A DNA stretch of 64,000 bases. Origin: Minisyncoccota bacterium. GTDB lineage: Bacteria > Patescibacteriota > Minisyncoccia > Moranbacterales > GCA-2747515. This document shows, piece after piece, positions 1-64,000 of the stretch (positions within the stretch are counted from its first letter, which is position 1; each line of letters starts with the position of its first letter). The DNA is taken from contig CALDDM010000008.1 of assembly GCA_937936355.1 (NCBI GenBank), positions 19,454-83,453 of the forward strand, read 5' to 3'. The translations under genes were made by a program, and so were the position numbers. The notes below the pieces were generated by a model. The model was not told where the DNA came from. It did no database searches and saw only the letters and a program-made list of their open reading frames with translations.

Positions 1-101
1 TCCTTTCGATACTCATCACATGTATCTCCATGTGTTTGCGATATAAGAGTCGCCAATCTTAATGTAACCTCATTCGCTTCTTTATTCATGTTAATATCCA
101 T
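1..101 (-). CDS. hypothetical protein, 5' end only (runs off the window)
   Basis: An ATG at 101 (second in-frame ATG at 89) opens a frame reading MDINMNKEANEVTLRLATLISQTHGDTCDEYRK... that is still open at position 1. A consensus-like promoter lies just upstream. Confidence 0.3.
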   Translation of the reverse strand, partial: MDINMNKEANEVTLRLATLISQTHGDTCDEYRK

Positions 102-119
102 GTCCAAAAGTGTAGATAC

Positions 120-148
120 ACTATAACACTATTATTAAAATATGTCAA
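120..148 (-). promoter_or_regulatory. sigma70-like promoter TTGACA-N17-TATAGT
   Basis: On the minus strand, TTGACA (143-148) and TATAGT (120-125) are separated by 17 nt, about 18 nt upstream of the ATG at 101. Confidence 0.4.
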
Positions 149-458
149 GTATTTGCCACTGATACTTGTTTCATATGATTTAATCATCTTCACAAAACCC
201 TCATTTAGCAAAACAAAAATCGCCCCTCAAAGCGACTCTTGTGATGTATTTTTCTAAGCCAGACAGTGTACTGCGTTCGATCTGGATCATTGATGGTTAT
301 TGTATTCAATCTATCAGTTCCATAATTATAGTGTGAACATGCCATTCTTGTAAATAACCTTCTCAGAACCATCCTCAAGGTGTGCTGTTACAGTTCTGTC
401 GGTCGTAGAAATGATATCTGTATGTACACTCGACTCATTAAATCCAAGCTTTTTCAAA

Positions 459-479
459 GAACATAATTTTTTTATGTTC
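459..479 (-). terminator. hairpin terminator after the carboxypeptidase gene
   Basis: GAACATAA / TTATGTTC form an 8-bp stem with a 5-nt loop, starting about 10 nt after the stop at 489. The following U-run (UUUG) is short. Confidence 0.45.
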
Positions 480-488
480 CGATCGACA

Positions 489-1988
489 TTACAATGTTAA
501 ATCGTAAATCGCACCATACTTCTCTTTCGCATAATCTATAAACAGCTGAGGATTTAAACCTTCACCCGTAACTCGACTACAGAGCTCCTCACTGTTATAC
601 CTTCTTCCATGCACATGGATATTTTCACGCAACCAACTTAATAAACTATCAAAATTTCCTGATTCTATATCATTTTCAAGATTTTGAATTTGACTAGTTG
701 CAGCCGCATAATATTGAGATGCATACAAAGAACCTAAGCTATACGTAGGAAAATATCCAATATACCCACAAGACCAATGAACATCCTGTAAAACCCCTTC
801 AGCATCTGAAGCAATGTCTATTCCCAGATACTCCTTATATTTTTTTCTCCATATCGCAGCCGTGTCCTGAGCCTCAATCTTACCTCCAATCAAATCTCTT
901 TCAATTTCATATCGAATAATAATATGTAAATGATAAGTTAATTCATCAGCCTCAATACGAATAGGCCATGGTTTCACAGCATTTACTGCATAATAAAAAT
1001 CATCAGTAGTCATATTTTTAAGCTGATCAGGAAAATGATCTTTCAAGTAAGGTAAATATCCAGCAATAAATCCCCTCGATCTACACACATTATTTTCCCA
1101 AAGTCGCGATTGACTCTCATGCACACCCATGCCTACGCTATCACCAAGTGGTAAGCCATATTGCTCCGATGGAATTCCTTGCTCGTACATCGCATGACCG
1201 CTTTCATGTATTGAGCTCCATAATCCAAAAGTTAAATCATTTGGCTTAATTCGCGTCGTTATGCGCACATCATCTGGAGAGAATGTCGTACAAAATGGAT
1301 GCTCTACAAGGTCAATCCTCCCTCTTTCAAAGTCAAAACCTAAATCGCTAACAATTTTCTTTATAACAATACGTTGGGTAGCTTGATCATATTCACTAAA
1401 TAGCACTTCATCATTAACATTTTCAACTTCTTGAATTTTCTCGATCATCGGAATAAGCCCTTCTTTCAAATCAGTAAAGACCTTATCTAGTTGTTCAGAT
1501 CTCATTTCTGGCTCATATAAATCGACAAGAACATCATAAGCATCTCCCTTTGGATCAATCAAATTCGCCATTTTACGAGTCATTTCAATGATTTTTTCCA
1601 GATGAGGTAAAAATAATTTAAAATCATCTTCTTCTTTAGCCTTTTGCCAGACCAAAGCAGCTGCACTTTTAACTTGAGCAAATTCTGACACAAAGTCGGT
1701 GGGCAGTTTTTTATCTCTCTCAAAATCACGCAAAAAAATACTAGCGTTAATATATTCCTCAGATTCTTCTTGAGCAGATTCTAAAACATTTTTTGCAGCT
1801 TTTTCTAGGTCCACACTGGTTTTCATATCCTGTACAATGCCAGCCAAAGTACCTACTTGTTGTGATCGAAACTGCGCTCCTTTAGCAGGCATGTATGTCT
1901 CTTGATCCCAGTTCATTATATTTTCTGCTGCCGTCAGATCTGCAATTTTTTGCATTTTTTCTATAAATATCTTATATTTTTTATCCAT
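489..1988 (-). CDS. M32 family (Taq-type) metallocarboxypeptidase
   Basis: 499-aa ORF. It has the zinc site HESGHAMYEQG (HEXXH) plus HPF, DVRITTR, IRIEADE and GVLQDVHW motifs typical of M32 carboxypeptidases. Confidence 0.9.
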   Translation of the reverse strand: MDKKYKIFIEKMQKIADLTAAENIMNWDQETYMPAKGAQFRSQQVGTLAGIVQDMKTSVDLEKAAKNVLESAQEESEEYINASIFLRDFERDKKLPTDFVSEFAQVKSAAALVWQKAKEEDDFKLFLPHLEKIIEMTRKMANLIDPKGDAYDVLVDLYEPEMRSEQLDKVFTDLKEGLIPMIEKIQEVENVNDEVLFSEYDQATQRIVIKKIVSDLGFDFERGRIDLVEHPFCTTFSPDDVRITTRIKPNDLTFGLWSSIHESGHAMYEQGIPSEQYGLPLGDSVGMGVHESQSRLWENNVCRSRGFIAGYLPYLKDHFPDQLKNMTTDDFYYAVNAVKPWPIRIEADELTYHLHIIIRYEIERDLIGGKIEAQDTAAIWRKKYKEYLGIDIASDAEGVLQDVHWSCGYIGYFPTYSLGSLYASQYYAAATSQIQNLENDIESGNFDSLLSWLRENIHVHGRRYNSEELCSRVTGEGLNPQLFIDYAKEKYGAIYDLTL

Positions 1989-1990
1989 AG

Positions 1991-3409
1991 TTATTTCACT
2001 AACTCCTTACGTAAATAATCCTTCAAATCATCTATAGCGATACGTTGTTGGTGCATTGTGTCACGATCTCGCACAGTCACTGTACCATCCTCAAGCGTCT
2101 CAAAGTCAATGGTTATACAGTAAGGTGTGCCAATCTCATCCTGTCTTCTGTATCTTTTACCCACATTTCCGTTATCATCAAACTCACACATGTAAGACTC
2201 TGAGAGCTCTGCAAAAACCTCTTTTGCCTTAGTGACAAGTTCTGACTTATTTTTCATCAGTGGAAAAACAGCAACCTTTACTGGTGCCAATTTCTTAGGC
2301 AACTTCAACACTGTACGCACATCCTCAGACTTTTCACCATTATTATCCTCCTTTTCAAAAGTTTCCACCGTATAAGAATCAGCAAGAACTGCGAGGAATG
2401 TACGATCCACACCAACCGATGTCTCAACGACATGCGGCACAAAAACCTCATTTGTCTGTGGATTCCTATACTCAAGCTTTGTGCCAGAATGTTTTGCATG
2501 TGTTGAGAGATCATAATCCCCACGATTATGAATACCTTCAAGCTCCTTAAAGCCAAATGGGAATTTATATTCTATATCCCATGCAGCCTTTGCGTAGAAC
2601 ACTAGGTTTTCATGTTCATGCCACTGCAGATTTTCTTCTTTGATCTCTAGAATATTTACATAGAAATTCCACCTTTTCTCACGCCAAGACTCATACAAGT
2701 CTGCGGCATTGTCTGGGTGAACAAAGTACTGCATCTCCATTTGCTCAAATTCTCTTTTACGAAAGATGAACTGTCGCGCTGTAATCTCATTGCGAAATGC
2801 TTTTCCAATCTGTGCGATGCCAAACGGCACCTTCACACGTGCAGTATCAAGGACATTCTTAAAGTTGATATAAATTCCTTGACATGTCTCACCGCGCAAA
2901 TAGACAGGTGTATCCATTTTACCTGTAAAATCACCAAGATTTGACTGCACCAAAAGATTAAAACTCTTTGCAGATGAAAAATCTTTCTGACCACATTTCG
3001 GACAAACAACCTTACCTGCATTTTGTATAAGTAGTTCATTGATTTCATCATCAGACATTTTCTCATCTGCAAAAACACCAACTTCCTCCAGTAGATGGTC
3101 GACACGAGATCGTGTCTGACACTTTTTACACTCAGCAAGCGGATCGCTAAATCCACTCACATGCCCACTTGCCTCCCACACCTTAGGAGACATAAAGATA
3201 CTGCTATCAATACCAACTATGTCAGGATTTTTCTGAACCATTTCTCGCCACCACAACGCCCTGATATTTTTTGCAAGCTCTACACCATACGTTCCATAGT
3301 CATAAACCGCTGCAAATCCTCCATAAATCTCACTAGACGGAAAGATAAACCCACGTCTTTTGGTAAAAGCAACCAATTCCTCCATCGTCAATTCTTTTTT
3401 TTCTGCCAT
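1991..3409 (-). CDS. glyQS: glycine--tRNA ligase (dimeric alpha2 type)
   Basis: 472-aa ORF with N-terminus KRRGFIFPSSEIYGGFAAVYDYG and overall class II GlyRS layout. It is preceded by a T-box leader. Confidence 0.95.
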   Translation of the reverse strand: MAEKKELTMEELVAFTKRRGFIFPSSEIYGGFAAVYDYGTYGVELAKNIRALWWREMVQKNPDIVGIDSSIFMSPKVWEASGHVSGFSDPLAECKKCQTRSRVDHLLEEVGVFADEKMSDDEINELLIQNAGKVVCPKCGQKDFSSAKSFNLLVQSNLGDFTGKMDTPVYLRGETCQGIYINFKNVLDTARVKVPFGIAQIGKAFRNEITARQFIFRKREFEQMEMQYFVHPDNAADLYESWREKRWNFYVNILEIKEENLQWHEHENLVFYAKAAWDIEYKFPFGFKELEGIHNRGDYDLSTHAKHSGTKLEYRNPQTNEVFVPHVVETSVGVDRTFLAVLADSYTVETFEKEDNNGEKSEDVRTVLKLPKKLAPVKVAVFPLMKNKSELVTKAKEVFAELSESYMCEFDDNGNVGKRYRRQDEIGTPYCITIDFETLEDGTVTVRDRDTMHQQRIAIDDLKDYLRKELVK

Positions 3410-3434
3410 ACTAATTCGTTATTTCCATTAACAC

Positions 3435-3656
3435 AAAAACTCGTCCTCACAAATTCAAAACTTTGAATTTGTCAGGACGAGTCTCACAACCCGCGGTTCC
3501 ACCTGACTACCCAACCTCTATTCTACCTTCAGAGATCAAGCGCTCAATTGATATTTTTAGCCCCAAAGCACGTTCCACGGTGCGCTACACAACTACTATA
3601 CCAGAAATCTTTCCTGCAGGTCAAAATCACCAAACCAAAGCAGGCTAATCAATATC
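3435..3656 (-). promoter_or_regulatory. T-box riboswitch leader of glyQS (Stem I, T-box sequence, terminator/antiterminator)
   Basis: All elements are on the minus strand. The T-box core CAGGUGGAACCGCGG lies at 3491-3505. A terminator, ACUCGUCCUGACAAAUUCAAA / UUUGAAUUUGUGAGGACGAGU followed by UUUUU, spans 3435-3482. GUCAGG (3501-3506) can alternatively pair with CCUGAC (3471-3476) in the terminator 5' arm, giving an antiterminator. The base of Stem I is GAUAUU-GA-UUAGCC / GGCUAA-A-AAUAUC. Confidence 0.8.
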
Positions 3657-3687
3657 AGACAATGAATCAAGTTCTCAATACTGCACA

Positions 3688-4443
3688 TCACTCTTTACGC
3701 ATGCCGATAACAGCGAGCATAGCATCATGTGAGTCGCCTTGATGACGTCGAGCACTAAAGAACCTCTCGTCTGCATATGTGCACTCCCTACAGTTTTGCA
3801 CATTATCAAGTGGCACACCAGCCTCTGTAATCTGATCACCGAGAATTGCCTGCAAATCAACGGTAATCTTATCAAGAGTTGATCCCTTATCAATATACTT
3901 ATCCTGGGAGTACGGTCCGAACTCCTTGATCATTTCACTATAATGAAATTCAAAATTTGCTTGCGATATCCCAGGTCCAAACTCAATATGGATATCCGCA
4001 AATTTTGACCCTTGCGCAACCATAGCCTCAATAGTCCTAGGAATAATCTCCTTAACTGTACCACGCCAACCAGCGTGCGCGACACCGCAAACACCGGCAA
4101 CGGAGTCAAAAAAATACACAGGAAAACAATCAGCAACTGTTATCCCCACAAAAACACCCGGCTCTTTCGTGATCAGTGCATCAAATGCCCGGTGAAGAGG
4201 CTCGTCCTCTGATGTAATCACGGCCACAGAGGTCCCATGCGTTACATATCCATAATAAAAATCATTATAATCCACTCCTATGCTCTGAAGAAAATTTTTA
4301 TGATTCTCTTTTGTTTGCACATCCTCATCCGTATCGCGCAACTTCATATTGCCTGCACCAACGAGAGATAGTGCACCAATCACTTCAGAATTCTGAGGAA
4401 AAATTTTAAGCGACGTTAGTTGTTCTGCTGCTTGTAATGTCAT
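3688..4443 (-). CDS. pgeF: peptidoglycan editing factor PgeF (YfiH/DUF152, laccase-domain protein)
   Basis: 251-aa ORF containing TVADCFPVYFFD and GVAHAGWRGT motifs characteristic of the YfiH/PgeF family. Confidence 0.85.
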   Translation of the reverse strand: MTLQAAEQLTSLKIFPQNSEVIGALSLVGAGNMKLRDTDEDVQTKENHKNFLQSIGVDYNDFYYGYVTHGTSVAVITSEDEPLHRAFDALITKEPGVFVGITVADCFPVYFFDSVAGVCGVAHAGWRGTVKEIIPRTIEAMVAQGSKFADIHIEFGPGISQANFEFHYSEMIKEFGPYSQDKYIDKGSTLDKITVDLQAILGDQITEAGVPLDNVQNCRECTYADERFFSARRHQGDSHDAMLAVIGMRKE

Positions 4444-4642
4444 ATTCTGTAATATTATGAATTTTCACTATGCCTATAAACTGCGATTCTGAATTCTATC
4501 TCATATATCTTACTATACCATCCAAAGAAAAGGAATATACGGATCTGCCTTGACAAGAGATACGATATGCAGATAGTGACAATATAGGGAAATTTGCATA
4601 TACCGGGTCGCACAATACAAATATCTGCGATATGATGACCAT

Positions 4643-5470
4643 ATGAAGCAACTATCACAAAAAAACTACGAAATACTATCCAAAGCAATCTCGTATATTG
4701 CAACACACATCAACACACAACCAGAGCTCCATGACATTGCGCAACATTGTAAGACGAGTAGCTCTACCCTGCAAAGGATTTTTAGTGCATATGCCGGCTT
4801 GAGCCCAAAACAATTTACAATATTTATGACAACCGATCATGCGAAATCCATTCTTGCAAATAACACCAATGTATTGGCTACCGCACTCAAAACAGGCTCC
4901 TCTGACTCAGGACGTCTCCACAATCATTTTGTACAAATTGAGAGTATGACGCATGATGAATATCGGTCTGGAGGCAAAGAGTTACATATTAAATATTCCT
5001 TCCATAAATCGCCCTACGGAGACATTCTGATCGCTTCAACAGATCGCGGTATTTGCCATATAGTATTCAGTAAAGATCACACTGCATCAATACAAGAGCT
5101 CCAAAATCTTTTCCCAGAAGCAAGCTTATCAAAGTTAAATATACCAATCCACAAGCATGCACAGAAGTTTTTTGATCCAGCGATAACACCGCCCAGCAAG
5201 ATTACACTGCATTTACGAGGTACCACATTTCAAATTAAGGTGTGGCAAGCCTTATTGCGCATACCATCTGGTTCACTTACCTCATATCGTGACATCGCTC
5301 ACTATATTGAACACGAAAAAGCACACCGCGCAGTTGGCACAGCAATTGGACACAACCCAATCGCTTATATCATACCCTGCCACCGCGTCATCAAAGCAAG
5401 TGGAAGCATAGGCGATTATATGTGGGGACCTAGTCGCAAAAAAATCATCCTTGCACATGAATTATCCTAA
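4643..5470 (+). CDS. AraC-type HTH fused to methylated-DNA--protein-cysteine methyltransferase (Ada/Ogt-like)
   Basis: 275-aa ORF. The N-terminal AraC-like HTH reads LHDIAQHCKTSSSTLQRIFSAYAGLSPKQF. The C-terminal alkyltransferase domain has the active site IIPCHRVI. Confidence 0.8.
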   Translation: MKQLSQKNYEILSKAISYIATHINTQPELHDIAQHCKTSSSTLQRIFSAYAGLSPKQFTIFMTTDHAKSILANNTNVLATALKTGSSDSGRLHNHFVQIESMTHDEYRSGGKELHIKYSFHKSPYGDILIASTDRGICHIVFSKDHTASIQELQNLFPEASLSKLNIPIHKHAQKFFDPAITPPSKITLHLRGTTFQIKVWQALLRIPSGSLTSYRDIAHYIEHEKAHRAVGTAIGHNPIAYIIPCHRVIKASGSIGDYMWGPSRKKIILAHELS

Positions 5471-5787
5471 CGATTGCGATAACGCAGCTTCTTTTCTTTA
5501 TCAAAATAATTTTTCGCAACGCGTCTGAGTTTTTTAAAAGCATGTTTCGTAACAACATCTGGTGCTGTAAAGCCCTCTATGTCAATGCGCACTGGCGGCT
5601 TTCCGGGTGGCCGAAAGGTAATCCGTAAACGAAATGGTTGCAAATTCTCAAACCGTACCGTAATCTCAGGCATTTGACCTGCACCAAAGAGATCTTGGTA
5701 GTACTGCTCACGCTCATCTATGACAGCAAGAACCTTTTCTCGCACCTTCTCATCTTCAATCATTTTGGCCTTTTGTACTACAATCAT
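5467..5787 (-). CDS. small basic protein, possible RaiA/HPF-like (beta-alpha-beta-beta-beta-alpha) fold
   Basis: 106-aa ORF whose start overlaps the stop of the upstream gene by 4 nt. Its secondary-structure pattern and basic C-terminus (KHAFKKLRRVAKNYFDKEKK) resemble ribosome hibernation factors. The family assignment is tentative. Confidence 0.5.
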   Translation of the reverse strand: MIVVQKAKMIEDEKVREKVLAVIDEREQYYQDLFGAGQMPEITVRFENLQPFRLRITFRPPGKPPVRIDIEGFTAPDVVTKHAFKKLRRVAKNYFDKEKKLRYRNR

Positions 5788-8222
5788 ACTGATTCATTTT
5801 CATAACGACTCTTAAGGTCTGCATAAATTTTCTCATAATCTGGAATATTAGCCATAAAAATCTCAACACCATCACTACCAACAGTGTGAATCGTTACATT
5901 GCCATTGCCAAAGATCTTTCCAACAAATCCCTGCGTTTTGTTGATAAAGTTTATACGCTCATTAAGTACAGACGTCTCCCTCTTATAAAAGATCCCACTA
6001 CGCGCAATCACACGACTCTGTGTGACAACATATGATCGCATGCGATTGTCAACAACAACAAAGCCTACAATCATCACAATGAGGACAAACGCAACCACTG
6101 CACCTGACACGATACCCGCTGCAATGAACCCAAAAGCAACAAGGCCCAAGAGTATGATTGGCACAAGCATTGGCAACAATGCATTTTTAACATCTGGATG
6201 TGAGATAGACAACACTTCATCCGCAAGATCTCCAGAGAGATCTTGCGGCAAACCACCATCACGCACTAACTTTTGCAAAAGGAAATTTGCATTTATATTT
6301 TCTTGTGCGATGTGGTTTATGAAATCTAAACGAAAAATATGAGAAGAAAATACTGGACCATGCTTATTAAGTCCCCGCCCAGATGCTTCCTGCGTCATTG
6401 CATCGCCAGCGATATTGAGTTCCATCCACCCCTCCTGTGAGAGAGGATATCGCTCAATGACTATATCTTTGATGCCATTATATGGAATATAGTAATATCG
6501 TTTCCACAAAAAACCTTTCTGCGCATAAATATGTGACCACAAAAAATCAATCCGCGCCAACAGATAATAATAACGATTATACAAAACAACAATAATTGTA
6601 AAGATCAGATGCGCCACTGCGATCATGCCAACAACAGCCAAGACCTCCGTTGCACCGTAGGCCACAGCTAAGACAATGATGATACCATATGCCAATGCCA
6701 TAACAAGTGCCAAAAAGGCGTTTGACTTCACCCATGCGAGAATGTTGTAACGAGATCTAGCGCTGTGCACAATATCATTATGCATCCCAAATTTTTCCCT
6801 AATACCCGTCAGAGCTTCGTCATAGTCACGGATATTTTTAAATTGCAGCACATGATGCGATCCGATCGAAAGGAAATCAATAGTTGCAACGCCAAACCAT
6901 TTCTGAATGACATTCTGCCTAACTACCACACCAGTTACCTTCTCCAAATTAAACTCAAGCACCTGCTTGGTAAGAAAATTAAATCGTGACTCCACACCAG
7001 CCTTCTTAAGGCTGTATGTATGTGTCTTGCTATAAAGGACCGCATAGATACTACCAATAAGCAAACCAACAATCACGAAAGCAATGACACCAGATAAACC
7101 TGTGCCAGCAACTACTGCTACCACGCCCAGGACAAGACCAATCAGAACTGTGCCGATAGCACCTGGCACAAACTGATACCACATATCTGGCTGCGTCACA
7201 AGCTCAAATTCTGATTGTGGCTGCAAACGATGTGATACATCCTCACTTTGGACAACGCGCTCTGACATCTGACCTTCTCGAACGAAATTCCCTCCATTGT
7301 CCCTGGTTTGCATGATGAGATCATCAAGTACCTCACTTACTTTTTGACCGTTTGCAAGATTCTTAAAAAAGATCTGGTGCCCCGAGCCTTTTCCGCTTAC
7401 CTTCACATCGTAAAGCCCAAAAATCTTATCCACAAATGTTTGTGTTACCTCTGTATCAGAAAGATTTTGATACGGTATGATAGTGTAATTTTTACTAAGA
7501 AATCCTTCACTATAAACAATGACATTGCGATAAATCCCATAAATTCGCTTACGCAGATCCAGAAAATTCAGAAACTGCCAGGCAATGAGCGCGCCGATAG
7601 AGCCTGCACCTACAATAAGACCAAATCCCAAACCTTTACTAGAAATATAACTCAAAACAGTTTCTAGGACATCGGATGCTACATAAAAAATTAATCCAAT
7701 AGCACCAAGAAAATTTTTAAATACCTCGAAAAAGATTGCCAAACTATGCGGCCTCTCCTCAAGGAGCAACTCACCTGTATCAAGTGAAATTCCTTGCGCT
7801 TTCATTTGCTCCTGAACCTGTGCGAAAAGTTCACGCGGACGATCTACCTCCGCAAAGTGAATCTCCGCAGCACGAGAGCCAGCCGATTCTACATCAATTT
7901 TCCCTGTACCAAAGAGCCTGTATTGGACAAAAGGTAGTCGCAATGATACATGTGTGACATTTTTCAGAAGTAGCTCATTTTCCTGATCGGTGAATGGTGT
8001 TCCTGAGCGTTGCGTGATTTTCTCTGCCTCAAAATCATAAATACGCTTTGCATATTCTGTACGCACATACCAATATGCAACGCCAACACAAAATAACCCC
8101 AACACAAATGGCACAATCGAGCCAAAGACAGACGATATGATCGTCGCAATAATCACACACAAAAGCACTACGTACATCATGCGCATTACGATAAAAGCTC
8201 TTTCTTGTGGTTTAATCGTCAT
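5784..8222 (-). CDS. YdbT-like membrane protein with five tandem [TM hairpin + bPH/DUF304-like] modules
   Basis: 812-aa ORF with five repeats of two hydrophobic helices followed by a module of about 80 aa. Examples are RSGTPFTDQENELLLKNVTHVSL...GTGKIDVESAG and RSGIFYKRETSVLNERINFINKTQGFVGKIFGNGNVTIHT. Confidence 0.8.
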   Translation of the reverse strand: MTIKPQERAFIVMRMMYVVLLCVIIATIISSVFGSIVPFVLGLFCVGVAYWYVRTEYAKRIYDFEAEKITQRSGTPFTDQENELLLKNVTHVSLRLPFVQYRLFGTGKIDVESAGSRAAEIHFAEVDRPRELFAQVQEQMKAQGISLDTGELLLEERPHSLAIFFEVFKNFLGAIGLIFYVASDVLETVLSYISSKGLGFGLIVGAGSIGALIAWQFLNFLDLRKRIYGIYRNVIVYSEGFLSKNYTIIPYQNLSDTEVTQTFVDKIFGLYDVKVSGKGSGHQIFFKNLANGQKVSEVLDDLIMQTRDNGGNFVREGQMSERVVQSEDVSHRLQPQSEFELVTQPDMWYQFVPGAIGTVLIGLVLGVVAVVAGTGLSGVIAFVIVGLLIGSIYAVLYSKTHTYSLKKAGVESRFNFLTKQVLEFNLEKVTGVVVRQNVIQKWFGVATIDFLSIGSHHVLQFKNIRDYDEALTGIREKFGMHNDIVHSARSRYNILAWVKSNAFLALVMALAYGIIIVLAVAYGATEVLAVVGMIAVAHLIFTIIVVLYNRYYYLLARIDFLWSHIYAQKGFLWKRYYYIPYNGIKDIVIERYPLSQEGWMELNIAGDAMTQEASGRGLNKHGPVFSSHIFRLDFINHIAQENINANFLLQKLVRDGGLPQDLSGDLADEVLSISHPDVKNALLPMLVPIILLGLVAFGFIAAGIVSGAVVAFVLIVMIVGFVVVDNRMRSYVVTQSRVIARSGIFYKRETSVLNERINFINKTQGFVGKIFGNGNVTIHTVGSDGVEIFMANIPDYEKIYADLKSRYENESV

Positions 8223-8282
8223 AAAATATGAAAATTTCTTATAAATCCATTATGACACAATTTCATCTGTCTGTATTTTTAT

Positions 8283-8316
8283 CAAAAAAAACAAGGCAGC
8301 TTAGTTCAAGCTGCCT
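8283..8316 (-). terminator. rho-independent terminator
   Basis: On the minus strand, AGGCAGCUU-GAACU-AAGCUGCCU forms a 9-bp stem followed by UGUUUUUUUUG, about 30 nt after the stop at 8348. Confidence 0.7.
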
Positions 8317-8347
8317 CTAGACCCTTTACCTGCACCGCATCGACTTT

Positions 8348-8803
8348 CTATTTACCCATCTCACAATACGATGTGAGCTCTACACGGAGTAAATTGTTGA
8401 CGAACCGCTCCACATCCTTAAAAAGCATCTTTGCAATATTTTTGTTACCCATCAACTCTCCTGAGACGCGGATTACAAATACCTCGTATCCCTCACGTCC
8501 ATAAATCGACTCCCTGACTTCGTCTGGCAATCTACTTAATGCCGCATAATATCCTCGTGCATTTTTGAATCGATCAACCTGCTCAACTTTCTTTTTATCA
8601 GGCAAGCGAATAAACACATCACATCCCCCTGAGCTCTCTTCTGAACACGCCTGAACACTGAAGTGCACCCTTATTCCACTAGGCGTCACAAGTTCTAGCA
8701 CTTGATTACCCTGAACTGTCCAATTCTTCGTATCGCACACCTCAGCGAAAGATTGTCGCAGTTCTTTAATGCGCTCACATTTTACATTCTTATCAAGAGC
8801 CAT
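8348..8803 (-). CDS. hypothetical protein
   Basis: 151-aa ORF with its own terminator. I recognised no motif. Confidence 0.65.
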   Translation of the reverse strand: MALDKNVKCERIKELRQSFAEVCDTKNWTVQGNQVLELVTPSGIRVHFSVQACSEESSGGCDVFIRLPDKKKVEQVDRFKNARGYYAALSRLPDEVRESIYGREGYEVFVIRVSGELMGNKNIAKMLFKDVERFVNNLLRVELTSYCEMGK

Positions 8804-8870
8804 TGCTCAAAACCTCTTTTTTAAGTGAGCTTTCAAACTACCAAAAGGCTGTCATAAAGTCAAGAATATC

Positions 8871-9374
8871 CTATTTCATATCACGTAGGACAACACGTGC
8901 AAGTTCTTCAGCTGATTCGCTTTCTGAATCAAGAATCTGAGAACCTTCGATAAAATTTTGCTCCACAAGATCATAAACATAATCAAAACGCTCCTTACTT
9001 GCTACTTTATCCCACTTCACATCACGCTCCCGTACCCGATTCCACAAAATATCTCGAGGTGCTTGCAGTGTATATACAAAAATATCAGCGCCATATTTTT
9101 GCGCAATTTCTTGAATAACCTTAAATCTGACAGGATTCATACCATCGTTAATCACAACGCTAACACCGCCACTCAAAAAACCCTCAACCATCCCAGGGAT
9201 CACCTCCCAAGCAATCGCATTAGCTTCGTTACCAGCCTCAACATGCGACATCATGCGTCGTATGTCGACAAGGCCAAAAAATGCAACACCCGGCAGTTTT
9301 GTAGCGAGCGCATTACTGAGTGTTGTCTTACCCGCGCCTTTCGAGCCGCAAAGCACAAGAACAAATAGTTTCAT
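8871..9374 (-). CDS. P-loop kinase/ATPase (AAA_33-like)
   Basis: 167-aa ORF with an N-terminal Walker A motif, CGSKGAGKTT. Its size and layout match small nucleotide/zeta-type kinases. Confidence 0.7.
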   Translation of the reverse strand: MKLFVLVLCGSKGAGKTTLSNALATKLPGVAFFGLVDIRRMMSHVEAGNEANAIAWEVIPGMVEGFLSGGVSVVINDGMNPVRFKVIQEIAQKYGADIFVYTLQAPRDILWNRVRERDVKWDKVASKERFDYVYDLVEQNFIEGSQILDSESESAEELARVVLRDMK

Positions 9375-9385
9375 AAGAAATATAA

Positions 9386-10777
9386 TTACACGTTGTGGAC
9401 GTGGTAAATATCGCCAGCTCCAAGTGATATAAAAATATCATCCTCAGTAAGTTCCTGGGTGATGTGCATTTTGAGCGCATCCGTGTCCGGGATGTGGCAG
9501 GCCTTGCTGCTCACGCCTTGATTTATAGCATCGACAAGGCTTTGCGCTGATACCGGTGCATAATCCTCCCGCCTCTCTCTATCCACAGCATAAATATCAA
9601 GTACTATAACTTCATCTGCCATATCAAGAGCTCGAGCAAATTCCTCAAGAAGGGTTGCCGTACGTGAATGGGAGTGCGGATGAAATGCCACGATAACTTT
9701 ACGATCAGGATACACTTCCCTCACGGTTGCAAGTGTTGTACGAATTTCTTCAGGATGATGTGCATAGTCATCAATCATGACAGCGCCATTGAGGGATAGG
9801 TGACGCTCAAAACGACGCGCGACACCTTGGTATGAGGCCAAACCAGCGGCGCTTTGGTCTACCCCTTCTTCCCCTGCAGACGCTTTTCCCCCACCAACGA
9901 TCTCCCTGCTCATCGTCCAAGCTGCAATTGCATTGTATGCATTATGTCTCCCCGGCAAGTGCGTCGCAATAGCATAAACATTATCGCCATCTTTTTTGCA
10001 AAGCACATCAATTTCTTGTGTACCATCGGCAACATACGAACGATCAAGTAACTGCACATCTGCATCCACATGATCGCCATATGTCAGTACTGTACATGGT
10101 AACGTGACGTTATCATCAACAAGAATCTGCCAGGCATCATGCGCTACAACCAACACACCAATACGTGGAATTCTTTCGACAAAGTCTACAAATGCTTTTT
10201 TGTACTGGGAAAAATCAGCAAAGAAGTCTGGATGATCAAAATCAACACTCGTCAAAATAACTGCCTGCGGATGATAGTATTGTAATTTATTCTGATATTC
10301 ATCAGCCTCAAAAACAAACTCTCTACCAGCGCCAAAACGACTACCACCATCCCAACCAATAACTGGTGCGCCAATCAATGCATTAATATCACGCCCACCC
10401 CCCAGCAAGGCATGTGCAAGCATGCCAGTGGTCGTTGTCTTTCCATGTGTGCCACAAACTGCAACACTATAGTACTCACCAGTGATCTGACCGAGCGCCT
10501 CAGGATATGTTAGAACTTTCACATTCCTACGAAGGGCCTCTGCAATTTCGACATTTTCTTGATTGTAAGCAGTTGAATGAACAATGAAATCTTCGTTTCC
10601 AATGATATGTGACGGATCAAATTTCTCATGCACTGTAATATCATGCGCTGCGAGCGAATTACGATAGAAGCCATCTCCTTCATCTGAGCCAGAAACACTA
10701 TAGCCACGAGCCTTATAAAGCCGCGCAAGCGCTGATGTCCCTGCCCCCTCAATACCGACAATATAAATTTTCTCCAT
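9386..10777 (-). CDS. murC: UDP-N-acetylmuramate--L-alanine ligase
   Basis: 463-aa ORF. N-terminus reads IYIVGIEGAGTSALARLYKARGYSVSGSD, and the Mur ligase P-loop is GTHGKTTTT. Confidence 0.95.
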   Translation of the reverse strand: MEKIYIVGIEGAGTSALARLYKARGYSVSGSDEGDGFYRNSLAAHDITVHEKFDPSHIIGNEDFIVHSTAYNQENVEIAEALRRNVKVLTYPEALGQITGEYYSVAVCGTHGKTTTTGMLAHALLGGGRDINALIGAPVIGWDGGSRFGAGREFVFEADEYQNKLQYYHPQAVILTSVDFDHPDFFADFSQYKKAFVDFVERIPRIGVLVVAHDAWQILVDDNVTLPCTVLTYGDHVDADVQLLDRSYVADGTQEIDVLCKKDGDNVYAIATHLPGRHNAYNAIAAWTMSREIVGGGKASAGEEGVDQSAAGLASYQGVARRFERHLSLNGAVMIDDYAHHPEEIRTTLATVREVYPDRKVIVAFHPHSHSRTATLLEEFARALDMADEVIVLDIYAVDRERREDYAPVSAQSLVDAINQGVSSKACHIPDTDALKMHITQELTEDDIFISLGAGDIYHVHNV

Positions 10778-10828
10778 AATACCTGCTTCATCTTATGCTG
10801 TCTAATTGACTTTTTCCACCGACTAGAT

Positions 10829-11941
10829 TTATCGCAACATTTGCAATATGCCAGCCACAATTTTTTCCGGAGCATCTGGGAAATCAAATCGACGTACATT
10901 ACTCGAGAATTGCTCTCGCATATCTGCACTCGCAAGAACTGTCGCAATTTTTTCGCGTAAGATGTGTTCACCAATATTATCCTCATCAAGCACAAGTGCT
11001 GCGCCAGCCTTGCCAACAGTAAACGCATTCATACGCTGATGATCATTCGCCGAAGATGCATGTGGAATCAGAATACTTGGCAAACGATTTGCAGCAACCT
11101 CAGCAATCGTTCCACTACCTGGACGGCCGATCATGAGATCAGCAACCGCATAGGCATCAGCCATATCTTGCGCAGCGAGAAATGGCAAAGATGTGTAGCG
11201 AATTTTATTGATCTTTTCCTCATAAAGAGCAATCTGCTCCTGAACACGATCATACTCACCTTTTCCAGTTGCGTGAATGACATGTACTTGCTGAGAAAGT
11301 TGTGGCAAAACACGAACAATTGCATCATTGATTGCACGGGCACCCTGAGAACCTCCAGAGACGAGGATCACAGGCACATTTAAATCAATTCCCCAGTTAC
11401 TACGAGCCCTATCAGCATCACCCTCACGCATACTACGTCGAATAGGATTACCGGTAAGCACTGTTTTTTCTGCATGAAAGTATTGCTCTGCATCCGGAAA
11501 TGCAATTGCAACATTACGCGAAAACTTCCCACACACACGATTCGCCCAACCTGGAATCACGTCACTCTCATGCGTGAGAACTGGTATTCTATAGATCCAC
11601 GCAGCAATCACAACTGGTACTGCCCCGTAACCACCCTTAGAAAAAACAGCATCTGGCATATACCACAAAAGAATAAAAAGAGACTGCGCTATGCCACACG
11701 GTATACGCAAAAAATCTATAAAATACTGCCACGAAAAATAGCGTCGCATCTTGCCGGTGAGAATATTCTTAACAGGAATATCATGCTTGGCCATCGCCTC
11801 ATCTGCGAGTTCGTGCATTTGTGATCGTGTTCCTATATAGAGCAAATCAACATCACTGACCTGAGTACGCAATTCCTGCGCTACCGCAACGAGTGGGTAA
11901 ATATGACCCCCACTACCACCTCCTGTTAGTACAATTTTCAT
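10829..11941 (-). CDS. murG: undecaprenyldiphospho-muramoylpentapeptide beta-N-acetylglucosaminyltransferase
   Basis: 370-aa ORF with N-terminus MKIVLTGGGSGGHIYPLVAVAQEL and a C-terminal GT28 domain. An extended -10 (TGCTATAAT, minus strand, 11980-11988) lies upstream. Confidence 0.95.
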   Translation of the reverse strand: MKIVLTGGGSGGHIYPLVAVAQELRTQVSDVDLLYIGTRSQMHELADEAMAKHDIPVKNILTGKMRRYFSWQYFIDFLRIPCGIAQSLFILLWYMPDAVFSKGGYGAVPVVIAAWIYRIPVLTHESDVIPGWANRVCGKFSRNVAIAFPDAEQYFHAEKTVLTGNPIRRSMREGDADRARSNWGIDLNVPVILVSGGSQGARAINDAIVRVLPQLSQQVHVIHATGKGEYDRVQEQIALYEEKINKIRYTSLPFLAAQDMADAYAVADLMIGRPGSGTIAEVAANRLPSILIPHASSANDHQRMNAFTVGKAGAALVLDEDNIGEHILREKIATVLASADMREQFSSNVRRFDFPDAPEKIVAGILQMLR

Positions 11942-12062
11942 AATATGTCATTTTTGATCTTTTCCTACTGTATGTTGATATTATAGCAAAGTATCTGCTA
12001 GCAAAATATCAAATCGCACGCACACATAATCATCGAAGTATGGTATTTTCACAGATAAAAAT

Positions 12063-12860
12063 CTAGACATCCGTGAGGGTCTGACGCAAACGCTCACCAC
12101 ACACAATAGCGCAAGCACTTGCCACATTGAGGCTTTCAAATTTGCCCCGCAAAGGTATAGTAATGTGTTGATTGCTACACTGCTGTAGCTCATGTGTGAC
12201 TCCCACACCCTCATTACCCATAATAAGCATTGTATCACCTGTAAGAGTAGTCTCGTATAATGATTGTGCAGTATCATTCAAAACTGTCACGACTACACTA
12301 CCATCGAAACTTTGTGCTGCCTGCTCTAAATGCACATCATTATAGATCACTGCAGAAAAATGGGCACCTTGACTCGCACGCAATACACGCGGGCCCCACA
12401 CATCAGCGCAACCCTTACTCAGAATTACTGCATCAACACCAAGTGATACGCCAGTACGAATCATCGCACCGATATTCACAGGATCTTGAATATCCTCAAG
12501 CGCAAGGATAAATCCCTCATGCGGGACCTCCATGGCATTTGCAGGTCGTTTAAAGACCGCCAAGATGCCCTGCGGTGAAACTGTTGCTGCCATTCTACGC
12601 ATCACGCTAGGTGGTACCACTCCACCCAATCGATCATCCAAATTTTGAGCGATATCAGAGACCTCAAATTGCGAAAGGGCTTCTTCTGTAACAAAAAAAC
12701 TCATCAAACACTCGGCGCCCAACTCATGAATCGCCTCCTGTACAAGATGTACACCATCCAAAATAATCACATCATCCTTGCGTCGCGCTTTGGCATGTGT
12801 ACTATAGCGAGTTGCCTGACGCACTCTGCCAGATTTTTCCGATAGATACTCTAAATTCAT
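12063..12860 (-). CDS. TrmH/SpoU family RNA 2'-O-methyltransferase
   Basis: 265-aa ORF with SpoU motifs DPVNIGAMIRT and MGNEGVGV...IPLRGKFESLNVASA. Confidence 0.85.
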   Translation of the reverse strand: MNLEYLSEKSGRVRQATRYSTHAKARRKDDVIILDGVHLVQEAIHELGAECLMSFFVTEEALSQFEVSDIAQNLDDRLGGVVPPSVMRRMAATVSPQGILAVFKRPANAMEVPHEGFILALEDIQDPVNIGAMIRTGVSLGVDAVILSKGCADVWGPRVLRASQGAHFSAVIYNDVHLEQAAQSFDGSVVVTVLNDTAQSLYETTLTGDTMLIMGNEGVGVTHELQQCSNQHITIPLRGKFESLNVASACAIVCGERLRQTLTDV

Positions 12861-12889
12861 GACATGCAGTTATATAATTGCTCTAATCT

Positions 12890-13726
12890 TCATCTCTTTT
12901 GCGAAGCAAGCCACGTCACATTCTCCAAAAGACATGCAATTGTCACTGGACCAACACCTCCTGGCACAGGAGAAATCCAACCTGTAAATTCTGTAGCATC
13001 ATCAACCACAACATCCCCCACAACTTTCCCACTGGCATCATGAGCAATACCACCATCAACGACGATCGCATCTTTTTTGAGATCTGCAAGATTGATGAGA
13101 CCTGCAGTCCCACACGCACTAAATACTACATCAGCAGAAGCAATCACTTTGTGCATATCACTCACCTGATCACATCCAACGCGGTGAATCGTCATGCCAA
13201 CACGTGTTGCACAGGCAACCATCGCCTTCGTAAAAAGATCTGAACGTCCAACGATCACAGCCTGTAAGCCTGATAGGCCTTGATCAGATCCGAGTGCAGT
13301 CTCTATAAGAGCACTCGGAAAAACTGGCGCAAGCACCTTTTGAGCCTGCATATATGATTCAATATTCTGCGGATGAAATCCATCAGCATCTTTATCTGGC
13401 CCCATTGCATCTATGAGAGCATCTCGATCCAAATGATGCGGTAGTGGTAATTGAATGATCATGCCATCAATATCATCGTCATGACGCAAAAAAGAAACGC
13501 ACTCCAAAACCTCCTCCTGCGTTGCATCTTCACTCAAAAAATACTTATGAAAATCTATGCCAATCTTCTTCGCCTTCTTCTCCTTAAGTGTGATGTACAG
13601 ATCACTTGCAGGGTCACTACCCACCATCACAACCGCAAGTGCAGGAGGCCGCTCACAATCTGCAGCACGTGCTTTTGTAAGCTCATTTTTTTCATCTGCA
13701 ATCTTATTGCCATCTATTAATTTCAT
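12890..13726 (-). CDS. folD: bifunctional methylenetetrahydrofolate dehydrogenase/cyclohydrolase
   Basis: The ORF reads MKLIDGNKIA...PVPGGVGPVT. I chose the ATG at 13726, which has GGGAAG 8 nt upstream, over the GTG at 13732 used by the ORF track. Confidence 0.9.
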   Translation of the reverse strand: MKLIDGNKIADEKNELTKARAADCERPPALAVVMVGSDPASDLYITLKEKKAKKIGIDFHKYFLSEDATQEEVLECVSFLRHDDDIDGMIIQLPLPHHLDRDALIDAMGPDKDADGFHPQNIESYMQAQKVLAPVFPSALIETALGSDQGLSGLQAVIVGRSDLFTKAMVACATRVGMTIHRVGCDQVSDMHKVIASADVVFSACGTAGLINLADLKKDAIVVDGGIAHDASGKVVGDVVVDDATEFTGWISPVPGGVGPVTIACLLENVTWLASQKR

Positions 13727-13731
13727 ACACA

Positions 13732-14367
13732 CTACTTCCCTATAAAATCTCTTACTGCCAATAAACTTGATACGACAACATCACAATTTATATCCACCAC
13801 AACTGATCGACGTGATTCATGGTGCTGCAATAAAATCGTTGTAATAGGCAAATTCTGTTCTTTAAGGCTCGCAAAGCTTGAAGGCTTATCATCGATGAAA
13901 TAGTACGGCTGCCCATACTGTTGACTTGATACGATCTTCTGCAAAGCAAATCCCTTATCACGCTGTACTATAAAAACATCTGCAAAATACTTCGCCACAC
14001 CAGAATAATCTATCTTTTGCTGCTGATATATAGCATCACCAAATGTGAGAAGTATCTTATCATGATCTGCAAATGCGTCAAGAAATGCGATGGCATCTCC
14101 AAAAAGCATATCACACTCCCCAGAAAACAGCTGATCTAAATCTGCACGCAAATACTCACCATCACAATAATGCAGATCAGCGGCAATCTGTGCATAATTT
14201 TCATTGCTAACCAGCAAATCAGTCTGCACGCCCCTAAACGATAATCTTCCACATACCTCACGCCACTGCTCTGGCGTTATACCAAGGCGTTGTGCACACT
14301 GCAACTGTGCCTTTTGCAATATGCCACTATTAAAGAGCGTATAGTCAAAGTCACAGATAATAGTCAT
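13732..14367 (-). CDS. HAD superfamily hydrolase
   Basis: 211-aa ORF with N-terminal motif I (ICDFDYTLF) and a C-terminal YFIDDK motif. Confidence 0.75.
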   Translation of the reverse strand: MTIICDFDYTLFNSGILQKAQLQCAQRLGITPEQWREVCGRLSFRGVQTDLLVSNENYAQIAADLHYCDGEYLRADLDQLFSGECDMLFGDAIAFLDAFADHDKILLTFGDAIYQQQKIDYSGVAKYFADVFIVQRDKGFALQKIVSSQQYGQPYYFIDDKPSSFASLKEQNLPITTILLQHHESRRSVVVDINCDVVVSSLLAVRDFIGK

Positions 14368-14383
14368 GATCTCATGTTATTAT

Positions 14384-14498
14384 GATTTACGCACTCGAGG
14401 GCAGCTCAGAGTAAAGCCGAGACTTTTCACGAGCCGATTCCCTGTGGTGAGTGAAAAATGTAGTCTTTAACAACGAAATATGCCGTGTGCGTAAATTC
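14384..14498. other. about 115-nt element closed by a 10-11 bp inverted repeat (structured RNA or MITE-like candidate)
   Basis: GATTTACGCAC (14384-14394) is complementary to GTGCGTAAATT (14487-14497). The element lies in the yvcK-HAD spacer. Internal helices can be drawn on the minus strand, e.g. AGGG..GGCUC / GAGCU..CCCU. Confidence 0.4.
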
Positions 14499-14524
14499 TA
14501 GTTATATCAATACACGCCAAAATT

Positions 14525-15553
14525 CTAGACTATATCAAACGGATCACTCCCACCATAATCTATGAGGTACGCAACTGCAGCGCCAAGTTTCGCGCTATCA
14601 TGTCGTATAAAAGCGCGTGTTGCAGCCAAAGCATCTCCCTTTGAGAGATCATGTTTTTGCCTGCTGAGAAAATCACCAGCAAGAATACGATATGACCGTT
14701 CTTGTGCCATCTCTTGTTCATGCGGTATAACCAAAGAACCTTTGCCCTCAGCTGATTCATATTTTTCCAAAACACTCTCCTCTGGTGACATTGTATTGGC
14801 TATAACATAGTCCAACCGCCCCTCTCCAATATGCACTTCTAGCGATCGCACATAATTCCCTACACCAAATCCATCTGAATGCCCATGCTTGTTTGTCAGC
14901 GGTGATACCAAGATGCAAATGGCAGATGATGCCGCTATCGCATGAGCCACACCATCCACAAGAAGGTTTGGCGTGATACTGCCATAAAGATCTCCTGGAC
15001 CAATAATAATGTGATCAGCATCTTCGATAGCATGAATCGTTTCCTCATGCGCTTGGACAGAATCTGCAAGTGTAACATGATCAATCCCTATATCCCTCAC
15101 ATGAGGATGATCATCCAAATGTGTTTCGCCTTGAAGCACCGAACCATCACGCAAATGGATATTAAGTCGCATATCACCCTCACTAGATGGTAAAACACGT
15201 CCACGTACACGCAATATCCGAGCAGCTTCGTGCATCCCCTGTGAAAAACTACCATTCACCTTTTCTAAAGCACTGATCAGTAGATTGCCCATACTATGAC
15301 CCTTAAGCCCACCGTCTTCAAAACGGTAATTCATGAGTGTGCGTAACATGTTTGGCGCATCACTAAGTGCCACAAGACATTTCATCGCATCCCCTGGCGG
15401 CAACACTCCCAACTCATCTCGCAATCTCCCTGTCGATCCACCATTGTCAGCCATTGTAACAACTGCTGTAATATCATAAGGATAGTCTTTTAGACCTGAG
15501 AGAAGTGGTACCTGTCCCGTTCCGCCACCAATTGTAACAATCTTCTTTTTCAT
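14525..15553 (-). CDS. yvcK: YvcK/CofD-family gluconeogenesis-morphogenesis factor
   Basis: The start MKKKIVTIGGGTGQVPLLSGLK (ATG at 15553) matches the YvcK N-terminus. The 27 extra codons in the ORF track would overlap the upstream gene. Confidence 0.85.
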   Translation of the reverse strand: MKKKIVTIGGGTGQVPLLSGLKDYPYDITAVVTMADNGGSTGRLRDELGVLPPGDAMKCLVALSDAPNMLRTLMNYRFEDGGLKGHSMGNLLISALEKVNGSFSQGMHEAARILRVRGRVLPSSEGDMRLNIHLRDGSVLQGETHLDDHPHVRDIGIDHVTLADSVQAHEETIHAIEDADHIIIGPGDLYGSITPNLLVDGVAHAIAASSAICILVSPLTNKHGHSDGFGVGNYVRSLEVHIGEGRLDYVIANTMSPEESVLEKYESAEGKGSLVIPHEQEMAQERSYRILAGDFLSRQKHDLSKGDALAATRAFIRHDSAKLGAAVAYLIDYGGSDPFDIV

Positions 15554-15575
15554 GTAATTATATTCATTTCTCACC

Positions 15576-16289
15576 CTACAATACCAAAGCCTTCTGATCA
15601 TCAATAAAGTCATCGATAACCTCCTGCGCTGCATCTAATTGATCTACATCACCGATTGGAAACCACATATCAGTATGAACAACCTGCACCACAATCTCAG
15701 GATGAGCGGCAACAAGGGTCTGCGGTAAACCAAACTCATCACTACCTGGAGACTTCGCCACCGGCGGAAAATTAAAATATTCACTATCAAGAACGAATGT
15801 TCCCGTGCTTACAGGCCCCTCTGCATATGCATGAGGTTTTTCGATAATAGCACGGAGCGATCCATCGTCATAGGTTTCTACATAACCAAATTCTTGTGCC
15901 TGCTTCGTATGATATGCAAGCACAGCATACTCATGTTGCAACATCTGAGCAAGATCGTCCTTACGATAAAGGTCATCTCCATTCAAGACAAGAAATCGCT
16001 GACCATCAAGAAGCGGTGCGGCTTGCCGCAGGGCATGCTCGGTGCCGTGCAAGTCTATTTGCTCGACATATGTTATTGCGCGACCCTCATACACATCACC
16101 AAAATATGCACGTATGCGTTCTTGCAAGTATCCAACAACAAGCACAACCTCATCGACAGCTTCTGGCAGCGTCTCGATTGTATAAGCAAGTTTTGGCCGA
16201 CCTTTTATCGGCAACATCGGCTTAGGGCAATCAGCACACAAATCCCCCATCCTTGTACCTCTGCCAGCCGCTAAGATTACGCACTTCAT
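15576..16289 (-). CDS. sugar-phosphate nucleotidyltransferase
   Basis: 237-aa ORF with the N-terminal NTP-transferase signature MKCVILAAGRGTRMG. Confidence 0.8.
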   Translation of the reverse strand: MKCVILAAGRGTRMGDLCADCPKPMLPIKGRPKLAYTIETLPEAVDEVVLVVGYLQERIRAYFGDVYEGRAITYVEQIDLHGTEHALRQAAPLLDGQRFLVLNGDDLYRKDDLAQMLQHEYAVLAYHTKQAQEFGYVETYDDGSLRAIIEKPHAYAEGPVSTGTFVLDSEYFNFPPVAKSPGSDEFGLPQTLVAAHPEIVVQVVHTDMWFPIGDVDQLDAAQEVIDDFIDDQKALVL

Positions 16290-16432
16290 AACTCTGTATA
16301 TTTAAAAATGATTACTGTAGCTGCTATTGAATTCACTTCACTGACCGATACTCCCATTCCAATCTTACTTCCATGTTCATGCTTGTGGATAAGTAGCACA
16401 CACACACCTACACAAAAAAATATTTATTATGT

Positions 16433-16645
16433 ATGATGACCTTGTATCAAAAAATAAATAAAATTATGAGTCCCTACGACCTTCAAGAAAAAGAATACGT
16501 TCTCACAGAGGATCACGAAGAAGAACTCCATGAACTCTTCCCTTTTATCCCCGACATCGTAGAGCGTGCCAAACGAGATTCTTATATCGTCGAACTCTTA
16601 GAAGAACATGACACTGATGCACTCGTGCAATATCTCGAAAGCTAA
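16433..16645 (+). CDS. small acidic hypothetical protein
   Basis: 70-aa ORF on the minority strand, followed by a hairpin at 16668-16689. I recognised no motif. Confidence 0.45.
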   Translation: MMTLYQKINKIMSPYDLQEKEYVLTEDHEEELHELFPFIPDIVERAKRDSYIVELLEEHDTDALVQYLES

Positions 16646-16667
16646 GTTGAAAAAAGCACTGAACATA

Positions 16668-16689
16668 AATCCCGTTTACCGGGATTTTT
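16668..16689. terminator. bidirectional hairpin between convergent genes
   Basis: AATCCCG-TTTAC-CGGGATT forms a 7-bp stem followed by TTTTA on the plus strand. It sits between the 70-aa ORF and the leuS stop. Confidence 0.55.
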
Positions 16690-16722
16690 ATATTACATCA
16701 AAGCACGAGAATCTTTCACATA

Positions 16723-19563
16723 TTAAATAACAATATTAATAAGCTTTCCTTTAATCACAATAATCTTACGAATCTCTTTTTCTCCTATGAATTTTTGCAC
16801 TTTTTCACTTGCAAGGGCGATTTTTTCAAGGGCCGCGTCATCCTGACCCGCTGCAACCGTGACCTTGTCACGCACCTTGCCACCGATCTGCACAATAAGT
16901 AAGATCTCATCTTCCACAAGGAGCGTTGCATCTACCTCTGGCCACTGCACTTTTGCAACATAGCCATCATGACCAATACCCTCCCAGATCTCCTGTGCAA
17001 CATGTGGTGCATAGGGCGCAAGCATCGTTACCAAAAGCGTCATGTGCTCCTTGGTTATAGAAACCTCTTTCTCGAGCACGTTAATCGTACCCATAAGCGC
17101 TGAAACTCCGGTGTTGAGTTTATAATTCTCTATACTCGCCGTTACTGTATCAAGTGCTTTATGCAGTGCCTGGTCAGAAGCCTTCGTGCCGCCATCACCC
17201 ACCTTCTCCTGCAACTTCCAAATACGCTCAATAAATCGCCGTACACCGATGATGCTTTGCGGGTTCCATGGATAAGAGCTCACCTCATTGTACGGACCAA
17301 CAAAAGCCAAATACAAGCGCATCGTGTCTGCTCCAAGCTTCTCAACAATATCATCAGGATCAATCACATTGCCCTTACTCTTGCTCATCTTGTTTCCGTC
17401 TGGTCCTAGAATCAGACTACGGTTCATACGTCGCGTATATGGCTCTGAAGACGGTACCAGCCCAAGATCATAAAGTGCCTTCGTAAAAAAACGTGAGTAC
17501 AAAAGGTGCATCGTCGTATGTTCAGCGCCACCACTATAATGATCGATTGGCATCCACATTTTTAACTTTTCCATATCAGCAAAAGACTCCACGTTATCTG
17601 GATCGCAGTAACGCAAAAAGTACCACGAGCTACACATAAATGTATCAAATGTATCTGTTTCGCGCTGTGCATCCTTGCCGCATTCTGGACACGACACATT
17701 TACAAAATCCTCATTCTTAGCCAGAGGTGATCGCCCATCATCATTTGGGAGATAATCTTCCACATCAGGCAACTCCACAGGCAATTGCGCATCAGGTACA
17801 GCGATTGGGCCACAGTCATCACAGTGAATAATCGGGATCGGTGCACCCCAGTATCGTTGTCGACTGACTGTCCAGTCCCGCAACTTATACGTCGTCGTAA
17901 TCTCACCACCAACTTTCTCTACAATAGCCTTTTTTGCCTCTTCACTCTCCATCCCATCAAATTCACCTGAATTGATCATCACTCCATCCTTAGCAAAAAC
18001 CTCTCTTTTAACATAAGTATCCAATAGCAACATCATAACCTCCCCCTTCTCCTTATTGACCTGCTTCTTTATTGCAGCATCAATTTCATCATAAGTCATC
18101 CACTTTGAAACCATCTCATCATCCTTCTCTACCTGCGTCATCTTTATTTCCACCCTTTTTTTCGAACTTAAAGAGACCGCAAACGCGTGACACACGTTAC
18201 GACGAGTCTTTTTCTTTGTGTGAGAATATTGATCCCACACAACTACCGACACCTTATTCCCATTCACAAAATCAGAAAATCCAGTTTCCTCAACTACCTC
18301 TCTTTCAAGAGCCTGCTCCAAACTCTCCCCATCTTCAACCGTACCTCCTGGCAACCAATATTCATCCACTCTCTTCGAATACTGAATCAAAAATTTACCT
18401 TCATTATTTTGAATAATCCCATAAGATCCAACTTTTTCAAGATCAATACTTGCAATTTCTCCGACTTTTTTTGCGACAACATGCCTTACAGGAATATCAT
18501 ACTTCAGAGCAAACGCCTGATCACGTTCATCATGCGCAGGAACCGCCATGATCGCACCTGTCCCATAATTTCCCAAGACGTAGTCTGCGACATAGACTGG
18601 AATCTCCTCATCGTTTGCGGGATTGATTGCTTTTATACCTTCCAGTAAAACGCCTGTTTTTTCCTTAGTATCATTAGTACGGTCGATTTCTGATTTCTTT
18701 GCTGATTCTGCCACATAATCCCGCACTGCTTTTATGTTGGGAATTTTTTTTTCGAGATTCTGAATAATCTCATGTTCAGGTGCTACTACCATATACGTCA
18801 CACCATAAAGCGTATCAGGTCGCGTCGTGAAGACTTTTAATTTATAATCTTCGCCAGATATCTTAAACTCAAGCTCTGCACCCTCACTGCGACCGATCCA
18901 ATTTTTTTGAGACATCTTGATATCCTGAGGCCACTGTACGTCATCAAGATCATCAATCAATCGATCAGCATACTGTGTAATACCAATTTGCCACTGCTTC
19001 ATCTGACGCTTTTCTACGGCACTATCACAGCGCTCACATAAGCCACTCACAACCTGCTCATTAGCAAGTACAGTCTTACACGATGGACACCAATTTGCAT
19101 CGACACCACGGTGCTCTGCTAGACCGGCCTTGTAGAGCTGGAGAAACAGCCATTGCGTCCACTTATAGTACGCAGGATCACACGTGACCACTTCTCGCGA
19201 CCAATCAAACGACGCTCCCATAGAACGCATTTGCATACGCATGTGATCCATATTTTCATACGTCCAATCACGTGGATTGACACCACGCTTGATCGCAGCA
19301 TTTTCTGCTGGTAATCCAAATGCATCAAATCCAACAGGATACAGAACATTATAACCTTTCATGCGCTTATAACGTGCAACGATATCTGGCATAGCAAATG
19401 CATACCAGTGACCGATGTGGAGATTGCCTGAGGGATACGCAAATTCGAAAAGCTGATAAAAATTCTCTTTTCCCTGTGCGATATCTTGGGTCTCATAGAC
19501 ACCATCCTCGCTCCATTGCTTTTGCCATTTTTTTTCAATTTCACCGTGCTCGTAACGTTCCAT
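16723..19563 (-). CDS. leuS: leucine--tRNA ligase with an inserted Nudix domain
   Basis: 946-aa ORF. It has the HIGH region YPSGNLHIGH, CP1 editing motifs TTRPDT and GTGAIMAVPAHDERD, RDWTVSRQRYWGAPIP, and KMSKS. Confidence 0.95.
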   Translation of the reverse strand: MERYEHGEIEKKWQKQWSEDGVYETQDIAQGKENFYQLFEFAYPSGNLHIGHWYAFAMPDIVARYKRMKGYNVLYPVGFDAFGLPAENAAIKRGVNPRDWTYENMDHMRMQMRSMGASFDWSREVVTCDPAYYKWTQWLFLQLYKAGLAEHRGVDANWCPSCKTVLANEQVVSGLCERCDSAVEKRQMKQWQIGITQYADRLIDDLDDVQWPQDIKMSQKNWIGRSEGAELEFKISGEDYKLKVFTTRPDTLYGVTYMVVAPEHEIIQNLEKKIPNIKAVRDYVAESAKKSEIDRTNDTKEKTGVLLEGIKAINPANDEEIPVYVADYVLGNYGTGAIMAVPAHDERDQAFALKYDIPVRHVVAKKVGEIASIDLEKVGSYGIIQNNEGKFLIQYSKRVDEYWLPGGTVEDGESLEQALEREVVEETGFSDFVNGNKVSVVVWDQYSHTKKKTRRNVCHAFAVSLSSKKRVEIKMTQVEKDDEMVSKWMTYDEIDAAIKKQVNKEKGEVMMLLLDTYVKREVFAKDGVMINSGEFDGMESEEAKKAIVEKVGGEITTTYKLRDWTVSRQRYWGAPIPIIHCDDCGPIAVPDAQLPVELPDVEDYLPNDDGRSPLAKNEDFVNVSCPECGKDAQRETDTFDTFMCSSWYFLRYCDPDNVESFADMEKLKMWMPIDHYSGGAEHTTMHLLYSRFFTKALYDLGLVPSSEPYTRRMNRSLILGPDGNKMSKSKGNVIDPDDIVEKLGADTMRLYLAFVGPYNEVSSYPWNPQSIIGVRRFIERIWKLQEKVGDGGTKASDQALHKALDTVTASIENYKLNTGVSALMGTINVLEKEVSITKEHMTLLVTMLAPYAPHVAQEIWEGIGHDGYVAKVQWPEVDATLLVEDEILLIVQIGGKVRDKVTVAAGQDDAALEKIALASEKVQKFIGEKEIRKIIVIKGKLINIVI
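18010..18441 (-). other. Nudix hydrolase domain embedded in LeuRS (aa ~375-518)
   Basis: A perfect Nudix box GX5EX7REUXEEXGU is present as GTVEDGESLEQALEREVVEETGF (aa 407-429, nt 18277-18345). It lies inside an extra segment of about 145 aa between YDIPVRHVV and GVMINSGEFDG. Confidence 0.8.
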
Positions 19564-19626
19564 AGCGCATAATTTCTTAAGATCTCACAATAACAGGTAA
19601 TCCTATCATATCCCGATTAAGCTTCC

Positions 19627-19664
19627 AAATCAAACAAAAGGAGCGTTGACGATATCAACACTCC
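19627..19664 (-). terminator. rho-independent terminator
   Basis: On the minus strand, GGAGUGUUGA-UAUCG-UCAACGCUCC (one mismatch) is followed by UUUUGUUUGAUUU. It lies downstream of the ORF ending at 19768. Confidence 0.65.
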
Positions 19665-19767
19665 AAAATGAAAGCTGTCGCAACTTTCTTTTTTTCCAAT
19701 ACACAGGAATTCTTGTATATGCGACAACTCTTATCAATTTAGTAAAACCTCTACAAATTACTATGCC

Positions 19768-20157
19768 CTACGATTTTCTCACAGGTAGCAGCTTCTTCTT
19801 ATATGCAGCGATACGCTTATAAAAGCCAACAGAATCCCACCACATAAGGAAGGAAGAATTTTTTTCGCATTCTGCTTGCTCATAATCATTGTGTGCACCA
19901 TCCGTGTCAGCACTTTCTTTCAGTTCATTTCCCACATCTTGTTGCGCCCTATCCAGAGACATTACATGCTCCGTATGCATCTTTGCAAGCGCTGTAAACA
20001 GCGTCGACTCTGGAAAGCGGACATAATCATTCAAGTCTATGACCCGTCGATACTCAGACTCACAATCAAGATCTAACTTAAATCGGAAAAGCATCGCATT
20101 GAGCTGATGTAAACCAGGCTCAAAAGCGTGAACCGACCGATGTATATTTTTTTTCAT
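19768..20157 (-). CDS. hypothetical protein
   Basis: 129 aa counted from the ATG at 20157 (MKKNIHRSVH...); the ORF track begins 13 codons earlier. It has its own terminator. Confidence 0.55.
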   Translation of the reverse strand: MKKNIHRSVHAFEPGLHQLNAMLFRFKLDLDCESEYRRVIDLNDYVRFPESTLFTALAKMHTEHVMSLDRAQQDVGNELKESADTDGAHNDYEQAECEKNSSFLMWWDSVGFYKRIAAYKKKLLPVRKS

Positions 20158-20240
20158 ATTAAACCACCTATTTTGGAGGTGAAAAGATAATAACAAATAA
20201 ATTAATATTTGTCAAACAATCACACCTTTCAATTCCCTCA

Positions 20241-20277
20241 CTCAAAAAGTAAAAAGCAGTCCTTATGTATAAAGAAC
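20241..20277 (-). terminator. rho-independent terminator
   Basis: On the minus strand, GCAGUUCUU-UAUACAU-AAGGACUGC is followed by UUUUUACUUUUUG. Confidence 0.65.
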
Positions 20278-20329
20278 TGCTACAAATTGGCCGCAAGAAC
20301 ACACACTGCGAACCTTTCTAATTAAGAGA

Positions 20330-20566
20330 CTATACCCACGATGGCCTCTCTCCCTCGGGCCACCTCCCAAATAAAAGCACGAAACTTCTTACAGTCTGTT
20401 CAATCTGTTCAATTGTATGCTCAGGATAATTCCACAACATCTCACAATGCACAACTCTGATCAAACCCCAGTCAACATCTAACTGACTAGGAGGAGGCAA
20501 AGACCTATTTTTTTCTATAAGCTTACGTATCTCAAGGCTATTTGCCGATACATTCTCAGAAGTCAT
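20330..20566 (-). CDS. hypothetical protein
   Basis: 78-aa ORF with its own terminator. I recognised no motif. Confidence 0.5.
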   Translation of the reverse strand: MTSENVSANSLEIRKLIEKNRSLPPPSQLDVDWGLIRVVHCEMLWNYPEHTIEQIEQTVRSFVLLFGRWPEGERPSWV

Positions 20567-20622
20567 CCACTTAACCCTCGAAATAAAAAGAACCTAAAAA
20601 AGAATAACATAGAATCGGCAAA

Positions 20623-20640
20623 AGATAGAAGACCTCAAAA
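20623..20640. terminator. hairpin terminator after the permease gene
   Basis: AGACCTC-AAAA-GAGGTCT forms a 7-bp stem flanked by T-rich sequence on both strands. Confidence 0.5.
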
Positions 20641-20675
20641 GAGGTCTTTTATCTATTTTCTCATGGAAGTTGCGC

Positions 20676-22070
20676 CTAATGTCCAGAGTCTATCTTACCC
20701 TCGACCTTTGTGAGGTCTTTCTGACCCTCTACATAACCCCCAAGTTGTTCGTGGAAGAGCAGGATAAGTCCAGTTGTAATTGTAAGTCCAACAACTGTCA
20801 CAATACCACCAACCTTTACCCATTTAATGAAACTAATCGGAGCATCAGTTTGCTGACTCTTGCTGGTTACGATCACACCTGCACTTGATCCGATTGGCGT
20901 CGCATTACCACCAAACCCTACACCAAAGACCAGCGCCCACCAAAGAAGATTCACATCCACACCACTTGCTCCAAGCGCGGCTATTACTGGAATCATCGCA
21001 ACAGTGAATGGAATATTATCAACAAGAGCACTCAAAAGCGCACTTGCCCAGAGAACAAGAATCGCTGTCATCACTATATTATTTTCTGCACCATTTGTCA
21101 GAAGCTCAGCAAATTTCTCTAGAACACCAGAATACTCAAGCCCTCCCACAAGAACAAAAAGCGACGCGAAGAAAACAAGTACTGAAAGTTCAAGTTTTTC
21201 GAGTACCTTCTGAGGGTCTTTTGTTGGTGAAACAAGGATGAGCGCCAACGCCGCCCCGATCAACGCAACCATTGCTGGCTGAATATGAAGTGTGTGATGG
21301 ACAAAAAAGAGCAAAACAACAAGCACCAAAACACCAATAATAATCTTCAAAGTCTTCGGATCCTCAATCGCGTCCTTCTCATTCATTTTCATGAGCTGAT
21401 CGATATTCTGCGGCTTCTCGGCAATTTCTTTTTTATAAACAACACGCAGAACAGCAAGCGTCACAAACCACACAACGATAACAATTGGCAATGAGTGCGT
21501 GAGAAAGGCATTAAACGAGAATCCTGCAGCTGAGCCAATCATAATATTTGGCGGGTCGCCAACGAGTGTCGCCGTACCACCAACATTTGAAAGAATAGCT
21601 AACGCAATCAGAAGTGGCATCGGAGAAATCTTAATCATACGTGCGATAATGATCGTCACAGGCACAATCAAAATAATCGTTGTAACGTTATCAAGAATCA
21701 TAGAAAGAACAGACGTCAATGCGCCAAGCGCTACGATAAGAAGCCATGGATTTCCCTTAGTTTTCTTTGCGGTTAGAATACCCAAATATTGAAAAACACC
21801 TGTCGTCTCTAGGACCGCAACGATTGCCATCATACCAGCAAGAAGTCCAAGTGTGTTAAAATCGATCGCATGCATAGCCTGAGCAGGTTCATAGAACCCC
21901 ATAATCATGCCGACCACAAGCATTGTCATCGCACCAAAAAAAGAGATTACTGTACGATGAATCTTTTCCGTAACAATCAAAAAGAAAGTGACAGAAAAAA
22001 TAACAATACTAACCCAAAAACCCAAATCTGTTTCCATAACCTCTAGCGTTAAATTAAAAATAAAAAGCAC
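20676..22070 (-). CDS. ArsB/NhaD-superfamily (citrate-transporter-like) permease
   Basis: 464-aa polytopic ORF with the motifs ILDNVTTIILIVPV and GGTATLVGDPPNIMIG. The start is uncertain: GTG at 22070 or ATG at 22037. Confidence 0.8.
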   Translation of the reverse strand: MLFIFNLTLEVMETDLGFWVSIVIFSVTFFLIVTEKIHRTVISFFGAMTMLVVGMIMGFYEPAQAMHAIDFNTLGLLAGMMAIVAVLETTGVFQYLGILTAKKTKGNPWLLIVALGALTSVLSMILDNVTTIILIVPVTIIIARMIKISPMPLLIALAILSNVGGTATLVGDPPNIMIGSAAGFSFNAFLTHSLPIVIVVWFVTLAVLRVVYKKEIAEKPQNIDQLMKMNEKDAIEDPKTLKIIIGVLVLVVLLFFVHHTLHIQPAMVALIGAALALILVSPTKDPQKVLEKLELSVLVFFASLFVLVGGLEYSGVLEKFAELLTNGAENNIVMTAILVLWASALLSALVDNIPFTVAMIPVIAALGASGVDVNLLWWALVFGVGFGGNATPIGSSAGVIVTSKSQQTDAPISFIKWVKVGGIVTVVGLTITTGLILLFHEQLGGYVEGQKDLTKVEGKIDSGH

Positions 22071-22207
22071 AAAGCAAAGGCTTTGGCTATCGTTGGAAGA
22101 TGAAAAAATTCATATACACACCACAAACTCTTTCAACTTCCTACGAAAATTGTTTTCTCAACAAACAAAAACAATTGTAGATACGAGATCTTACAATTGC
22201 TCTATGT

Positions 22208-22708
22208 TTATTTTGAAAATGCTTCGTCTATATCAAGGAATGCTGCAATGACATTTTTGAGCTCCGTTCGCGTCAACAGTCCAATCGGCTTCGCTTGCTC
22301 ATCTACGACAGGAATGCGGACTTGACCACTCTCCAGAGCAACCACAGCTGCTTGCATCAGTGTATCATCTGCCTTAACTGTAGCAACATCCTGCTGCATA
22401 AAGTCTTCTATTGCAACATCAGCAACTTTTGCAGCTTCTTCGCGGAATATATCCTCCGTTGCAAAATGTGCTGCGATCGCATCATGCTCCAAATAGTCAG
22501 GGACCACATGCTTAATCAGTGACTTAGGGTTAACCATACCAATAGCTTTCCCCTCACCATCAATCACAACAAGTGAATTTGTCTTCTCGATGATCATTTT
22601 TTTGATCACATCACGAAAAGTCATACCAGACTCAACAACGATTACATCTCGCATCACTTCTTTGATTGCAAGGCTATGTCCATTTACGGTCATATTTTTG
22701 ATATTCAC
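22208..22708 (-). CDS. CBS-pair domain protein
   Basis: 166-aa ORF with two CBS repeats, VMRDVIVVESGMTFRDVIKKM... and FMQQDVATVKADDTLMQAA... It lies directly upstream of the permease. Confidence 0.85.
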   Translation of the reverse strand: MNIKNMTVNGHSLAIKEVMRDVIVVESGMTFRDVIKKMIIEKTNSLVVIDGEGKAIGMVNPKSLIKHVVPDYLEHDAIAAHFATEDIFREEAAKVADVAIEDFMQQDVATVKADDTLMQAAVVALESGQVRIPVVDEQAKPIGLLTRTELKNVIAAFLDIDEAFSK

Positions 22709-22781
22709 TGAAATTTAATACCTATCCATTTATACACGAGTACCTCAAAAAACGCAAGAGGTATAACTCAGCAGGATACAG

Positions 22782-22801
22782 CTAAAGATAGAAAAAACTC
22801 A
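22782..22801 (-). terminator. weak terminator after the atp operon
   Basis: On the minus strand, CUCAA-GCCU-UUGAG forms a 5-bp stem followed by UUUUUUC, 13 nt after the atpC stop. Confidence 0.4.
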
Positions 22802-22813
22802 AAGGCTTGAGGT

Positions 22814-23224
22814 CTATCTGCGTCTGCGTAAAACACGTAGCCGAGCAAGATCTCTCTCAAGCGCTGCTGCAACACGAGCATATTCCTGTGCATCCATTGA
22901 TGATTCTTGTTTTTTAAGCTCCTTGCCACGCTCAATCGCCTCTTTCACCTTTGTCTCATCAAGCTCCAATCCTGATTCAGCTCCATCAGCAAGAAGCGTT
23001 ACCTCTGAACCTTTTTTTACTTCGAGAAACCCACCAAAAATTGCATATGATTCTTCCGCACCAGCTTTACGCACCATCACCTCACCCTGAGCAAGCACAC
23101 TCAAAAGCGGCGTATGGTTCGGTAACACGGTGATCTGACCATCAGCCGTATCGACTGTCACACTATCAACAGTCTCCTCGATGCTCATTCCAGCAGGCGT
23201 TACGATTTTGAATTGAATAGGCAT
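22814..23224 (-). CDS. atpC: F1 ATP synthase subunit epsilon
   Basis: The start MPIQFKIVTPAG... (ATG at 23224) matches the epsilon N-terminus. The ORF-track extension to 23296 overlaps the upstream ORF. Confidence 0.9.
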   Translation of the reverse strand: MPIQFKIVTPAGMSIEETVDSVTVDTADGQITVLPNHTPLLSVLAQGEVMVRKAGAEESYAIFGGFLEVKKGSEVTLLADGAESGLELDETKVKEAIERGKELKKQESSMDAQEYARVAAALERDLARLRVLRRRR

Positions 23225-23234
23225 AGCTTTTATC

Positions 23235-23714
23235 TTAATTGGAAGTTTGATTATTATCAGGCTGCTGGTTACCAGCTCTTGCTTGACGTGATACAAATGA
23301 AAAGATCGCGGATATCAGAACTGCAGGAAGACAAAATACTATAATCAAAAATATTATCACACCCATCGCCTGCACATTTGAGTAACCTTGTGGCGCAGAA
23401 TCCGTAAATGTTAACAGTCCACCCAGTGCTGCAACAAGAACAAGTGGAGTCCACAATAAATAAACAGGAACAATGAACGCCATCAACATTGTAGATCGCC
23501 TTAAGTCCTTCTTGAGATCTGGTGTGTCCTCTCTATTTCTAAACATGAAAAGTTTAGTGACATATGATGCGACTAGAAATGACAGGATAGGAGTTATAAT
23601 CTGCCATACTTTACCAGCACCAAATACAACAGCAGGAATAGAAAGAATGATCCAAGCAACTAAAAACAGTGCAATAAATTTGAAGATTGATACCAACTTA
23701 GCCATAAATTTCAC
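23235..23714 (-). CDS. uncharacterised 4-TM membrane protein embedded in the atp operon
   Basis: 159-aa ORF with four hydrophobic helices. It begins 37 nt after atpD and ends 10 nt before atpC, so it is presumably co-transcribed. Confidence 0.7.
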   Translation of the reverse strand: MKFMAKLVSIFKFIALFLVAWIILSIPAVVFGAGKVWQIITPILSFLVASYVTKLFMFRNREDTPDLKKDLRRSTMLMAFIVPVYLLWTPLVLVAALGGLLTFTDSAPQGYSNVQAMGVIIFLIIVFCLPAVLISAIFSFVSRQARAGNQQPDNNQTSN

Positions 23715-23751
23715 TTAAAACCTCCTTTACTAATACCTCAAAGTCACACTC

Positions 23752-25137
<1,386 letters not shown>

Positions 25138-25168
25138 TTAATATACAAGTGTGAATGTTATGAAGAAT

Positions 25169-26122
25169 TTATTCAAGCGCAGCTCGTCCGGCACTGATCT
25201 CTGATATTTCTTGCGTAATCTTAGCTTGTCGCATTTTGTTATATGCAAGCGTCAAGTCATCAACGATATCACCCGCTGCATCCGTTGCATTTTTCATTGC
25301 CATCATGCGAGAAGACTCTTTAGAAGCATTGGACTCATAAAGCGCATGCAAAATCTGCGACTCCAGAACACGCGGCATAAGTGCAGCGATAGCAGCCTCA
25401 TTTGAAGGCTCAACAACATACTCAGCTGATAAAGCAGATCGATCTTTGCGCTGATCATCAGATACATCAGAATCCGTACCATCACCGACATGCACCGCAT
25501 CCATATCAGCAATCTGACTTCCCAGATCCGCTTCAGACACTGGCAATAACTGTCGCACTTTTTGCTCTTGTGTGATGGGATTTACATAATCTGTATAGAC
25601 CATAAGAACTTTATCATATGTCCCATCTGCATATCCCTGCGTAATCATCTTAAGCAATGGGGCTACAGCAGGAGAATCTGGTGCATAATTTAACTCTGGA
25701 AAAGTTGCCAATGGATCAATGCCCAATCGTTTCATCATTGCATCAGCCTTGCGACCAACAGTGATTGTTGCAATATGGTCTTTTTGGACACCCACATTTC
25801 CAGTGTCACCTGCATCAATCGTTGCGCGCACAACCTTTGCAATAGCACTGTTAAATCCTCCACAAAGCCCTTTATTGGACGCAATGACAACCATAAGGAT
25901 ATTTTTAACATCTCGCTGCGCAAGCAAAGGATGTTCTGATGGCACATTTGGCGCAACACTCTCAAAAAGCCGATGCATTGCAACAGCATAAGGTCGCAAA
26001 CGCGTCACCTGATCGATTGCTTTTTTCATCTTTGCAGCAGATACGATCTCCATCGCCTTTGTCACCTTCTTGGTATTTTTGATGGATTTGATTCGCCGCT
26101 GTATGTCGAGTGCTCCTGCCAT
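25169..26122 (-). CDS. atpG: F1 ATP synthase subunit gamma
   Basis: 317-aa ORF with N-terminus IKSIKNTKKVTKAMEIVSAAKM and C-terminus ITQEISEI..GAAAL-like. Confidence 0.95.
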   Translation of the reverse strand: MAGALDIQRRIKSIKNTKKVTKAMEIVSAAKMKKAIDQVTRLRPYAVAMHRLFESVAPNVPSEHPLLAQRDVKNILMVVIASNKGLCGGFNSAIAKVVRATIDAGDTGNVGVQKDHIATITVGRKADAMMKRLGIDPLATFPELNYAPDSPAVAPLLKMITQGYADGTYDKVLMVYTDYVNPITQEQKVRQLLPVSEADLGSQIADMDAVHVGDGTDSDVSDDQRKDRSALSAEYVVEPSNEAAIAALMPRVLESQILHALYESNASKESSRMMAMKNATDAAGDIVDDLTLAYNKMRQAKITQEISEISAGRAALE

Positions 26123-26183
26123 AGTTTTGTGTTGAAAGATATGAGCGCAAGAAGTAATTCAGAAAAACTAACGCCCTCGTACT

Positions 26184-27698
26184 CTAGTTATTCATTTCCT
26201 TGTACTCTCCAATAATTTTTTTGAGTGTTTCCTCTACCTCATCTGACAGCTCAGGCTTTTCATTAAGACCATTTACAAAGTCTTTGTGATTGCTAGCCAT
26301 ATACTTGTGCAATCCAGCTTCCCATTCACCAATCTTGTCTGCATCAACGTCATCCATATGCCCTTTAGTGAGGGCATACATCACAGCACCTTGTTGCGCA
26401 ACGCTTTGCGGCTCGTATTGACCTTGTTTAAGCACCTCTACAGTACGCTTACCACGCTCAAGCCGCTTCTTTGTTTCATCATCGACATCAGAGCCAAACT
26501 GCGCAAAAGCCTCCAATTCACGGTACTGAGCAAGATCAAGTCGTAAAGTACCCGAAAGTTTCTTAATAAGCTTTGTCTGGGCAGCAGATCCTACACGACT
26601 CACAGAGAGCCCAGCATTGATCGCCGGACGCTGACCCTTATTGAAGAGGTCTGCCTCAAGATAAATCTGACCATCCGTGATAGAGATCACATTTGTTGGA
26701 ATATACGCAGACACATCTCCTGCCTGCGTCTCAATGATCGGTAGCGCTGTAATCGAGCCTCCACCATTATCGTCGTTAAGCCTCGCACTACGCTCAAGCA
26801 AGCGTGAGTGAAGATAAAACACGTCACCAGGATATGCTTCGCGTCCTGGTGGACGCTTAAGAAGCAGAGACATCTGGCGATATGCCATCGCATGTTTCGA
26901 AAGGTCATCATACACCACAAGAACATCCTCACCTTTTGCCATGAAGTACTCCGCCAAAGCAGTTGCGCTATATGGAGCCAAGTAATTCATCGCAGCTGGC
27001 TCAGAGGCACCAGCAAGGACAACGGTCGTATATTCCATTGCACCCTGCTCTTCAAGCTGTTGTACAATCTTCCTGATTTTACTCTCACGCTGACCAATCG
27101 CAACGTAGATACATTTCAAGTTCTGACCCTTTTGGTTGAGAATTGTATCAATCGCTACAGCACTCTTTCCCGTCTGACGATCTCCAATAATCAGTTCCCG
27201 CTGACCACGTCCAACAGGCACCATTGCGTCAATAGATTTCACACCTGTCTGCATCGGCACGCCAACAGGCTCACGTGTCATCACACCTGGCGCAATCTTC
27301 TCTACCGGCATAGTTTCATTTGTTTCTATAGCGCCCTTACCATCAATTGTCTCAAGCAAAGCATTCATCGTACGTCCTATCATTTTTTCAGAAACCGGGA
27401 CACTCAGCACACGACCAGTCGGCCGAGCTATATCACCTTCTTTAATTTCTTTGTACGCACCAAAAATCACAACACCAGTTTGGTCCTCCTCAAGATTCAA
27501 TGCAAGTCCTGTAATCTGATTGCCTGCTGCAGTGTCAAAAAGAATAATCTCACTATATGCAACATCATCAAGTCCCGCCACCTTTGCGATACCATCCCCC
27601 ACTTCAAGGACTGTACCTACTTGCTCAGATGATTGTTCTTCTGCAAATCCAGCGATTTCTGCCTTGAGCTTGTCTATAATAAGTTGCGCTTGTGCCAT
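26184..27698 (-). CDS. atpA: F1 ATP synthase subunit alpha
   Basis: 504-aa ORF with Walker [10 protein letters not shown] and the conserved [20 protein letters not shown]. Confidence 0.97.
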
Positions 27699-27770
27699 AT
27701 TGATTGTAGTTAGTAGATTACCCCGCGCAGCGGGACCCTTTGTGATAGGGTGATTTGTGTATAAGGAAGT

Positions 27771-28169
27771 TTATTTCACACTCTTCAGCCTTTGTCCAAG
27801 TCGTGCCAGACGTCTGGCAAGTGATCGGTCAAAGAGCTTATTATTGTTTTTGACAAACACACCACCGATCATCTCAGGGTCGGTCTGCGAGATCACCGTA
27901 GTCTGCGGATCAATTGCAAGACTCGCTAAAAGATCTTTGATTGTTACATCATCAAGCTCTGCTGCACTGCGAACATGCACTTCTGGTAGCTCACTTTTTT
28001 TTACAAGGATCGTACGGTACTCCTTAAGCACACGCTCCAACATATACCCATCACCAGCATCTTTGAGTGACTGTGCGATCTGCCCAACATAATTCTGCAC
28101 ATCTACGTCGGATGCGTTTTGAGAAAGCTCATACAGAGCAATTGCATATTGTTTCGCTGTCTTTTTCAT
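27771..28169 (-). CDS. atpH: F1 ATP synthase subunit delta (short form)
   Basis: 132-aa ORF in the canonical position. N-terminus is AKQYAIALYEL and the C-terminus contains DPEMIGGVFV..N..FDRSL. It is shorter than the usual size of about 180 aa. Confidence 0.8.
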   Translation of the reverse strand: MKKTAKQYAIALYELSQNASDVDVQNYVGQIAQSLKDAGDGYMLERVLKEYRTILVKKSELPEVHVRSAAELDDVTIKDLLASLAIDPQTTVISQTDPEMIGGVFVKNNNKLFDRSLARRLARLGQRLKSVK

Positions 28170-28242
28170 AGTATTTGGAGAGAGATGATCAGAGATAATC
28201 TGTGCGGACTAGGAAGCCCACACCCCTCTATAATTCACATTC

Positions 28243-28734
28243 TTATTCTTTAGCTTTTATCTCTCCCTCGATAAATGCGTCATGCTTACCATCAACCTCT
28301 TTACCAACAACTTTACCAGATGCAGCAACAACAAGGCTCGCAATTTCTTTTTGCACACTGCCCATAAGCGATGCCTTCTCTGACTCGATCGCCTTCTTGC
28401 CCTGTGTGATAATTTCTTCCGCCTGCGCCATTGCCTCATCTTGTGCATTTTTGCGCGTTTCGCTTGCCTGCTTTTCTGCACGTGACACGATGTCACCTGC
28501 TTTTTCACGAGCAGCAGCAAGTTCTTCCTCGAGACGATCTTGTGCCTGTTCGCTTTCTTTCTGCGCCTGCTCTGCTTTTGCAATTGTCTGGGCCATTTCC
28601 TTCCTGCGCTTCGCAAGGATGCCAAGAAGTGGCTTATACACCCAGCGATTCAGGAAGTACAAAACAATCCCAAAGTTAAGAATTTGAAATGCAAGTTTCC
28701 ACCCATCGATTCCTAGTTTTCCAAAAATTTCCAT
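28243..28734 (-). CDS. atpF: Fo ATP synthase subunit b
   Basis: 163-aa ORF with one N-terminal TM helix and a long charged coiled coil. It occupies the canonical position. Confidence 0.85.
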   Translation of the reverse strand: MEIFGKLGIDGWKLAFQILNFGIVLYFLNRWVYKPLLGILAKRRKEMAQTIAKAEQAQKESEQAQDRLEEELAAAREKAGDIVSRAEKQASETRKNAQDEAMAQAEEIITQGKKAIESEKASLMGSVQKEIASLVVAASGKVVGKEVDGKHDAFIEGEIKAKE

Positions 28735-28748
28735 AAAATCATCAGTAG

Positions 28749-28775
28749 CTAGAAACTAGTAACTAGTAACTAGAG
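28749..28775. repeat. tandem heptamer repeat (A/G)ACTAG(T/A), 3-4 copies
   Basis: CTAGAAACTAGTAACTAGTAACTAGAG lies 15-40 nt upstream of the atpF start and contains two ACTAGT palindromes. Confidence 0.6.
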
Positions 28776-28850
28776 ACTGAAAATACTCAATTTAACAATC
28801 GTCTCGCCTTTAAAAATTTTATGCATGAGTACAGTTCGAGGCGCGAGGAA

Positions 28851-28893
28851 GAATTTTTTGTAAGTCGTATGGACATACGATGTTGAAAAATTC
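28851..28893 (-). other. composite intra-operon hairpin in the atpE-atpF spacer
   Basis: An outer stem GAAUUUUU/AAAAAUUC (8 bp) encloses an inner stem UCGUAUG/CAUACGA (6-7 bp). The element sits about 40 nt after the atpE stop. Confidence 0.5.
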
Positions 28894-28931
28894 TGAATCG
28901 ACAACGAAGAAATGTGCCACGCAGGAAATTT

Positions 28932-29177
<246 letters not shown>

Positions 29178-29259
29178 TTAATCTAATTATAATTATTATT
29201 GAGATATGATCTCTGTAAAATCCTCTATAAAGACTTTACAGAGATAACATCTTTCTCAT

Positions 29260-30204
29260 TTAGTGATCATGTGCGGTCGTTGCTTGCTTGACAAAGAATA
29301 GCGTCAGCAAAGCAAAAACAGCAGCTTGCAAGACACCTACACCCATCTCAAAGAGCATGATTGGAACAGGAAACGGCACAGGAATCTTGATCCAATCAAA
29401 TACAATTCCCTGCAGAGTAATCGCCAAAAGCACAATAATCTCACCCGCAAAGATATTTCCAAACAAACGAAACGATAGAGAGATGAGGCGCGCAAGCTCA
29501 CTAATGAGCTCAATAATCCCTACAAAGAAATTAATCGGTGACGAGAAATTGAAGAAGTTACCCAGGTACTTCATACCTTGCGTGCGAAATCCCATAAACT
29601 CTATAAACACAAATGAGATAATCGCCAACCCAAGCGTCATGTTGAGATCTGCATTTGGACCACGCAACAGATGAAGAATTTTCTCCTTGCCACCCTCTAA
29701 CTCTTTGACAATCTCTACAGAGCCAACCCCCGGAATGAACTCAATCCAATTCGCCACCAAGATATACAGAAACAGTGTCGTAATCAGCGGAAATGCAATT
29801 GTTGTTACACGATCATTACCCAGGATCTTACTCATCTCATCGTGAATATAACCGACAAGACTCTCAAAGAAGATCTGCAACCTCCCCGGCACGCCAGTAG
29901 TCGTAATCCGGCGACCAACAAAAAAGGCGACACCTATCAAAACAAGAGAAGCAATCACTGACGTAACAAGCGTGTTGGAAATCATAAAATTTCCAATCTG
30001 TGCGATGTTGTCTGGTATAAAAACAACATGAATCGGACTATCTGCATGACCTGCAGCATGCGTCGCACTGTCAGTAGCACCATATAATTGGGTTGACACA
30101 TCTTGACTATGCGCATCTGCGGGACCAACGCCACCAGAAACAGTTCCCTGCTCTAGCTGTGGAAAGCGCTCAAGATTTTCTGTGATAACTGTTGGTTCTG
30201 CCAT
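29260..30204 (-). CDS. atpB: Fo ATP synthase subunit a (long N-terminal extension)
   Basis: It contains the conserved LSFRLFGNIFAGE (essential Arg). The start is either the ATG at 30204 (MAEPTV...) or the one at 30267. About 90 aa precede the first TM helix. Confidence 0.9.
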   Translation of the reverse strand: MAEPTVITENLERFPQLEQGTVSGGVGPADAHSQDVSTQLYGATDSATHAAGHADSPIHVVFIPDNIAQIGNFMISNTLVTSVIASLVLIGVAFFVGRRITTTGVPGRLQIFFESLVGYIHDEMSKILGNDRVTTIAFPLITTLFLYILVANWIEFIPGVGSVEIVKELEGGKEKILHLLRGPNADLNMTLGLAIISFVFIEFMGFRTQGMKYLGNFFNFSSPINFFVGIIELISELARLISLSFRLFGNIFAGEIIVLLAITLQGIVFDWIKIPVPFPVPIMLFEMGVGVLQAAVFALLTLFFVKQATTAHDH

Positions 30205-30398
30205 TTCCAAATAAGTAGTGAGCCGACTATAAAAATGCGGTACACTTGCTAGTGAATTACGCAGCATTTAAACCCATATTTTCACAACAAACGTCGCTAT
30301 GGCCACAAGGAAAGAGCGAAGTGCTCATCACAGGCGCAAATATCAACCATTAGCGTTAATTTGTCCCCTCTATATGAGTTCAAATGAACCACACCTCT

Positions 30399-30426
30399 AG
30401 TATACAGAAAAAATGATTTTTCGCAA
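30399..30426 (-). promoter_or_regulatory. candidate atp operon promoter TTGCGA-N16-TATACT
   Basis: On the minus strand, the -35 hexamer is at 30421-30426 and the -10 hexamer at 30399-30404. The promoter immediately follows the upstream terminator. Confidence 0.4.
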
Positions 30427-30458
30427 GAAAAAAAGGAGGTCCGCTTCGCGAATCCTCC
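30427..30458 (-). terminator. rho-independent terminator of the lipoprotein gene
   Basis: On the minus strand, GGAGG-A-UUCGC-GAA-GCGGA-CCUCC (10 bp, one bulge, GAA loop) is followed by UUUUUUUC. Confidence 0.7.
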
Positions 30459-30498
30459 CCTCCCCTGCACGGGATATCAACTATCAACAATAAACGAG

Positions 30499-31035
30499 TC
30501 AGCACTCAGTCTGGCGTATAGTACGACCAGCCATCGGTAACCACTTACTATTTTGGTAAACAGTAAAGGTACTCTCACCCCCTGGCACACCAAGACAAAG
30601 CATCCGATATTTTTTTGCCAGATCATTAAGTGGATGGTGCTCAGAAAAGCTCACACTCCCATAAATCAAATGGCACTCATATGGATTTTGTCTGTTATAT
30701 CGATCTCCAAATTGCACATACACTGCAATATTCTTGGCGGTTTCAAATCGAGAAATATTTGACCACTCCGGCGTAGTCCAGCCTGCCATACGCATTTTTC
30801 CACTTGGCTTTTTCACTGGATGGCGATCAAGAAATGGCCGGGATAGTCCTGGACACGCACCTTTCTTGACGAGATGCATTCCCGACTCAGGCACTGCCCG
30901 CACAGGACTCCTTTCATATAAATCATCAGCTACCGCAGGTGGCGGTACCAGCACCACATGATCAACTGCACATCCCGACAAAAAAACCACTGCCATAACC
31001 AAGCCGCACATGATATCTCTTATACGATTTTTCAT
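30499..31035 (-). CDS. orphan lipoprotein
   Basis: 178-aa ORF with a signal peptide and lipobox (VVFLSGC|AVD). GGGGAG lies 5 nt upstream of the ATG, and the gene has its own terminator. I recognised no family motif. Confidence 0.75.
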   Translation of the reverse strand: MKNRIRDIMCGLVMAVVFLSGCAVDHVVLVPPPAVADDLYERSPVRAVPESGMHLVKKGACPGLSRPFLDRHPVKKPSGKMRMAGWTTPEWSNISRFETAKNIAVYVQFGDRYNRQNPYECHLIYGSVSFSEHHPLNDLAKKYRMLCLGVPGGESTFTVYQNSKWLPMAGRTIRQTEC

Positions 31036-31211
31036 TCTTACTCCCCATCTGTAAAGTTGCTGTACCTAATATGTACTAACAAAAGCCTACTACAGAGGAC
31101 TAACTTCGTCAATAAAAGAGAGATAAATAAAAAAAGCAACTCAAAAAAGTAACTCATTAGATCAACGCGTGAACCTCATAATCATCACAAAACTCAGCGA
31201 TCATGTCATTA

Positions 31212-31247
31212 TACAAATTAAAATGCGCAGCAAAAGATTTGCTGCGC
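31212..31247 (-). terminator. rho-independent terminator of the secreted-protein gene
   Basis: On the minus strand, GCGCAGCAAA-UCU-UUUGCUGCGC forms a 10-bp stem followed by AUUUUAAUUUG. Confidence 0.7.
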
Positions 31248-31270
31248 ACCATGCCGCTATACCGTGAAAA

Positions 31271-31894
31271 TCAACTCCTTCTGGGACAAGATAAAAGGTA
31301 AGCAAATGTCCCGCCACCGTCAGATGGATTCTTGAAATAATCTCGTTGCCACAGAAGAACCTTCGGCCCGCTCCATGCCTGGTACTCAGCTCGAGTGACG
31401 CCAGTGTACTCAACATTTGCCACACTTTCATGGACATCCGGGCAGATAAATTCCAAAGTCTTTATCTGGTCGTCAGCATACCCATCTGTAAAACCGGTAT
31501 TACCGGTGATCTTCAAGCAAAGACGAGAGCCATTAGGTATCTTATTGTGTTCATAGAACACAAGCGATGACTCCACCCTTTTAAGTCCCTGCGACTCAAT
31601 CGCCGTCGCATTGGACCAGATTGTTTGATAACCATCAAGCTGTGGCTCATCAGGTCGAGCGGTCCATCCATGCAGAACGCTAAACCTGTAGCGCTTTGCT
31701 TCCGGTGTAATGCCCCACTCACCGGGCAGCGTCACCGACTGAGTCACACACTCTCCAGCTACAACACTCAAGTGAGGATTATCCTCAATCGAATGGTGAA
31801 AAATATCAATGCCAGTGCGATCATGCGCGTTAGCACCAGCACTACAAAAGATAATTGATGCAACACTCACAGTCTTTAAGATTATTTTGAACAT
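31271..31894 (-). CDS. orphan secreted protein (predicted mature N-terminus His)
   Basis: 207-aa ORF. The signal peptide MFKIILKTVSVASIIFCSAGANA|HDRTG has an AXA cleavage motif. GGAGG lies 6 nt upstream of the ATG, and the gene has its own promoter and terminator. Confidence 0.8.
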   Translation of the reverse strand: MFKIILKTVSVASIIFCSAGANAHDRTGIDIFHHSIEDNPHLSVVAGECVTQSVTLPGEWGITPEAKRYRFSVLHGWTARPDEPQLDGYQTIWSNATAIESQGLKRVESSLVFYEHNKIPNGSRLCLKITGNTGFTDGYADDQIKTLEFICPDVHESVANVEYTGVTRAEYQAWSGPKVLLWQRDYFKNPSDGGGTFAYLLSCPRRS

Positions 31895-31954
31895 GACATA
31901 CCTCCACAGGTTTTGTCAGAATAAAAGAAGAACATCAGTTTTTAAACCAAATGC

Positions 31955-31983
31955 ATTCTATCACATATATTCATTATAGTCAA
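31955..31983 (-). promoter_or_regulatory. promoter TTGACT-N17-TAGAAT (with TGn extension)
   Basis: On the minus strand, the -35 hexamer is at 31978-31983 and the -10 hexamer at 31955-31960, about 55 nt upstream of the ATG at 31894. Confidence 0.5.
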
Positions 31984-32085
31984 TAGACACGCATAGAAAA
32001 AAATTACACGACTCAACCCCTGACGCACAGTCAGAACCGCCAAGAAACAATCTTTCCATAAATTGAGTGATTTAGTTTAAATTAT

Positions 32086-32113
32086 AAAAAACCGGCCACA
32101 CAGTCGTGACCGG
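32086..32113 (-). terminator. rho-independent terminator of the small-ORF operon
   Basis: On the minus strand, CCGGUCAC-GACUGU-GUGGCCGG (one mismatch) is followed by UUUUUUAUAAUUU. Confidence 0.65.
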
Positions 32114-32159
32114 ATTCTATTTCAGATTTTTTTTGCTTTTAATGCATCTAACCAGTTAC

Positions 32160-32246
32160 TCAGATATCTACTAGTGTACACTCAACACAAGAGATCGCAG
32201 TTAGAAATATGTAACCCCAAACAAAGCTATCCAAGAGATCCTTCAT
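32160..32246 (-). CDS. candidate 28-aa hydrophobic micro-ORF
   Basis: The peptide is MKDLLDSFVWGYIFLTAISCVECTLVDI. Its ATG lies 8 nt after the stop of the 60-aa ORF, with no SD. It is below the ORF-track cutoff and was translated by hand. Confidence 0.3.
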   Translation of the reverse strand: MKDLLDSFVWGYIFLTAISCVECTLVDI

Positions 32247-32254
32247 CGTTGCAA

Positions 32255-32437
32255 TTATTTCTTCCTGCCCTTTAAAACAAGAAACAACAACAGAAAAAAG
32301 CCAAATGTAACAAGCGCCAAAAAGTTTGGATCTTCTGTGATTGGCATGTGATGGTTTGCATATGCACTCGGGGCAAAAATTACTATGCCGCAGAGAGAGA
32401 AAATCCTTCCTTCTTTTTTACTTTTTATATTATTCAT
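32255..32437 (-). CDS. 60-aa two-TM membrane protein with basic termini
   Basis: The peptide reads MNNIKSKKEGR-[IFSLCGIVIFAPSAYA]-NHHMPITEDPN-[FLALVTFGFFLLLFLVL]-KGRKK. AGGA lies 4 nt upstream of the ATG. Confidence 0.55.
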   Translation of the reverse strand: MNNIKSKKEGRIFSLCGIVIFAPSAYANHHMPITEDPNFLALVTFGFFLLLFLVLKGRKK

Positions 32438-32443
32438 TGTGTC

Positions 32444-32707
32444 CTATCCAGGCGCGTAGATATTCGCTGCCTTGCAGGCAGCGATCGTACCCTGATCCCA
32501 TGACACGCCATACATGAGATAGTATGATTCTATTGCGATCGCCTCAGGCGTCAGCAGATAAATATAGCCATGTAGTGATAGAAACGCTAATCTATACATG
32601 CTATTTCCAAAAACACTACAAAACGCAGAGTACGAATGAGCAACCTCCATCCCTAGCAAATAAACGTCATGACAAATAATCTGATCGATCCTCACCGTCA
32701 TATGCAC
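32444..32707 (-). CDS. hypothetical 87-aa protein
   Basis: This is the only long ORF in any frame here. It ends 7 nt before the 60-aa ORF. I saw no SD and no recognisable motif. Confidence 0.4.
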   Translation of the reverse strand: MHMTVRIDQIICHDVYLLGMEVAHSYSAFCSVFGNSMYRLAFLSLHGYIYLLTPEAIAIESYYLMYGVSWDQGTIAACKAANIYAPG

Positions 32708-32848
32708 TCAAGCAGGCTGCGATGATGTGAATCCAGATATTTTCTTCTTTTTCACTAACCTTTACTCCGTGGATTTAAATTGTAAATATACTATTACCAT
32801 CGATCATAATCGACAGAAAGCACATTAACACAAAATTATTTTTCAGTC

Positions 32849-32880
32849 AAAAAACTAATGTGCAACACTGTGCACATTAG
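32849..32880 (-). terminator. rho-independent terminator after the 27-aa micro-ORF
   Basis: A perfect 10-bp inverted repeat CTAATGTGCA-N6-TGCACATTAG is followed on the minus strand by UUUUUU. Confidence 0.65.
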
Positions 32881-32896
32881 CTCAAAAACTACGCAA

Positions 32897-32980
32897 TCAC
32901 GACCCCGCCAAATGAAGAAAGCAGCTCGCTACAGCGAGGACCAATAGGCCCTCATTTATCAGATTGTCCAACGAAGCCAT
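32897..32980 (-). CDS. candidate 27-aa hydrophobic micro-ORF
   Basis: The peptide is MASLDNLINEGLLVLAVASCFLHLAGS. GGAG lies 12 nt upstream, and the unit has its own promoter and terminator. The transcript could instead be a non-coding sRNA. Confidence 0.35.
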   Translation of the reverse strand: MASLDNLINEGLLVLAVASCFLHLAGS

Positions 32981-33017
32981 AATACACTAACTCCAAACAG
33001 GCAAAATTGCCTCTTCA

Positions 33018-33077
33018 AATATACAAAAAATTGTCTCCAACGTAAATATTGACAGATTCTATATAATAATGTAAAAT
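33018..33077. promoter_or_regulatory. back-to-back divergent promoters
   Basis: The minus-strand promoter is TTTACG (33041-33046)-N17-TATATT (33018-33023). The plus-strand promoter is TTGACA (33049-33054)-N17-TAAAAT (33072-33077). The two -35 boxes are 2 nt apart. Confidence 0.45.
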
Positions 33078-33114
33078 AAAAAATAAATACACAAAAAGCG
33101 AGAGCAAAGTGGAA

Positions 33115-33234
33115 ATGTCAGTATATGATAATCAGGGGCGTGGCAAAAACCCACGTCAATCATCCATTAGAGAAATTATCATCGTCACACTAACTATAAT
33201 TGCGTGGGCAGCAGTGATCTCGCAAATAACCTGA
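33115..33234 (+). CDS. candidate 39-aa single-TM micro-protein
   Basis: The peptide is MSVYDNQGRGKNPRQSSIREIIIVTLTIIAWAAVISQIT. It has a promoter upstream and a perfect hairpin 10 nt downstream. It was translated by hand. Confidence 0.4.
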   Translation: MSVYDNQGRGKNPRQSSIREIIIVTLTIIAWAAVISQIT

Positions 33235-33243
33235 GGTTTAACA

Positions 33244-33268
33244 GGCCACGATCCATTAGATCGTGGCC
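33244..33268 (+). terminator. hairpin terminator
   Basis: GGCCACGATC-CATTA-GATCGTGGCC forms a perfect 10-bp stem. The following U-tract (UUAAC) is weak. Confidence 0.5.
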
Positions 33269-33364
33269 TTAACACTTTACAAAAACCGACTAAGAGCATT
33301 AAGACAAACCACACGATTCATCACAGAAGTCACAACGATAAATACAACCAAACCAAAATCAGAT

Positions 33365-34243
33365 CTACTTTTGCAGTGAAAAGAAAGCACGTGTCGTTTT
33401 TGCAGTACTTTCGATTATTTTCTCTGCAGAGACATCTTTTAGATCCGCTATTCTGCGTGCAACATATTGCACATACCGAGGATCGTTTCGCTTACCACGG
33501 TGCGGGGCGGGCGTCAGATATGGTCCGTCTGTCTCAATCATCACACGATCGAGCGGGATCATTTTTATCACCTGACTCATCTGATCATCATCAGACTTAC
33601 TATATGTCACATTTCCCGTAAATGAGAACGTGACGTTATCCATATCAAGAAACTCCTTCGTCACTGACACATTACCCATGTAACAGTGCACAACAAACCG
33701 CACGTCAGGATAATCAGCAATGATACGCGCACAATCAACGTACGCATCACTCGCTGCCACATCTAGTGGCCTACAATGCACAACAACAGGCAATCCTATC
33801 TTTCGTGCAAGTGCAATCTGCACAACAAAACCTGTTCGTTGCCACTTTTTTTGCGCAGTACTTACAACCACTTCACCAGGGAGAAAATAATCCAAACCAA
33901 TCTCCCCAATCGCAACAACTTTTTTTTCAGTAGCCATCCCCTCTATTTCCTCAACAGATCTCTTCAAATTTTGCATACGCACATCCTCAAGACTATCCGC
34001 ACCCATACCCTCTGCCCACTCAGCGTCTCTTTTGGGGCCACCATTAAAAACATGGGGATGCATACCCACAACAGCGTAAATATTTTCATATTTCTTAGCA
34101 ACATCCAATGCCTGTTGCGATTCGCGCACGCTTGTACCTATATTGATCATCGACTCACCACCATGATCAAAAAACGCGGCAACAACATCACCACATTCAT
34201 CACCATACTTCTTATCATGCAAGTGTATATGAGCATCAATCAT
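33365..34243 (-). CDS. tatD: TatD-family metal-dependent hydrolase/DNase
   Basis: 292-aa ORF with N-terminus MIDAHIHLHD and conserved GEIGLDY, VVHCR and ETDGPYL motifs. Confidence 0.9.
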   Translation of the reverse strand: MIDAHIHLHDKKYGDECGDVVAAFFDHGGESMINIGTSVRESQQALDVAKKYENIYAVVGMHPHVFNGGPKRDAEWAEGMGADSLEDVRMQNLKRSVEEIEGMATEKKVVAIGEIGLDYFLPGEVVVSTAQKKWQRTGFVVQIALARKIGLPVVVHCRPLDVAASDAYVDCARIIADYPDVRFVVHCYMGNVSVTKEFLDMDNVTFSFTGNVTYSKSDDDQMSQVIKMIPLDRVMIETDGPYLTPAPHRGKRNDPRYVQYVARRIADLKDVSAEKIIESTAKTTRAFFSLQK

Positions 34244-34280
34244 AGAAAATTTATTGAAAAATGAAGATCACATTAACACC

Positions 34281-34808
34281 TCAAACTACACCAAGGTCAC
34301 CAAGAAAATCGTAATAGATACCTACCGCCTCTTTTGCTTGTTCATGTGCAATACTCATATCATCATCGTGAACAATCTGATTACGAAAAGCATGGACACT
34401 GTGCAACACATCAGTAGCGTCATACATATCTGCATCAATCTGAGCCAATTGCATACCAAGATTCTCCCCCTCATACCCAACCTCAGACATTGACATATGC
34501 AAAAGATGTTCAGCTTCAAGAACTGCAATCTTCCACTCTGCTGGTGAATCAGTATCGAGTCTATCCATTACACGCTTCCACTCCCGTTTACGCTTGCCAC
34601 CACTCTCACTTATACCAGAAACTCCATACTTCATACTGCGCATGCGCGCCCGCACGTTACCAAGATACATCAGCAGCAAAACGTCTATAATCAAAATAAC
34701 AGCATAGATACCCAAGAGGATCCGCACAACAAGAAAAAAGGTACTGTTCCAAAAAGCTTGAAAGTACGTCTGTATACTAGGTATAAAATTGACGATAAAA
34801 TCCTCCAT
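34281..34808 (-). CDS. hypothetical membrane-anchored protein
   Basis: 175-aa ORF with one N-terminal TM segment (FFLVVRILLGIYAVILIIDVLLLMYL) and an acidic helical C-terminal domain. Confidence 0.65.
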   Translation of the reverse strand: MEDFIVNFIPSIQTYFQAFWNSTFFLVVRILLGIYAVILIIDVLLLMYLGNVRARMRSMKYGVSGISESGGKRKREWKRVMDRLDTDSPAEWKIAVLEAEHLLHMSMSEVGYEGENLGMQLAQIDADMYDATDVLHSVHAFRNQIVHDDDMSIAHEQAKEAVGIYYDFLGDLGVV

Positions 34809-34860
34809 ACTTCTCCATTTTCCTTTGGTTAGAATCTGCAGTCAGCAAACAATGCAGCAG

Positions 34861-36330
34861 CTACAACGATATGCCCACCCTCTCAAAATCTGGAACAAAA
34901 ACAGATTCAAAGGTATGTGCCGCATTGAGGATCCCCTCTTCATCAAACCACTTCCCAATAAGCTGTCCTCCGATAGGCATTTTCTTGCCATCTTTACTAG
35001 CAGAACCAATCGGATGTGAAAGGGCAGGCAATCCAGCAAGATTAACTGGAACCGTATAAATATCTGTCAAGTACATTTTCAATGGATCACCTGTATTTTC
35101 GCCCACCTTGAACGCTGTTTCCGGCACAGTTGGTGTAAATATATAATCAACTTTTTCCAGCGCATCCTCATAATCTTTGCGGATGAGCGTACGCACTTTC
35201 TGCGCCTTCTTATAAAAAGCATCACTGTAGCCAGCACTCAAGGTATACGTACCCAAAATCAATCTTCGCTTGATCTCATCACCAAAACCTGCGCCACGAA
35301 CATGCTTATAATAATCCTGTATAGAGTCACATTTGTCTATCTCTGGAACAGAACCATATCGCACACCATCAAAACGCGCCAAATTTGAGCTCAGCTCACT
35401 GAGCGCGATCACATAATATGTTGCGAGCGCTGCATCAGTGTGTGGCAACGAGATCTCTACGATCTCCGCACCCAACTCCTTGTACTTTTCTAGTGCTGAC
35501 ACATAAGCCGCACGCACCTCGTCATCCAACCCTTCACCAAGGAATTCCGATGGCATACCAATCTTTGCACCAGCAATATCACCCACAAGAAATCGAGTAT
35601 AATCCTGACCATCAGATTGAGCGCTTGTTGCATCACGTGCATCATGTCCTGCAATACTAGAAAGAACAATTGCAGCGTCCTGAGCATTGTGTGCAAGCAC
35701 GCCAACTTGATCCAAGCTTGATCCATACGCAATCACACCATAACGAGAAACGCGACCATATGTCGGCTTAATCCCAGTAATGCCACAAAAACTTGCTGGC
35801 TGCCGAATGGAACCGCCAGTATCACTGCCGAGAGCCCAAACAGCACTCCCAGAAGCTACCGCAGCAGCACTCCCACCACTCGAACCGCCTGGCACACGAG
35901 AGAGGTCATGCGGATTGCGCGATACACCATACGCACTATGCTCCGTTGAGCTTCCGCACGCAAATTCATCAAGATTCGCCTTACCAAGGATAACTGCATG
36001 ATCATCTCGCAACTTATCTATGACTGTCGCACTGTATGGCGCTATATAGCCCTCAAGTATCTTTGATCCTGCAGTTGTTTGAACGCCTCGCATTAAAATA
36101 TTATCTTTAATCGCACCAGGAATACCCGCAAGCACACCAACATCCTCTCCATCTGCATATGCCCTATCAACAATCTTTGCCTGCGCAATCGCAAGCTCAT
36201 CATCTATAGTGATAAATGCATTCACATCATCAGGAGACTGCTGGGCATGGGCCTTTTTAAGATACGCTTGTGCTATCTGTTCAGACGTCAAATCACCAGA
36301 CTTTATTTTCTCATGCAACTCCTTAATCAT
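34861..36330 (-). CDS. gatA: Asp-tRNA(Asn)/Glu-tRNA(Gln) amidotransferase subunit A
   Basis: 489-aa ORF with the amidase signature GGSSGGSAAAVA and SDTGGSIRQPASFCG. Confidence 0.95.
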   Translation of the reverse strand: MIKELHEKIKSGDLTSEQIAQAYLKKAHAQQSPDDVNAFITIDDELAIAQAKIVDRAYADGEDVGVLAGIPGAIKDNILMRGVQTTAGSKILEGYIAPYSATVIDKLRDDHAVILGKANLDEFACGSSTEHSAYGVSRNPHDLSRVPGGSSGGSAAAVASGSAVWALGSDTGGSIRQPASFCGITGIKPTYGRVSRYGVIAYGSSLDQVGVLAHNAQDAAIVLSSIAGHDARDATSAQSDGQDYTRFLVGDIAGAKIGMPSEFLGEGLDDEVRAAYVSALEKYKELGAEIVEISLPHTDAALATYYVIALSELSSNLARFDGVRYGSVPEIDKCDSIQDYYKHVRGAGFGDEIKRRLILGTYTLSAGYSDAFYKKAQKVRTLIRKDYEDALEKVDYIFTPTVPETAFKVGENTGDPLKMYLTDIYTVPVNLAGLPALSHPIGSASKDGKKMPIGGQLIGKWFDEEGILNAAHTFESVFVPDFERVGISL

Positions 36331-36388
36331 AAATTCACTTCAACATTCTAATTCTACAGCATCAGGCACAATCTCTTTCATAAGACTC

Positions 36389-36682
36389 CTACAACACACC
36401 TTTTACAACTATACGATCCCCGTCAGACACCGGCACAGCATCCATCATCATTATCCTCTCGTCATCTGACATCTCCTGCACACGATCCCTACGCATAACA
36501 TTTGTCATGCGAGTTATGTGCCCCTCACCCTCTATGCCATCAGTTTTTATAGCAGACAGTGTGTCAAAATACCCCAAAACAGGTTCAATATCCTTTCGAA
36601 GCGCATCAGATTCTACATCTGTCACAGCAATTTGCGCTAAATCGGCAACTTTTTTAATATCTTCTCGTGTAATCTCTGACAT
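36389..36682 (-). CDS. gatC: Asp-tRNA(Asn)/Glu-tRNA(Gln) amidotransferase subunit C
   Basis: 97-aa ORF directly upstream of gatA, with N-terminus ITREDIKKVADLAQIAVTD typical of GatC. Confidence 0.9.
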   Translation of the reverse strand: MSEITREDIKKVADLAQIAVTDVESDALRKDIEPVLGYFDTLSAIKTDGIEGEGHITRMTNVMRRDRVQEMSDDERIMMMDAVPVSDGDRIVVKGVL

Positions 36683-36712
36683 AAATCACCTTAAATGTAT
36701 TCTTAATGGCTA

Positions 36713-38833
<2,121 letters not shown>

Positions 38834-38903
38834 CTACACAAATTAACTCATTGCATCATAACAAAAAGACAGACTCTTCGCTAAAAATCCAGATTTTTCG
38901 CTA

Positions 38904-40379
38904 TTAATTCGCACACTGACCCTCAATAGCATCAGATGCCTCATGACATAATATCTTGATTTCATTATCCGTCAAAGCACGTTCAAAGATCCTCAAATCA
39001 TCAAGTGTACCGTCAAAGGCTGCGTAGTTCTGTCGCAAAGTCGCATTCAATCCTGCAGCTGCCGCAAAACCAACACCGAACTCATCCATCTCAAAAAGAT
39101 CAATGTTACCACCTGCATAGTAGCCACCAACAAAAAATGACTCATTAGCATCGTATTCGATTTCATTACTCATGCGCTGGGTTGCACTAAGAGCAGATCT
39201 CCGGGTTCCATCAATATAAATCCTTGGTATATCCACATCATCTTTATCCCACATTGCAACTATATGATGCCAGCTATTGTCATTTGGATACGGCGCATTA
39301 ATACGAGCCCCTGCACCTGCACGGTCAACAATAAAATTGATCCTACTATCAGCGCTAAAGTAAAGCGCATAGCCTTTGTCATTTGCAGAATTCCGAGGAG
39401 GAATTGTTCCGTTACTCACGAGGACGCCACCACCTGAACCATTCCGTTTCACCCAAATGGAGAGTGCAATCGCACTACTCGGCGAGAGCGATACTGCTGT
39501 AGGATCAACACTGTTGGGGCCACTCGTTTGTGTGTTGAGCGCTAGATAGTTACTCACACCATTAAACTCCAGTCCTTGCGAGTGTTCTGTGTAACCAATT
39601 TGACCACTAAAGTCAACATCAACAGCACCATCTTCAGAATCAGTCCACGTAGAAACATCATCACTATCATGATCAAAATAAATCGTTTTATGATCTTGCG
39701 TTGGATCGACCCGATCATCAGCATCAACCTGAGGGCAAAGATCAAATGGTGCTGGGACACTATTATTATCAATTGGGCAAAGTGTTAGCTGATGATCATT
39801 GCGCGATTGATCTTTTGCAACCGGCGATCCTGGAAAGCTAGCAGCAAGTCGCAATGCTTCAGCATTATCCTCAAAATCCCAATGTGCAAGCAAACCTCTT
39901 TTGGTACTATCTTGCATAGTAACCTGCAGTGCACGCGCCGCACCTTTTCTTTCTCCCACTATCCGAAATCGCGCGATGTCACCCATCTGCGTGTCACAAT
40001 CTGTCGTCTCTACAGATTGTGTGGCAGGAAAAGGCGGCGGATCGATAAGACGAACATACGGAATGATCTCAAGGTTGAGCGATGTACTTTTGAGGCGACC
40101 GTCTGCGCACACAAATCCCATACTCTGTAAGCGGGAGCCACTTGCAACAAGGTCATCAAGGCGCTCAATGCCTTTATGATCATGATAAACAGACTGCAAG
40201 AAAATCTCCACACCACGATCTGCATTTTGAAGTGCCGCTGTCGAATTACTCGTAGCAATCGTTGCCTTGCGCTGCGTCAAAACATTCCCCGCAATACCAA
40301 GAGATGTAATCAGAATAAGCGAGAGAATCAACAGGGAGAATATAAGTATTGAGCCTTTTTTAACTTTTGATACAACCAT
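38904..40379 (-). CDS. PilX-N-like membrane anchor fused to a LamG/concanavalin-like lectin domain (putative pilus-associated adhesin)
   Basis: 491-aa ORF. The N-terminus KKGSILIFSLLILSLILITSLGIAG resembles PilX_N. The C-terminus has the LamG_3-type signature ...WHHIVAMWD...GTLDDLRIFERALTDNEI. It is the last gene of the pilus operon. Confidence 0.7.
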   Translation of the reverse strand: MVVSKVKKGSILIFSLLILSLILITSLGIAGNVLTQRKATIATSNSTAALQNADRGVEIFLQSVYHDHKGIERLDDLVASGSRLQSMGFVCADGRLKSTSLNLEIIPYVRLIDPPPFPATQSVETTDCDTQMGDIARFRIVGERKGAARALQVTMQDSTKRGLLAHWDFEDNAEALRLAASFPGSPVAKDQSRNDHQLTLCPIDNNSVPAPFDLCPQVDADDRVDPTQDHKTIYFDHDSDDVSTWTDSEDGAVDVDFSGQIGYTEHSQGLEFNGVSNYLALNTQTSGPNSVDPTAVSLSPSSAIALSIWVKRNGSGGGVLVSNGTIPPRNSANDKGYALYFSADSRINFIVDRAGAGARINAPYPNDNSWHHIVAMWDKDDVDIPRIYIDGTRRSALSATQRMSNEIEYDANESFFVGGYYAGGNIDLFEMDEFGVGFAAAAGLNATLRQNYAAFDGTLDDLRIFERALTDNEIKILCHEASDAIEGQCAN

Positions 40380-40393
40380 AATTCATTGTTAGA

Positions 40394-41023
40394 TTAGAAG
40401 CGAAACTCTACAGGATAGTCTCGCAAAGAAGCGCTCGTCTGGATCGTCACTGGACGAATTGTTCTATTTTGATCCTGGATTTCCATACGGATAGTAGCAA
40501 GGCCCATACGGAATTGATTACCATTACTTGGATTATCATCTGGATCACGCTCGGTAGAAACAATATCAAAGGATCCTAACACATAACCAGTTGTCAGACT
40601 ATATGTCTCTCCACTTGCATAATGTCCGTTCTTTGCACATGACTCAACATCTGATGGACTTCTATCTACAGTTGTTACCTCTAACTGTGCAGCTGAATCA
40701 TCAAAGAAAAATCTAATACATTTTTTTTGTGAATTATCATAAAGATAGATTCTTTTCGCACTTTGAAGAGTTGGGTAATCAATCACACTTGGGAATGTGC
40801 TCGTACGCAATGTTTTGGCTATAAAGTTAATTGCAAATTGCGCATTCTCCACATTACGCTGCTGTAACTGCAAATACTTGAAATTCACAGATTGTCTGGC
40901 AAAAACTGCAACAACAGCTGTCATGATCACAAGGAAAATAAAAGTAGCAACAAGCAACTCAACAAGTGTGAAGCCTTTTTTCTTAGCGCTCATTTCATCT
41001 TTTTTTAAACTCAACTTTTTCAT
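40394..41023 (-). CDS. minor (pseudo)pilin with prepilin-type N-terminal methylation motif
   Basis: 209-aa ORF with KKGFTLVELLVATFIFLVIM (G|FTLxE class III signal). Confidence 0.8.
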   Translation of the reverse strand: MKKLSLKKDEMSAKKKGFTLVELLVATFIFLVIMTAVVAVFARQSVNFKYLQLQQRNVENAQFAINFIAKTLRTSTFPSVIDYPTLQSAKRIYLYDNSQKKCIRFFFDDSAAQLEVTTVDRSPSDVESCAKNGHYASGETYSLTTGYVLGSFDIVSTERDPDDNPSNGNQFRMGLATIRMEIQDQNRTIRPVTIQTSASLRDYPVEFRF

Positions 41024-41052
41024 AGTCTTTTCAATAAGATTGAAATGCAGAA

Positions 41053-41652
41053 TTATTTATGTAAAATCCACTGCGTCAAAGTAGACTCGTCTACAACACA
41101 GTTCGTACTTGCACTACAATTTGCAACTGAGGTCGGTATAGGTGTTTCATCCCATGTAGCAATACTTGTCACACCCACCTCACCCGATGTTCCAAGATCG
41201 AAACGTACAACACGCCTAAACTCCGTCGCATTTCCGGCAACCACTCTATGCGTATAAAATCCATTTGCATCGAGATAAAGTCTCGCCCCACCGCTTGAGC
41301 ATGACATTGTTGGTACTGTGCCTTGAATAAAATTATGCACCTCAACAGCATCGATATAACATGTCCCACTAAACCGATCGAACATTGCATCAAATCCAGC
41401 TCCAGTATCGAGATCAACAGATTCATAGATTTGCATTGCACGATTATCTCGCACATTACGAGCAAGCTCAGAGCCCTCTTGGGCAAGGGCAGCTGCAATC
41501 AAAGAATCTCGAGAGTCATTCAATTCCACAATGCTCTTGGTAGTCAAAACCACAGTAGCGATCAAACCAAGCGAAAGAATGAACAAACCAAGAACAACCT
41601 CCATGATGGAAAATCCTTTTTGAAAATTTTGTTGCTTGTATTTTTTTTTCAT
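41053..41652 (-). CDS. minor (pseudo)pilin, PilV-like
   Basis: 199-aa ORF with QKGFSIMEVVLGLFILSLGL (G|FSxxE class III signal). Confidence 0.75.
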   Translation of the reverse strand: MKKKYKQQNFQKGFSIMEVVLGLFILSLGLIATVVLTTKSIVELNDSRDSLIAAALAQEGSELARNVRDNRAMQIYESVDLDTGAGFDAMFDRFSGTCYIDAVEVHNFIQGTVPTMSCSSGGARLYLDANGFYTHRVVAGNATEFRRVVRFDLGTSGEVGVTSIATWDETPIPTSVANCSASTNCVVDESTLTQWILHK

Positions 41653-41672
41653 GTTATCTCACAGGTAGTGAC

Positions 41673-42236
41673 CTAATTACACGAACCAGAAAACCCTGCG
41701 GCCTCTACACGACCAGAACGATACAGACATACCCTATAATCGTGCCCACTCAAAGAAAAAACATAGTCTGACCAGGCATTTCCACTAGAAAATGCTGAAG
41801 ATGCAATCGAACCAAAAGGCGCGTTGATACTTATTGGTCGCAACGACCCCGACGAAGAAGTGATTGTCACGCGGCCAGTACTATCTGAGCTAATCATCTC
41901 TGTCTCTGTTCCATTAGTACAACTGCGCGGTTGACCAGAAACACTTGATCCATTCGGATTATAAACCTCTGCAGAATAACCAAAGCCATTACTCGATGCA
42001 GAAACAGTAACATTGCAAGGGCGCTTACCATTTATGCTTTGACCTGTCAGCGCAATATTCTGAGCATCACGCACACTTGCCACAAAACCCTCAGCAGCAG
42101 TACGAACAAGTCGGCGGTCTTTATCATTACTCATCATAACAAAAAGCACCGACGTCATGATCGTAATGATACCTATGACAACAAGGAGCTCAATCAATGT
42201 AAATCCTTTTTTAGTCTGTTGTTTTTGTTTTCTCAC
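41673..42236 (-). CDS. minor (pseudo)pilin, FimT/GspH-like
   Basis: 187-aa ORF with KKGFTLIELLVVIGIITIMT and a Ser/Gly-rich globular domain. Confidence 0.8.
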   Translation of the reverse strand: MRKQKQQTKKGFTLIELLVVIGIITIMTSVLFVMMSNDKDRRLVRTAAEGFVASVRDAQNIALTGQSINGKRPCNVTVSASSNGFGYSAEVYNPNGSSVSGQPRSCTNGTETEMISSDSTGRVTITSSSGSLRPISINAPFGSIASSAFSSGNAWSDYVFSLSGHDYRVCLYRSGRVEAAGFSGSCN

Positions 42237-42319
42237 AAAGCCTTGGTCATTACCAGGTTATTTATCTAACCCTACTACTTACAATTGTATCATACAGATC
42301 AACATGTCTACCATCACAT

Positions 42320-43129
42320 TTACCACAAAACTGACATTGTAGTCGGATAAAAATGCAAAAGAACGTATGCAATAAACATGCCACCAACAAGATAAGGGCC
42401 AAATGGAATGGCAGTCTTAAGCGTCTTACCTTGAGCGAGCATCATGAAACTACCAATAAGCGCTCCAGAAAATACAGCAATCATTATCGCAACAAAGCTT
42501 GCCATCGGGCCGAGAAAAAGACCAATCACAAGAGCTATGAATCCGTCTCCATATCCCATCCACGTTTCGTCAGACACAAAACTGAGGCCAAAGAAAAACC
42601 CAAAACACACAACTCCAGCCACTATGTGCAAGAAAGTAGCAGACTGCCATAAAGAGTGCAGATCAAGACCAGAGATGAGAACCTTATCCCTCATAAACAT
42701 CATCAGCACTGCAAGTCCCACACCGATATAAATAGCAATCATAGGAACCTCCATATATTTCAGATCGTAAACAAAAATGACGATCATCGATGCAAATAAG
42801 GCCGCAGACAATATACCAAATACAACACCCACACTTAAATCAGCATGACGTGTTGCAACAGCTCCTACCACACCAAAAACTGTGGCTGTCATCATCTCAA
42901 CACAAGGATATTGTGCTGATATCGCATCACTGCAATACCGACATTTTCCACGTAATAGCAAATAACTCAATACAGGAATATTGTCATACCACGCAAGATC
43001 ATGATCACACGAGACGCAGTGCGAGTGACCAGCAACTATACCACCTTCACCCGAAGCCAATCGTAAGACAGCTACATTAAGAAAGCTGCCAACAAGAAGA
43101 CCAAATACAACAAAGAAAAATATTATCAT
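42320..43129 (-). CDS. pilD: prepilin peptidase / N-methyltransferase (A24 family)
   Basis: 269-aa polytopic ORF with an N-terminal Cys cluster (HCVSCDHDL...CRYC) and catalytic Asp motifs (YGDGF, GPY region). Confidence 0.9.
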   Translation of the reverse strand: MIIFFFVVFGLLVGSFLNVAVLRLASGEGGIVAGHSHCVSCDHDLAWYDNIPVLSYLLLRGKCRYCSDAISAQYPCVEMMTATVFGVVGAVATRHADLSVGVVFGILSAALFASMIVIFVYDLKYMEVPMIAIYIGVGLAVLMMFMRDKVLISGLDLHSLWQSATFLHIVAGVVCFGFFFGLSFVSDETWMGYGDGFIALVIGLFLGPMASFVAIMIAVFSGALIGSFMMLAQGKTLKTAIPFGPYLVGGMFIAYVLLHFYPTTMSVLW

Positions 43130-43159
43130 ATAGCAATTTTAACACACCCACTGAGCACC

Positions 43160-43197
43160 CAAGAAAAAACAAAAAAACACCATAGCGGTGTTTTTTT
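43160..43197 (-). terminator. rho-independent terminator between the major pilin gene and pilD
   Basis: On the minus strand, AAAAAAACACC-GCUAU-GGUGUUUUUUU is followed by GUUUUUUC, 20 nt after the pilin stop. Confidence 0.7.
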
Positions 43198-43216
43198 GTT
43201 TCGCAGCGAGTTGAGC

Positions 43217-43591
43217 TTAACAACCTGCTGGGAAATTTGCTCCTGTCTGGTCAATAGTTGTACCAGCACACACCGCCTCAACATTTGCATTAGCAGCAGT
43301 TGAAGTAATTTGGAAATCTCCACCATTACAGTCAGAGCCAACTGCAATCGTTGCAACAGAAAGCATATCTGTTTGCTGAGCTGCAACAAATGCTGCAAGA
43401 TCAGGTGTAGCCTCATCACACTCGAGAATACCACCAGCTGAAAGACTTGAAACAGATGATTTGTAAGCTGCAACATTAGCCTTTGTACGCGCACTGTTCA
43501 GAGAGACCAGAACAATAGACGCCAAAATTCCGATGATTGCAATTACGATCAAAAGCTCGATCAATGTAAATCCTTTATTCATTTTTTTCAT
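43217..43591 (-). CDS. pilA: major type IV pilin
   Basis: 124-aa ORF with MKKMNKG|FTLIELLIVIAIIGILASIVLVSLNSAR and C-terminal Cys pairs. A strong SD (AAGGGAGGTGA) lies upstream and a dedicated terminator follows. Confidence 0.9.
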   Translation of the reverse strand: MKKMNKGFTLIELLIVIAIIGILASIVLVSLNSARTKANVAAYKSSVSSLSAGGILECDEATPDLAAFVAAQQTDMLSVATIAVGSDCNGGDFQITSTAANANVEAVCAGTTIDQTGANFPAGC

Positions 43592-43635
43592 ACTATTGTC
43601 ACCTCCCTTCTTTTTGTTTTTATTATCATATATAC

Positions 43636-43676
43636 ATTATACACTAGAAATATAGTGTTAATTATTCTTGCAAGAA
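43636..43676 (-). promoter_or_regulatory. pilin promoter: extended -10 TGTATAAT plus upstream 12-bp palindrome TTCTTGCAAGAA
   Basis: On the minus strand, TGTATAAT is at 43636-43643, and there is no good -35 (TAATTA). A perfect palindrome at 43665-43676 is centred about 41.5 nt upstream of the inferred TSS. Confidence 0.45.
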
Positions 43677-43785
43677 GTTATCCACACACAAGGGACCATA
43701 CTCTATTTTTACATTTTTTTAAAACGTACGAGCCACAACTTCAATAATCCCAAGTCGACACATACATAAAATTAAAATCTATTTC

Positions 43786-44994
43786 TTATATCAACGCCGT
43801 AATGTTATAGATTGGCATCAAGACTGAGATCACCAGAACACCAACACCGATACCCAAAACTACGATAAGAATCGGCTCAATAAGTGATGAGAGGTTGCGC
43901 GTGATCTGATCAACCTCCCCCCTATAAAAGTTTGCAACATCCGACAAAATATCACCAAGCCTACCCGTTTCTTCACCAACCTTAATCATGCGAGCAACCA
44001 TAGGAGGAACCTCTTCATATTTAAAAAATTCTGTATGAATCTCCCCACCTACCTTAACATTTTGCGCTGCTTTAAGAATGATTTTTTTATAAGTGTGGTT
44101 ATCCACAACGTCTGCAATGATCTGTAGCGCCCGCACAATAGGAATACCGCCAGCAATAAGAACAGAGAGGTTTTCTGCAAATCGTGTCAGATAGACATAG
44201 CGAAACAACTCTCCAATAACAGGGATTTTGAGTTTAGCCTGATCCCACTCCATTTTTCCTCGCGGGGACCGCAGATAGAAAATACTGGATACAATGACGA
44301 CTATAATGCCTATAAGCACAACCCACCAATACACCTTCATGAAATCTCCCAAACCAATCATAATCTGTGTATACCATGGAAGATCGACGTCTAAATCTTT
44401 AAAAACACTCGTAAGCTTTGGTAGTATAAACGCAACAACAAGAAAGCCAATAACACCCGCAACAGAGACAACAAAAGCTGGATACATCAATGCACCGCGG
44501 ACTTTACTGGTTAGCTGATAATTCTGCTCCGTCGTTGTCGTGACATATTTAATCGATCCCTCAAGATTACCAGAAATTTCACCAGCCTTAATCATGTTAA
44601 TGGCAAGCTCAGAAAAGATCTTTGGGTGCTTCGCAAATGCTTCAGAAATCGGGAGTCCATCTTCCACATCGGTACTCACCTGCTTTACCACAGCACTCAG
44701 AACAGGGTGCGTTGTTTGTGCCTGAATCGTATCGAGCGCTGTCGCTATCGGTACTTTCGCTCCAGTAAGCGTAGAAAACTCACGATAAAAAAGAAGGAGA
44801 TCCTTCATTCCAACCTTAGACGTCGCCTGCTCAATCCTGCTGGACAGAGTTCCTTTACCGCTCTGTTGCACGAGAGAGATTGGCAGTAATCCACCTTTTT
44901 GCAACAACGCAACAGCCTCGTCATGTGATGGAGCATCGATTGTTCCAGCCTTAAGGGAGCCATCCCCAGCCTTTGCTTTAAACGTATATTTCAT
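43786..44994 (-). CDS. pilC: type IV pilus platform protein (GspF/PilC family)
   Basis: 402-aa ORF with two T2SSF repeats and three TM segments. It lies adjacent to pilT. Confidence 0.92.
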   Translation of the reverse strand: MKYTFKAKAGDGSLKAGTIDAPSHDEAVALLQKGGLLPISLVQQSGKGTLSSRIEQATSKVGMKDLLLFYREFSTLTGAKVPIATALDTIQAQTTHPVLSAVVKQVSTDVEDGLPISEAFAKHPKIFSELAINMIKAGEISGNLEGSIKYVTTTTEQNYQLTSKVRGALMYPAFVVSVAGVIGFLVVAFILPKLTSVFKDLDVDLPWYTQIMIGLGDFMKVYWWVVLIGIIVVIVSSIFYLRSPRGKMEWDQAKLKIPVIGELFRYVYLTRFAENLSVLIAGGIPIVRALQIIADVVDNHTYKKIILKAAQNVKVGGEIHTEFFKYEEVPPMVARMIKVGEETGRLGDILSDVANFYRGEVDQITRNLSSLIEPILIVVLGIGVGVLVISVLMPIYNITALI

Positions 44995-44997
44995 ATA

Positions 44998-46095
44998 TTA
45001 GTTTTCTATATGCAATTCATCACCACGACCGATAAGCATCCTGAGATATTCGCGATTCTTTGCATATGTCATGGCATGATCAAGTGTAATAATACCCTGC
45101 TTAATCAAAATCGACAGTGATTTATCAAGGGAAATCATACCATCCTTTTGACTAGTATCAATCACAGTATCAATTTGATACGTCTTATCCTCACGAATGA
45201 GGTTTTCAATAGCATGATTCTTAATCATAATTTCAATAGCAGGAACACGACCACCGTCTATGCGCGGCAGGAGTCGCTGAGACAAAACACCCAAAAGCAC
45301 ATTAGCAAGTTGAGATCGCACCTGATTTTGTTGATGCGCGGGAAAAGTATCAATTATACGATCCACAGTTTGTGACGCATCATTCGTATGAAGTGTTGCA
45401 AAAATGAGATGCCCTGTTTCAGCTGCTGTTATTGCAGTTGAAATTGTTTCAAGATCTCGCAACTCTCCAATAAGTATGACATTAGTATCTTCACGCAAAG
45501 CAGCTCTCAGGGCCGCAGCAAAATCATGTGTATCCTCACCAATCTCTCGCTGATTGATGATACAACGATCTGGTGTGTAGAGATACTCTATAGGATCTTC
45601 AATGGTTACAACATGATGCTCTTTATTATGATTAATATGATCCATAAGTGCGGCAAGCGTAGTAGACTTGCCGTGGCCAACAGGCCCTGTAACAAGAAAG
45701 AGTCCCTGCGAAAAATTTGCAAACTCATAAACATTTGTCGGAACATTCAAGTCTTGCAGTGTGCGTATTTGATTATTAATAACACGCATAACAATACCAA
45801 CATGACCCTGCTGATAAAAAACATTCGTTCGAAAGCGGACGCGATCCTCAAAGTTATAGGCAAAATCAACTTGTCCCTGTGCTGTAAATTCTTTCTTCCG
45901 AAGGTCATCCATAAAAAAATCCGCCATCGCTTTTGTATCTTCGGTAAGCAAAATCGATTCTTGGGAGAGTGGTATAAGTTTTCCATCAATACGCAAAGTA
46001 GGGTACCTTCCTACAGCGAGATGCAGATCAGAGGCATCTTGCTGAGCCGCAAGTCTAAGGAGATTTTTTATCCTGTCACCAATATTTCCAGCCAT
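44998..46095 (-). CDS. pilT: type IV pilus retraction ATPase
   Basis: 365-aa ORF with Walker A GPVGHGKST, the Asp box, Walker B ILIGELRD and the His box TGHLIFATLHTN. Confidence 0.92.
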   Translation of the reverse strand: MAGNIGDRIKNLLRLAAQQDASDLHLAVGRYPTLRIDGKLIPLSQESILLTEDTKAMADFFMDDLRKKEFTAQGQVDFAYNFEDRVRFRTNVFYQQGHVGIVMRVINNQIRTLQDLNVPTNVYEFANFSQGLFLVTGPVGHGKSTTLAALMDHINHNKEHHVVTIEDPIEYLYTPDRCIINQREIGEDTHDFAAALRAALREDTNVILIGELRDLETISTAITAAETGHLIFATLHTNDASQTVDRIIDTFPAHQQNQVRSQLANVLLGVLSQRLLPRIDGGRVPAIEIMIKNHAIENLIREDKTYQIDTVIDTSQKDGMISLDKSLSILIKQGIITLDHAMTYAKNREYLRMLIGRGDELHIEN

Positions 46096-46171
46096 ATTTT
46101 TTTTTATTTTTTTGAATGATCACAGGTTAGAGAGTCGATACCACGACCACACTCTAACAAAAGTCAATCAA

Positions 46172-46675
46172 CTAGTCCTTCAAGATGTACTTTTCCACCT
46201 TCGAAAGAACCTCCGACGGAGTGAAGTGAGATTTAATCAGGTAGTCTTTCGCTCCATTTTCCATTGCTCGATCTATATCTTCTTTTTGAGAGAGATTAGT
46301 AAGCAGAACAACAGGGATTCTTTGCCACTCTTGATTCTGTGAGATCGCCTCTAATACATCAAATCCATCCATATACGGCATGACGATATCAAGCAATAGG
46401 AGATGGGGTCTGACACCTGACTTGAGCTTTTCTACAGCATCACGTCCATTATTTGCAATAATAACATTATACCCTGCAGATGTAAGTTTAACATCATAAA
46501 TATCGCTGATAAACATATCGTCTTCAGCTACCATAATCGTCCCCTTGTTGCTAGCCATTGTATCCTCTTGCTCCTGTGATGCAACAGTATTTTGCGTTGT
46601 TACATCCATGGATCCACCAGTTGCCCCAACTTCTTTCATTGTGTTTTCTTCAGACATAGCAAGATTTTGCCTCAT
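46172..46675 (-). CDS. stand-alone response-regulator receiver (CheY/PilH-like)
   Basis: 167-aa ORF. The REC domain has IMVAEDD, a phospho-acceptor context LLLLDIVMPYMDG, a conserved T (VVLLTNL) and K (AKDYLIKS). An unrelated N-terminal tail of about 45 aa precedes it, and there is no output domain. Confidence 0.85.
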   Translation of the reverse strand: MRQNLAMSEENTMKEVGATGGSMDVTTQNTVASQEQEDTMASNKGTIMVAEDDMFISDIYDVKLTSAGYNVIIANNGRDAVEKLKSGVRPHLLLLDIVMPYMDGFDVLEAISQNQEWQRIPVVLLTNLSQKEDIDRAMENGAKDYLIKSHFTPSEVLSKVEKYILKD

Positions 46676-46742
46676 TTAATAATACAATTATAACATACGA
46701 CTTCGTGCAGAATCCTCAACCAATATCAAACTACGTCAATCC

Positions 46743-48500
46743 TTACACGGATTCAAAGTCTTTGTCATTCACCTCGTCAGTATCACCTCCTACAAGCATG
46801 CTCCCCTCAGTAACACGCTCGAGCTCCGACATTGTCGTACGACCCAAAAGCACTTTCAAAATACCATCTTGTTTAATGGTGAGAACACCATTTTCTCTTA
46901 CAGCCTTTTCAAGGGAGAGCACATCACCATTTTCTGTAACAATAACCTCTTCCAACTTCTCATCAATTGGAATAACCTCATAAATCGCAAGCCGCCCCTT
47001 CAGACCCAATCCACCACACTCATCACATCCCCCACCCTTGTAAAACTTCAAACCACCAGAGAGATCAAGACCGTACTTCTCAATCTCATTCTCAGGTATA
47101 TTGGCTATAAGTTCGCGGACTTTCGCAAGCATATTGTGCGGTATTTTTTGCTCCTGTTTACAATTCTCACAAATTCTTCGAACAAGTCGCTGAGCTGCAA
47201 TGATCCTGACAGACGAACCAATCAGAAAGGGTTCCACGCCCATATCATGCAATCGCGGCAAAGCACCAACCGCACTATTTGTGTGCACAGTAGAAAAAAC
47301 GAGATGGCCAGTGAGCGCAGCATGGATTGCTAGCTCTGCAGTTTCACCATCACGAATCTCACCAACCATAATGACATCTGGGTCTTGTCGCAAAATACTT
47401 CGTAGTCCACTCGCAAAATTATAGCCTATCTCTGGCTTAACCTGTGACTGATTGATTCCCGGTATAAAATACTCCACCGGATCCTCAAGCGTAATGATAT
47501 TTCCATCCTCTTGGTTAAGGATACTCAAAAAAGCATAAAGTGTTGTTGATTTACCAGATCCCGTCGGCCCTGTCATAAGAATGAGACCAAATGGATCACG
47601 TATATGCTGCATAAATGCATCATACTGAGAGCCCATCAAACCAAGCTTACTCAAGTCGAAACTCTGTCGATCTTTCTCCAAAACACGCATTACAATCTTC
47701 TCACCCTCGACAACTGGCAGCGTTGATACGCGAAAATCAACCGCATTACCTTTTTCTGTTACACGAAACCGACCATCTTGCGGCTTTCGCTTCTCATCAA
47801 TCTTGAGTGTTGCAAGGATCTTTATACGTGATGTCACCGCACGTCCAACCTCACTTGGAAATGTAAGTGACGCATGCAAAACACCATCCACACGAAATCG
47901 GACACGATATGTGTTATCAATTGGCTCGATATGAATATCAGAGGCACCGCCATCAAGCGCATGTCGAATAATTACTTGTACAAGCTTGGCAACTGGCGCA
48001 TCTTGAATATTTTCCTTTGAGAGAAGATCTGGAGAACCCTTCTTTCGTTTCTTCGCATGAAAATCCTCCGCCTCATCTTCTAGCGATTGCACAGCACTCT
48101 CAACAGCCTTCTCTGCTCCACCATACATTTTTTGCAAATCTTCAATTACATCATCAGATGCAAGATAAACTTCTATACTTAGCTTTTCTTTCTGTGCAAG
48201 AAATCGTAAAATATTTAATGAATGAAGATCCTGAGGATCAGTCATTGCGGTATGCAAAGTACCAGCTTTTTTATCACGAAAAAAAGTTACAATACCGTAG
48301 CGATGTGATACCTCCTCCGAAATCAGTTGCACATCTTCAGCAACAGCATTTTTTGGCATACTTGTCAGCAAGATAATACCAAGGGACTTAGCTTTCTGCT
48401 GTAAAGCATCTGTAGCACTACCTTGTTTCTGGGCATTTTCCTTTTTTTGTGCGTCCCCCTGAGAGCCCTCAGCAGTCGACACTTGTGTTTGTTCGGTCAT
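46743..48500 (-). CDS. pilB: type IV pilus extension ATPase (GspE/PilB family)
   Basis: 585-aa ORF with an N-terminal T2SSE_N/MshEN-like domain, Walker A GPTGSGKST, the His box TGHLVFSTVHTN and a tetra-Cys motif (CENC...CDEC). Confidence 0.92.
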   Translation of the reverse strand: MTEQTQVSTAEGSQGDAQKKENAQKQGSATDALQQKAKSLGIILLTSMPKNAVAEDVQLISEEVSHRYGIVTFFRDKKAGTLHTAMTDPQDLHSLNILRFLAQKEKLSIEVYLASDDVIEDLQKMYGGAEKAVESAVQSLEDEAEDFHAKKRKKGSPDLLSKENIQDAPVAKLVQVIIRHALDGGASDIHIEPIDNTYRVRFRVDGVLHASLTFPSEVGRAVTSRIKILATLKIDEKRKPQDGRFRVTEKGNAVDFRVSTLPVVEGEKIVMRVLEKDRQSFDLSKLGLMGSQYDAFMQHIRDPFGLILMTGPTGSGKSTTLYAFLSILNQEDGNIITLEDPVEYFIPGINQSQVKPEIGYNFASGLRSILRQDPDVIMVGEIRDGETAELAIHAALTGHLVFSTVHTNSAVGALPRLHDMGVEPFLIGSSVRIIAAQRLVRRICENCKQEQKIPHNMLAKVRELIANIPENEIEKYGLDLSGGLKFYKGGGCDECGGLGLKGRLAIYEVIPIDEKLEEVIVTENGDVLSLEKAVRENGVLTIKQDGILKVLLGRTTMSELERVTEGSMLVGGDTDEVNDKDFESV

Positions 48501-48535
48501 ATAAGATTGAGCAAGCTAGATAAATGAGTATAGAG

Positions 48536-49234
48536 CTACGGTATAAATGGATTTTGACGCTGACCACCAACAAGAGAAATAGGTTCAGTTGTCTTAGTAA
48601 CTTCTTGAAGCGCTTTCACACTTTCAAATGAGATGTGGTCCTGGAAGTCACTCGCATTAATTTTAGGTACTACCCCAACATGTGCAAAACGAAACTGCAC
48701 ATTAGCGCTTATAGTGTTAGGGTCACCTTCGGCTCGACCAAACTCATCATTCTGATCCTCGGCTTTAGCGATTGTTCCTGCAGCAAAGTCATAGACACGT
48801 GTGATACGAGCTGTATCAGCAAGAAATGCCATGATCTGACCAAATTCACCATCAACTGAAACAGAAGCGTCCGTTGGTATACTTGTCATTTCTTCTCCAA
48901 AACTATTCGCATTAGACTTTTGAGAAACACTCAGCTCTGTGATTGCCACACCGTGTCGTGATGCCATTTTCGACATGGCATTAACAATCTCATGCTCGCT
49001 GGCATTACTTGGAACATAAGTATTGAGAAAACTAACTTCTGCTTGATGTTGATCAATTTGTGCAATAAAATTCTTTACCTCATTGAGCTGATTTTCGAGA
49101 TCTGTGAGCTGCTTTTTCTTATCCTCATTCACAACTTGCTCCGATCTTGCAGCTCTAAATTCAGGTATCGCTAACCCCAACACAATATAGAGAGCAGCGA
49201 TCAATACAATTGGAAAGAATATAATGGTTTTCAT
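48536..49234 (-). CDS. PilO-like bitopic pilus alignment protein
   Basis: It has one TM segment, a coiled coil (KKKQLTDLENQLNEVKNFIAQIDQHQ) and an alpha/beta core, and occupies the pilO position. I chose the ATG at 49234; the ORF track starts at a TTG at 49255. Confidence 0.55.
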   Translation of the reverse strand: MKTIIFFPIVLIAALYIVLGLAIPEFRAARSEQVVNEDKKKQLTDLENQLNEVKNFIAQIDQHQAEVSFLNTYVPSNASEHEIVNAMSKMASRHGVAITELSVSQKSNANSFGEEMTSIPTDASVSVDGEFGQIMAFLADTARITRVYDFAAGTIAKAEDQNDEFGRAEGDPNTISANVQFRFAHVGVVPKINASDFQDHISFESVKALQEVTKTTEPISLVGGQRQNPFIP

Positions 49235-49276
49235 GTCGTTATAGATAATAATCAAAAGTATCCGAGCTCATATATA

Positions 49277-49909
49277 CTAAAGGTCTAATGTCGGGTCAAT
49301 AAAGCCATCCTCCGTGACAGCGGCAGAAGCACTTCCCAAATCAATCTCGCTAAAGATACCACGCGACTCGGCAGGTATCTCAACCTGCGCAGAAAAAAGA
49401 ATGAAACCAGTCTCTTCATCACGACTCATCTGACCAAGACTCACAGAGGAAAACTCTTCATAAGACTTCCATGCAGCAATCTGAGCAGCAACCTCATCGT
49501 ATTGACGAGCATCTGCAACAATATCAAGCTGTGATTCGCCGCCATCACCAATTGTTTGCCCAACTGACTGCAAAACAATACCTGGAACAATCGATTGTGA
49601 GAAATGCGAAACAACACCATCCAAAAAGACCCCCCGATAAAGGGTATTAGACACAGCACGAGATCGTGCAATATATTCTTGTGGAGGTCCATTCACCTCT
49701 GTATTAATTGCGCTCCGCGTTGAGTCTATTGACTGTGTTAGCTTTGCAGATGTTTTGTCTACTGAAGACTTGTAGAAATATGCAGCTCCCCACAAAGCAA
49801 GCGCCATACAAATAATGCCAAAAAGCAATGCAATACCTCCCGCAGCTGCACGTGAGCTTGTTTTAATTCTTTCTTCGGGTGTATTTTTAAAACTAACGCC
49901 TGATACCAT
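49277..49909 (-). CDS. PilN-like bitopic pilus alignment protein
   Basis: 210-aa ORF with a short cytoplasmic N-terminus, one TM segment and a periplasmic-type domain. It lies directly after pilM. Confidence 0.55.
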   Translation of the reverse strand: MVSGVSFKNTPEERIKTSSRAAAGGIALLFGIICMALALWGAAYFYKSSVDKTSAKLTQSIDSTRSAINTEVNGPPQEYIARSRAVSNTLYRGVFLDGVVSHFSQSIVPGIVLQSVGQTIGDGGESQLDIVADARQYDEVAAQIAAWKSYEEFSSVSLGQMSRDEETGFILFSAQVEIPAESRGIFSEIDLGSASAAVTEDGFIDPTLDL

Positions 49910-49980
49910 ATTTTTATATTAGTAGAGCTATATTTTTTACGACATAAACATTACTACGTGCAATAGTGCCAACATCTTAT

Positions 49981-51057
49981 CTATGAATCACCTTCATTTT
50001 TTTCTGCAGATCGCAGCGCAAGCCCAATAGCAACAGCGAGAGCAGATCCTGTTTTTTCCTCTACATATCGCGCAACTTTTGGATCCATAACAACCCGACT
50101 CAATGGATTCCCAATTGTCACTTTCAAATTTGTAGCTGCGGCCACATATTCAACAAGACCAGCAAGTTTTGCGCTGCCACCAGAGAGAACAATCGCATCA
50201 ATCGCAGCACCGCCCTCTTGCATCGCCAAAATTCTTTGCACCTCACCGATAATATAGTCAAGTGAAGGAAACATAATAGGCATCGGTCCAGAAAAAAAGT
50301 TTTTTCCACCCTCTTTCATTTCATGAGCTCGCTTTGGGTCAATGTTGAGATTTTCAGCAATTGTTGATGTGAGATCAGTTCCACCGACATCAATATTTCG
50401 ATTAAGATGGACATTACCATCCTCAACAAGAACAAGATTTGTTGTTTTTGACCCAACATCCAAAAGGATATAACGCCCCTTATCATTCCCTACAAGAGAG
50501 CGAACAAGTGCAAATGTCTCTAACTCCAATGAGTCAACCTTAACATCAGTCCCTTCAAATAAGTTGTCATAATACTGCACCTCACTTTTTGGAGCAGCAA
50601 CAAGTATAACCTTCATCTTTTTATTCGCCTCATCCACACTTGTACGATCCCAGCTAATATTGACATCCTCCAAGGAAGTTGGAATATATTTCCGTGCTTC
50701 ATATTGAATTGCCTGCGCCAACTCTGCATCATTCATCAGCGGAAAATCAACCGTCATTACCAAGCCATTGAAAGCCGGTATTGCAACATTTACATTAGTA
50801 GCCTTAGGATCAACACTCGCAAGCAAAGCTCGCAACGCACGCCGCAAAAGCTCAGCATAGTCAGGTGAGCCTTGCTCCTGACCATTTGCAACGGCTGAAA
50901 CATCAACTGGGTCATTTGCCACCTGATCCAGAGTAACCCACCCATAATTCACAAGCTCAACCTTATCTTTTTTCGTGCGAATTTCTACAGCCTTAACGGA
51001 GCGTGTGCCAAAATCGACACCGACATAATAGTCTTCATTTTGAGAACCAAAAAACAT
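49981..51057 (-). CDS. pilM: type IV pilus assembly ATPase-fold protein PilM
   Basis: 358-aa actin/FtsA-like ORF with YVGVDFGTRSVKAVE, LLDVGSKTTN and VLSGGSAKLAGL motifs. Confidence 0.85.
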   Translation of the reverse strand: MFFGSQNEDYYVGVDFGTRSVKAVEIRTKKDKVELVNYGWVTLDQVANDPVDVSAVANGQEQGSPDYAELLRRALRALLASVDPKATNVNVAIPAFNGLVMTVDFPLMNDAELAQAIQYEARKYIPTSLEDVNISWDRTSVDEANKKMKVILVAAPKSEVQYYDNLFEGTDVKVDSLELETFALVRSLVGNDKGRYILLDVGSKTTNLVLVEDGNVHLNRNIDVGGTDLTSTIAENLNIDPKRAHEMKEGGKNFFSGPMPIMFPSLDYIIGEVQRILAMQEGGAAIDAIVLSGGSAKLAGLVEYVAAATNLKVTIGNPLSRVVMDPKVARYVEEKTGSALAVAIGLALRSAEKNEGDS

Positions 51058-51237
51058 ATGTATAGTGTAGTCGTACTTTCATCGCTTTTACCGCCCATGA
51101 AAACTGTATCAATCCAAGCGAATATGAAAGTATTTTTATTTTATTTTCTATCTTTATTTGTATCTCTAAATAGCTGTTCCATTATAACATAATTTTTTTT
51201 ACAAAACGCAACATCGAATTCCGATGTGTATAACCGC

Positions 51238-51275
51238 ACCCACCCCCTTTCATTACCAAGCCCACCCCTTTCCCC
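51238..51275. repeat. twin C-rich boxes (CCCACCCC(C)TTTC, two copies)
   Basis: CACCCACCCCCTTTC (51237-51251) and GCCCACCCCTTTCCCC (51260-51275) lie in the AT-rich pilM/clpC divergent intergenic region. The minus strand carries four G3-5 runs. Confidence 0.5.
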
Positions 51276-51409
51276 TCATATCTTTTTATGATACGATAAT
51301 TTGTCAATCTATGTTGTCTAACATACTTTTTTGTAGATGGTATAATGACCATGTGCTATCCAATGTACAATACGCACTTACACATGCACATCATATTAAC
51401 TCTTCTGAC

Positions 51410-54034
51410 ATGAAAGATCTCGACCAATCAATTACAAAACGCCTCACCAACCATGCGCGACAGAGCCTTTTACAGGCACAAAAAATCACGCACGCGGCAC
51501 ATCTGACAACAATGCAGACCGACCATCTTTTGTATGGTATTTTTTTGCAAAAAGGAAGCGTCGGATCAACGATTTTACATAACATGAATCTCAAAAAACA
51601 TCACTTTGAGAAAGAAATTTTTCGCAATGACAACAAGCAGAAAAATAAACCTAAGACAAAAAAGAATCAGCTTACGTCAAAAGCCCTCCCCTTAAATGTA
51701 CATGTGAAATCTGCTATTACTGGCGCATATGCTGCTTCAGCTGACTTCGGATACCCCTATGTAGGAACAGAACACCTTGTTTATGCCCTTCTCGGAAAAC
51801 CAAGTTCCAATATCAGAAAAATAATTGCTCATTGCGGTAGTCAAAAAATCAAATCAGTCAAAAAAAAGAAGGCACCAAAGGCATCTCCAAAAAATGAAAT
51901 CTCTACAACGAACAATGACAATCTCGGAGCATCTGAGCCCAAATCAAATAGTATTCATGCTGGTCCCAACGGATTCTCACCAGACATGCTCTCACAAATC
52001 GGCCATATACTCGGAAGCGAAGGCATTGGCGCACATAAATCACAAGAAGAAGAATTCAGTGGCGCCCTTGACCAATTTGCAATCGATACAGCAGATACTT
52101 CAGATCACCATGCATTTGTCGGCTATGCCAAAATTGTCGATCGCATCACCACAACACTCGGTCGTAAAAATAAGAATAACCCCCTACTTGTAGGTGAGCC
52201 TGGCGTTGGCAAGACCGCACTCGTCGAACATCTTGCACAACTAGCAAAAAGCGATGATGCCCCCGCACACCTCCGCGGGAAAAAAATTCTCACTCTAGAC
52301 TTGGCACTACTTGTAGCCGGTACAAGCTTTCGCGGAGAATTTGAACAGAGACTCAAAGATGTGATAGCAGAAGCGAGTGCATCGCGTAATACCATTCTTT
52401 TCATCGATGAAATTCATACGATCATTGGCACTGGCAATGCAGGCGGCAGCCTCGATGTTGCAAACATCCTAAAACCCTCCCTTGCACGTGGGGCACTCCA
52501 AATTATTGGCGCAACGACACACACAGAATACAAAAAGCACATCGCAGCTGATCCAGCTCTTTCACGACGATTTCAAAAAGTGCTCCTCACAGAACCTACA
52601 CCACAAGAAGCATACAAGATCCTTCATGGCGCACGAAAATCGTATGAGAAATATCACGGCGTACAATTCTCGCCAGAGAGTTTGCGTGCAGCGGTTGATC
52701 TTTCAATTCGCTACATCCCAGAGCAGTATTTACCTGACAAGGCCTTTGACCTCCTCGATGAAACTGCTGCACGACTTCATGGAGATCACCAAGACAAGGA
52801 CCTATATACATCACTCAGTGCAACCAATAATCTCCTCCATGACCTCGCCGAACAAAAAACAAACCTGCTACGCGCGCAACAATATGACGCAGCAAGCATT
52901 ATACAAAAGCAAGAAATACAAGCACAAAAAAAGAGTGATAAGATACAAAAAAATATTGCCAAACATGAGTCTATTGCAAAGTATCGAGTCACCAAAGAGG
53001 ACATCGTCAATACGTTATCACATACAACTGGCATTCCAAATGATGTATTACTAAGTGATCCCAGCAAACGTATCACGCAAGCTGTATCAAAGCTAAAAAA
53101 GACTATTGTAGGGCAAGATGTAGCGCTAGAAATCATTGGAGATACACTGACACGAGCAGCGCTTGGGCTTAGCAACACACAGAGGCCACAGGGCTCCTTT
53201 CTTTTTCTCGGTCCGACAGGCGTCGGAAAAACTCTGACTGCCAAAACACTCGCGCATGAAATTTTTGGCAGTGACGATGCGCTTATACGCATTGACATGA
53301 GTGAGCTGATGGAACGTCACTCTACGGCACGATTACTTGGTGCGCCTGCTGGCTATGTCGGATATGGCGAAGGTGGGACATTGACAGAAAAAATCAAAAA
53401 GAAACCTTACAGCGTAGTCCTCTTTGACGAGATTGAAAAAGCCCATCCCGATACATTCAATATTCTTTTACAAATCCTCGAAGACGGCACCATAACAGAT
53501 GGTGAAGGTACCACAGCAAATTTCCGCAATGCAATCATTATCCTCACTTCAAACATTGGCGCGACAAACGCGACTGGAGATCATTTAGGATTCAATGCAA
53601 ACGATGCGAACACAAAAAAGAAAGATGTTATCTATGAAAAAGCAGCCGCAGATTTCCTTGCGCCAGAACTCATATCTCGCCTTGATCATGTGGTGACATT
53701 TGCACCATTAAACGTAAAAGATCTTCAAAAAATTACACGAGCTGAAGTCAGGCGAATCGCCAAAAACCTAAAGGCCCGCAACATTACACTCACCTGCAAC
53801 AATACAGCCATCGCGCAAATTACAAATATGGCCATCGAAAACGATGCTCCGGGCGAAGCGCACGCAAGGCGGATTCGCAAATACATCCAAGATACCGTGG
53901 AGAAAGACCTTGCAAATCACCTTTTACAAAACAAAGTATCAGAGATTAAATCAATCACACTCTCTTTCAAAAAAACATCAAAGCAAACCAAAGAGTCAAC
54001 ATCAGGAATACACATCTCATCAAAAAAGTCTTAG
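51410..54034 (+). CDS. clpC: ClpC-type AAA+ unfoldase (Clp_N repeats, two NBDs, ClpP-docking LGF loop)
   Basis: 874 aa counted from the ATG at 51410 (MKDLDQSITKRL...). Walker A motifs are GEPGVGKTA and GPTGVGKT, and the docking loop is GDHLGFNAN. An extended -10 (TGGTATAAT) lies about 60 nt upstream. The ORF-track start at 51224 adds 62 non-homologous codons. Confidence 0.9.
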   Translation: MKDLDQSITKRLTNHARQSLLQAQKITHAAHLTTMQTDHLLYGIFLQKGSVGSTILHNMNLKKHHFEKEIFRNDNKQKNKPKTKKNQLTSKALPLNVHVKSAITGAYAASADFGYPYVGTEHLVYALLGKPSSNIRKIIAHCGSQKIKSVKKKKAPKASPKNEISTTNNDNLGASEPKSNSIHAGPNGFSPDMLSQIGHILGSEGIGAHKSQEEEFSGALDQFAIDTADTSDHHAFVGYAKIVDRITTTLGRKNKNNPLLVGEPGVGKTALVEHLAQLAKSDDAPAHLRGKKILTLDLALLVAGTSFRGEFEQRLKDVIAEASASRNTILFIDEIHTIIGTGNAGGSLDVANILKPSLARGALQIIGATTHTEYKKHIAADPALSRRFQKVLLTEPTPQEAYKILHGARKSYEKYHGVQFSPESLRAAVDLSIRYIPEQYLPDKAFDLLDETAARLHGDHQDKDLYTSLSATNNLLHDLAEQKTNLLRAQQYDAASIIQKQEIQAQKKSDKIQKNIAKHESIAKYRVTKEDIVNTLSHTTGIPNDVLLSDPSKRITQAVSKLKKTIVGQDVALEIIGDTLTRAALGLSNTQRPQGSFLFLGPTGVGKTLTAKTLAHEIFGSDDALIRIDMSELMERHSTARLLGAPAGYVGYGEGGTLTEKIKKKPYSVVLFDEIEKAHPDTFNILLQILEDGTITDGEGTTANFRNAIIILTSNIGATNATGDHLGFNANDANTKKKDVIYEKAAADFLAPELISRLDHVVTFAPLNVKDLQKITRAEVRRIAKNLKARNITLTCNNTAIAQITNMAIENDAPGEAHARRIRKYIQDTVEKDLANHLLQNKVSEIKSITLSFKKTSKQTKESTSGIHISSKKS

Positions 54035-54110
54035 ACCGAGGATGTGCGCAATGTCGCGAAACAAAATAAATACTCCACGTGAAATCTTTGCATGATCATA
54101 AAGTGTCTGT

Positions 54111-54809
54111 ATGTTTACGCGAATATGGGAATATCTACTAAGCTCAATCTTTCCAAAAAGATGCCTTGGATGCAAGGTATTTGATACATGGATTTGTCAT
54201 AGGTGCCATGGCATTTTGGCATTAGCGACGCAGCAACAATGCCCAATATGCACAAACACACTCACTCCATTTGGACAAACATGTCCACAGTGCGTACAAA
54301 AAACTGATGTGGCGCTTGATGGAGTATATGTGGCTTCAACCTATCAAGATCCCCTCCTCAAAAAACTCGTGCATTATTTTAAGTATAAATTTATTCGTGA
54401 GCTAGCGCAGCCTCTCGCACTTCTGCTCGCACAAAGCTTGCGCCATAGCCATCTCCCTGCACCAGACATACTTGTTGCAGTACCCTTACATCACCGACGC
54501 ATGCGATGGCGAGGCTTCAACCAGTCACAAGAACTTCTCAACGCACTTGACCTACAGATTCCTCAAGACTCCAAACACTTGATTCGCAATAAGTTCACAT
54601 CACCACAAGTAAAAAGAGGCACGCGCACTAAACGTCAAAAAAACCTTGTCGGCGCATTCACGGTAACCGATCGCACGATCTTCGATGGAAAAAATGTCCT
54701 TCTCATTGATGACGTGACAACTACCGCAACAACACTCAACGAATGTGCGCGGACATTAAAAAAAGCTGGAGCAAAAAACGTCTCCGGCTTAGTTCTCGCG
54801 AGAGATTAA
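54111..54809 (+). CDS. comF: ComF family (ComFC-like) phosphoribosyltransferase-domain protein
   Basis: 232-aa ORF with an N-terminal double zinc ribbon (CLGC...CHRC...CPIC...CPQC) and a C-terminal PRT motif VLLIDDVTTTATT. Confidence 0.85.
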   Translation: MFTRIWEYLLSSIFPKRCLGCKVFDTWICHRCHGILALATQQQCPICTNTLTPFGQTCPQCVQKTDVALDGVYVASTYQDPLLKKLVHYFKYKFIRELAQPLALLLAQSLRHSHLPAPDILVAVPLHHRRMRWRGFNQSQELLNALDLQIPQDSKHLIRNKFTSPQVKRGTRTKRQKNLVGAFTVTDRTIFDGKNVLLIDDVTTTATTLNECARTLKKAGAKNVSGLVLARD

Positions 54810-54839
54810 CAGGAAAAAACAATTGCAATACAGACGTGA

Positions 54840-55481
54840 TCAGTGTGCTCGATTTCTATAACGCTCAATAAAATGCTCAACAGTTTTGCCAATAAAGTTT
54901 GTGCGTCCAAACTTCCAATGCAAATATCCCAAAAAACTAACAATTGCAGCGCCTAGGGCATCGACAATCAAATCGCCCATTGTATCCTGAAGACTTTTTT
55001 GCATATAGGTATCAAAGATTCTATCAATACTAAACTCAAAAATCTCCCATGCAGCACCTATGGCAAGGGCAAATGTAAAGCCAAAGACCGCCACAACACT
55101 ATCAATCGCGTCAATTGTTTTAGCACTCTGCATCATACGCATAGAACCAAGACCGATGAGACCAAAAATCATCGCACTTACCATGTGCAGTGCAACATCC
55201 CACCAAGCAAACAACTCATAAAAGTCATGGATTTCACCGAGAAAAAGAGATGCATATGCAAAAAGTACAATCAAAAGAGATATAATGCGCGGCAAACGGA
55301 TCGCATACCATTTATTGAGCAATGTTGGCACAGCCGTAAAAAAGAGTGTCAACATAATCACAAAGAGAATCGCCCATTGCCCATGAGAAAACGCAAAGCC
55401 AGCGCCCAGCACAAGTGTGGACCACACGAAAACGGTTACCCCCCTTGCTGAAAACAAAAATTGCAGTACGTGATGCAGCAT
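54840..55481 (-). CDS. polytopic membrane protein, family not recognised
   Basis: 213-aa ORF with about six hydrophobic helices. Confidence 0.65.
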   Translation of the reverse strand: MLHHVLQFLFSARGVTVFVWSTLVLGAGFAFSHGQWAILFVIMLTLFFTAVPTLLNKWYAIRLPRIISLLIVLFAYASLFLGEIHDFYELFAWWDVALHMVSAMIFGLIGLGSMRMMQSAKTIDAIDSVVAVFGFTFALAIGAAWEIFEFSIDRIFDTYMQKSLQDTMGDLIVDALGAAIVSFLGYLHWKFGRTNFIGKTVEHFIERYRNRAH

Positions 55482-55534
55482 GCTACTAACTCACTATGTT
55501 ATTGACGGGAACCTCTCAAGCGATCATTCATTAT

Positions 55535-56122
55535 TCATTCAGACATAATCTCATCAAGAATCTCCTGCCTACCCCGACTCTTTGATGCGCTAGCTGGCAC
55601 AATTATAACATCTTCTGGTAATTCAGATTGTATATTCACAAGCGCGTGATGCAGAGATTTTTGATTGAGCTTATCGCATTTGTTGGCAACAACAATAAAT
55701 GGATGATTATACTGCTCAAGCACGCCAATCATCTCACGATCAAATTCTTGCAAACCAATTTTTGCATCAACAATCAAAACGGTTTTAGTGATTACTACCT
55801 CACCAGAGACAAAAAACCACAAAATTAATTTCCGCAATTTCTCTCGATATTTCATGCCAAGCTTTGCATATCCATAGCCAGGAAGATCAACAAAATAAAT
55901 CTCTTCATTCACCAAAAAGTAATTTATCATCTGCGTTTTCCCTGGTGTTGAACTTGAACGCACGAGACTCTTTTGTCCAGTAAGCATATTGATCAAGCTT
56001 GACTTTCCTACATTTGAGCGACCAACAAAAGCTATCTGTGGCTTCTCGTCACCAATAACATTATGAGAACCTACGACACTCTGAACAAAATGCGCATTTT
56101 TTACGATATGATCCTTCTTCAT
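55535..56122 (-). CDS. engB: ribosome-biogenesis GTPase YsxC/EngB
   Basis: 195-aa ORF with G1 GRSNVGKSSLIN, G2 PGKTQ, G3 DLPGYG and G4 NKCDK. Confidence 0.9.
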   Translation of the reverse strand: MKKDHIVKNAHFVQSVVGSHNVIGDEKPQIAFVGRSNVGKSSLINMLTGQKSLVRSSSTPGKTQMINYFLVNEEIYFVDLPGYGYAKLGMKYREKLRKLILWFFVSGEVVITKTVLIVDAKIGLQEFDREMIGVLEQYNHPFIVVANKCDKLNQKSLHHALVNIQSELPEDVIIVPASASKSRGRQEILDEIMSE

Positions 56123-56177
56123 TCTGTACAGTCAATAAAATTACATGATACCCCCCCCGAATAAAATGGATGAATAT

Positions 56178-56948
56178 CTACAAATAAAAGATAAAAAGCA
56201 CAATACCTAGTATAATACGATACCAGCCAAAAACCCTAAAGCTATACCGACCTATGAATTGCACAAAGACATGCAACGCTCCAAGCGCAATGATACAAGC
56301 TACCACAAAACCAACGATAAGATTAACAGTATTTTGCCCACTAAATAGGTCAGGTGTCTGCAGAAGATCATAAACTGTCACCACGGTAAGCACTGGAACT
56401 GCAAGTAAAAAAGAAAACTCCGCAGCAACCTTTCGTGAAAAACCACTCCATAGACCACCAATAATTGTCGCACCCGACCGCGATGTTCCAGGTATAAGCG
56501 AGACAATTTGCAAAACACCGACAATCAAAGCTTGCTTAACTGAAAGATCTTTAACATCATCCACCTTTACCTTATCAGGCTTTTTGGTGTACCAGTATTC
56601 CGTAAGCAAGAAAACAACACCCCCAACAATAAAAGCTCCAGCGACAACCTCCACAGCAAAAAGTTCTTTCACAATATCAGCCAAGAGATAACCTGCTATG
56701 AGAATCGGCAATGCGCCAACCCCCACAAGCATCCAAGACTGCTTTGAAAAGAGGAGTGTTGAACGATAATAAAGCACAACAGCTACAACAGCAGCGAATT
56801 GTATGACAACCTGAAAGCTCTTGAGAACCTCATCCTGCTCAAGACCCAAAAAGGAACTAGCAACAATCATGTGCCCCGTCGAAGAGACTGGCAGAAATTC
56901 CGTCAGACCTTCTATTACAGCGATAATAATTGCGTCAAATACTGTCAT
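56178..56948 (-). CDS. uppP: undecaprenyl-diphosphate phosphatase
   Basis: 256-aa polytopic ORF with the BacA motifs EGLTEFLPVSSTGH and PGTSRSGATI. Confidence 0.92.
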   Translation of the reverse strand: MTVFDAIIIAVIEGLTEFLPVSSTGHMIVASSFLGLEQDEVLKSFQVVIQFAAVVAVVLYYRSTLLFSKQSWMLVGVGALPILIAGYLLADIVKELFAVEVVAGAFIVGGVVFLLTEYWYTKKPDKVKVDDVKDLSVKQALIVGVLQIVSLIPGTSRSGATIIGGLWSGFSRKVAAEFSFLLAVPVLTVVTVYDLLQTPDLFSGQNTVNLIVGFVVACIIALGALHVFVQFIGRYSFRVFGWYRIILGIVLFIFYL

Positions 56949-57075
56949 AGAGACGTGCTCATGTTATGGATCAGATAGTTATACAGCCCTCTTTTGTCGT
57001 TCAAATCCTACAAGAACTCTCAGCGCATTGTAGTGGATAAATGCATACCTGTCTATCGATGCACAAAACCAAAAA

Positions 57076-57690
57076 TTACGAACGCTGTGACTTCTTCTGG
57101 ATAAAGACATAACCTGCAACAATCAAGCAAAGCAAAACAATGGTTACAATAACAATCTGGCCAAGGTACTGCTCAATTAAGGCTTGATTGGAGCCTAAAA
57201 AGTATCCCAAAAGCGTGAGAATAATCATCCATATAGCAGCGCCAAGTGTCGTATAGATGGTAAAGACGAGAGGGTTCATCTTTGCAAGACCAGCAGGAAA
57301 CGAGATGTACTGCCGAACAATTGGAATAAGTCGACCGATAAATGTCGAAATCGCCCCATGCCTCTCAAAAAATCCTTCGACACGATGCATTTTTTCCTGC
57401 GTCACAAAACGCCCGACCACAGGGGCATTAAAAAGAAATGCACGCCCAAATGTGCGCGCGAGAGCATAATTAATCCACGCACCCACAAGAGAGCCAAGTA
57501 CACCCACACCAATAGCAATCCACAAACTCATTTCACCACGAGCTGCAGCCACACCAGCTGGTATCATTGCCACTTCACTAGGAAAAGGAAAAAATGTACT
57601 CTCAAGGGTCATCATAATAAAGATCCCAGTATAACCCCACGCACTCACAATACCTACTATACCGTCTATAATGTGATGCAAAAACTCCAT
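57076..57690 (-). CDS. DedA family membrane protein
   Basis: 204-aa ORF with DedA signatures FPFPSEVAM and GRLIPIVRQYISFPAG. Confidence 0.85.
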   Translation of the reverse strand: MEFLHHIIDGIVGIVSAWGYTGIFIMMTLESTFFPFPSEVAMIPAGVAAARGEMSLWIAIGVGVLGSLVGAWINYALARTFGRAFLFNAPVVGRFVTQEKMHRVEGFFERHGAISTFIGRLIPIVRQYISFPAGLAKMNPLVFTIYTTLGAAIWMIILTLLGYFLGSNQALIEQYLGQIVIVTIVLLCLIVAGYVFIQKKSQRS

Positions 57691-57727
57691 ATCGTTCTTT
57701 TAAATATAATATCGATTTATTTTACAA

Positions 57728-58369
57728 CTACTCAACAAAAGGATCCTCAAACAGCTCATCAAACAACGTCTCAGAGGCTATAAAGGCGGAGCCACATTCC
57801 ACATTAACCACCTCTTGGACAATTTTTTGAAATTGCACATCTTTTCTCGATTCCTCCAAATCTATAAGCGCATCATACTCTGTCGCGTAACCTTGATCGA
57901 CAAAATATGCGTCACGCTTCTTCTGCAACTCCAGAAGTACTTCACGATCAGCAACAGTTCCATCATCAAAGTATGACTGCCAGAAATCTTTATCTACAGC
58001 AGCACACACAACACCACCAAAGACCTCTGCACGCTTTACCACAAGCGGATCAGCAACTCCAATCTCCTGCACTGGAGTCGGAGACACTACAACTTCATCC
58101 ACCTTCTGCTCGGGACTCTCTCGCACTGGATCCTCCCGATCTACAAAGAAATCACCGTCAAAAAGACGTTGAAGAAAGTCTTTTTTTTGAGCTACCATCT
58201 CCGATTCAGTCTTATAATCTCCCTGTGTTAATTCCCCTATTTCTGCTTGAGTTTGTGTCATCTGGTCATTCTGAAATCCTTGATTTACTGATTGCACATC
58301 TTTATCACTACAACCAGAAAAAACAACACTCACACATGCAATAGTCATACACATTATCACTCCCCTCAT
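57728..58369 (-). CDS. hypothetical lipoprotein
   Basis: 213 aa counted from the ATG at 58369. The lipobox is MRGVIMCMTIACVSVVFSGC|SDKD, and the mature part is acidic. Confidence 0.6.
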   Translation of the reverse strand: MRGVIMCMTIACVSVVFSGCSDKDVQSVNQGFQNDQMTQTQAEIGELTQGDYKTESEMVAQKKDFLQRLFDGDFFVDREDPVRESPEQKVDEVVVSPTPVQEIGVADPLVVKRAEVFGGVVCAAVDKDFWQSYFDDGTVADREVLLELQKKRDAYFVDQGYATEYDALIDLEESRKDVQFQKIVQEVVNVECGSAFIASETLFDELFEDPFVE

Positions 58370-58392
58370 AAACAGCTCTAAATCAGTTAAGA

Positions 58393-58788
58393 TTATCGAT
58401 ATCCTCGTCCATATGCTTGCCCGCCACCCCATCGCAACGGGGTATGCAAGTATGGTGTCGACAGTGTATCCCGCACCCCAAAATACACATCCAAAACGTC
58501 GATATTCGTACTCTCATGGGTTGCCTGACGACACATGTCAAAGTCGGTGTCTACACGATCACGAACAAAAACATCACCACCCAACCAGTACGCTCGAGCG
58601 CGCTCTGCACAACAACGATTCGTAGCGTCTGAGACATACGGAGTGATCATGCCGCAGTTGTCAGAGCCCCTATAGACGGCATCACCATCCGGATCCACCT
58701 CATAAAAACTCCAACTCACCAACCACCATGCATACAGACCAAAAGCGCATGAGATAAAAAATAATATTCTTGCAGCTTCTCTACTCAT
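58393..58788 (-). CDS. hypothetical N-terminally anchored, Cys-rich exported protein
   Basis: 131-aa ORF with one N-terminal TM segment. I recognised no motif. Confidence 0.5.
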   Translation of the reverse strand: MSREAARILFFISCAFGLYAWWLVSWSFYEVDPDGDAVYRGSDNCGMITPYVSDATNRCCAERARAYWLGGDVFVRDRVDTDFDMCRQATHESTNIDVLDVYFGVRDTLSTPYLHTPLRWGGGQAYGRGYR

Positions 58789-58841
58789 AATACATATCTT
58801 TACATATAAGTATACTACAAAAGCATCTAAATCTCAGATGA

Positions 58842-59450
58842 TCACGTCAATGCAAATCGCATGCGATAAATAGAATCCCCTGCAGCCATTTTTGCCTGCT
58901 CCCACTTTGTCTGTATGCCATGGGGAGATGCATCAAAATACACAATATTCTCCACACCACTCTGCATCAAAAGTACTACCGTATCATCAAACAATTGTTT
59001 TTGATCTGTTTGATAAGTCCACGAAATACCACGTGGCATCCATGTGCGCACATCTGTAATGAGTCGCTCACAAATCACGCGACGCTTATGGTGACGGTCT
59101 TTAAACCACGGGTCAGGAAAATTCACATAAATCATCTCCACAGATGCACCATCAACAGTGATCGCATCATTCAGTAATGCTCGCAAATTCCGCACAGCAT
59201 CACCAGCAAAAACAGCAACATTCTCGTTGTCTGCAAAGCGCTCCATGAGTCTCTGTGCAAGTGGCTTGCGGATTTCCAAAACAAGAAAATTATAACGATC
59301 CCCATGCAGATCCAACAGACCCTGTGTAAATTCACCACGATCCGCACCGATATCAACAATAATTGGTCGATCATTGCCAAAACCAGCAAACGAGTATTCA
59401 CTGCGATCACTTAGTGGATTGACATGGTGACGTACGCGTTTTTTACTCAT
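58842..59450 (-). CDS. trmB: tRNA (guanine46-N7)-methyltransferase
   Basis: 202-aa ORF with IVDIGADRGEF (SAM motif I) and the YVNFPDPWFKDRHHKRR motif typical of TrmB. Confidence 0.85.
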   Translation of the reverse strand: MSKKRVRHHVNPLSDRSEYSFAGFGNDRPIIVDIGADRGEFTQGLLDLHGDRYNFLVLEIRKPLAQRLMERFADNENVAVFAGDAVRNLRALLNDAITVDGASVEMIYVNFPDPWFKDRHHKRRVICERLITDVRTWMPRGISWTYQTDQKQLFDDTVVLLMQSGVENIVYFDASPHGIQTKWEQAKMAAGDSIYRMRFALT

Positions 59451-59509
59451 AAAAACTTATGGTAATTACTAAATCGACAAAAAACATCAGGCTATATATC
59501 TCAAAAAAA

Positions 59510-59866
59510 CTAGAAAAGCTCAATAGCACGCTCAGGAAAATCACAGTACAGTGCCCTATTTTCACCCTTAACAACAATTGGCGATTTCATGACATATGGA
59601 TGATCTGCGATAAAATCTATAATCTCAGCATCATCTGACTCCTCATTGAGATGACTATCCACCCAGACAACATCATCCCGATCAACAAGATCTATAGCCC
59701 ACATCCCAAGCATATCCAATAGACTCTGAATATCATCTGTTGTACACACACAATCCTCAAGAATCACATTATGGCATGAACTAGGTGAAACGCCATTATC
59801 ACGCAATAACGCAACAACATTATCCGCATGTGACGATTTCAAGTGTCGATATATTTTGTATGTCAT
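59510..59866 (-). CDS. ArsC/Spx/YffB-fold protein lacking the N-terminal redox Cys
   Basis: 119 aa counted from the ATG at 59866. The C-terminal HPYVMKSPIVVKGENRAL resembles the P-x-L-I/K-R-P-I motif of the ArsC family. The N-terminal CxxC/Cys position reads RHLKSSH. Confidence 0.45.
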   Translation of the reverse strand: MTYKIYRHLKSSHADNVVALLRDNGVSPSSCHNVILEDCVCTTDDIQSLLDMLGMWAIDLVDRDDVVWVDSHLNEESDDAEIIDFIADHPYVMKSPIVVKGENRALYCDFPERAIELF

Positions 59867-59873
59867 ATTTCTT

Positions 59874-60407
59874 TTACTCTGGCACGGTATATATAGTAAG
59901 AGGTGTTTGACCCTCAGGCGCATCACGCACAGTGATGCCATCCCACCTCTTTAGCGTGAAATTATACAACACAATGCGTGAATGTGCACGTAATTGCGCC
60001 ACCACCCCCAAAAAGCGAGGGCTATTGATACTACGACGCACACCAAAAACATAAAGAACATCAGCATCGCCATAGCTCTGCGTATAAATATTACCTCTGA
60101 TAAGACGCACATTCGTCACCCCTGAAAAAAAGACGCGCGCGCAAGCGATCCCATGCAAAACAAACGACATCTCCACACCCACAAACCGCGCATCAGGATA
60201 GAGTCGCGCAAGCAAGAGTATCACGCGAGCATCACCAGAGCCAAGATCATAAAACGTCTCCCCAGACTTAAGACCTGACAATGTCCCGATACGCGCAATG
60301 TCAGACTTTCTCGTAGGCAACCATGGCGCAAGAGAAAGAATTGTATAAATCATCCACGCAGCGATCACACAACTAGCCACACTAATACATATTGCTGAGA
60401 TCATCAC
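59874..60407 (-). CDS. class I SAM-dependent methyltransferase with N-terminal TM anchor
   Basis: 177-aa ORF with motif I FYDLGSGDARV. Confidence 0.7.
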   Translation of the reverse strand: MMISAICISVASCVIAAWMIYTILSLAPWLPTRKSDIARIGTLSGLKSGETFYDLGSGDARVILLLARLYPDARFVGVEMSFVLHGIACARVFFSGVTNVRLIRGNIYTQSYGDADVLYVFGVRRSINSPRFLGVVAQLRAHSRIVLYNFTLKRWDGITVRDAPEGQTPLTIYTVPE

Positions 60408-60412
60408 TTTCT

Positions 60413-61162
60413 TTAAAGCGTAAAATTTTGAAAATCAAACCAATCCTCCAAAGCAGCAGCATCTTGCACATAGCCACGCACATCTTGCGTGCGGGATATT
60501 CCCAAATGCAAATGCTTACGCTCACCACCAGACTCAGCGCTTAGATGATCGCCAAGCTCCGTGATTTTGGAACCAGCGGATACTGACTGTCCTTGTGTAA
60601 CAACTGTGTCGGTGCGAGAAATATGCCCATAAAGCACATACACATCTCCACCCGCATTCACAGAAGGGCAAAGCTGCGTGATCACACCACCATAACCAGA
60701 AACATCATCTATACGGACTATAGCGCCATCACAAATCGCAAAGACATCCATATCTTGAGACAGCTCCTCCTGTGTCACTTCAAAATCAACACCCGTATGA
60801 TACCCGCGAAATCTCTCTGGTTGGACAGGTGATGTTGCAGGGTCGATCTTTATCCCAAAAGGTTTGCGCGAGATACGCTTCTGTACATCTCCCACGAGTG
60901 GTGCCGTGAGCATTACGACACTCTCACCCTGATCTGCACGATCACTGGCGCTCTCCTCACTGTCAAAATCGATATTACTCACACCCATTTGCGATGGAGC
61001 CTTTTGTAATTTGTGAGCTAACTCTTCCACTTGCGAATAATCTCCTGGAACAACTTCTACCATCACATCATGCGTAGCAACCTGTGCGCAACCTGAAAGA
61101 ACCAACAGCAAAAGCAATGACCAACATACTCTTGAACTCCCTCGTCTTTTTTCATTTCCCAT
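60413..61162 (-). CDS. M23 family metallopeptidase (lipoprotein)
   Basis: 249-aa ORF with the lipobox LVLSGC|AQ and the LytM motifs HTGVDF and HLHLGI. Confidence 0.85.
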   Translation of the reverse strand: MGNEKRRGSSRVCWSLLLLLVLSGCAQVATHDVMVEVVPGDYSQVEELAHKLQKAPSQMGVSNIDFDSEESASDRADQGESVVMLTAPLVGDVQKRISRKPFGIKIDPATSPVQPERFRGYHTGVDFEVTQEELSQDMDVFAICDGAIVRIDDVSGYGGVITQLCPSVNAGGDVYVLYGHISRTDTVVTQGQSVSAGSKITELGDHLSAESGGERKHLHLGISRTQDVRGYVQDAAALEDWFDFQNFTL

Positions 61163-61178
61163 TCTCGATTCTAATAGA

Positions 61179-61979
61179 CTAATCTTTCAATTCCAAGGAA
61201 AGCGGGCAATGATCGCTTCCATATTGGTCATGCAAATACTGCACACCTACAACATTCTTGTCGTACTTTTTATCGAGAAAGAAATAATCGATCCGCCACC
61301 CAACATTGCGATCACGAGATTTCGTTACCATATCCCACCATGAGTAGACATCTGTGACATCTTCATTTCTTACGCGCCACACATCAATCCAATAATCATC
61401 AATCAGTCGGTCAACCCATGCGCGCTCCTTTGGATGAAAACCGACTTTGCCATCATTACTCTTTGCTCGCGCTATATCGATCTCTGTATGCGCAACATTG
61501 ACGTCACCACCCATAATCACGATGTGCCCATCCTCTCGAAGTTTGCTCATATGTGCATGAACCTTGTCATAAAAAACAAGCTTCTCTTTCCATGCCTGAT
61601 CACTCTTCCCGCCATTTGGAAAATAGACAGAGAAGATACTATATACTTTCTTTTTTCTCGTAAACGTCAGTTGGGATATCCGCCCCTCATCCATATTTGG
61701 CGCATCCTCTATATGCGTGTGAAATGACACATCACTACAATCCTTCATAAAATCCTTACGGACCCAAATTGCAGTGCCTGCATAACCCTTCTTGTGAGCA
61801 CTATGATAATACTGATCATAGTCTGCATGCTCTGTCAGGTACGCACCAAACTGATCTCGCTGACCCTTAATTTCCTGAAAAAGGAAAAATTCTGCAACCT
61901 CTCTCTCAACGAATTCCTGCAAATCGCCTTTACGCTCTACTGCGCGGATGCCATTAACATTCCATGTAATAATCTTCAT
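61179..61979 (-). CDS. xth: exodeoxyribonuclease III
   Basis: 266-aa ORF with MKIITWNVNGIRA, LFQEIK and C-terminal GSDHCPLSLEL. Confidence 0.93.
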   Translation of the reverse strand: MKIITWNVNGIRAVERKGDLQEFVEREVAEFFLFQEIKGQRDQFGAYLTEHADYDQYYHSAHKKGYAGTAIWVRKDFMKDCSDVSFHTHIEDAPNMDEGRISQLTFTRKKKVYSIFSVYFPNGGKSDQAWKEKLVFYDKVHAHMSKLREDGHIVIMGGDVNVAHTEIDIARAKSNDGKVGFHPKERAWVDRLIDDYWIDVWRVRNEDVTDVYSWWDMVTKSRDRNVGWRIDYFFLDKKYDKNVVGVQYLHDQYGSDHCPLSLELKD

Positions 61980-62021
61980 ATAATTGTCATTTGTTTTAGT
62001 ATAGCAAATCTCATCTCATTG

Positions 62022-62050
62022 ATTGACACAAAGATGTATTTATACTATAA
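62022..62050 (+). promoter_or_regulatory. perfect-consensus promoter TTGACA-N17-TATAAT
   Basis: TTGACA is at 62022-62027 and TATAAT at 62045-62050. GGAG lies 7 nt upstream of the ATG at 62079. Confidence 0.6.
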
Positions 62051-62078
62051 TGCTGACATCGTAATTTGGAGACTGCGC

Positions 62079-62423
62079 ATGCAGATCACAAGTAAAACAA
62101 CTACCTTCAAAACCGCAGTCGCGATCATAAGGGCCATCTACCCTAGTTATCGCCACGCACAAGACACACACCTTTACGCCCACCTACAAAAAATCCTCTT
62201 TAATCAACTCACCGAAAAAGAGAGATTAAAAAATGGTGTACGTCTCTACCAAGTTTCAGTAGAGGTTGCCGAGTTTCGCCAGACTGAAAAAATCGACAAA
62301 GTATACGAAATTAAAACACTCGGCGGCACAGTGATTGGCTACGTTGGCACGGTCAAGCAAGGTGTGAGAGTGATAAGAATTGTAGCCAAAAAGGCAAAGA
62401 CAAAAGGTCAGGGATCCCCCTGA
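62079..62423 (+). CDS. orphan 114-aa basic protein
   Basis: The start is MQITSKTTTF... at the ATG at 62079. The ORF-track 5' extension to 61794 is antisense to xth. A consensus promoter, an SD and a strong terminator flank the gene. Confidence 0.65.
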   Translation: MQITSKTTTFKTAVAIIRAIYPSYRHAQDTHLYAHLQKILFNQLTEKERLKNGVRLYQVSVEVAEFRQTEKIDKVYEIKTLGGTVIGYVGTVKQGVRVIRIVAKKAKTKGQGSP

Positions 62424-62436
62424 CCTTAATTTTTTA
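62406..62436 (+). terminator. rho-independent terminator
   Basis: GGTCAGGG-ATCC-CCCTGACC forms an 8-bp stem followed by TTAATTTTTT. It overlaps the stop codon. Confidence 0.75.
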
Positions 62437-62524
62437 AAGAAAAACAAAAGAAAAACAACAGATCATTATATTTCTATGTGCAAAAATATTTGCTCAGATT
62501 ACTTCCCACACACTCCTCCACACC

Positions 62525-62553
62525 TTGATTTACCACTTCTTTCATAGTATACT
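62525..62553 (+). promoter_or_regulatory. tRNA promoter TTGATT-N17-TATACT
   Basis: The -35 hexamer is at 62525-62530 and the -10 hexamer at 62548-62553, 22 nt upstream of the mature tRNA 5' end. Confidence 0.55.
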
Positions 62554-62575
62554 GTGAAAACTGTAATTGTGCAGA

Positions 62576-62666
62576 TGGAGAGGTGCTAGAGTGGTTGAAT
62601 AGGACACCCTGCTAAGGTGTTAGCCCTTCACGGGGCTCGAGGGTTCGAATCCCTTCCTCTCCTCCA
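62576..62666 (+). tRNA. tRNA-Ser (anticodon GCU), class II with long variable arm, CCA encoded
   Basis: The acceptor stem is GGAGAGG/CCUCUCC. The anticodon stem ACACC/GGUGU encloses the loop CUGCUAA. The variable arm is GCCC..GGGC, and the T-arm is GAGGG-UUCGAAU-CCCUU. The 3' end is U-CCA. Confidence 0.9.
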
Positions 62667-62668
62667 AT

Positions 62669-62704
62669 ACTATAAGACACGGATTATTGTCCGTGTTTTA
62701 TAGT
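62669..62704 (+). terminator. 15-bp hairpin immediately after the tRNA
   Basis: ACTATAAGACACGGA-TTATTG-TCCGTGTTTTATAGT, with one G-U pair. The U-run lies inside the 3' arm. Confidence 0.55.
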
Positions 62705-62750
62705 ATCTGGATAGTGGCAAAAGAATTCGAGGTTTATGCCCAAGAGCGAA

Positions 62751-62779
62751 GCGACAGGGTAAATCCCTTCCCCACCATC
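62751..62779 (+). repeat. degenerate duplicate of the tRNA-Ser 3' end (T-arm plus acceptor)
   Basis: GCGACAGGGTAAATCCCTTCCCCACCATC resembles the tRNA segment CGAGGGTTCGAATCCCTTCCTCTCCTCCA. They share an exact 10-mer, AATCCCTTCC. The copy lies about 90 bp downstream of the tRNA. Confidence 0.45.
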
Positions 62780-62894
62780 TCATTCTATAAGGCAAAACAA
62801 ATCACTCTACCTCATAGCACCTAAAGAGTTTGACACGCCTTACAAAGCCTGAAATCTTTTATGGAGTAAATAATTCTTTCAATACACTAATAAA

Positions 62895-63353
62895 ATGTAC
62901 TATCTCCACTCATTCGTTACGATCATTGTAGTCATTATGATTACAAGTATATATAACAACAACGTACTTGTTACATTATTTGTATCAATCATGATTTTAG
63001 CATGGGTTTATACGAAGCAAATACTGATTTCAGATGGAATTGAGGAAGAAAAAGTTAACGAGAAAATTAAGTTAACACTAATCATGAATGGCTTCGTCAT
63101 AGCTATGCTTCCAAGTATCATGAGTTTCATAAATAAACCAATAGAAAATTTTGGCTCACAAGAAGCCATACTATTCGCCTCTCTACTAGCACCTGTTATT
63201 TCTATTCTGATCATATTCGCAGCATTTTCTCAAGAAAACGCTCAAATGAAGAAAAAGCTCTTTAATTATGGGACAGGGACTTTCTTTACTTTTACGGCGC
63301 TCGCAACTTTCTTATACATCTGGCTTCTGCTGTCAGGCGCATCGTTAGTCTAG
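62895..63353 (+). CDS. hypothetical polytopic membrane protein in an AT-rich segment
   Basis: 152-aa ORF with about five hydrophobic helices. Its codon composition is visibly more A/T-rich than the core genes. Confidence 0.6.
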   Translation: MYYLHSFVTIIVVIMITSIYNNNVLVTLFVSIMILAWVYTKQILISDGIEEEKVNEKIKLTLIMNGFVIAMLPSIMSFINKPIENFGSQEAILFASLLAPVISILIIFAAFSQENAQMKKKLFNYGTGTFFTFTALATFLYIWLLLSGASLV

Positions 63354-63536
63354 TTAACTTGGGATTATTAAATTTTTCATAGATCCTCACTGGCATTCGG
63401 CCTCCACCATGACCGACGACGTTGATTTGCAGTAAACCCTGTACACACAAAAATCAAAGATTTTCGTGTGCTTGGCACTGAGGGACAGGGGCGTATAATA
63501 ATAAAAAAGTGTTGATTTCTAAAAAATAGAAATACT

Positions 63537-64000
63537 ATGAAGCCAATTTATCTGGATTTACATATCCATACATCAAATGATCCAAATAACCTAAGCATTG
63601 ATTACGATTTAGATACTCTCATTGCAAAGGTGAAAGAACAAGCCCAAGGTGACGACTTTCTGATTTCACTTACCGACCATAACAACATAAATGAAAGAGT
63701 TTACTTGGAGGCAGTCTCAAAGCTTGATGACAAAATTATTTTGGGTGTTGAGCTACACATAAAAGCATATGAAGACAAAGATGCTAAGTCTTATCACTGC
63801 CATATATACTTTGATCTGAATAAGATCAATGCAAAAGTAATTCAAGATCTAAACAAAAAACTTAATATCTTATACCCCAATAAACAACCAAATAAAAAGG
63901 ATGAATCAATACCTATCATAGAGAGCATTTTAAATACTTTTGACGAATATAGCTTTGTATTACTGCCACATGGCGGACAATCTCATGCAACATTTGACAG
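63537..64000 (+). CDS. PHP (polymerase/histidinol phosphatase-type) phosphoesterase domain protein, N-terminal part (truncated by the window edge)
   Basis: This is a hand-translated open frame not present in the ORF track. It reads MKPIYLDLHIHTSND...SLTDHNNI...GVELHIKA...YHCHIYF...LLPHGGQSHATFD. The HxH, DH, E..H, H and H motifs occur in PHP order. Confidence 0.75.
   Translation, partial: MKPIYLDLHIHTSNDPNNLSIDYDLDTLIAKVKEQAQGDDFLISLTDHNNINERVYLEAVSKLDDKIILGVELHIKAYEDKDAKSYHCHIYFDLNKINAKVIQDLNKKLNILYPNKQPNKKDESIPIIESILNTFDEYSFVLLPHGGQSHATFD

Follow-up and report, generated by a model that had tools for sequence, protein, structure and literature searches.

Most gene families enriched in Patescibacteria encode membrane or extracellular proteins that lack annotation and are presumed to serve cell-cell interaction (PMC6744442), and the anti-Shine-Dalgarno (anti-SD) motif is missing in many Parcubacteria (PMC9297842). 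Here we describe a small interval between tatD and atpB in a 64,000-nucleotide stretch (the window) of contig CALDDM010000008.1 from a Minisyncoccota bacterium. With moderate confidence, we read it as a lineage-specific, in situ plasticity zone at an operon boundary that carries a rapidly diverging exported family.

In a synteny comparison, the ligA-gatCA-tatD block and the atp operon are kept in every close relative. The window shares with relatives L002 and L003 the order ligA-gatC-gatA-175aa homologue-tatD-gap-atpB...atpC-CBS-ArsB-leuS, and in these two the gap holds one 176-aa secreted protein. Proteins of the flanks share 66-90% identity with those of L002; atpB is 82% identical between the window and L002/L003, and tatD is 66-70% identical to that of L002, L005, and L009. 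Since the relatives' atpB begins at an MxEP motif, the true start of atpB in the window is probably 30204. Inside the gap, no DNA similarity to relatives is left. It measures 852 nt in L002 with its one secreted protein, 578 nt without any ORF in L009, and 2170 nt in L005, which has three ORFs there; the inserted ORFs of L005 stand between tatD and tatD's ancestral terminator. In the window, the gap reaches 3097 nt, the median spacer being 67 nt, and the stretch contains 1936 of the 8009 intergenic nucleotides (24%) within 4.8% of the window length. The initial annotation had described long spacers and an island and had proposed this synteny check; the spacers are indeed long, and relatives share tatD and atpB while differing in what lies between, the interval ranging from 578 nt to 3.1 kb. 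A second orphan junction of like kind lies in the window at 19564-20675. The features are listed in Table 1.

Table 1. Features of the tatD-atpB interval and its boundaries (window coordinates)
Feature	Position	Strand	Details
atpB (F0 subunit a)	29260..30267	-	Pfam ATP-synt_A 3.9e-44; first atp gene; downstream boundary
Promoter-like site TTGCGA-16-TATACT	30399..30426	-	9/12 match, consensus only; candidate atp operon promoter
Intrinsic terminator after 178-aa gene	30428..30465	-	GGAGG..CCUCC + UUUUUUU
178-aa lipoprotein-type gene	30499..31035	-	Lipobox L-S-G-C22; SD GGGGAG; TGA stop
Intrinsic terminator of 207-aa gene	31220..31252	-	13-bp stem; dG -18.8, z -3.5; U-rich tail
207-aa exported protein gene	31271..31894	-	Signal peptide ending ANA, followed by HD; SD GGAGG at -11..-7; TGA stop
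Promoter-like site TTGACT-17-TG-TAGAAT	31955..31983	-	10/12 match, extended -10 TG; consensus match only
Intrinsic terminator	32087..32118	-	Stem CCGGUCAC/GUGGCCGG + UUUUUU; dG -16.9, z -4.5
60-aa candidate small membrane protein	32255..32437	-	Sequence reading
87-aa (GTG start) / 85-aa (ATG start) ORF	32444..32707	-	Coding status doubtful
Structured RNA candidate	32845..32990	-	Encloses 27-aa ORF 32897-32980; ends in hairpin 32852-32883 + UUUUUU
Candidate opposite-strand mini-unit	33049..33234	+	Promoter-like site, then 41/39-aa ORF, up to palindromic hairpin
Perfect 12-bp palindromic hairpin	33243..33269	-	~100 nt past tatD; without U-tract; folds equally on both strands
tatD	33365..34243	-	Pfam TatD_DNase 1.2e-68; last gene of ligA-gatC-gatA-175aa-tatD; upstream boundary

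All previously predicted ORFs (178, 207, 87/85, and 60 aa and the 27-39-aa micro-ORFs) were found in place. The 178- and 207-aa ORFs are real genes, not noise, with codon scores exceeding those of all 41 spurious out-of-frame ORFs. The mature 207-aa protein has four cysteines (C49, C126, C151, C203), and the 178-aa protein has C61, C121, C147, and C178. The 207-aa gene has a promoter-like site ~60 nt upstream and its terminator 19 nt past its end. The terminator after the 178-aa gene (dG -24.8 for a 51-nt context, z -3.7) has the candidate atp promoter just downstream of it.

We compared the mature parts of the secreted proteins by Smith-Waterman (SW) scores set against shuffled sequences. The 178-aa protein (w178) matched the 176-aa protein of L002 (L002_176) at z 6.5, a score reached by 0/2000 shuffles, with three cysteines aligned and 25% identity in global alignment. 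The 207-aa protein (w207) scored z 4.3 with L002_176 (25% identity over a 116-residue local alignment) and z 3.2 with L006_163; w178 against w207 directly gave z 1.0, which is not significant. A profile built from w207 and L006_163 ranked L002_176 first among 10747 six-frame segments (E 0.14), and the three-member profile fails to retrieve w178. With hhalign, a common motif, C..IY/ITG..F..NDQ/LxK....C, was aligned at E 0.0045 and a probability of only 7.7%. Three aligned cysteines are common to w178, w207, and L002_176 (C2-C3 spacing, 26/25/25), and in each the last cysteine is no more than 5 residues from the C-terminus. In w207, L002_176, and L006_163, the signal peptide finishes in A-x-A followed by H-(D/T); a GGAGG-type SD precedes these three genes and w178, and each family gene whose 3' flank was examined (w178, w207, L002_176) has its own strong hairpin terminator. 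The sequences suggest that the 207- and 178-aa proteins have weak but detectable relatives among the secreted proteins that two sister lineages encode at this position. These two look like one fast-evolving exported family and are probably paralogues; by position, the 178-aa protein corresponds to the one secreted protein that L002 has here. The products had been called orphans. Indeed, Pfam, NCBIfam, PHROGs, and PADLOC returned no match for the ORFs of the interval that were scanned, no library or database searched assigned any of them a function, and the 178- and 207-aa proteins match only themselves among 5.8 billion clusters; the weak positional homologues of these two qualify the claim.

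The sole database match of the 207-aa protein was the FN3 repeat protein P0128, at an E value (8e-7) that is too favorable because the target contains three nearly identical repeats. Residues ~66-154 align with the repeats, the strand-B Trp, a WSN...ES...YEH run, and the strand-F region included. Compared with a single repeat, the protein gave p ~4e-7 per comparison; for a search of 1.8 billion proteins, this is not significant. Independent support for the link came only from L006_163 (z 4.1 against the repeat); w178 and L002_176 gave no signal there, and searches with the Pfam fn3 model (PF00041) and of PDB sequences gave no match. AlphaFold single-sequence models of the two proteins were mostly beta, with unusable pLDDT values of 29 and 35. 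The exported family is probably beta-rich and possibly an FN3/Ig-like beta-sandwich.

Alternatively, both genes may have arrived as a horizontally acquired islet, foreign DNA with donor-type SDs and TGA stops inserted between tatD and atpB. The stretch is missing from the closest relatives, and on full codon scores, both genes rank under all other minus-strand genes. For the 207-aa gene, GC3 (0.452) lies above that of all 54 reference genes, the only GC measure to do so. Both genes also combine two features rare in this genome, a strong GGAGG-type SD (~5/55 window genes, a type IV pilin among them) and a TGA stop (~7/55). However, the native pilin gene bears such an SD as well, synonymous codon usage of w178 is native-like (z -0.26), and the weak homologues that two sister lineages have in this place show the same SD and signal-peptide features. 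Neither the 5.8 billion protein clusters nor phage, plasmid, and viral collections contain a donor-like sequence, and the borders lack an integrase, a tRNA, and flanking direct or inverted repeats. We consider an islet unlikely, and signs of a mobile island are lacking. The two large genes had also looked G+C-richer than their neighbors; this proved marginal. Their GC (0.460 and 0.473) lies above the gene mean (0.433, sd 0.024) and below the gene maximum (0.476), and the region as a whole, at 0.455, 0.426, and 0.395 per kb, is not GC-rich.

The other ~1.5 kb of the interval (31895-33364) consists largely of non-coding DNA. The 87/85-aa ORF has no SD, signal peptide, or homologue, a codon score of -0.06 against the composition null, and a synonymous z of -2.2. 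It shares one frame with the 60-aa ORF, from which it is parted by a TAG plus two codons. The latter ORF, also called as a gene on an independent Logan assembly, reads as a signal-peptide-like N-terminus (ending APSAYA, followed by NHH) joined by a short linker to a C-terminal transmembrane segment with a KGRKK tail; no homologues were found. The terminator at 32087 closes this 87/60/28-aa stretch. Export, proposed for all products, is predicted for the 178-aa (lipobox LSGC), 207-aa, and 60-aa proteins; it is not predicted for the 87-aa ORF, and the micro-ORFs lack coding support.

Could the interval be mostly non-functional, an expanded, decaying intergenic region with chance or dying ORFs, its hairpins being operon terminators and leftovers? 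Against the composition null, every ORF of the stretch has a codon score near zero, the 87-, 60-, and 27-39-aa ORFs show no conservation of any kind, the TAG splits two of them in a single frame, and a convincing gene is lacking over 1.47 kb. Promoter-like sites, too, are about as many as chance would give (27 against 24.2 +/- 4.1 expected in shuffled sequence), and the several near-consensus promoters noted at first are no excess. Yet the frames of 178 and 207 codons each combine an SD and a canonical signal peptide or lipobox with conserved cysteines and a dedicated terminator, which chance is very unlikely to produce, and they have weak homologues in relatives. Reduced Patescibacteria genomes, moreover, rarely keep 3 kb of junk. 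Decay is quite improbable as the explanation. All five hairpins of the initial annotation were borne out (dG -17 to -25 kcal/mol, z -3.5 to -6.6 against dinucleotide shuffles), four with a U-tract; the exception, after tatD, folds with dG -21.5 (z -6.6) on the minus strand and -20.1 (z -8.1) on the plus strand. Strong intergenic hairpins are modestly enriched in the stretch (7/21 within 24% of intergenic DNA). Each large gene does have its own terminator; the mosaic of autonomous transcription units, as far as it was built on promoters, is indistinguishable from chance.

The strongest local z in a sliding scan came from the structured RNA candidate, with dG -55 kcal/mol against -37 +/- 3.4 in shuffles (z -5.25). 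This ~150-nt RNA might make the locus a regulatory or non-coding RNA one, as an sRNA or as a leader/attenuator for the downstream small ORFs. A promoter-like site (33046-33018), the U-tract terminator, and the 27-aa ORF buried in the structure fit this idea; against it, the terminator hairpin itself supplies part of the z, Rfam gave no match at E<=5, and no homologous sequence was found anywhere for covariation. We give it a low probability, and it is compatible with a plasticity zone.

On the plus strand, TTGACA-17-TAAAAT (33049-33077), which at 11/12 consensus positions is the region's best promoter-like site, precedes the 41/39-aa ORF (33109/33115-33234), which has a C-terminal hydrophobic segment and no homologues; a mini-unit here is speculative. 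This peptide, antisense to tatD read-through, would be one candidate for a toxin/antitoxin, toxin/immunity, or degraded lysis module of small hydrophobic peptides, as the initial annotation had envisaged in part. Small ORFs with hydrophobic segments and an opposite-strand promoter-like match followed by a hairpin suit such a module. But its ORF has the worst codon score, nothing is kept in relatives, and hydrophobic pseudo-peptides arise by default from T-rich intergenic DNA. Searches for phage, plasmid, viral-contig, and defense similarity were empty, PADLOC and PHROGs matching none of the five ORFs submitted to them, all on the minus strand (178, 207, 87, 60, and 175 aa). A toxin or lysis module is very improbable.

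The preferred reading is a plasticity zone, which in this Paceibacteria-like Patescibacteria host would lie at the boundary where one conserved transcription block, ligA-gatCA-tatD, ends and another, the atp operon, starts. The zone would hold rapidly diverging, Sec-exported, cysteine-containing proteins, with no copy or one in sister lineages and two in tandem in this genome. The 178-aa copy is predicted to be lipid-anchored and the 207-aa copy released or loosely attached. Each would form a monocistronic unit with a strong SD and its own intrinsic terminator, so that it could be expressed, probably at a high level, without depending on the flanking operons. The rest would comprise a plausible 60-aa membrane protein and the structured RNA ending in a terminator. 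We infer a cell-surface or host-contact function; the rapid divergence could come from relaxed or diversifying selection.

Among known systems, the stretch is a genuine yet fairly ordinary accessory-gene hotspot. Like other plasticity zones, it has the same core flanks with differing content (0, 1, 3, or 2-4 ORFs) and turnover by insertion, seen in L005. It differs in being very small (0.6-3 kb), in lacking mobile-element genes, tRNA, and repeats as markers in this genome, and in content that appears to be partly one diverging family rather than independently acquired. Type I toxin-antitoxin and small-membrane-protein loci likewise have short ORFs, each with one hydrophobic segment, and the layout at 33049-33269 is possibly antisense; this is resemblance only, with poor codon scores and no family match, conservation, or antisense-RNA evidence. 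FN3/Ig-like domains of secreted bacterial surface proteins resemble the exported family in export, in the alignment of residues ~66-154, and in the mostly beta, low-confidence models, whereas typical FN3 domains lack the family's three to four cysteines and its C-terminal extension. The CPR-enriched membrane and extracellular families of Meheust et al. (2019, PMC6744442) are widespread across CPR, whereas the family here, a singleton at 90% clustering, is limited to a few close genomes. They are alike in being small, exported or membrane-bound, unannotated, and from a putatively episymbiotic lineage, and cysteine-containing secreted proteins fit with the CPR-enriched MdbA-like disulfide oxidoreductase (PMC6744442).

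The interval between tatD and the atp operon is 3097 nt long. Of the window's 8009 intergenic bases, 1936 fall in it, and spacers elsewhere have a median of 67 nt. The initial annotation had described it as an island of secreted proteins and micro-ORFs, in which cell-surface or effector functions, toxin/immunity pairs or a degraded lysis module would be expected. The observation is mostly real, but this interpretation is only partly right: exported proteins do sit in a variable site, and the mobile-island, toxin/immunity and lysis readings find no support. The best-supported reading, in which we have moderate confidence, is that this operon boundary acts as an in situ plasticity zone. In this zone, a family of exported, cysteine-containing proteins that is restricted to the lineage would be evolving fast and would have duplicated here. 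About 1.5 kb beside these genes is mostly non-coding, with a plausible small membrane protein and a single structured RNA candidate. The region is no assembly artefact, because the same 16-kb sequence was independently assembled from run ERR9287626; this second assembly (L001) is identical to the window, with no polymorphism between the two.

Features of the tatD-atpB stretch, in minus-strand order, followed by other loci mentioned in the text
Feature	Position	Strand	Remark
tatD	33365-34243	-	upstream boundary
Perfect palindromic hairpin	33243-33269	-	no U-tract
Stretch without a convincing gene	about 1.47 kb	-	contains the 27-aa ORF and the structured segment
Best promoter-like site	33049-33077	+	11/12 match
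Structured segment, 146 nt	32845-32990	-	dG -55, z -5.25; 27-aa ORF inside; U-tract terminator (32852-32883) at its end
87-aa and 60-aa ORFs	60-aa ORF (w60), 32255-32437	-	one frame; TAG plus two codons between (32438-32446)
Terminator	32087-32118	-	after the 60-aa ORF
207-aa gene (w207)	31271-31894	-	exported protein
Terminator	31220-31252	-	after w207
178-aa gene (w178)	30499-31035	-	lipoprotein-type protein
Terminator	30428-30465	-	after w178
Promoter-like site		-	before atpB
atpB	29260-30267	-	end of the stretch; M-x-E-P motif at 30204
175-aa protein gene	34281-34808	-	between gatA and tatD
Type IV pilin gene	43217-43591		GGGAGG
Only tRNA	62577
Second orphan junction	19564-20675		1112 nt
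Leucyl-tRNA synthetase gene	16723-19563	-	946 aa
131-aa ORF	L002 7609-8004		orphan
43-nt palindromic element	L005 2624-2666, 8812-8854, 9743-9785		also in L006 and L007
bAvd/23S_rRNA_IVP-like gene	L005 15555-15944; L007 6678-7067		129 aa
Extra small ORFs	L005 17406-19125		after atpD
Rep-like gene and large serine recombinase	L008 2317-4641		GCA_020629675.1, JAHDCW010000003.1

We compared the junction across contigs of the closest AtpB relatives (L002/L003, L009, L005/L006, L011 and L008). In L002/L003, whose AtpB is 82% identical, the order ligA-gatC-gatA-178aa-tatD-...-atpBEFHAGDC-CBS-ArsB-leuS is that of the window over about 20 kb. In L002 the gap between tatD and atpB measures 852 nt and encodes one 176-aa secreted protein (L002_176). 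It is 578 nt without an ORF in L009 (AtpB 76%), 2170 nt with ORFs of 65, 141 and 163 aa in L005/L006 (69%), and occupied by an unrelated ORF fragment in L011 (68%); in L008 (57%), tatD is absent from the position. Between relatives, no DNA conservation was found inside the spacer, and only the ends of tatD and of atpB align. In L009 a terminator immediately follows tatD; its homologue in L005, the ancestral tatD terminator, now sits about 780 nt past the gene, and therefore the 65- and 141-aa ORFs were inserted ahead of it. Given this insertion and the different gap contents among relatives, the junction is a site of recurrent gain and loss. As in a genomic island, the content is absent from close relatives and the flanks are conserved, yet weak homologues share the site in two relatives. 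A tatD scan of genome contigs gave no further relatives, and atpB alignment gave only two close species among genome contigs and only distant loci among metagenome contigs. The AtpB homologues place the organism in Patescibacteria, near Paceibacteria/Parcubacteria lineages, and this lineage is poorly sampled: at 90% clustering of about 15 billion proteins, even tatD has no other cluster member.

Several observations concern the flanks. The 175-aa protein encoded between gatA and tatD has neither annotation nor a Pfam match, and its N-terminus carries a membrane segment; unlike the genes of the stretch, it is well conserved (the 178-aa protein after gatA in L002 is 70% identical) and has native codon usage. 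Between the homologue of this protein and tatD, L002 carries an orphan 131-aa ORF that the window lacks; ten of its residues, GYSDDQITDL, resemble GYADDQIKTL in w207 (Smith-Waterman z 2.2), which may be chance or a family remnant. On the other side, the longest atpB ORF (335 aa) probably begins too early, at 30267, as most relatives start at the M-x-E-P motif; the N-terminus of one of them, P0010, is similarly extended. In L005 and L007, a bAvd/23S_rRNA_IVP-like gene between atpG and atpD interrupts the atp operon, and the small ORFs after atpD in L005 include a partial atpC-N-like one. The window has a second orphan junction, between an ArsB/CitMHS-type transporter and leuS, with 142- and 78-aa ORFs lacking family matches and three terminator-like hairpins. 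Only about 104 nt lie at the same place in L002, the closest relative, and therefore several operon boundaries of this genome carry expansions. The adjacent leucyl-tRNA synthetase has an insertion at or within its editing domain, a NUDIX hydrolase domain (PF00293, residues 382-504; E 5.8e-15, which passes the gathering score). This is an unusual fusion with the same architecture in L002.

We then considered whether the stretch is a mobile island. It has no integrase or mobility gene, no family match to any of its ORFs and no neighbouring tRNA, and no significant direct or inverted repeats border it. The two larger genes had also been called G+C-richer than their neighbors, but w178 (0.460) and w207 (0.473) fall inside the gene range (mean 0.433, sd 0.024, maximum 0.476) of a window with about 42% G+C, negative GC skew throughout and almost all genes on the minus strand. 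The GC3 of w207, 0.452, slightly exceeds the gene maximum. In synonymous codon usage w178 is typical (z -0.26) and w207 scores low (z -1.84). The full codon scores of the two genes are under every other minus-strand gene and over all 41 spurious out-of-frame ORFs; the deviation is mostly one of amino acid composition, with Cys, Trp, His and Pro enriched, as expected for exported proteins. This composition neither proves nor excludes a foreign origin. A mobile cassette or invertible element in the window, an idea prompted by the 43-nt inverted repeats of L005, was rejected: these are a multicopy palindromic element of the L005 genome, absent here. In L005 itself, there are three copies in 21 kb, and two inverted copies flank the 163-aa secreted-protein gene; they may represent a REP-like repeat, or else form the two arms of a segment that inverts or moves. 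In the more distant L008, the Rep-like gene and serine recombinase lie about 5 kb upstream of atpB, and 883-aa and 205-aa opposite-strand ORFs precede atpB. This gene content suggests a mobile element near the junction in that relative.

The two larger genes of the stretch encode export signals. Read from its translation, w178 begins with a lipoprotein signal, MKNRIRDIMCGLVMAVVFLSGC, with charged K2, R4 and R6, a hydrophobic core and the lipobox L-S-G-C22; it has the [LVI][ASTVI][GAS]C pattern together with the charged n-region and the h-region. A type I signal peptide with n-, h- and c-regions and an A-x-A site can be read directly in w207, MFKIILKTVSVASIIFCSAGANA/HD, where the slash marks the site. 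So can the A-x-A sites of L002_176 (..SSAFA/HT), of the 163-aa protein L006_163 (..SAALA/HD) and of w60 (..APSAYA/NH). The signal peptides of w207, L002_176 and L006_163 have the common ending A-x-A/H-[DT].

The mature sequences were then compared by Smith-Waterman alignment against 2000 shuffles, with unrelated controls near zero. The similarity of w178 to L002_176 has a z of 6.5, a score reached by 0 of 2000 shuffles, and w207 is linked to L002_176 (z 4.3) and L006_163 (z 3.2); w178 and w207 compared directly are not significant (z 1.0). A profile of w207 and L006_163 places L002_176 at the top of 10747 six-frame segments (E 0.14), and one of w178 and L002_176 ranks w207 fourth (E 3.4); a three-member profile fails to retrieve w178. 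Aligning the two pairs by hhalign superimposes the motif C-x-x-I-[YT]-G...F...[ND]D-x-x-K-x(4)-C at E 0.0045, with a probability of just 7.7%. Three cysteines align in w178, w207 and L002_176, the C2-C3 spacing being 26, 25 and 25, and the last Cys is at most 5 residues from the C-terminus. From these alignments and the common signal-peptide ending, w178 and w207 likely form one family with positional homologues in relatives. If so, a gene present once in L002 would have given rise to the tandem pair of the window, the copy nearer to atpB would have gained its lipobox, and identity would be down to about 25% while neighboring genes stay 66-90% identical.

An exhaustive HMMER search with w207 returned one protein only, P0128, which consists of three near-identical FN3 repeats (E 8e-7). 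This E-value is inflated, since the same w207 segment matches each repeat. Against a single repeat, w207 scores 82 (z 11, p about 4e-7 per comparison), short of significance over 1.8 billion proteins. As an independent check, L006_163 aligns with the same repeat along the full domain (z 4.1, p 0.003); w178 and L002_176 show no significant match to it. Pfam fn3 (PF00041) finds no match in w207, w178 (E<=1), L002_176 or L006_163, and AlphaFold2 single-sequence models (pLDDT 29 and 35, scattered strands only) are too poor for a fold search. An FN3-like beta-sandwich is best treated as a lead that could go either way.

The products had been called orphans, and every library and database searched agrees. 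Pfam, NCBIfam, PHROGs and PADLOC gave no match for the ORFs of the stretch, and a word-indexed search of 5.8 billion clusters returned w207 and w178 only to themselves. PDB sequence searches with three family proteins and one profile gave nothing useful. Viral contigs (searched with w178), phage records (w207 and w178, protein mode) and plasmid records (the full stretch as DNA) gave no match. Translated searches (tblastn/tblastx) of the stretch against 1.8 Mb of Patescibacteria atp neighborhoods and the rest of the window found no paralogues. The toxin/immunity and lysis-module ideas find no support, with no PADLOC or PHROGs match for the ORFs scanned. Type I toxin-antitoxin family membership likewise found no match there for the five minus-strand ORFs (178, 207, 87, 60 and 175 aa); the plus-strand 39/41-aa peptide has no known homologue.

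The putative family genes also have distinctive expression signals. An SD-like core precedes only about 5 of 55 window genes, and upstream regions are otherwise A+T-rich. The exceptions with a strong SD include the type IV pilin gene, w178 (GGGGAG) and w207 (GGAGG), and SDs also precede L002_176 (GGAGG), L006_163 (GAGG) and the 141-aa L005_141 (GAGGG). About half of Parcubacteria are reported to have no anti-SD motif (PMC9297842), and SD scarcity in the window fits its absence from many of them; the 3′ end of 16S lies outside the window. L002_176 has its own strong terminator ahead of atpB. Together, the SDs and own terminators support the view that these are real, separately expressed genes with a common regulatory style. 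Both w178 and w207 stop at TGA, the rarest stop in the window (7/55).

All five hairpins proposed by the initial annotation are real: they exceed shuffled controls in stability (z -3.5 to -6.6), and in four of them a G+C-rich stem-loop is directly followed by a U-tract, as in an intrinsic terminator. The palindromic hairpin after tatD has no U-tract and does not qualify. The stretch has 7 of the 21 strong intergenic hairpins, a mild enrichment once the amount of intergenic DNA is considered. An integron-cassette reading of the ORF-plus-hairpin pattern was rejected, as the hairpins are ordinary GC-stem/U-tract terminators, mutually unrelated, and no integrase is adjacent. The near-consensus promoters that had been reported carry no weight, because shuffles contain as many such sites. 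Downstream of the best one come a 39/41-aa ORF, hydrophobic at its C-terminus, and the palindromic hairpin; this arrangement is tidy, and codon usage and conservation give it no support. Apart from one tRNA, Rfam 15 finds nothing in the window at gathering score, and the best match in a permissive search of the stretch is a eukaryotic lncRNA model (E 1.1). Among the small ORFs, w60 was gene-called independently; its N-terminus credibly resembles a signal peptide, and a C-terminal membrane segment and a basic tail follow. The 87-aa ORF lacks both an SD and an export signal, and its codon support is weak. Their shared frame could reflect a split gene or coincidence; TAG read-through joining the two was considered and rejected, TAG being a common stop (21/55 genes). 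T-rich spacers produce hydrophobic pseudo-peptides, a caveat for the 27-, 28- and 39-aa ORFs.

If our preferred reading is right, a reduced and probably host-dependent bacterium would maintain and renew its surface repertoire at this locus. Its fixed address, tatD/atpB, makes it easy to locate and compare across related metagenome-assembled genomes. A strong SD kept by a small exported set (the pilin and the w178/w207 family) in a mostly SD-less genome is a hint that surface proteins may have a translation regime of their own. A bolder reading, which we consider improbable, is a dedicated contact-protein hotspot at tatD-atpB in this Paceibacteria clade. It would hold an undescribed exported beta-sandwich family with 3-4 cysteines, strong SDs, private terminators and high expression, diversifying fast through duplication, changes between lipid-anchored and secreted forms, and turnover of the sequence, next to a new structured RNA or small-membrane-protein unit. 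Orthologues at about 25% identity against 70-90% for neighbors would then be the pattern expected for episymbiont host-recognition or adhesion molecules under diversifying selection. By itself the finding is modest and demonstrates no new mechanism. In Patescibacteria, exported proteins lacking annotation are common, and so are short variable junctions. The families enriched in these lineages consist mostly of membrane or extracellular proteins that have no annotation (PMC6744442).

Follow-up and report, generated by a model that had tools for sequence, protein, structure and literature searches.

The largest gene-free gap in a 64,000-nucleotide stretch of bacterial DNA (the whole stretch that was analysed, referred to as the window) may hold two small and unrelated units: an orphan gene for a 39-aa membrane peptide on the plus strand, and a short RNA that ends at a terminator on the minus strand. 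A probability of roughly 45% is given to this reading of the locus as a whole. The plus unit, taken alone, is probably a real micro-gene for a tail-anchored membrane peptide, because its promoter is credible, its leader has a length that is typical of this genome and its transmembrane segment is non-random. Counted against it were the orphan status of the ORF, its intermediate codon score, an ORF length at chance level and a non-canonical hairpin at the 3' side.

The window has a G+C content of ~42% with a strong and constant GC skew, and 54 of its 58 confident ORFs lie on the minus strand of what is a compact genome segment. The study region of 657 nt, in which an earlier note had found no annotated ORF, indeed sits in the longest stretch of the window that is devoid of genes, a gap of 1470 nt (31895-33364). 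All motifs that the note had listed for the two units were recovered at their positions (Table 1). Named relatives of the TatD protein encoded next to the gap come from 'Candidatus Moranbacteria' and Patescibacteria and share ~46% identity with it at most. The closest relative overall reaches 70%, and none closer than this was present among 5.8 billion protein clusters. Judged from these sequence matches, the host is an uncultivated CPR-like (Patescibacteria-like) bacterium without a close relative. A second assembly (L001) stems from the same strain and is 100% identical across the gap, so that it offers no usable population variation. Shine-Dalgarno-like sequences are rare in front of the 58 confident ORFs, 16% of which reach -4 kcal/mol compared with 10% of random positions. 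Because the genome barely uses such sequences, they cannot discriminate between ORFs here. In several ORFs of the window a -10-like box was seen very near the start codon, a possible sign of short leaders or of mRNAs without a leader.

Table 1. Features of the gap, of the genes that flank it and of the secreted-protein family. Positions refer to the window unless a related locus is named.
Feature	Position	Strand	Remarks
TatD gene	33365-34243	minus	right flank of the 1470-nt gap
Perfect 11-bp GC-rich hairpin AGGCCACGATC/GATCGTGGCCT	33243..33269	none	~-20 kcal/mol; lies where the 39-aa ORF and TatD converge
39-aa ORF MSVYDNQGRGKNPRQSSIREIIIVTLTIIAWAAVISQIT	33115-33234	plus	41 aa if GTG 33109 is the start
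Sigma-70-type promoter TTGACA-N17-TAAAAT	33049..33077	plus	11/12 match; predicted transcription start ~33084
Promoter-like TTTACG-N17-TATATT	33018..33046	minus	9/12 match, chance level
Palindrome AGGCAAAATTGCCT (AGGCAAUUUUGCCU)	33000-33013	minus	5-bp stem, 4-nt loop; predicted 5' end of the minus RNA
27-aa ORF MASLDNLINEGLLVLAVASCFLHLAGS	32897-32980	minus	coding status doubtful
Canonical intrinsic terminator	32849..32880 (hairpin 32855-32880)	minus	perfect 10-bp stem, 6-nt loop, T6
207-aa secreted-protein ORF	31271-31894	minus	left flank of the 1470-nt gap
Secreted-protein family, window members	30499-31035, 31271-31894	minus	
Secreted-protein family, locus L002	6943-7473		
Secreted-protein family, locus L006	6269-6889		
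Secreted-protein family, locus L005	8008-8556		

The promoter of the plus unit is statistically credible. Sites that match the consensus at 11 or more of the 12 positions were observed six times in the window, versus 1.9 +/- 1.4 times in shuffles (an about three-fold enrichment), and the probability of finding at least one such site within the 657-nt region by chance is P = 0.023. Five of the six are intergenic and the sixth coincides with the start listed for ORF 19768-20196; by our reading of the sequence an ORF starts ~20-40 nt downstream of each of them. One of the six, a complete 12/12 promoter (62023-62051, plus), was seen upstream of an uncharacterised ORF of ~114 aa (plus, ATG at 62080), which is followed by a canonical terminator (62404-62427 + T6) just upstream of tRNA-Ser (62577-62666). 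The arrangement in the gap had been described as back-to-back promoters. The two -35 hexamers do lie 2 nt apart, but the minus-strand site is of a quality that is expected by chance, since sites of at least 9/12 number 154 in the window as compared with 147 in shuffles.

The N-terminal half of the 39-aa peptide is basic and polar, and a predicted transmembrane helix extends to its C-terminus. The best 18-residue window has a Kyte-Doolittle value of 2.36. Neither the 217 spurious ORFs of the plus strand, which is A-rich, nor 5000 nucleotide shuffles contained a single case that reached it. This hydrophobic stretch is the only strong coding-type signal of the ORF. Length is uninformative, as 75% of the shuffles of the region hold an ATG-initiated ORF of at least 39 aa. 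The codon-usage log-odds of the 27-aa and 39-aa ORFs are both ~-0.07, in between the means of spurious ORFs (-0.32) and of fragments of real genes (+0.31); these intermediate scores fall in the lowest 4% of the real-gene fragments and in the top 13% of the spurious ORFs. An exhaustive phmmer search with the 41-aa version of the ORF against 1.84 billion representatives gave no true homologue, the sole match being a spurious 615-aa repeat protein. A promoter, a start codon, an open frame, a transmembrane helix and a stop codon, which together would mark the gene of a small membrane protein, were found within one short unit on the plus strand only. An exact 10-nt direct repeat (ATCCATTAGA) was observed at 33162-33171 inside the 39-aa ORF and at 33251-33260 in the loop region of the 11-bp hairpin; its chance expectation is a few percent by rough estimate.

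The two hairpins of the locus differ in kind. The one behind the 39-aa ORF, reported as a perfect stem of 10 bp, is perfect but is 11 bp long. It lies 8 nt behind the stop codon and lacks a T-tract on both strands. With d = -28 and -25 on the two strands according to d'Aubenton-Carafa, it does not score as a canonical intrinsic terminator. For this reason we infer for it a possible role as 3' end, as stabiliser or as barrier to transcription. The perfect 10-bp hairpin followed by U6 that had been noted behind the 27-aa ORF was confirmed as a canonical terminator, its d of +19 falling within the range of the terminators that follow real genes of the window (+10 to +28). Its stem comprises 13 bp when the G-U/A-U extension is counted. 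The window contains 11 perfect hairpins of at least 9 bp versus 1.3 expected, an enrichment of about nine-fold, and three of the 11 are located in the 1470-nt gap. Scans of JGI metagenomes and GTDB genomes for the hairpin patterns returned only chance palindromes from unrelated taxa. Elsewhere in the window, an imperfect palindrome of ~20 bp per arm (3439-3482) occupies the space between ORFs 1991-3409 and 3688-4443; it has a perfect 10-bp core stem (ACAAATTCAA/TTGAATTTGT) and flanking arms of the GACGAGT type, and lacks a T-tract.

On the minus strand the terminator is the sole solid feature, and its canonical form implies that some short or 3'-terminal RNA ends there. An independent sRNA gene would be expected to have a promoter and a terminator of its own; here the terminator is canonical (T6 included) and the promoter is the chance-level site discussed above. 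The 5-bp palindrome at the predicted 5' end is, in our judgement, too short to carry weight by itself. The 27-aa ORF has a short hydrophobic core and an ordinary hydrophobicity, as its value is attained by 19% of the spurious ORFs on the T/G-rich minus strand (28% in the case of the 28-aa ORF that had been compared with it). Its openness is its only support, and it is probably incidental. The description of the locus as two stand-alone units that are each bounded by a terminator is plausible and reasonable in outline, but it is weakened by the non-canonical hairpin of the plus unit and by the chance-level promoter of the minus unit.

The 27-aa peptide and the 28-aa peptide had been taken for members of a small paralogous family. 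In an ungapped BLOSUM62 alignment they share 6 of 27 residues with a score of 7, for which shuffling gives P = 0.023 when this comparison is considered singly. However, nine of the 643 mechanically collected small ORFs of the window are equal or better partners, most of them in wrong frames of real genes, and the pair ranks only fifth among the 153 pairs inside the gap. The pair was not reported by tblastn at E <= 50. The resemblance is no greater than the background among mechanical ORFs, and the family was dismissed. The presence of the units in several copies was not borne out either, as no further copy of either peptide or of the DNA exists within the 64-kb window. The 28-aa ORF (32160-32246) itself is the last of a tight minus-strand tandem (32092-32707), in which it is preceded by ORFs of 85/87 aa (32444-32707) and 60 aa (32255-32437) with gaps of 6 and 8 nt, and which ends in a canonical terminator (32092-32113 + T6). 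Gene finders recognise the 85-aa and the 60-aa ORF, neither of which has homologues. The 60-aa product combines an N-terminal signal peptide (...SAYA|NHH) with a C-terminal transmembrane helix and a KGRKK tail, an architecture that resembles that of a sorting signal with almost no mature domain.

Seven related loci were reached through TatD homologues with 55-70% TatD identity. The gene order LigA-GatCA-hypothetical-TatD ... atp operon is conserved in them, whereas the interval between TatD and atpB is different in every genome examined. Comparison of the 1470-nt gap with the seven loci by blastn, tblastx and tblastn revealed neither similar DNA nor similar peptides, a TatD-based search of GTDB genomes for related loci gave no match, and neither the antisense 52-aa ORF nor the neighbouring 85-aa ORF has homologues. 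As far as can be read from these comparisons, the gap is lineage-specific orphan DNA and the TatD-atpB interval a hotspot of gain and loss, with which the orphan content of the gap fits. The variable space between TatD and the atp operon is occupied by a fast-evolving family of secreted proteins, to which the 207-aa and 178-aa ORFs of the window belong as tandem paralogues. In most members the signal peptide ends in A-x-A followed by His, so that His would be the mature N-terminus; a 'DGTTACY'-like motif is common to the family, which has no Pfam match. The gap was also considered as a pseudogene remnant of this family, and the profile test was negative.

A conserved non-coding element of ~110-130 nt was noticed in the same interval of three related loci (L005 7672-7800, L006 5908-6050 and L007 1945-2075). 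In L006 and L007 it directly follows TatD, and in L005 a gene of 141 aa stands between the two. A terminator-like hairpin forms its first part and CAGCAAT...GTACACCCGTACGGTGTG...ATTGCT its second. The element is not in Rfam, and in L006 it shows an apparent compensatory change from AGCAAT/ATTGCT to AGCGAT/ATCGCT. In L005 and L007, partial copies in inverted orientation are found between atpE and atpF. As a candidate homologue of the minus unit the element was rejected, because nhmmer found it to be absent from the window. A dispersed intergenic repeat of ~50 nt (TACGyAC..GTGTGCTTTGTCGTTA...) has three copies in L006 (2339-2418, 6065-6113 and 7027-7075) and a weak match in the window, where it is located between ORFs 13732-14367 and 14525-15634 (14445-14495, minus; 74.5% over 51 nt, E = 9e-4).

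Several other explanations of the locus were weighed. Both units could be non-coding sRNAs that work through base-pairing or through binding to proteins, with the ORFs of 27 and 39 aa as incidental features. Taken in full, the two predicted transcripts have more stable folds than shuffles (z = -4.9 and -4.75), and, as described above, the codon scores are not gene-like and the ORF length is at chance level. When the terminal hairpins are left out, however, the transcript bodies reach z = -1.8 and -1.6, which indicates that the folding signal comes mainly from these hairpins. Rfam gave nothing relevant in the region, neither at the gathering threshold nor at E <= 10, and the transmembrane-like, periodic hydrophobic stretch of the plus ORF is very unlikely to have arisen by chance. 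That both units are sRNAs is rather unlikely. The sRNA alternative mentioned in the earlier note may hold, above all for the minus unit. A third short unit on the minus strand (~354 to 210) also speaks for sRNAs. It has a strong promoter (11/12; 354..325) and, ~75 nt past the predicted start, a terminator composed of a 13-pair hairpin and a U-run (242-213). The predicted RNA stops at or before the stop codon of its 29-aa ORF (201-290), and consequently the unit looks like an sRNA of ~105 nt. The existence of a third promoter-to-terminator unit in the window suggests that stand-alone small RNAs are normal for this genome. The terminator on the minus strand could also belong to TatD. The TatD operon would then read through the T-less hairpin at 33243-33269 and end at 32855-32880; the 27-aa ORF would be part of a 3' UTR of ~515 nt and the plus unit would lie antisense within that UTR, which yields a convergent cis-antisense pair. 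This is consistent with the minus promoter being just 9/12 and with the fact that no canonical terminator lies between the TatD stop codon (33365) and 32880. It is nevertheless doubtful, as a 3' UTR of 515 nt is long for a compact genome, the hairpin of -20 kcal/mol could still pause or terminate transcription, and read-through would be disturbed by transcripts that run head-on against it from a strong promoter. It is quite unlikely that the gap is non-functional debris, in which decayed lineage-specific genes in a variable hotspot have left the promoter, hairpins and ORFs behind. The variability of the TatD-atpB interval among the relatives examined, the orphan nature of the whole 1470-nt gap and the intermediate codon scores agree with such decay. 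On the other hand, tblastx and a six-frame profile search gave no sign of the secreted-protein family next to the gap or of any other protein, and perfect hairpins and an 11/12 promoter would presumably decay quickly without selection.

The locus had further been interpreted as type I toxin-antitoxin-like, with a membrane toxin of 39 or 27 aa that is repressed by an antisense or partly complementary neighbouring RNA. A small transmembrane peptide in a stand-alone intergenic unit would suit such a system, the divergent layout may, on general knowledge, recall tisB/istR-1 or zor/orz, and an antisense overlap with a TatD read-through transcript is possible. The interpretation fails, however, on complementarity, on family homology and on copy number in the 64-kb window, and it is considered extremely improbable. 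No direct repeat of at least 12 nt links the two divergent transcripts, and the duplex between the two RNAs has an energy of -82.4, which does not stand out from the shuffles (-74.1 +/- 6.1; P = 0.09). No antisense promoter was better than 9/12. Pfam and PADLOC searches with all small ORFs and neighbours gave no match, toxin and defence families included, and the locus is present as a single copy in the window. Besides, most known type I toxins carry a charged tail after the transmembrane helix, whereas the helix of the 39-aa peptide is at the extreme C-terminus and has no such tail. It is also very unlikely that the tail-anchored peptide and its neighbour form a functional pair, in which the peptide would be controlled by TatD read-through or by the 160-nt minus RNA as a type I toxin-antitoxin-like or small-regulator module that is undescribed in the CPR radiation and has no sequence relatives. 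A survey of the literature found no description of such small genes or of type I systems in this radiation.

Under the preferred reading of two unrelated units, RNA polymerase would start at the near-consensus sigma-70 promoter of the plus strand and produce an RNA of ~185 nt. A leader of ~30 nt, a length typical of this genome, would precede the coding sequence of the 39-aa peptide, which would be inserted in the membrane as a tail-anchored, N-in small protein with its positively charged half at the N-terminus. The 11-bp hairpin would form or stabilize the 3' end of the plus RNA, at the place where it would meet a converging TatD transcript. The minus transcript, which would end at the T6 terminator, could be an independent, sRNA-like RNA of ~160 nt that starts at about 33011 or the tail of the TatD mRNA.

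If this is true, the 39-aa peptide would add to the unannotated small membrane proteins and the minus RNA to the candidate sRNAs, in a streamlined uncultivated bacterium of a kind about whose small genes almost nothing is known. The practical value is modest, the locus being an orphan that is confined to one genome and the context giving no functional clue. The main useful result is a negative one, namely that neither the peptide family nor the toxin-antitoxin reading deserves to be taken further. The locus is an ordinary one: an orphan small membrane protein gene and an sRNA-like transcript are both of known kinds, and nothing in it will surprise a specialist.

Divergent, non-overlapping type I systems are exemplified by tisB/istR-1, zorO/orzO and shoB/ohsC, for which an RNA-RNA complementarity of 18-21 nt or more is defining. 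As in these systems, a small hydrophobic ORF is located in an intergenic region beside a divergent short RNA. In contrast to them, the locus has neither complementarity nor a family match, is present as a single copy in the window, and the promoter of the would-be partner RNA is at chance level. The minus unit is reminiscent of genes for trans-acting sRNAs with a Rho-independent terminator, in view of its length of ~160 nt, its putative promoter, its canonical hairpin with U6, and the internal stem-loops and C/U-rich single-stranded stretch of its predicted RNA. It differs from them in that it has no Rfam family, conservation or identified target and that its promoter is unsupported, and it may just as well be the tail of the TatD mRNA. 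For the plus unit the closest parallels are bacterial small membrane proteins of less than 50 aa, which include AcrZ, MgrB, MgtS, KdpF and CydX. The 39-aa peptide has no sequence similarity to these proteins and is an orphan without a known partner complex or support from conservation, and its helix forms the very C-terminus (tail-anchored), behind a basic segment of 22 residues. What the plus unit has in common with them is a single transmembrane helix in fewer than 50 residues, a promoter of its own and having been missed by gene callers.

What the first reader, a model, noticed from the sequence alone, without database searches (positions are those of the whole stretch)
62576..64000. tRNA-Ser(GCU) followed by a degenerate copy of its own 3' end and an AT-rich segment carrying a PHP-domain gene (integration scar or possible defence island)
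**What the sequence shows.** About 90 bp downstream of the tRNA there is a diverged duplicate of its T-arm and acceptor 3' half (62751-62779), sharing the exact 10-mer AATCCCTTCC. Beyond it the DNA becomes visibly more AT-rich. That stretch encodes a 152-aa membrane protein and then an ORF beginning with a complete set of PHP phosphoesterase motifs (DLHIHT, TDHN, ELH, HCH, PHGGQSH). The ORF runs off the window.

**Established knowledge.** Duplication of a tRNA 3' end is the signature left by tRNA-targeting integrative elements.

**Inference.** N-terminal PHP domains fused to large ATPase or nuclease bodies occur in several anti-phage or DNA-processing proteins. No integrase is visible within the window.
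Basis: partly seen in the sequence, partly recalled or inferred. Interest (0 to 1): 0.55.

Follow-up and report, generated by a model that had tools for sequence, protein, structure and literature searches.

The report
Defence islet beside a tRNA-Ser gene
Next to a serine tRNA gene this bacterium (probably a Patescibacteria/CPR member) carries a piece of foreign, AT-rich DNA marked by a worn-down copy of the tRNA's end; its main gene is an uncharacterised nuclease–ATPase fusion that in other microbes sits among anti-virus genes, so it is probably a new variant of a known type of anti-phage system.

Summary
tRNA-Ser(GCU) lies at 62577-62666. A decayed copy of its T-loop and acceptor 3' end lies at 62756-62776. 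Taken alone the copy is only modestly significant (p about 0.005). However, a related genome (L167) has a 19-nt perfect copy at the homologous place, and similarity between the two genomes stops directly after it.

The DNA beyond the copy has 35% GC against 42.5% for the rest of the window, lower than any same-size stretch there. The PHP ORF starts at 63537 behind a near-consensus promoter. Its full product (P0178) is 781 aa: a PHP phosphoesterase fused to an SMC/Rad50-like ABC ATPase with a short coiled coil.

It belongs to a uniform family of about 770-aa proteins scattered across many phyla. The family scores below the curated cut-offs of its nearest named relatives (TrlF, Spaf_1101, Ppl). 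In about 90% of loci the gene is followed by a translationally coupled, roughly 80-aa acidic partner. Other neighbours vary and are mostly restriction-modification, Abi, Bub and GmrSD genes and recombinases, most often large serine recombinases.

The module is absent from the same tRNA-Ser site in two relatives. Defence function, mechanism and the distal island end (beyond the window) remain inferred.

The parts
62525..62553 (+). Promoter-like site upstream of the tRNA (TTGATT-17-TATACT, 9 of 12 matches)
   Evidence: Weak consensus match only.
62577..62666 (+). tRNA-Ser(GCU) gene. It serves as the hot-spot anchor.
   Evidence: ARAGORN; Rfam RF00005, 54.6 bits. Essentially identical to the tRNA of L167 (one indel near the 3' end).
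62677..62700 (+). Hairpin (ACACGG-loop-CCGTGT) followed by a T-run. Probably the tRNA terminator. Conserved in L167, with changes confined to the loop.
   Evidence: Sequence; alignments.
62667..62755 (+). Spacer between the tRNA and its copy. About 80% identical to L167, although the DNA upstream of the tRNA cannot be aligned between the two genomes.
   Evidence: 49/60 and 39/60 identical columns, against 27-31/60 upstream and beyond 62784. Found in no other fetched locus.
62756..62776 (+). Decayed direct copy of the tRNA T-loop and acceptor 3' end, an att-type repeat. Contains the exact 10-mer AATCCCTTCC at 62762-62771.
   Evidence: statistics; 19-nt perfect counterpart in L167; homology ends at about 62783.
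62784..64000 (.). Low-GC segment (35% GC), interpreted as the proximal part of a horizontally acquired island that continues beyond the window.
   Evidence: No nucleotide-level relative of 62784-63536 in any fetched locus.
62895..63353 (+). Orphan 152-aa ORF with about 4 hydrophobic (transmembrane-like) segments
   Evidence: No Pfam, NCBIfam or PADLOC hit. No tblastn hit in 170 loci. Called as a gene on the Logan contig.
63472..63499 (+). Near-consensus sigma-70-type promoter (TTGGCA-16-TATAAT, 11 of 12 matches), 38 nt upstream of the PHP ORF
63537..64000 (+). First 154 codons of the 781-aa PHP phosphoesterase / SMC-Rad50-like ABC ATPase gene. The full product is P0178. The stop is predicted at extended coordinate 65882.
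   Evidence: translation. (identical Logan contig extends the ORF to 307 aa, ending at the Walker A motif GESSSGKT). (P0178 has an identical N-terminus and comes from an 89,931-bp contig). (fold searches).

Best explanation
The tRNA-Ser(GCU) gene is a recombination hot spot. The sequence at 62756-62776 is the decayed remnant of an att-type duplication of the tRNA 3' end. Everything to its right is a horizontally acquired, low-GC islet.

Its cargo in the window is an orphan four-helix membrane ORF and, behind its own strong promoter, a 781-aa protein. That protein fuses a PHP-family metal-dependent phosphoesterase (the likely nuclease) to an SMC/Rad50/RecN-type ABC ATPase head interrupted by a short coiled coil.

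The following steps are inferred by analogy with about 90% of relatives, not seen in the window:
- The gene is followed, translationally coupled, by an acidic partner of about 75-100 aa.
- In this clade the partner ends in D-[IL]-P-F, like the C-terminal tip of SSB.
- The islet ends in a large serine recombinase gene that reads back towards the tRNA.

Proposed mechanism (inferred): the pair is a self-contained anti-phage or anti-mobile-DNA module of the Ppl/TrlF kind. The ATPase head and coiled coil sense an abnormal DNA state, such as free ends or replication intermediates, and/or the nucleotide level. They then license the PHP domain to degrade DNA. The small acidic partner regulates or targets this activity.
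For: Shown:
- The tRNA is confirmed.
- The repeat has a 19-nt perfect homologue in L167, and the end of alignability falls at the repeat.
- A 23-nt exact (35-nt gapped) copy of a tRNA-Glu 3' end sits in the same position in the closest relative's locus, L083.
- GC is 0.351 against 0.425, with 0 of 609 same-size windows as low.
- The module is absent downstream of tRNA-Ser(GCU) in L163 and L167.
- L167 has a large serine recombinase abutting the repeat. L002 and L083 have homologous recombinases (31-32% identity) at the tRNA-distal end of islands that hold the module.
- A serine recombinase is the commonest variable neighbour: 13 of 77 dereplicated loci.

Protein:
- The full length is 781 aa.
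- The AF2 model has mean pLDDT 83.8. Foldseek matches SMC, Rad50 and RecN heads with coiled coil, and the PolIII-alpha PHP domain, all at probability 1.0.
- The N-terminal model matches the RNase AM and PolIII-alpha PHP domains.
- A profile search of PDB sequences hits Rad50 and AriA.
- Metal-ligand, Walker A/B, signature and H-loop residues are invariant.
- Nearest curated families are TrlF (194 bits), Spaf_1101 (110 bits) and the anti-phage Ppl (76-100 bits).

Context:
- The small partner is present in 114 of 128 complete loci, at a spacing of -35 to +12 nt.
- Other neighbours vary. They include type I, II and IIG restriction-modification genes, DpnII, GmrSD-HNH, Abi_alpha, a Bub operon and TrlG-like genes.
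- Distribution is patchy: 159 relatives in 185,579 species genomes, spread over many phyla and archaea at 50-63% identity.
- No relatives were found in IMG/VR.

From the literature: E. coli Ppl is described as a ssDNA 3'-5' exonuclease that is inhibited by bound NTPs and activated by nucleotide depletion and 3'-OH ends (PMC12904381).
Against: - No experiment exists for any member of this subfamily.
- It scores below the cut-off of every curated family, so transferring function from Ppl or TrlF is remote inference. Similarity to TrlF is 32% over 129 C-terminal residues.
- The window and its 459-bp extension stop inside the gene. The partner gene, further cargo, the recombinase and any distal repeat are not seen for this genome.
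- Both copies of the tRNA end lie on the same side of the island, so the repeat does not delimit it. It may stem from an older, unrelated element.
- Large serine recombinases do not normally create long direct repeats.
- No third copy was found at the distal end in L083 or L002.
- tRNA adjacency holds for a minority of loci overall.
- The defence context is descriptive, with no background control.
Confidence: 0.65

Rival explanations
1. The repeat and the island are unrelated events. The tRNA-end copy and its 90-nt spacer would be the fossil of an older, classical tyrosine-integrase element. The present low-GC DNA would have arrived later by another route, such as a serine-recombinase element with its own target next to the fossil, or homologous exchange of flanks at a hot spot.
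For: - Both copies of the tRNA end lie to the left of the island.
- No distal copy was found in L083 or L002.
- L002 carries the module directly after tRNA-Ser(GCU) with no repeat at all.
- Serine recombinases need only a 2-bp crossover (established knowledge).
- Stacking of successive integrations and leftover partial tRNAs at one tRNA is documented for tycheposons (bioRxiv 10.1101/2020.12.28.424599).
Against: - In three independent loci (window, L167, L083) the variable DNA starts exactly at the copy.
- The spacer plus copy is about 80% identical between genomes whose DNA upstream of the tRNA is unalignable. This suggests either that it is functionally constrained, for example as a recombination site, or that it was shared recently.
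Confidence: 0.2
2. The PHP-ATPase pair is not an immune system. It would instead be a maintenance or addiction module of mobile DNA, or an accessory DNA-end-processing machine: a single-chain analogue of SbcCD/Mre11-Rad50 that serves the element or the host.
For: - The architecture, a phosphoesterase plus a Rad50/SMC-like head with coiled coil, mirrors Mre11-Rad50.
- The related TRL locus of Photorhabdus was found through a temperature-restriction growth phenotype, not through phage assays (bioRxiv 10.1101/2020.06.02.129163).
- The module is frequently linked to recombinases and, in one lineage, to a Mob_Pre gene.
Against: - The distribution is patchy and non-syntenic.
- The module is embedded among restriction-modification, GmrSD, Abi and Bub genes.
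- The nearest experimentally tested relative is the anti-phage Ppl.
- Nothing comparable was found on sequenced plasmids or phages.
Confidence: 0.13
3. Nothing special is here. The PHP ORF would be an ordinary housekeeping enzyme (histidinol phosphatase, or a PolX/PolIII-associated domain), the 10-mer a chance match, and the AT-richness normal local variation.
For: - The Pfam PHP match is weak (19.2 bits, below the 26.4-bit gathering score).
- The 10-mer alone has p of about 0.005-0.03.
- Another stretch of about 36% GC exists at 1-2000 of the window.
Against: - The full protein is a 781-aa fusion with an SMC-like ATPase.
- It is absent at this site in relatives.
- Only 159 relatives occur in 185,579 species genomes, across unrelated phyla.
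- L167 has a 19-nt perfect repeat at the homologous position.
- The GC of the segment is lower than all 609 control windows.
Confidence: 0.02

Closest known systems
Ppl (Gao et al. 2020 single-gene anti-phage system; NCBIfam NF042955, PADLOC Ppl)
   Same: It has an N-terminal PHP phosphoesterase followed by an ABC/SMC-like NTPase. The C-terminal roughly 130 residues (signature, Walker B, H-loop) match the Ppl models at E 1e-18 to 5e-29. It is found in defence contexts. Ppl is reported as an NTP-inhibited ssDNA 3'-5' exonuclease that senses 3'-OH ends (PMC12904381), which is a plausible template for the mechanism here.
   Different: - The score is 76-100 bits against a cut-off of 1000, and only the C-terminal tail aligns.
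- Length is about 775 aa against about 880 aa.
- Ppl works alone, whereas this family nearly always has a coupled small acidic partner.
TrlF (temperature-restriction locus trlR-trlF-trlG of Photorhabdus laumondii; NCBIfam NF045780; also found inside type I restriction-modification operons of IncC plasmids)
   Same: It is the best-scoring curated family (186-194 bits), with the same order of PHP domain then AAA-like ATPase. Like TrlF on pNDM102337, the family often neighbours type I restriction-modification genes. Six loci have a TrlG-like AlbA_2+HATPase_c_4 gene 2-4 genes downstream.
   Different: - It scores below the 350-bit cut-off.
- BLASTP against plasmid TrlF gives only 32% identity over 129 residues.
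- TrlF is 880 aa and is paired with TrlG. The small TRL gene is described as a regulator at the start of the operon, whereas here the partner is an acidic downstream protein with no HTH hit.
Mre11-Rad50 / SbcCD and other SMC-like defence ATPases (Wadjet JetC, Lamassu LmuB, PARIS AriA, Gabija GajA)
   Same: It has an ABC head split by a coiled coil and combined with a nuclease. Foldseek and profile searches hit Rad50, RecN, SMC, JetC and AriA. PADLOC gives weak Walker A-region hits to LmuB and GajA.
   Different: - The nuclease is a PHP domain fused in cis, not an Mre11 calcineurin-type, Toprim or Cap4 nuclease.
- The coiled coil is short, about 175 residues (371-545).
- No kleisin-like or Mre11-like partner is present.
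tRNA-targeting genomic islands with tandem accretion (for example the tycheposons of Prochlorococcus) and serine-recombinase islands that preserve the target gene end (SCCmec at rlmH; the latter from general knowledge)
   Same: A full tRNA is followed by a partial tRNA copy, then variable cargo. Islands at one tRNA differ between relatives. Degenerate partial tRNAs act as fossils. A minority of tycheposons use large serine recombinases.
   Different: - The hosts are Patescibacteria-like genomes.
- The islets are tiny (about 3-8 kb in L083 and L002) and consist of defence genes.
- No replication or packaging genes were seen.
- Neither the recombinase nor the distal boundary has been seen for this genome.

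Membership tests
PHP (polymerase and histidinol phosphatase) superfamily | Sequence match to Pfam PF02811 at or above the gathering score | tested here: not met
   19.2 bits for the 154-aa fragment and 17.3 bits for the 307-aa version, against a cut-off of 26.4.
PHP (polymerase and histidinol phosphatase) superfamily | PHP barrel fold with conserved His/Asp/Glu metal ligands | tested here: met
   The AF2 models match the RNase AM PHP domain (7ug9), 3o0f, 2yb1 and the PolIII-alpha PHP domain (4iqj) at probability 0.99-1.0. H9, H11, D47, H48, E72, H74, H87, H89, H145 and D212 are invariant in 68 sequences. The last canonical D-x-H motif reads D-N-Y.
SMC/Rad50-type ABC ATPases | Walker A, Q-loop, signature, Walker B and H-loop motifs, split by a coiled-coil insertion | tested here: met
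   G293-x4-G298-K299, Q344, S655/G657, D680-Q-P-E683-D and H713 are invariant. Long helices span 371-545. Foldseek matches Smc2, Smc, RecN and Rad50 heads at probability 1.0. A profile search hits Rad50 at E 3.5e-4.
TrlF family AAA-like ATPase (NF045780) | Score at or above the curated equivalog cut-off (350 bits) | tested here: not met
   Full-length relatives score 194.1 bits (L002) and 186.3 bits (L003). The window's own first 307 aa score 68.2 bits.
TrlF family AAA-like ATPase (NF045780) | Operon partner TrlG (AlbA_2 + HATPase_c_4) | tested here: inconclusive
   A TrlG-like gene is present in only 6 of 146 loci, or 4 of 77 after dereplication. The region downstream of the window's gene is not available.
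Ppl anti-phage protein (NF042955 / PADLOC Ppl) | Full-length match at or above the curated cut-off (1000 bits) | tested here: not met
   76.4 and 100.8 bits, covering the C-terminal roughly 130 residues only. The PADLOC Ppl model gives 64-72 bits over the same region.
Ppl anti-phage protein (NF042955 / PADLOC Ppl) | Stand-alone single-gene system that protects against phage | not testable with these tools
   The family has a conserved coupled partner in 114 of 128 loci, which argues against a single-gene system. Protection needs an experiment.
Spaf_1101 family AAA-like ATPase (NF045781) | Score at or above the curated cut-off (475 bits) | tested here: not met
   109.7 and 113.4 bits.
tRNA-targeting integrative island | A tRNA gene at one boundary | tested here: met
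   tRNA-Ser(GCU) lies 90 nt before the repeat and 118 nt before the compositional break.
tRNA-targeting integrative island | A direct repeat of the tRNA 3' end at the far boundary of the element | tested here: inconclusive
   A repeat exists, but it lies between the tRNA and the island. The distal boundary is outside the window. No distal copy was found in L083 or L002.
tRNA-targeting integrative island | A site-specific recombinase gene within the element | tested here: inconclusive
   None lies within the window or its 459-bp extension. Homologous large serine recombinases are present at the same tRNA in L167, and at the island ends in L002 and L083.
tRNA-targeting integrative island | Deviating base composition and presence/absence polymorphism among relatives | tested here: met
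   GC is 0.351 against 0.425, with 0 of 609 control windows as low. L163 and L167 lack the module at tRNA-Ser(GCU).
Defence island cargo | Recurrent linkage to known defence genes in unrelated genomes | tested here: met
   - L083: EcoRI-like methyltransferase and GmrSD-HNH.
- L002: type II restriction enzyme and D12 methyltransferases.
- L176: Abi_alpha and a Bub operon.
- Neighbour clusters: HsdM, HsdS, HsdR, DpnII and C5 methyltransferase.
- Type I, II and IIG restriction-modification models top the PADLOC scan of 147 neighbours.
. No background control was run.

The most novel reading that the evidence does not exclude
The PHP/SMC-like ATPase and its small acidic partner would form a distinct, so far unvalidated two-gene immune system. 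The partner's SSB-like C-terminal tip (D-[IL]-P-F in the window's clade) would gate the nuclease. It could do so by occupying an SSB-tail pocket until SSB-coated phage ssDNA displaces it, or by recruiting the enzyme to SSB-interacting replication or repair factors. In streamlined Patescibacteria the module would travel on minimal islets driven by large serine recombinases that target tRNA 3' ends.
Probability: 0.25. Interest if true: 0.7.

Novelty: new variant of a known kind. Interest (0 to 1): 0.5.

Why it matters
PHP-ATPase fusions (Ppl, TrlF) are a poorly understood branch of bacterial immunity. This subfamily is uniform and widespread. The full-length search found 995 proteins at E ≤ 1e-20, spanning Bacteroidota, Firmicutes, Planctomycetota, Patescibacteria and archaea. 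It is missed by the curated Pfam, NCBIfam and PADLOC cut-offs tested here, and it has an obligate small partner that the characterised relatives lack.

If validated, it would add a defence family. Cultured hosts that carry it include Tenacibaculum discolor, Veillonella parvula, Peptoniphilus ovalis and Chryseobacterium takakiae. It would also offer a single-chain analogue of nuclease-Rad50 machines for mechanistic work.

The locus further gives a concrete example of how reduced-genome Patescibacteria may acquire defence genes: through tiny islets at tRNA genes associated with large serine recombinases.

Tried and rejected
**Recovering the source contig beyond 64000**
- Look-ups by exact protein returned only a 20.9-kb Logan contig that ends 459 bp past the window.
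- The genome and metagenome scans found no identical locus. The best was 76% identity.

**Searches that found nothing**
- The first homologue search, with the 154-aa fragment, returned only short fragments of 268 aa or less. It gave no architecture.
- No distal tRNA-end copy was found in L083 or L002.
- The short contigs of closer Xth relatives (L166, L174, L175) break before the tRNA.
- L169 has no tRNA at the site.
- L170-L172 come from a non-syntenic organism.
- IMG/VR has no relatives.
- Plasmids and phages have no match covering 80% or more.
- PDB sequence search with one protein found nothing.
- Rfam found only the tRNA.
- The membrane ORF has no family hit and no homologue in any locus.
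- A literature search for SSB-tail mimicry in defence systems found nothing relevant.

**Ideas rejected**
- Housekeeping histidinol phosphatase or a PolX-associated domain.
- A prophage remnant: no phage genes and no viral-contig relatives.
- The spacer as a structured RNA or tRNA pseudogene: no Rfam hit. The only convincing hairpin I saw in it by eye is the terminator; it was not folded.
Full report
**1. The observation**

ARAGORN finds a single tRNA in the 64-kb window, tRNA-Ser(GCU) at 62577-62666 on the + strand. Rfam agrees and finds nothing else in 62300-64000.

The tRNA is followed by a hairpin with a T-run at 62677-62700. At 62756-62776 lies AGGGTAAATCCCTTCCCCACC, which aligns to the T-arm and acceptor 3' strand of the tRNA (AGGGTTCGAATCCCTTCCTCTCC) with one 2-nt gap. 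The exact 10-mer AATCCCTTCC occurs only twice in the window: in the tRNA and here.

Taken alone this is modest evidence. A score at least as high is reached by 4 of 824 300-nt chunks elsewhere in the window, and by 31 of 5000 Markov simulations. With a stricter scoring scheme only the 10-mer survives, at p about 0.03 against the whole 1.8 kb downstream.

The compositional shift is real. GC is 0.351 from 62780 to the end of the available sequence, against 0.425 for the rest of the window. None of 609 same-size windows is as low.

The 152-aa ORF (62895-63353) has about four hydrophobic segments. It has no family hit and no homologue in any locus I fetched.

The PHP ORF begins with ATG at 63537. 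A near-consensus promoter, TTGGCA-16-TATAAT, lies 38 nt upstream at 63472-63499.

**2. Extending the gene**

A Logan contig identical to window 52895-64000 runs 459 bp further. It extends the ORF to 307 codons, ending at a Walker A motif, GESSSGKT.

A later search with the closest full-length relative returned P0178. It is 781 aa, comes from an 89,931-bp NCBI/ENA contig, and its first 307 residues are identical to the window's product. The identical Xth protein of the window (P0056) is on a contig of the same length. I therefore take P0178 as the window's own complete protein. The contig itself could not be retrieved.

**3. What the protein is**

- *Sequence level.* The PHP match is below Pfam's threshold.
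- *Conserved residues.* The metal-ligand residues are invariant across 68 full-length relatives. So are Walker A (G293..G298-K299), the Q-loop, a signature-like S655/G657, Walker B (D680-Q-P-E683-D) and the H-loop (H713).
- *N-terminal model.* An AlphaFold model of an N-terminal fragment matches the PHP domains of RNase AM, 3o0f, 2yb1 and PolIII-alpha at probability 0.99-1.0.
- *Full-length model.* The model of P0178 (mean pLDDT 83.8) has a PHP barrel, an ABC head and long helices at 371-545. It matches SMC, RecN, Rad50 and JetC heads with coiled coil, and again the PolIII-alpha PHP domain.
- *Profile search.* A search of PDB sequences hits Rad50 and the PARIS ATPase AriA.

The protein is therefore a PHP phosphoesterase fused in one chain to an SMC/Rad50-like ATPase.

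**4. Family and partner**

Identity to the window's first 307 residues is 50-76%. The hosts include Patescibacteria, Bacteroidota, Firmicutes, Planctomycetota, Proteobacteria, Campylobacterota, Actinobacteria and archaea.

Lengths are strikingly uniform, mostly 766-795 aa.

In 114 of 128 loci with a complete gene and enough downstream sequence, a 70-110-aa ORF follows at -35 to +12 nt, most often at +1 or with a 4-nt overlap. All such ORFs form a single BLAST cluster. The partner is acidic (median net charge -8) and has no Pfam, NCBIfam or PADLOC hit.

In the window's clade the partner ends in D-[IL]-P-F. This clade includes the closest full-length relatives: L083 at 72% identity, L176 at 69%, and also L002. 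That ending is the motif of the SSB C-terminal tip (the SSB motif is from general knowledge).

No other neighbour is conserved.

**5. Relation to named families**

Full-length relatives score as follows against the curated models:
- TrlF: 186-194 bits, cut-off 350.
- Spaf_1101: 110-113 bits, cut-off 475.
- Ppl: 76-101 bits, cut-off 1000.

PADLOC gives only a C-terminal Ppl match and weak mad3, GajA and LmuB hits.

True TrlF, as on IncC plasmids inside a type I restriction-modification operon next to a TrlG-like gene, shares only 32% identity over 129 C-terminal residues.

TrlF was named from the Photorhabdus temperature-restriction locus trlR-trlF-trlG (bioRxiv 10.1101/2020.06.02.129163).

Ppl is a validated single-gene anti-phage protein. 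It is now described as an NTP-inhibited ssDNA 3'-5' exonuclease activated by nucleotide depletion and 3'-OH ends (PMC12904381; see also PMC11482910).

This subfamily is thus a relative of these families, not a member of any of them.

**6. Genomic context of relatives**

- *L083, 72% full-length identity.* The order is: tRNA-Glu, a 23-nt exact (35-nt gapped) copy of its 3' end 150 nt downstream, an HTH-like ORF (identified by eye from the sequence; no family search was run on it), an EcoRI-like methyltransferase, GmrSD_N-HNH, the module, a truncated large serine recombinase on the opposite strand, then housekeeping genes.
- *L002 (Komeilibacteria).* The order is: tRNA-Ser(UGA), tRNA-Arg, tRNA-Ser(GCU), the module starting 142 nt later, a type II restriction enzyme, two D12 methyltransferases, then a complete large serine recombinase on the opposite strand.
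- *L176, 69% full-length identity.* Abi_alpha and a Bub-type operon (Multi_ubiq, ThiF, BubE) lie upstream of the module.
- *tRNA adjacency elsewhere.* A tRNA directly precedes the module in L084, L089, L074 and L059.

Across all loci the recurrent variable neighbours are HsdM, HsdS and HsdR, N6_N4, D12 and C5 methyltransferases, DpnII, RmuC, a TrlG-like gene, tyrosine integrases, Mob_Pre and large serine recombinases. The serine recombinases are the commonest after dereplication, at 13 of 77 loci. A PADLOC scan of 147 immediate neighbours is topped by type I, II and IIG restriction-modification models and mads models. No control set was run, so this result is descriptive.

No relative exists in 2.9 million IMG/VR contigs. 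There is no near-full-length match in the plasmid or phage collections.

**7. The tRNA-Ser site in related genomes**

Xth, the window's gene just left of the tRNA, has homologues at 83, 79, 75, 72, 68 and 66% identity.

*L167 (68%).* It shares ten syntenic genes with the window, and tRNA-Ser(GCU) sits next to xth.
- The tRNAs are essentially identical (one indel near the 3' end).
- DNA upstream of the tRNA cannot be aligned.
- Downstream DNA is about 80% identical through the hairpin and spacer, up to the repeat. In L167 the repeat is a 19-nt perfect copy of the tRNA end (GAATCCCTTCCTCTCCTCA).
- Similarity drops to background right after it, at about 62783.
- Beyond the copy L167 has not the PHP module but a large serine recombinase gene converging on the tRNA. 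It is 31-32% identical to the recombinases of L002 and L083.

*L163 (79%).* It has tRNA-Ser(GCU) 6 kb from xth. It has unrelated genes on both sides, no repeat and no module.

The window's degenerate copy is therefore a real, decaying att-type repeat at a junction where gene content differs between relatives.

**8. Interpretation**

*Shown.* There is a hot spot at tRNA-Ser(GCU), marked by a duplicated tRNA end. A compositionally foreign segment begins there. It encodes a PHP/SMC-like ATPase of a horizontally scattered family that is linked to defence genes.

*Inferred.* The island continues with the acidic partner, and probably with more cargo and a large serine recombinase. The module is probably an anti-phage or anti-mobile-DNA nuclease of the Ppl/TrlF kind.

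*How the repeat arose is not settled.* Because both copies lie proximal to the island, the simplest history is tandem accretion at the tRNA: an older element reduced to about 90 bp, with later arrivals using the second copy. This is documented for tycheposons. The 80% conservation of spacer plus copy, next to unalignable upstream DNA, hints that this piece is itself a functional recombination site or was shared recently.

**9. Verdict**

The concept, a defence islet at a tRNA hot spot carrying a Ppl-like PHP-ATPase, is known. The particular two-gene subfamily is a new, unvalidated variant, notable for its SSB-tail-like partner and its association with serine recombinases in Patescibacteria. 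Interest is moderate.

Noticed in passing
L083 12344-12637; L002 12347-12634; L176 12344-12613; also L003, L004, L086, L087, L089, L090, L108, L140: The small acidic partner of the PHP-ATPase ends in D-[IL]-P-F in the window's clade (for example ...EDIPF, ...DDIPF, ...KDDDLPF). This is the motif of the SSB C-terminal tip that recruits many DNA-metabolism enzymes. In the survey of 121 partners, 10 end in [IML]-P-F (2 more end in G-M-F). L176, fetched afterwards, is a further case.
   Followed up: partly
L083 7068-7330: tRNA-Glu is followed by an inverted 14-16-nt copy of its acceptor 3' end at about 7183-7196, and then by a direct 23-nt exact (35-nt gapped) copy at 7290-7324. This is a more complex scar than in the window.
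   Followed up: partly
L167 65-1402 (+), overlapping tRNA-Ser at 1358-1445 (-): The large serine recombinase ORF has no stop before the repeat. It reads through the att-like copy and the spacer into the antisense of the tRNA, so its last roughly 50 residues are encoded by junction DNA.
   Followed up: no
L002 15186-16685 (-): An unusual fusion: a LexA DNA-binding domain, an S24 peptidase and a D12 (Dam-like) adenine methyltransferase in one 499-aa ORF. It sits next to a second D12 methyltransferase and a type II restriction enzyme.
   Followed up: no
L176 5816-7897: A Bub-type ubiquitin-like conjugation operon (Multi_ubiq, ThiF/DUF6791, BubE) and an Abi_alpha gene lie just upstream of the PHP-ATPase module, forming a compact defence island.
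   Followed up: no
L062 13014-14522 and five other loci (positions +2 to +4): An AlbA_2 + HATPase_c_4 gene lies downstream of the module. It has the same domain pair as TrlG of the Photorhabdus temperature-restriction locus, which suggests an evolutionary link between the two operon types.
   Followed up: partly
L173 (pNDM102337, IncC plasmid) 106-10696: TrlF and a TrlG-like 'RNA-binding domain' gene are inserted between hsdR and hsdS/hsdM of a type I restriction-modification operon. At least the listed top plasmid hits carry this TrlF/TrlG-like pair; the search matched 510 plasmid records in all, mostly conjugative plasmids of Enterobacterales.
   Followed up: no
window 1-2000: A second low-GC stretch (about 0.36) lies at the left edge of the window. 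It overlaps two large minus-strand ORFs (489-1988 and 1991-3409). It could be another acquired segment.
   Followed up: no
L001 end (window-equivalent 64459); L174 and L175 starts: Independent assemblies break inside the PHP gene or just upstream of xth. This is consistent with strain-level variability at this hot spot.
   Followed up: no
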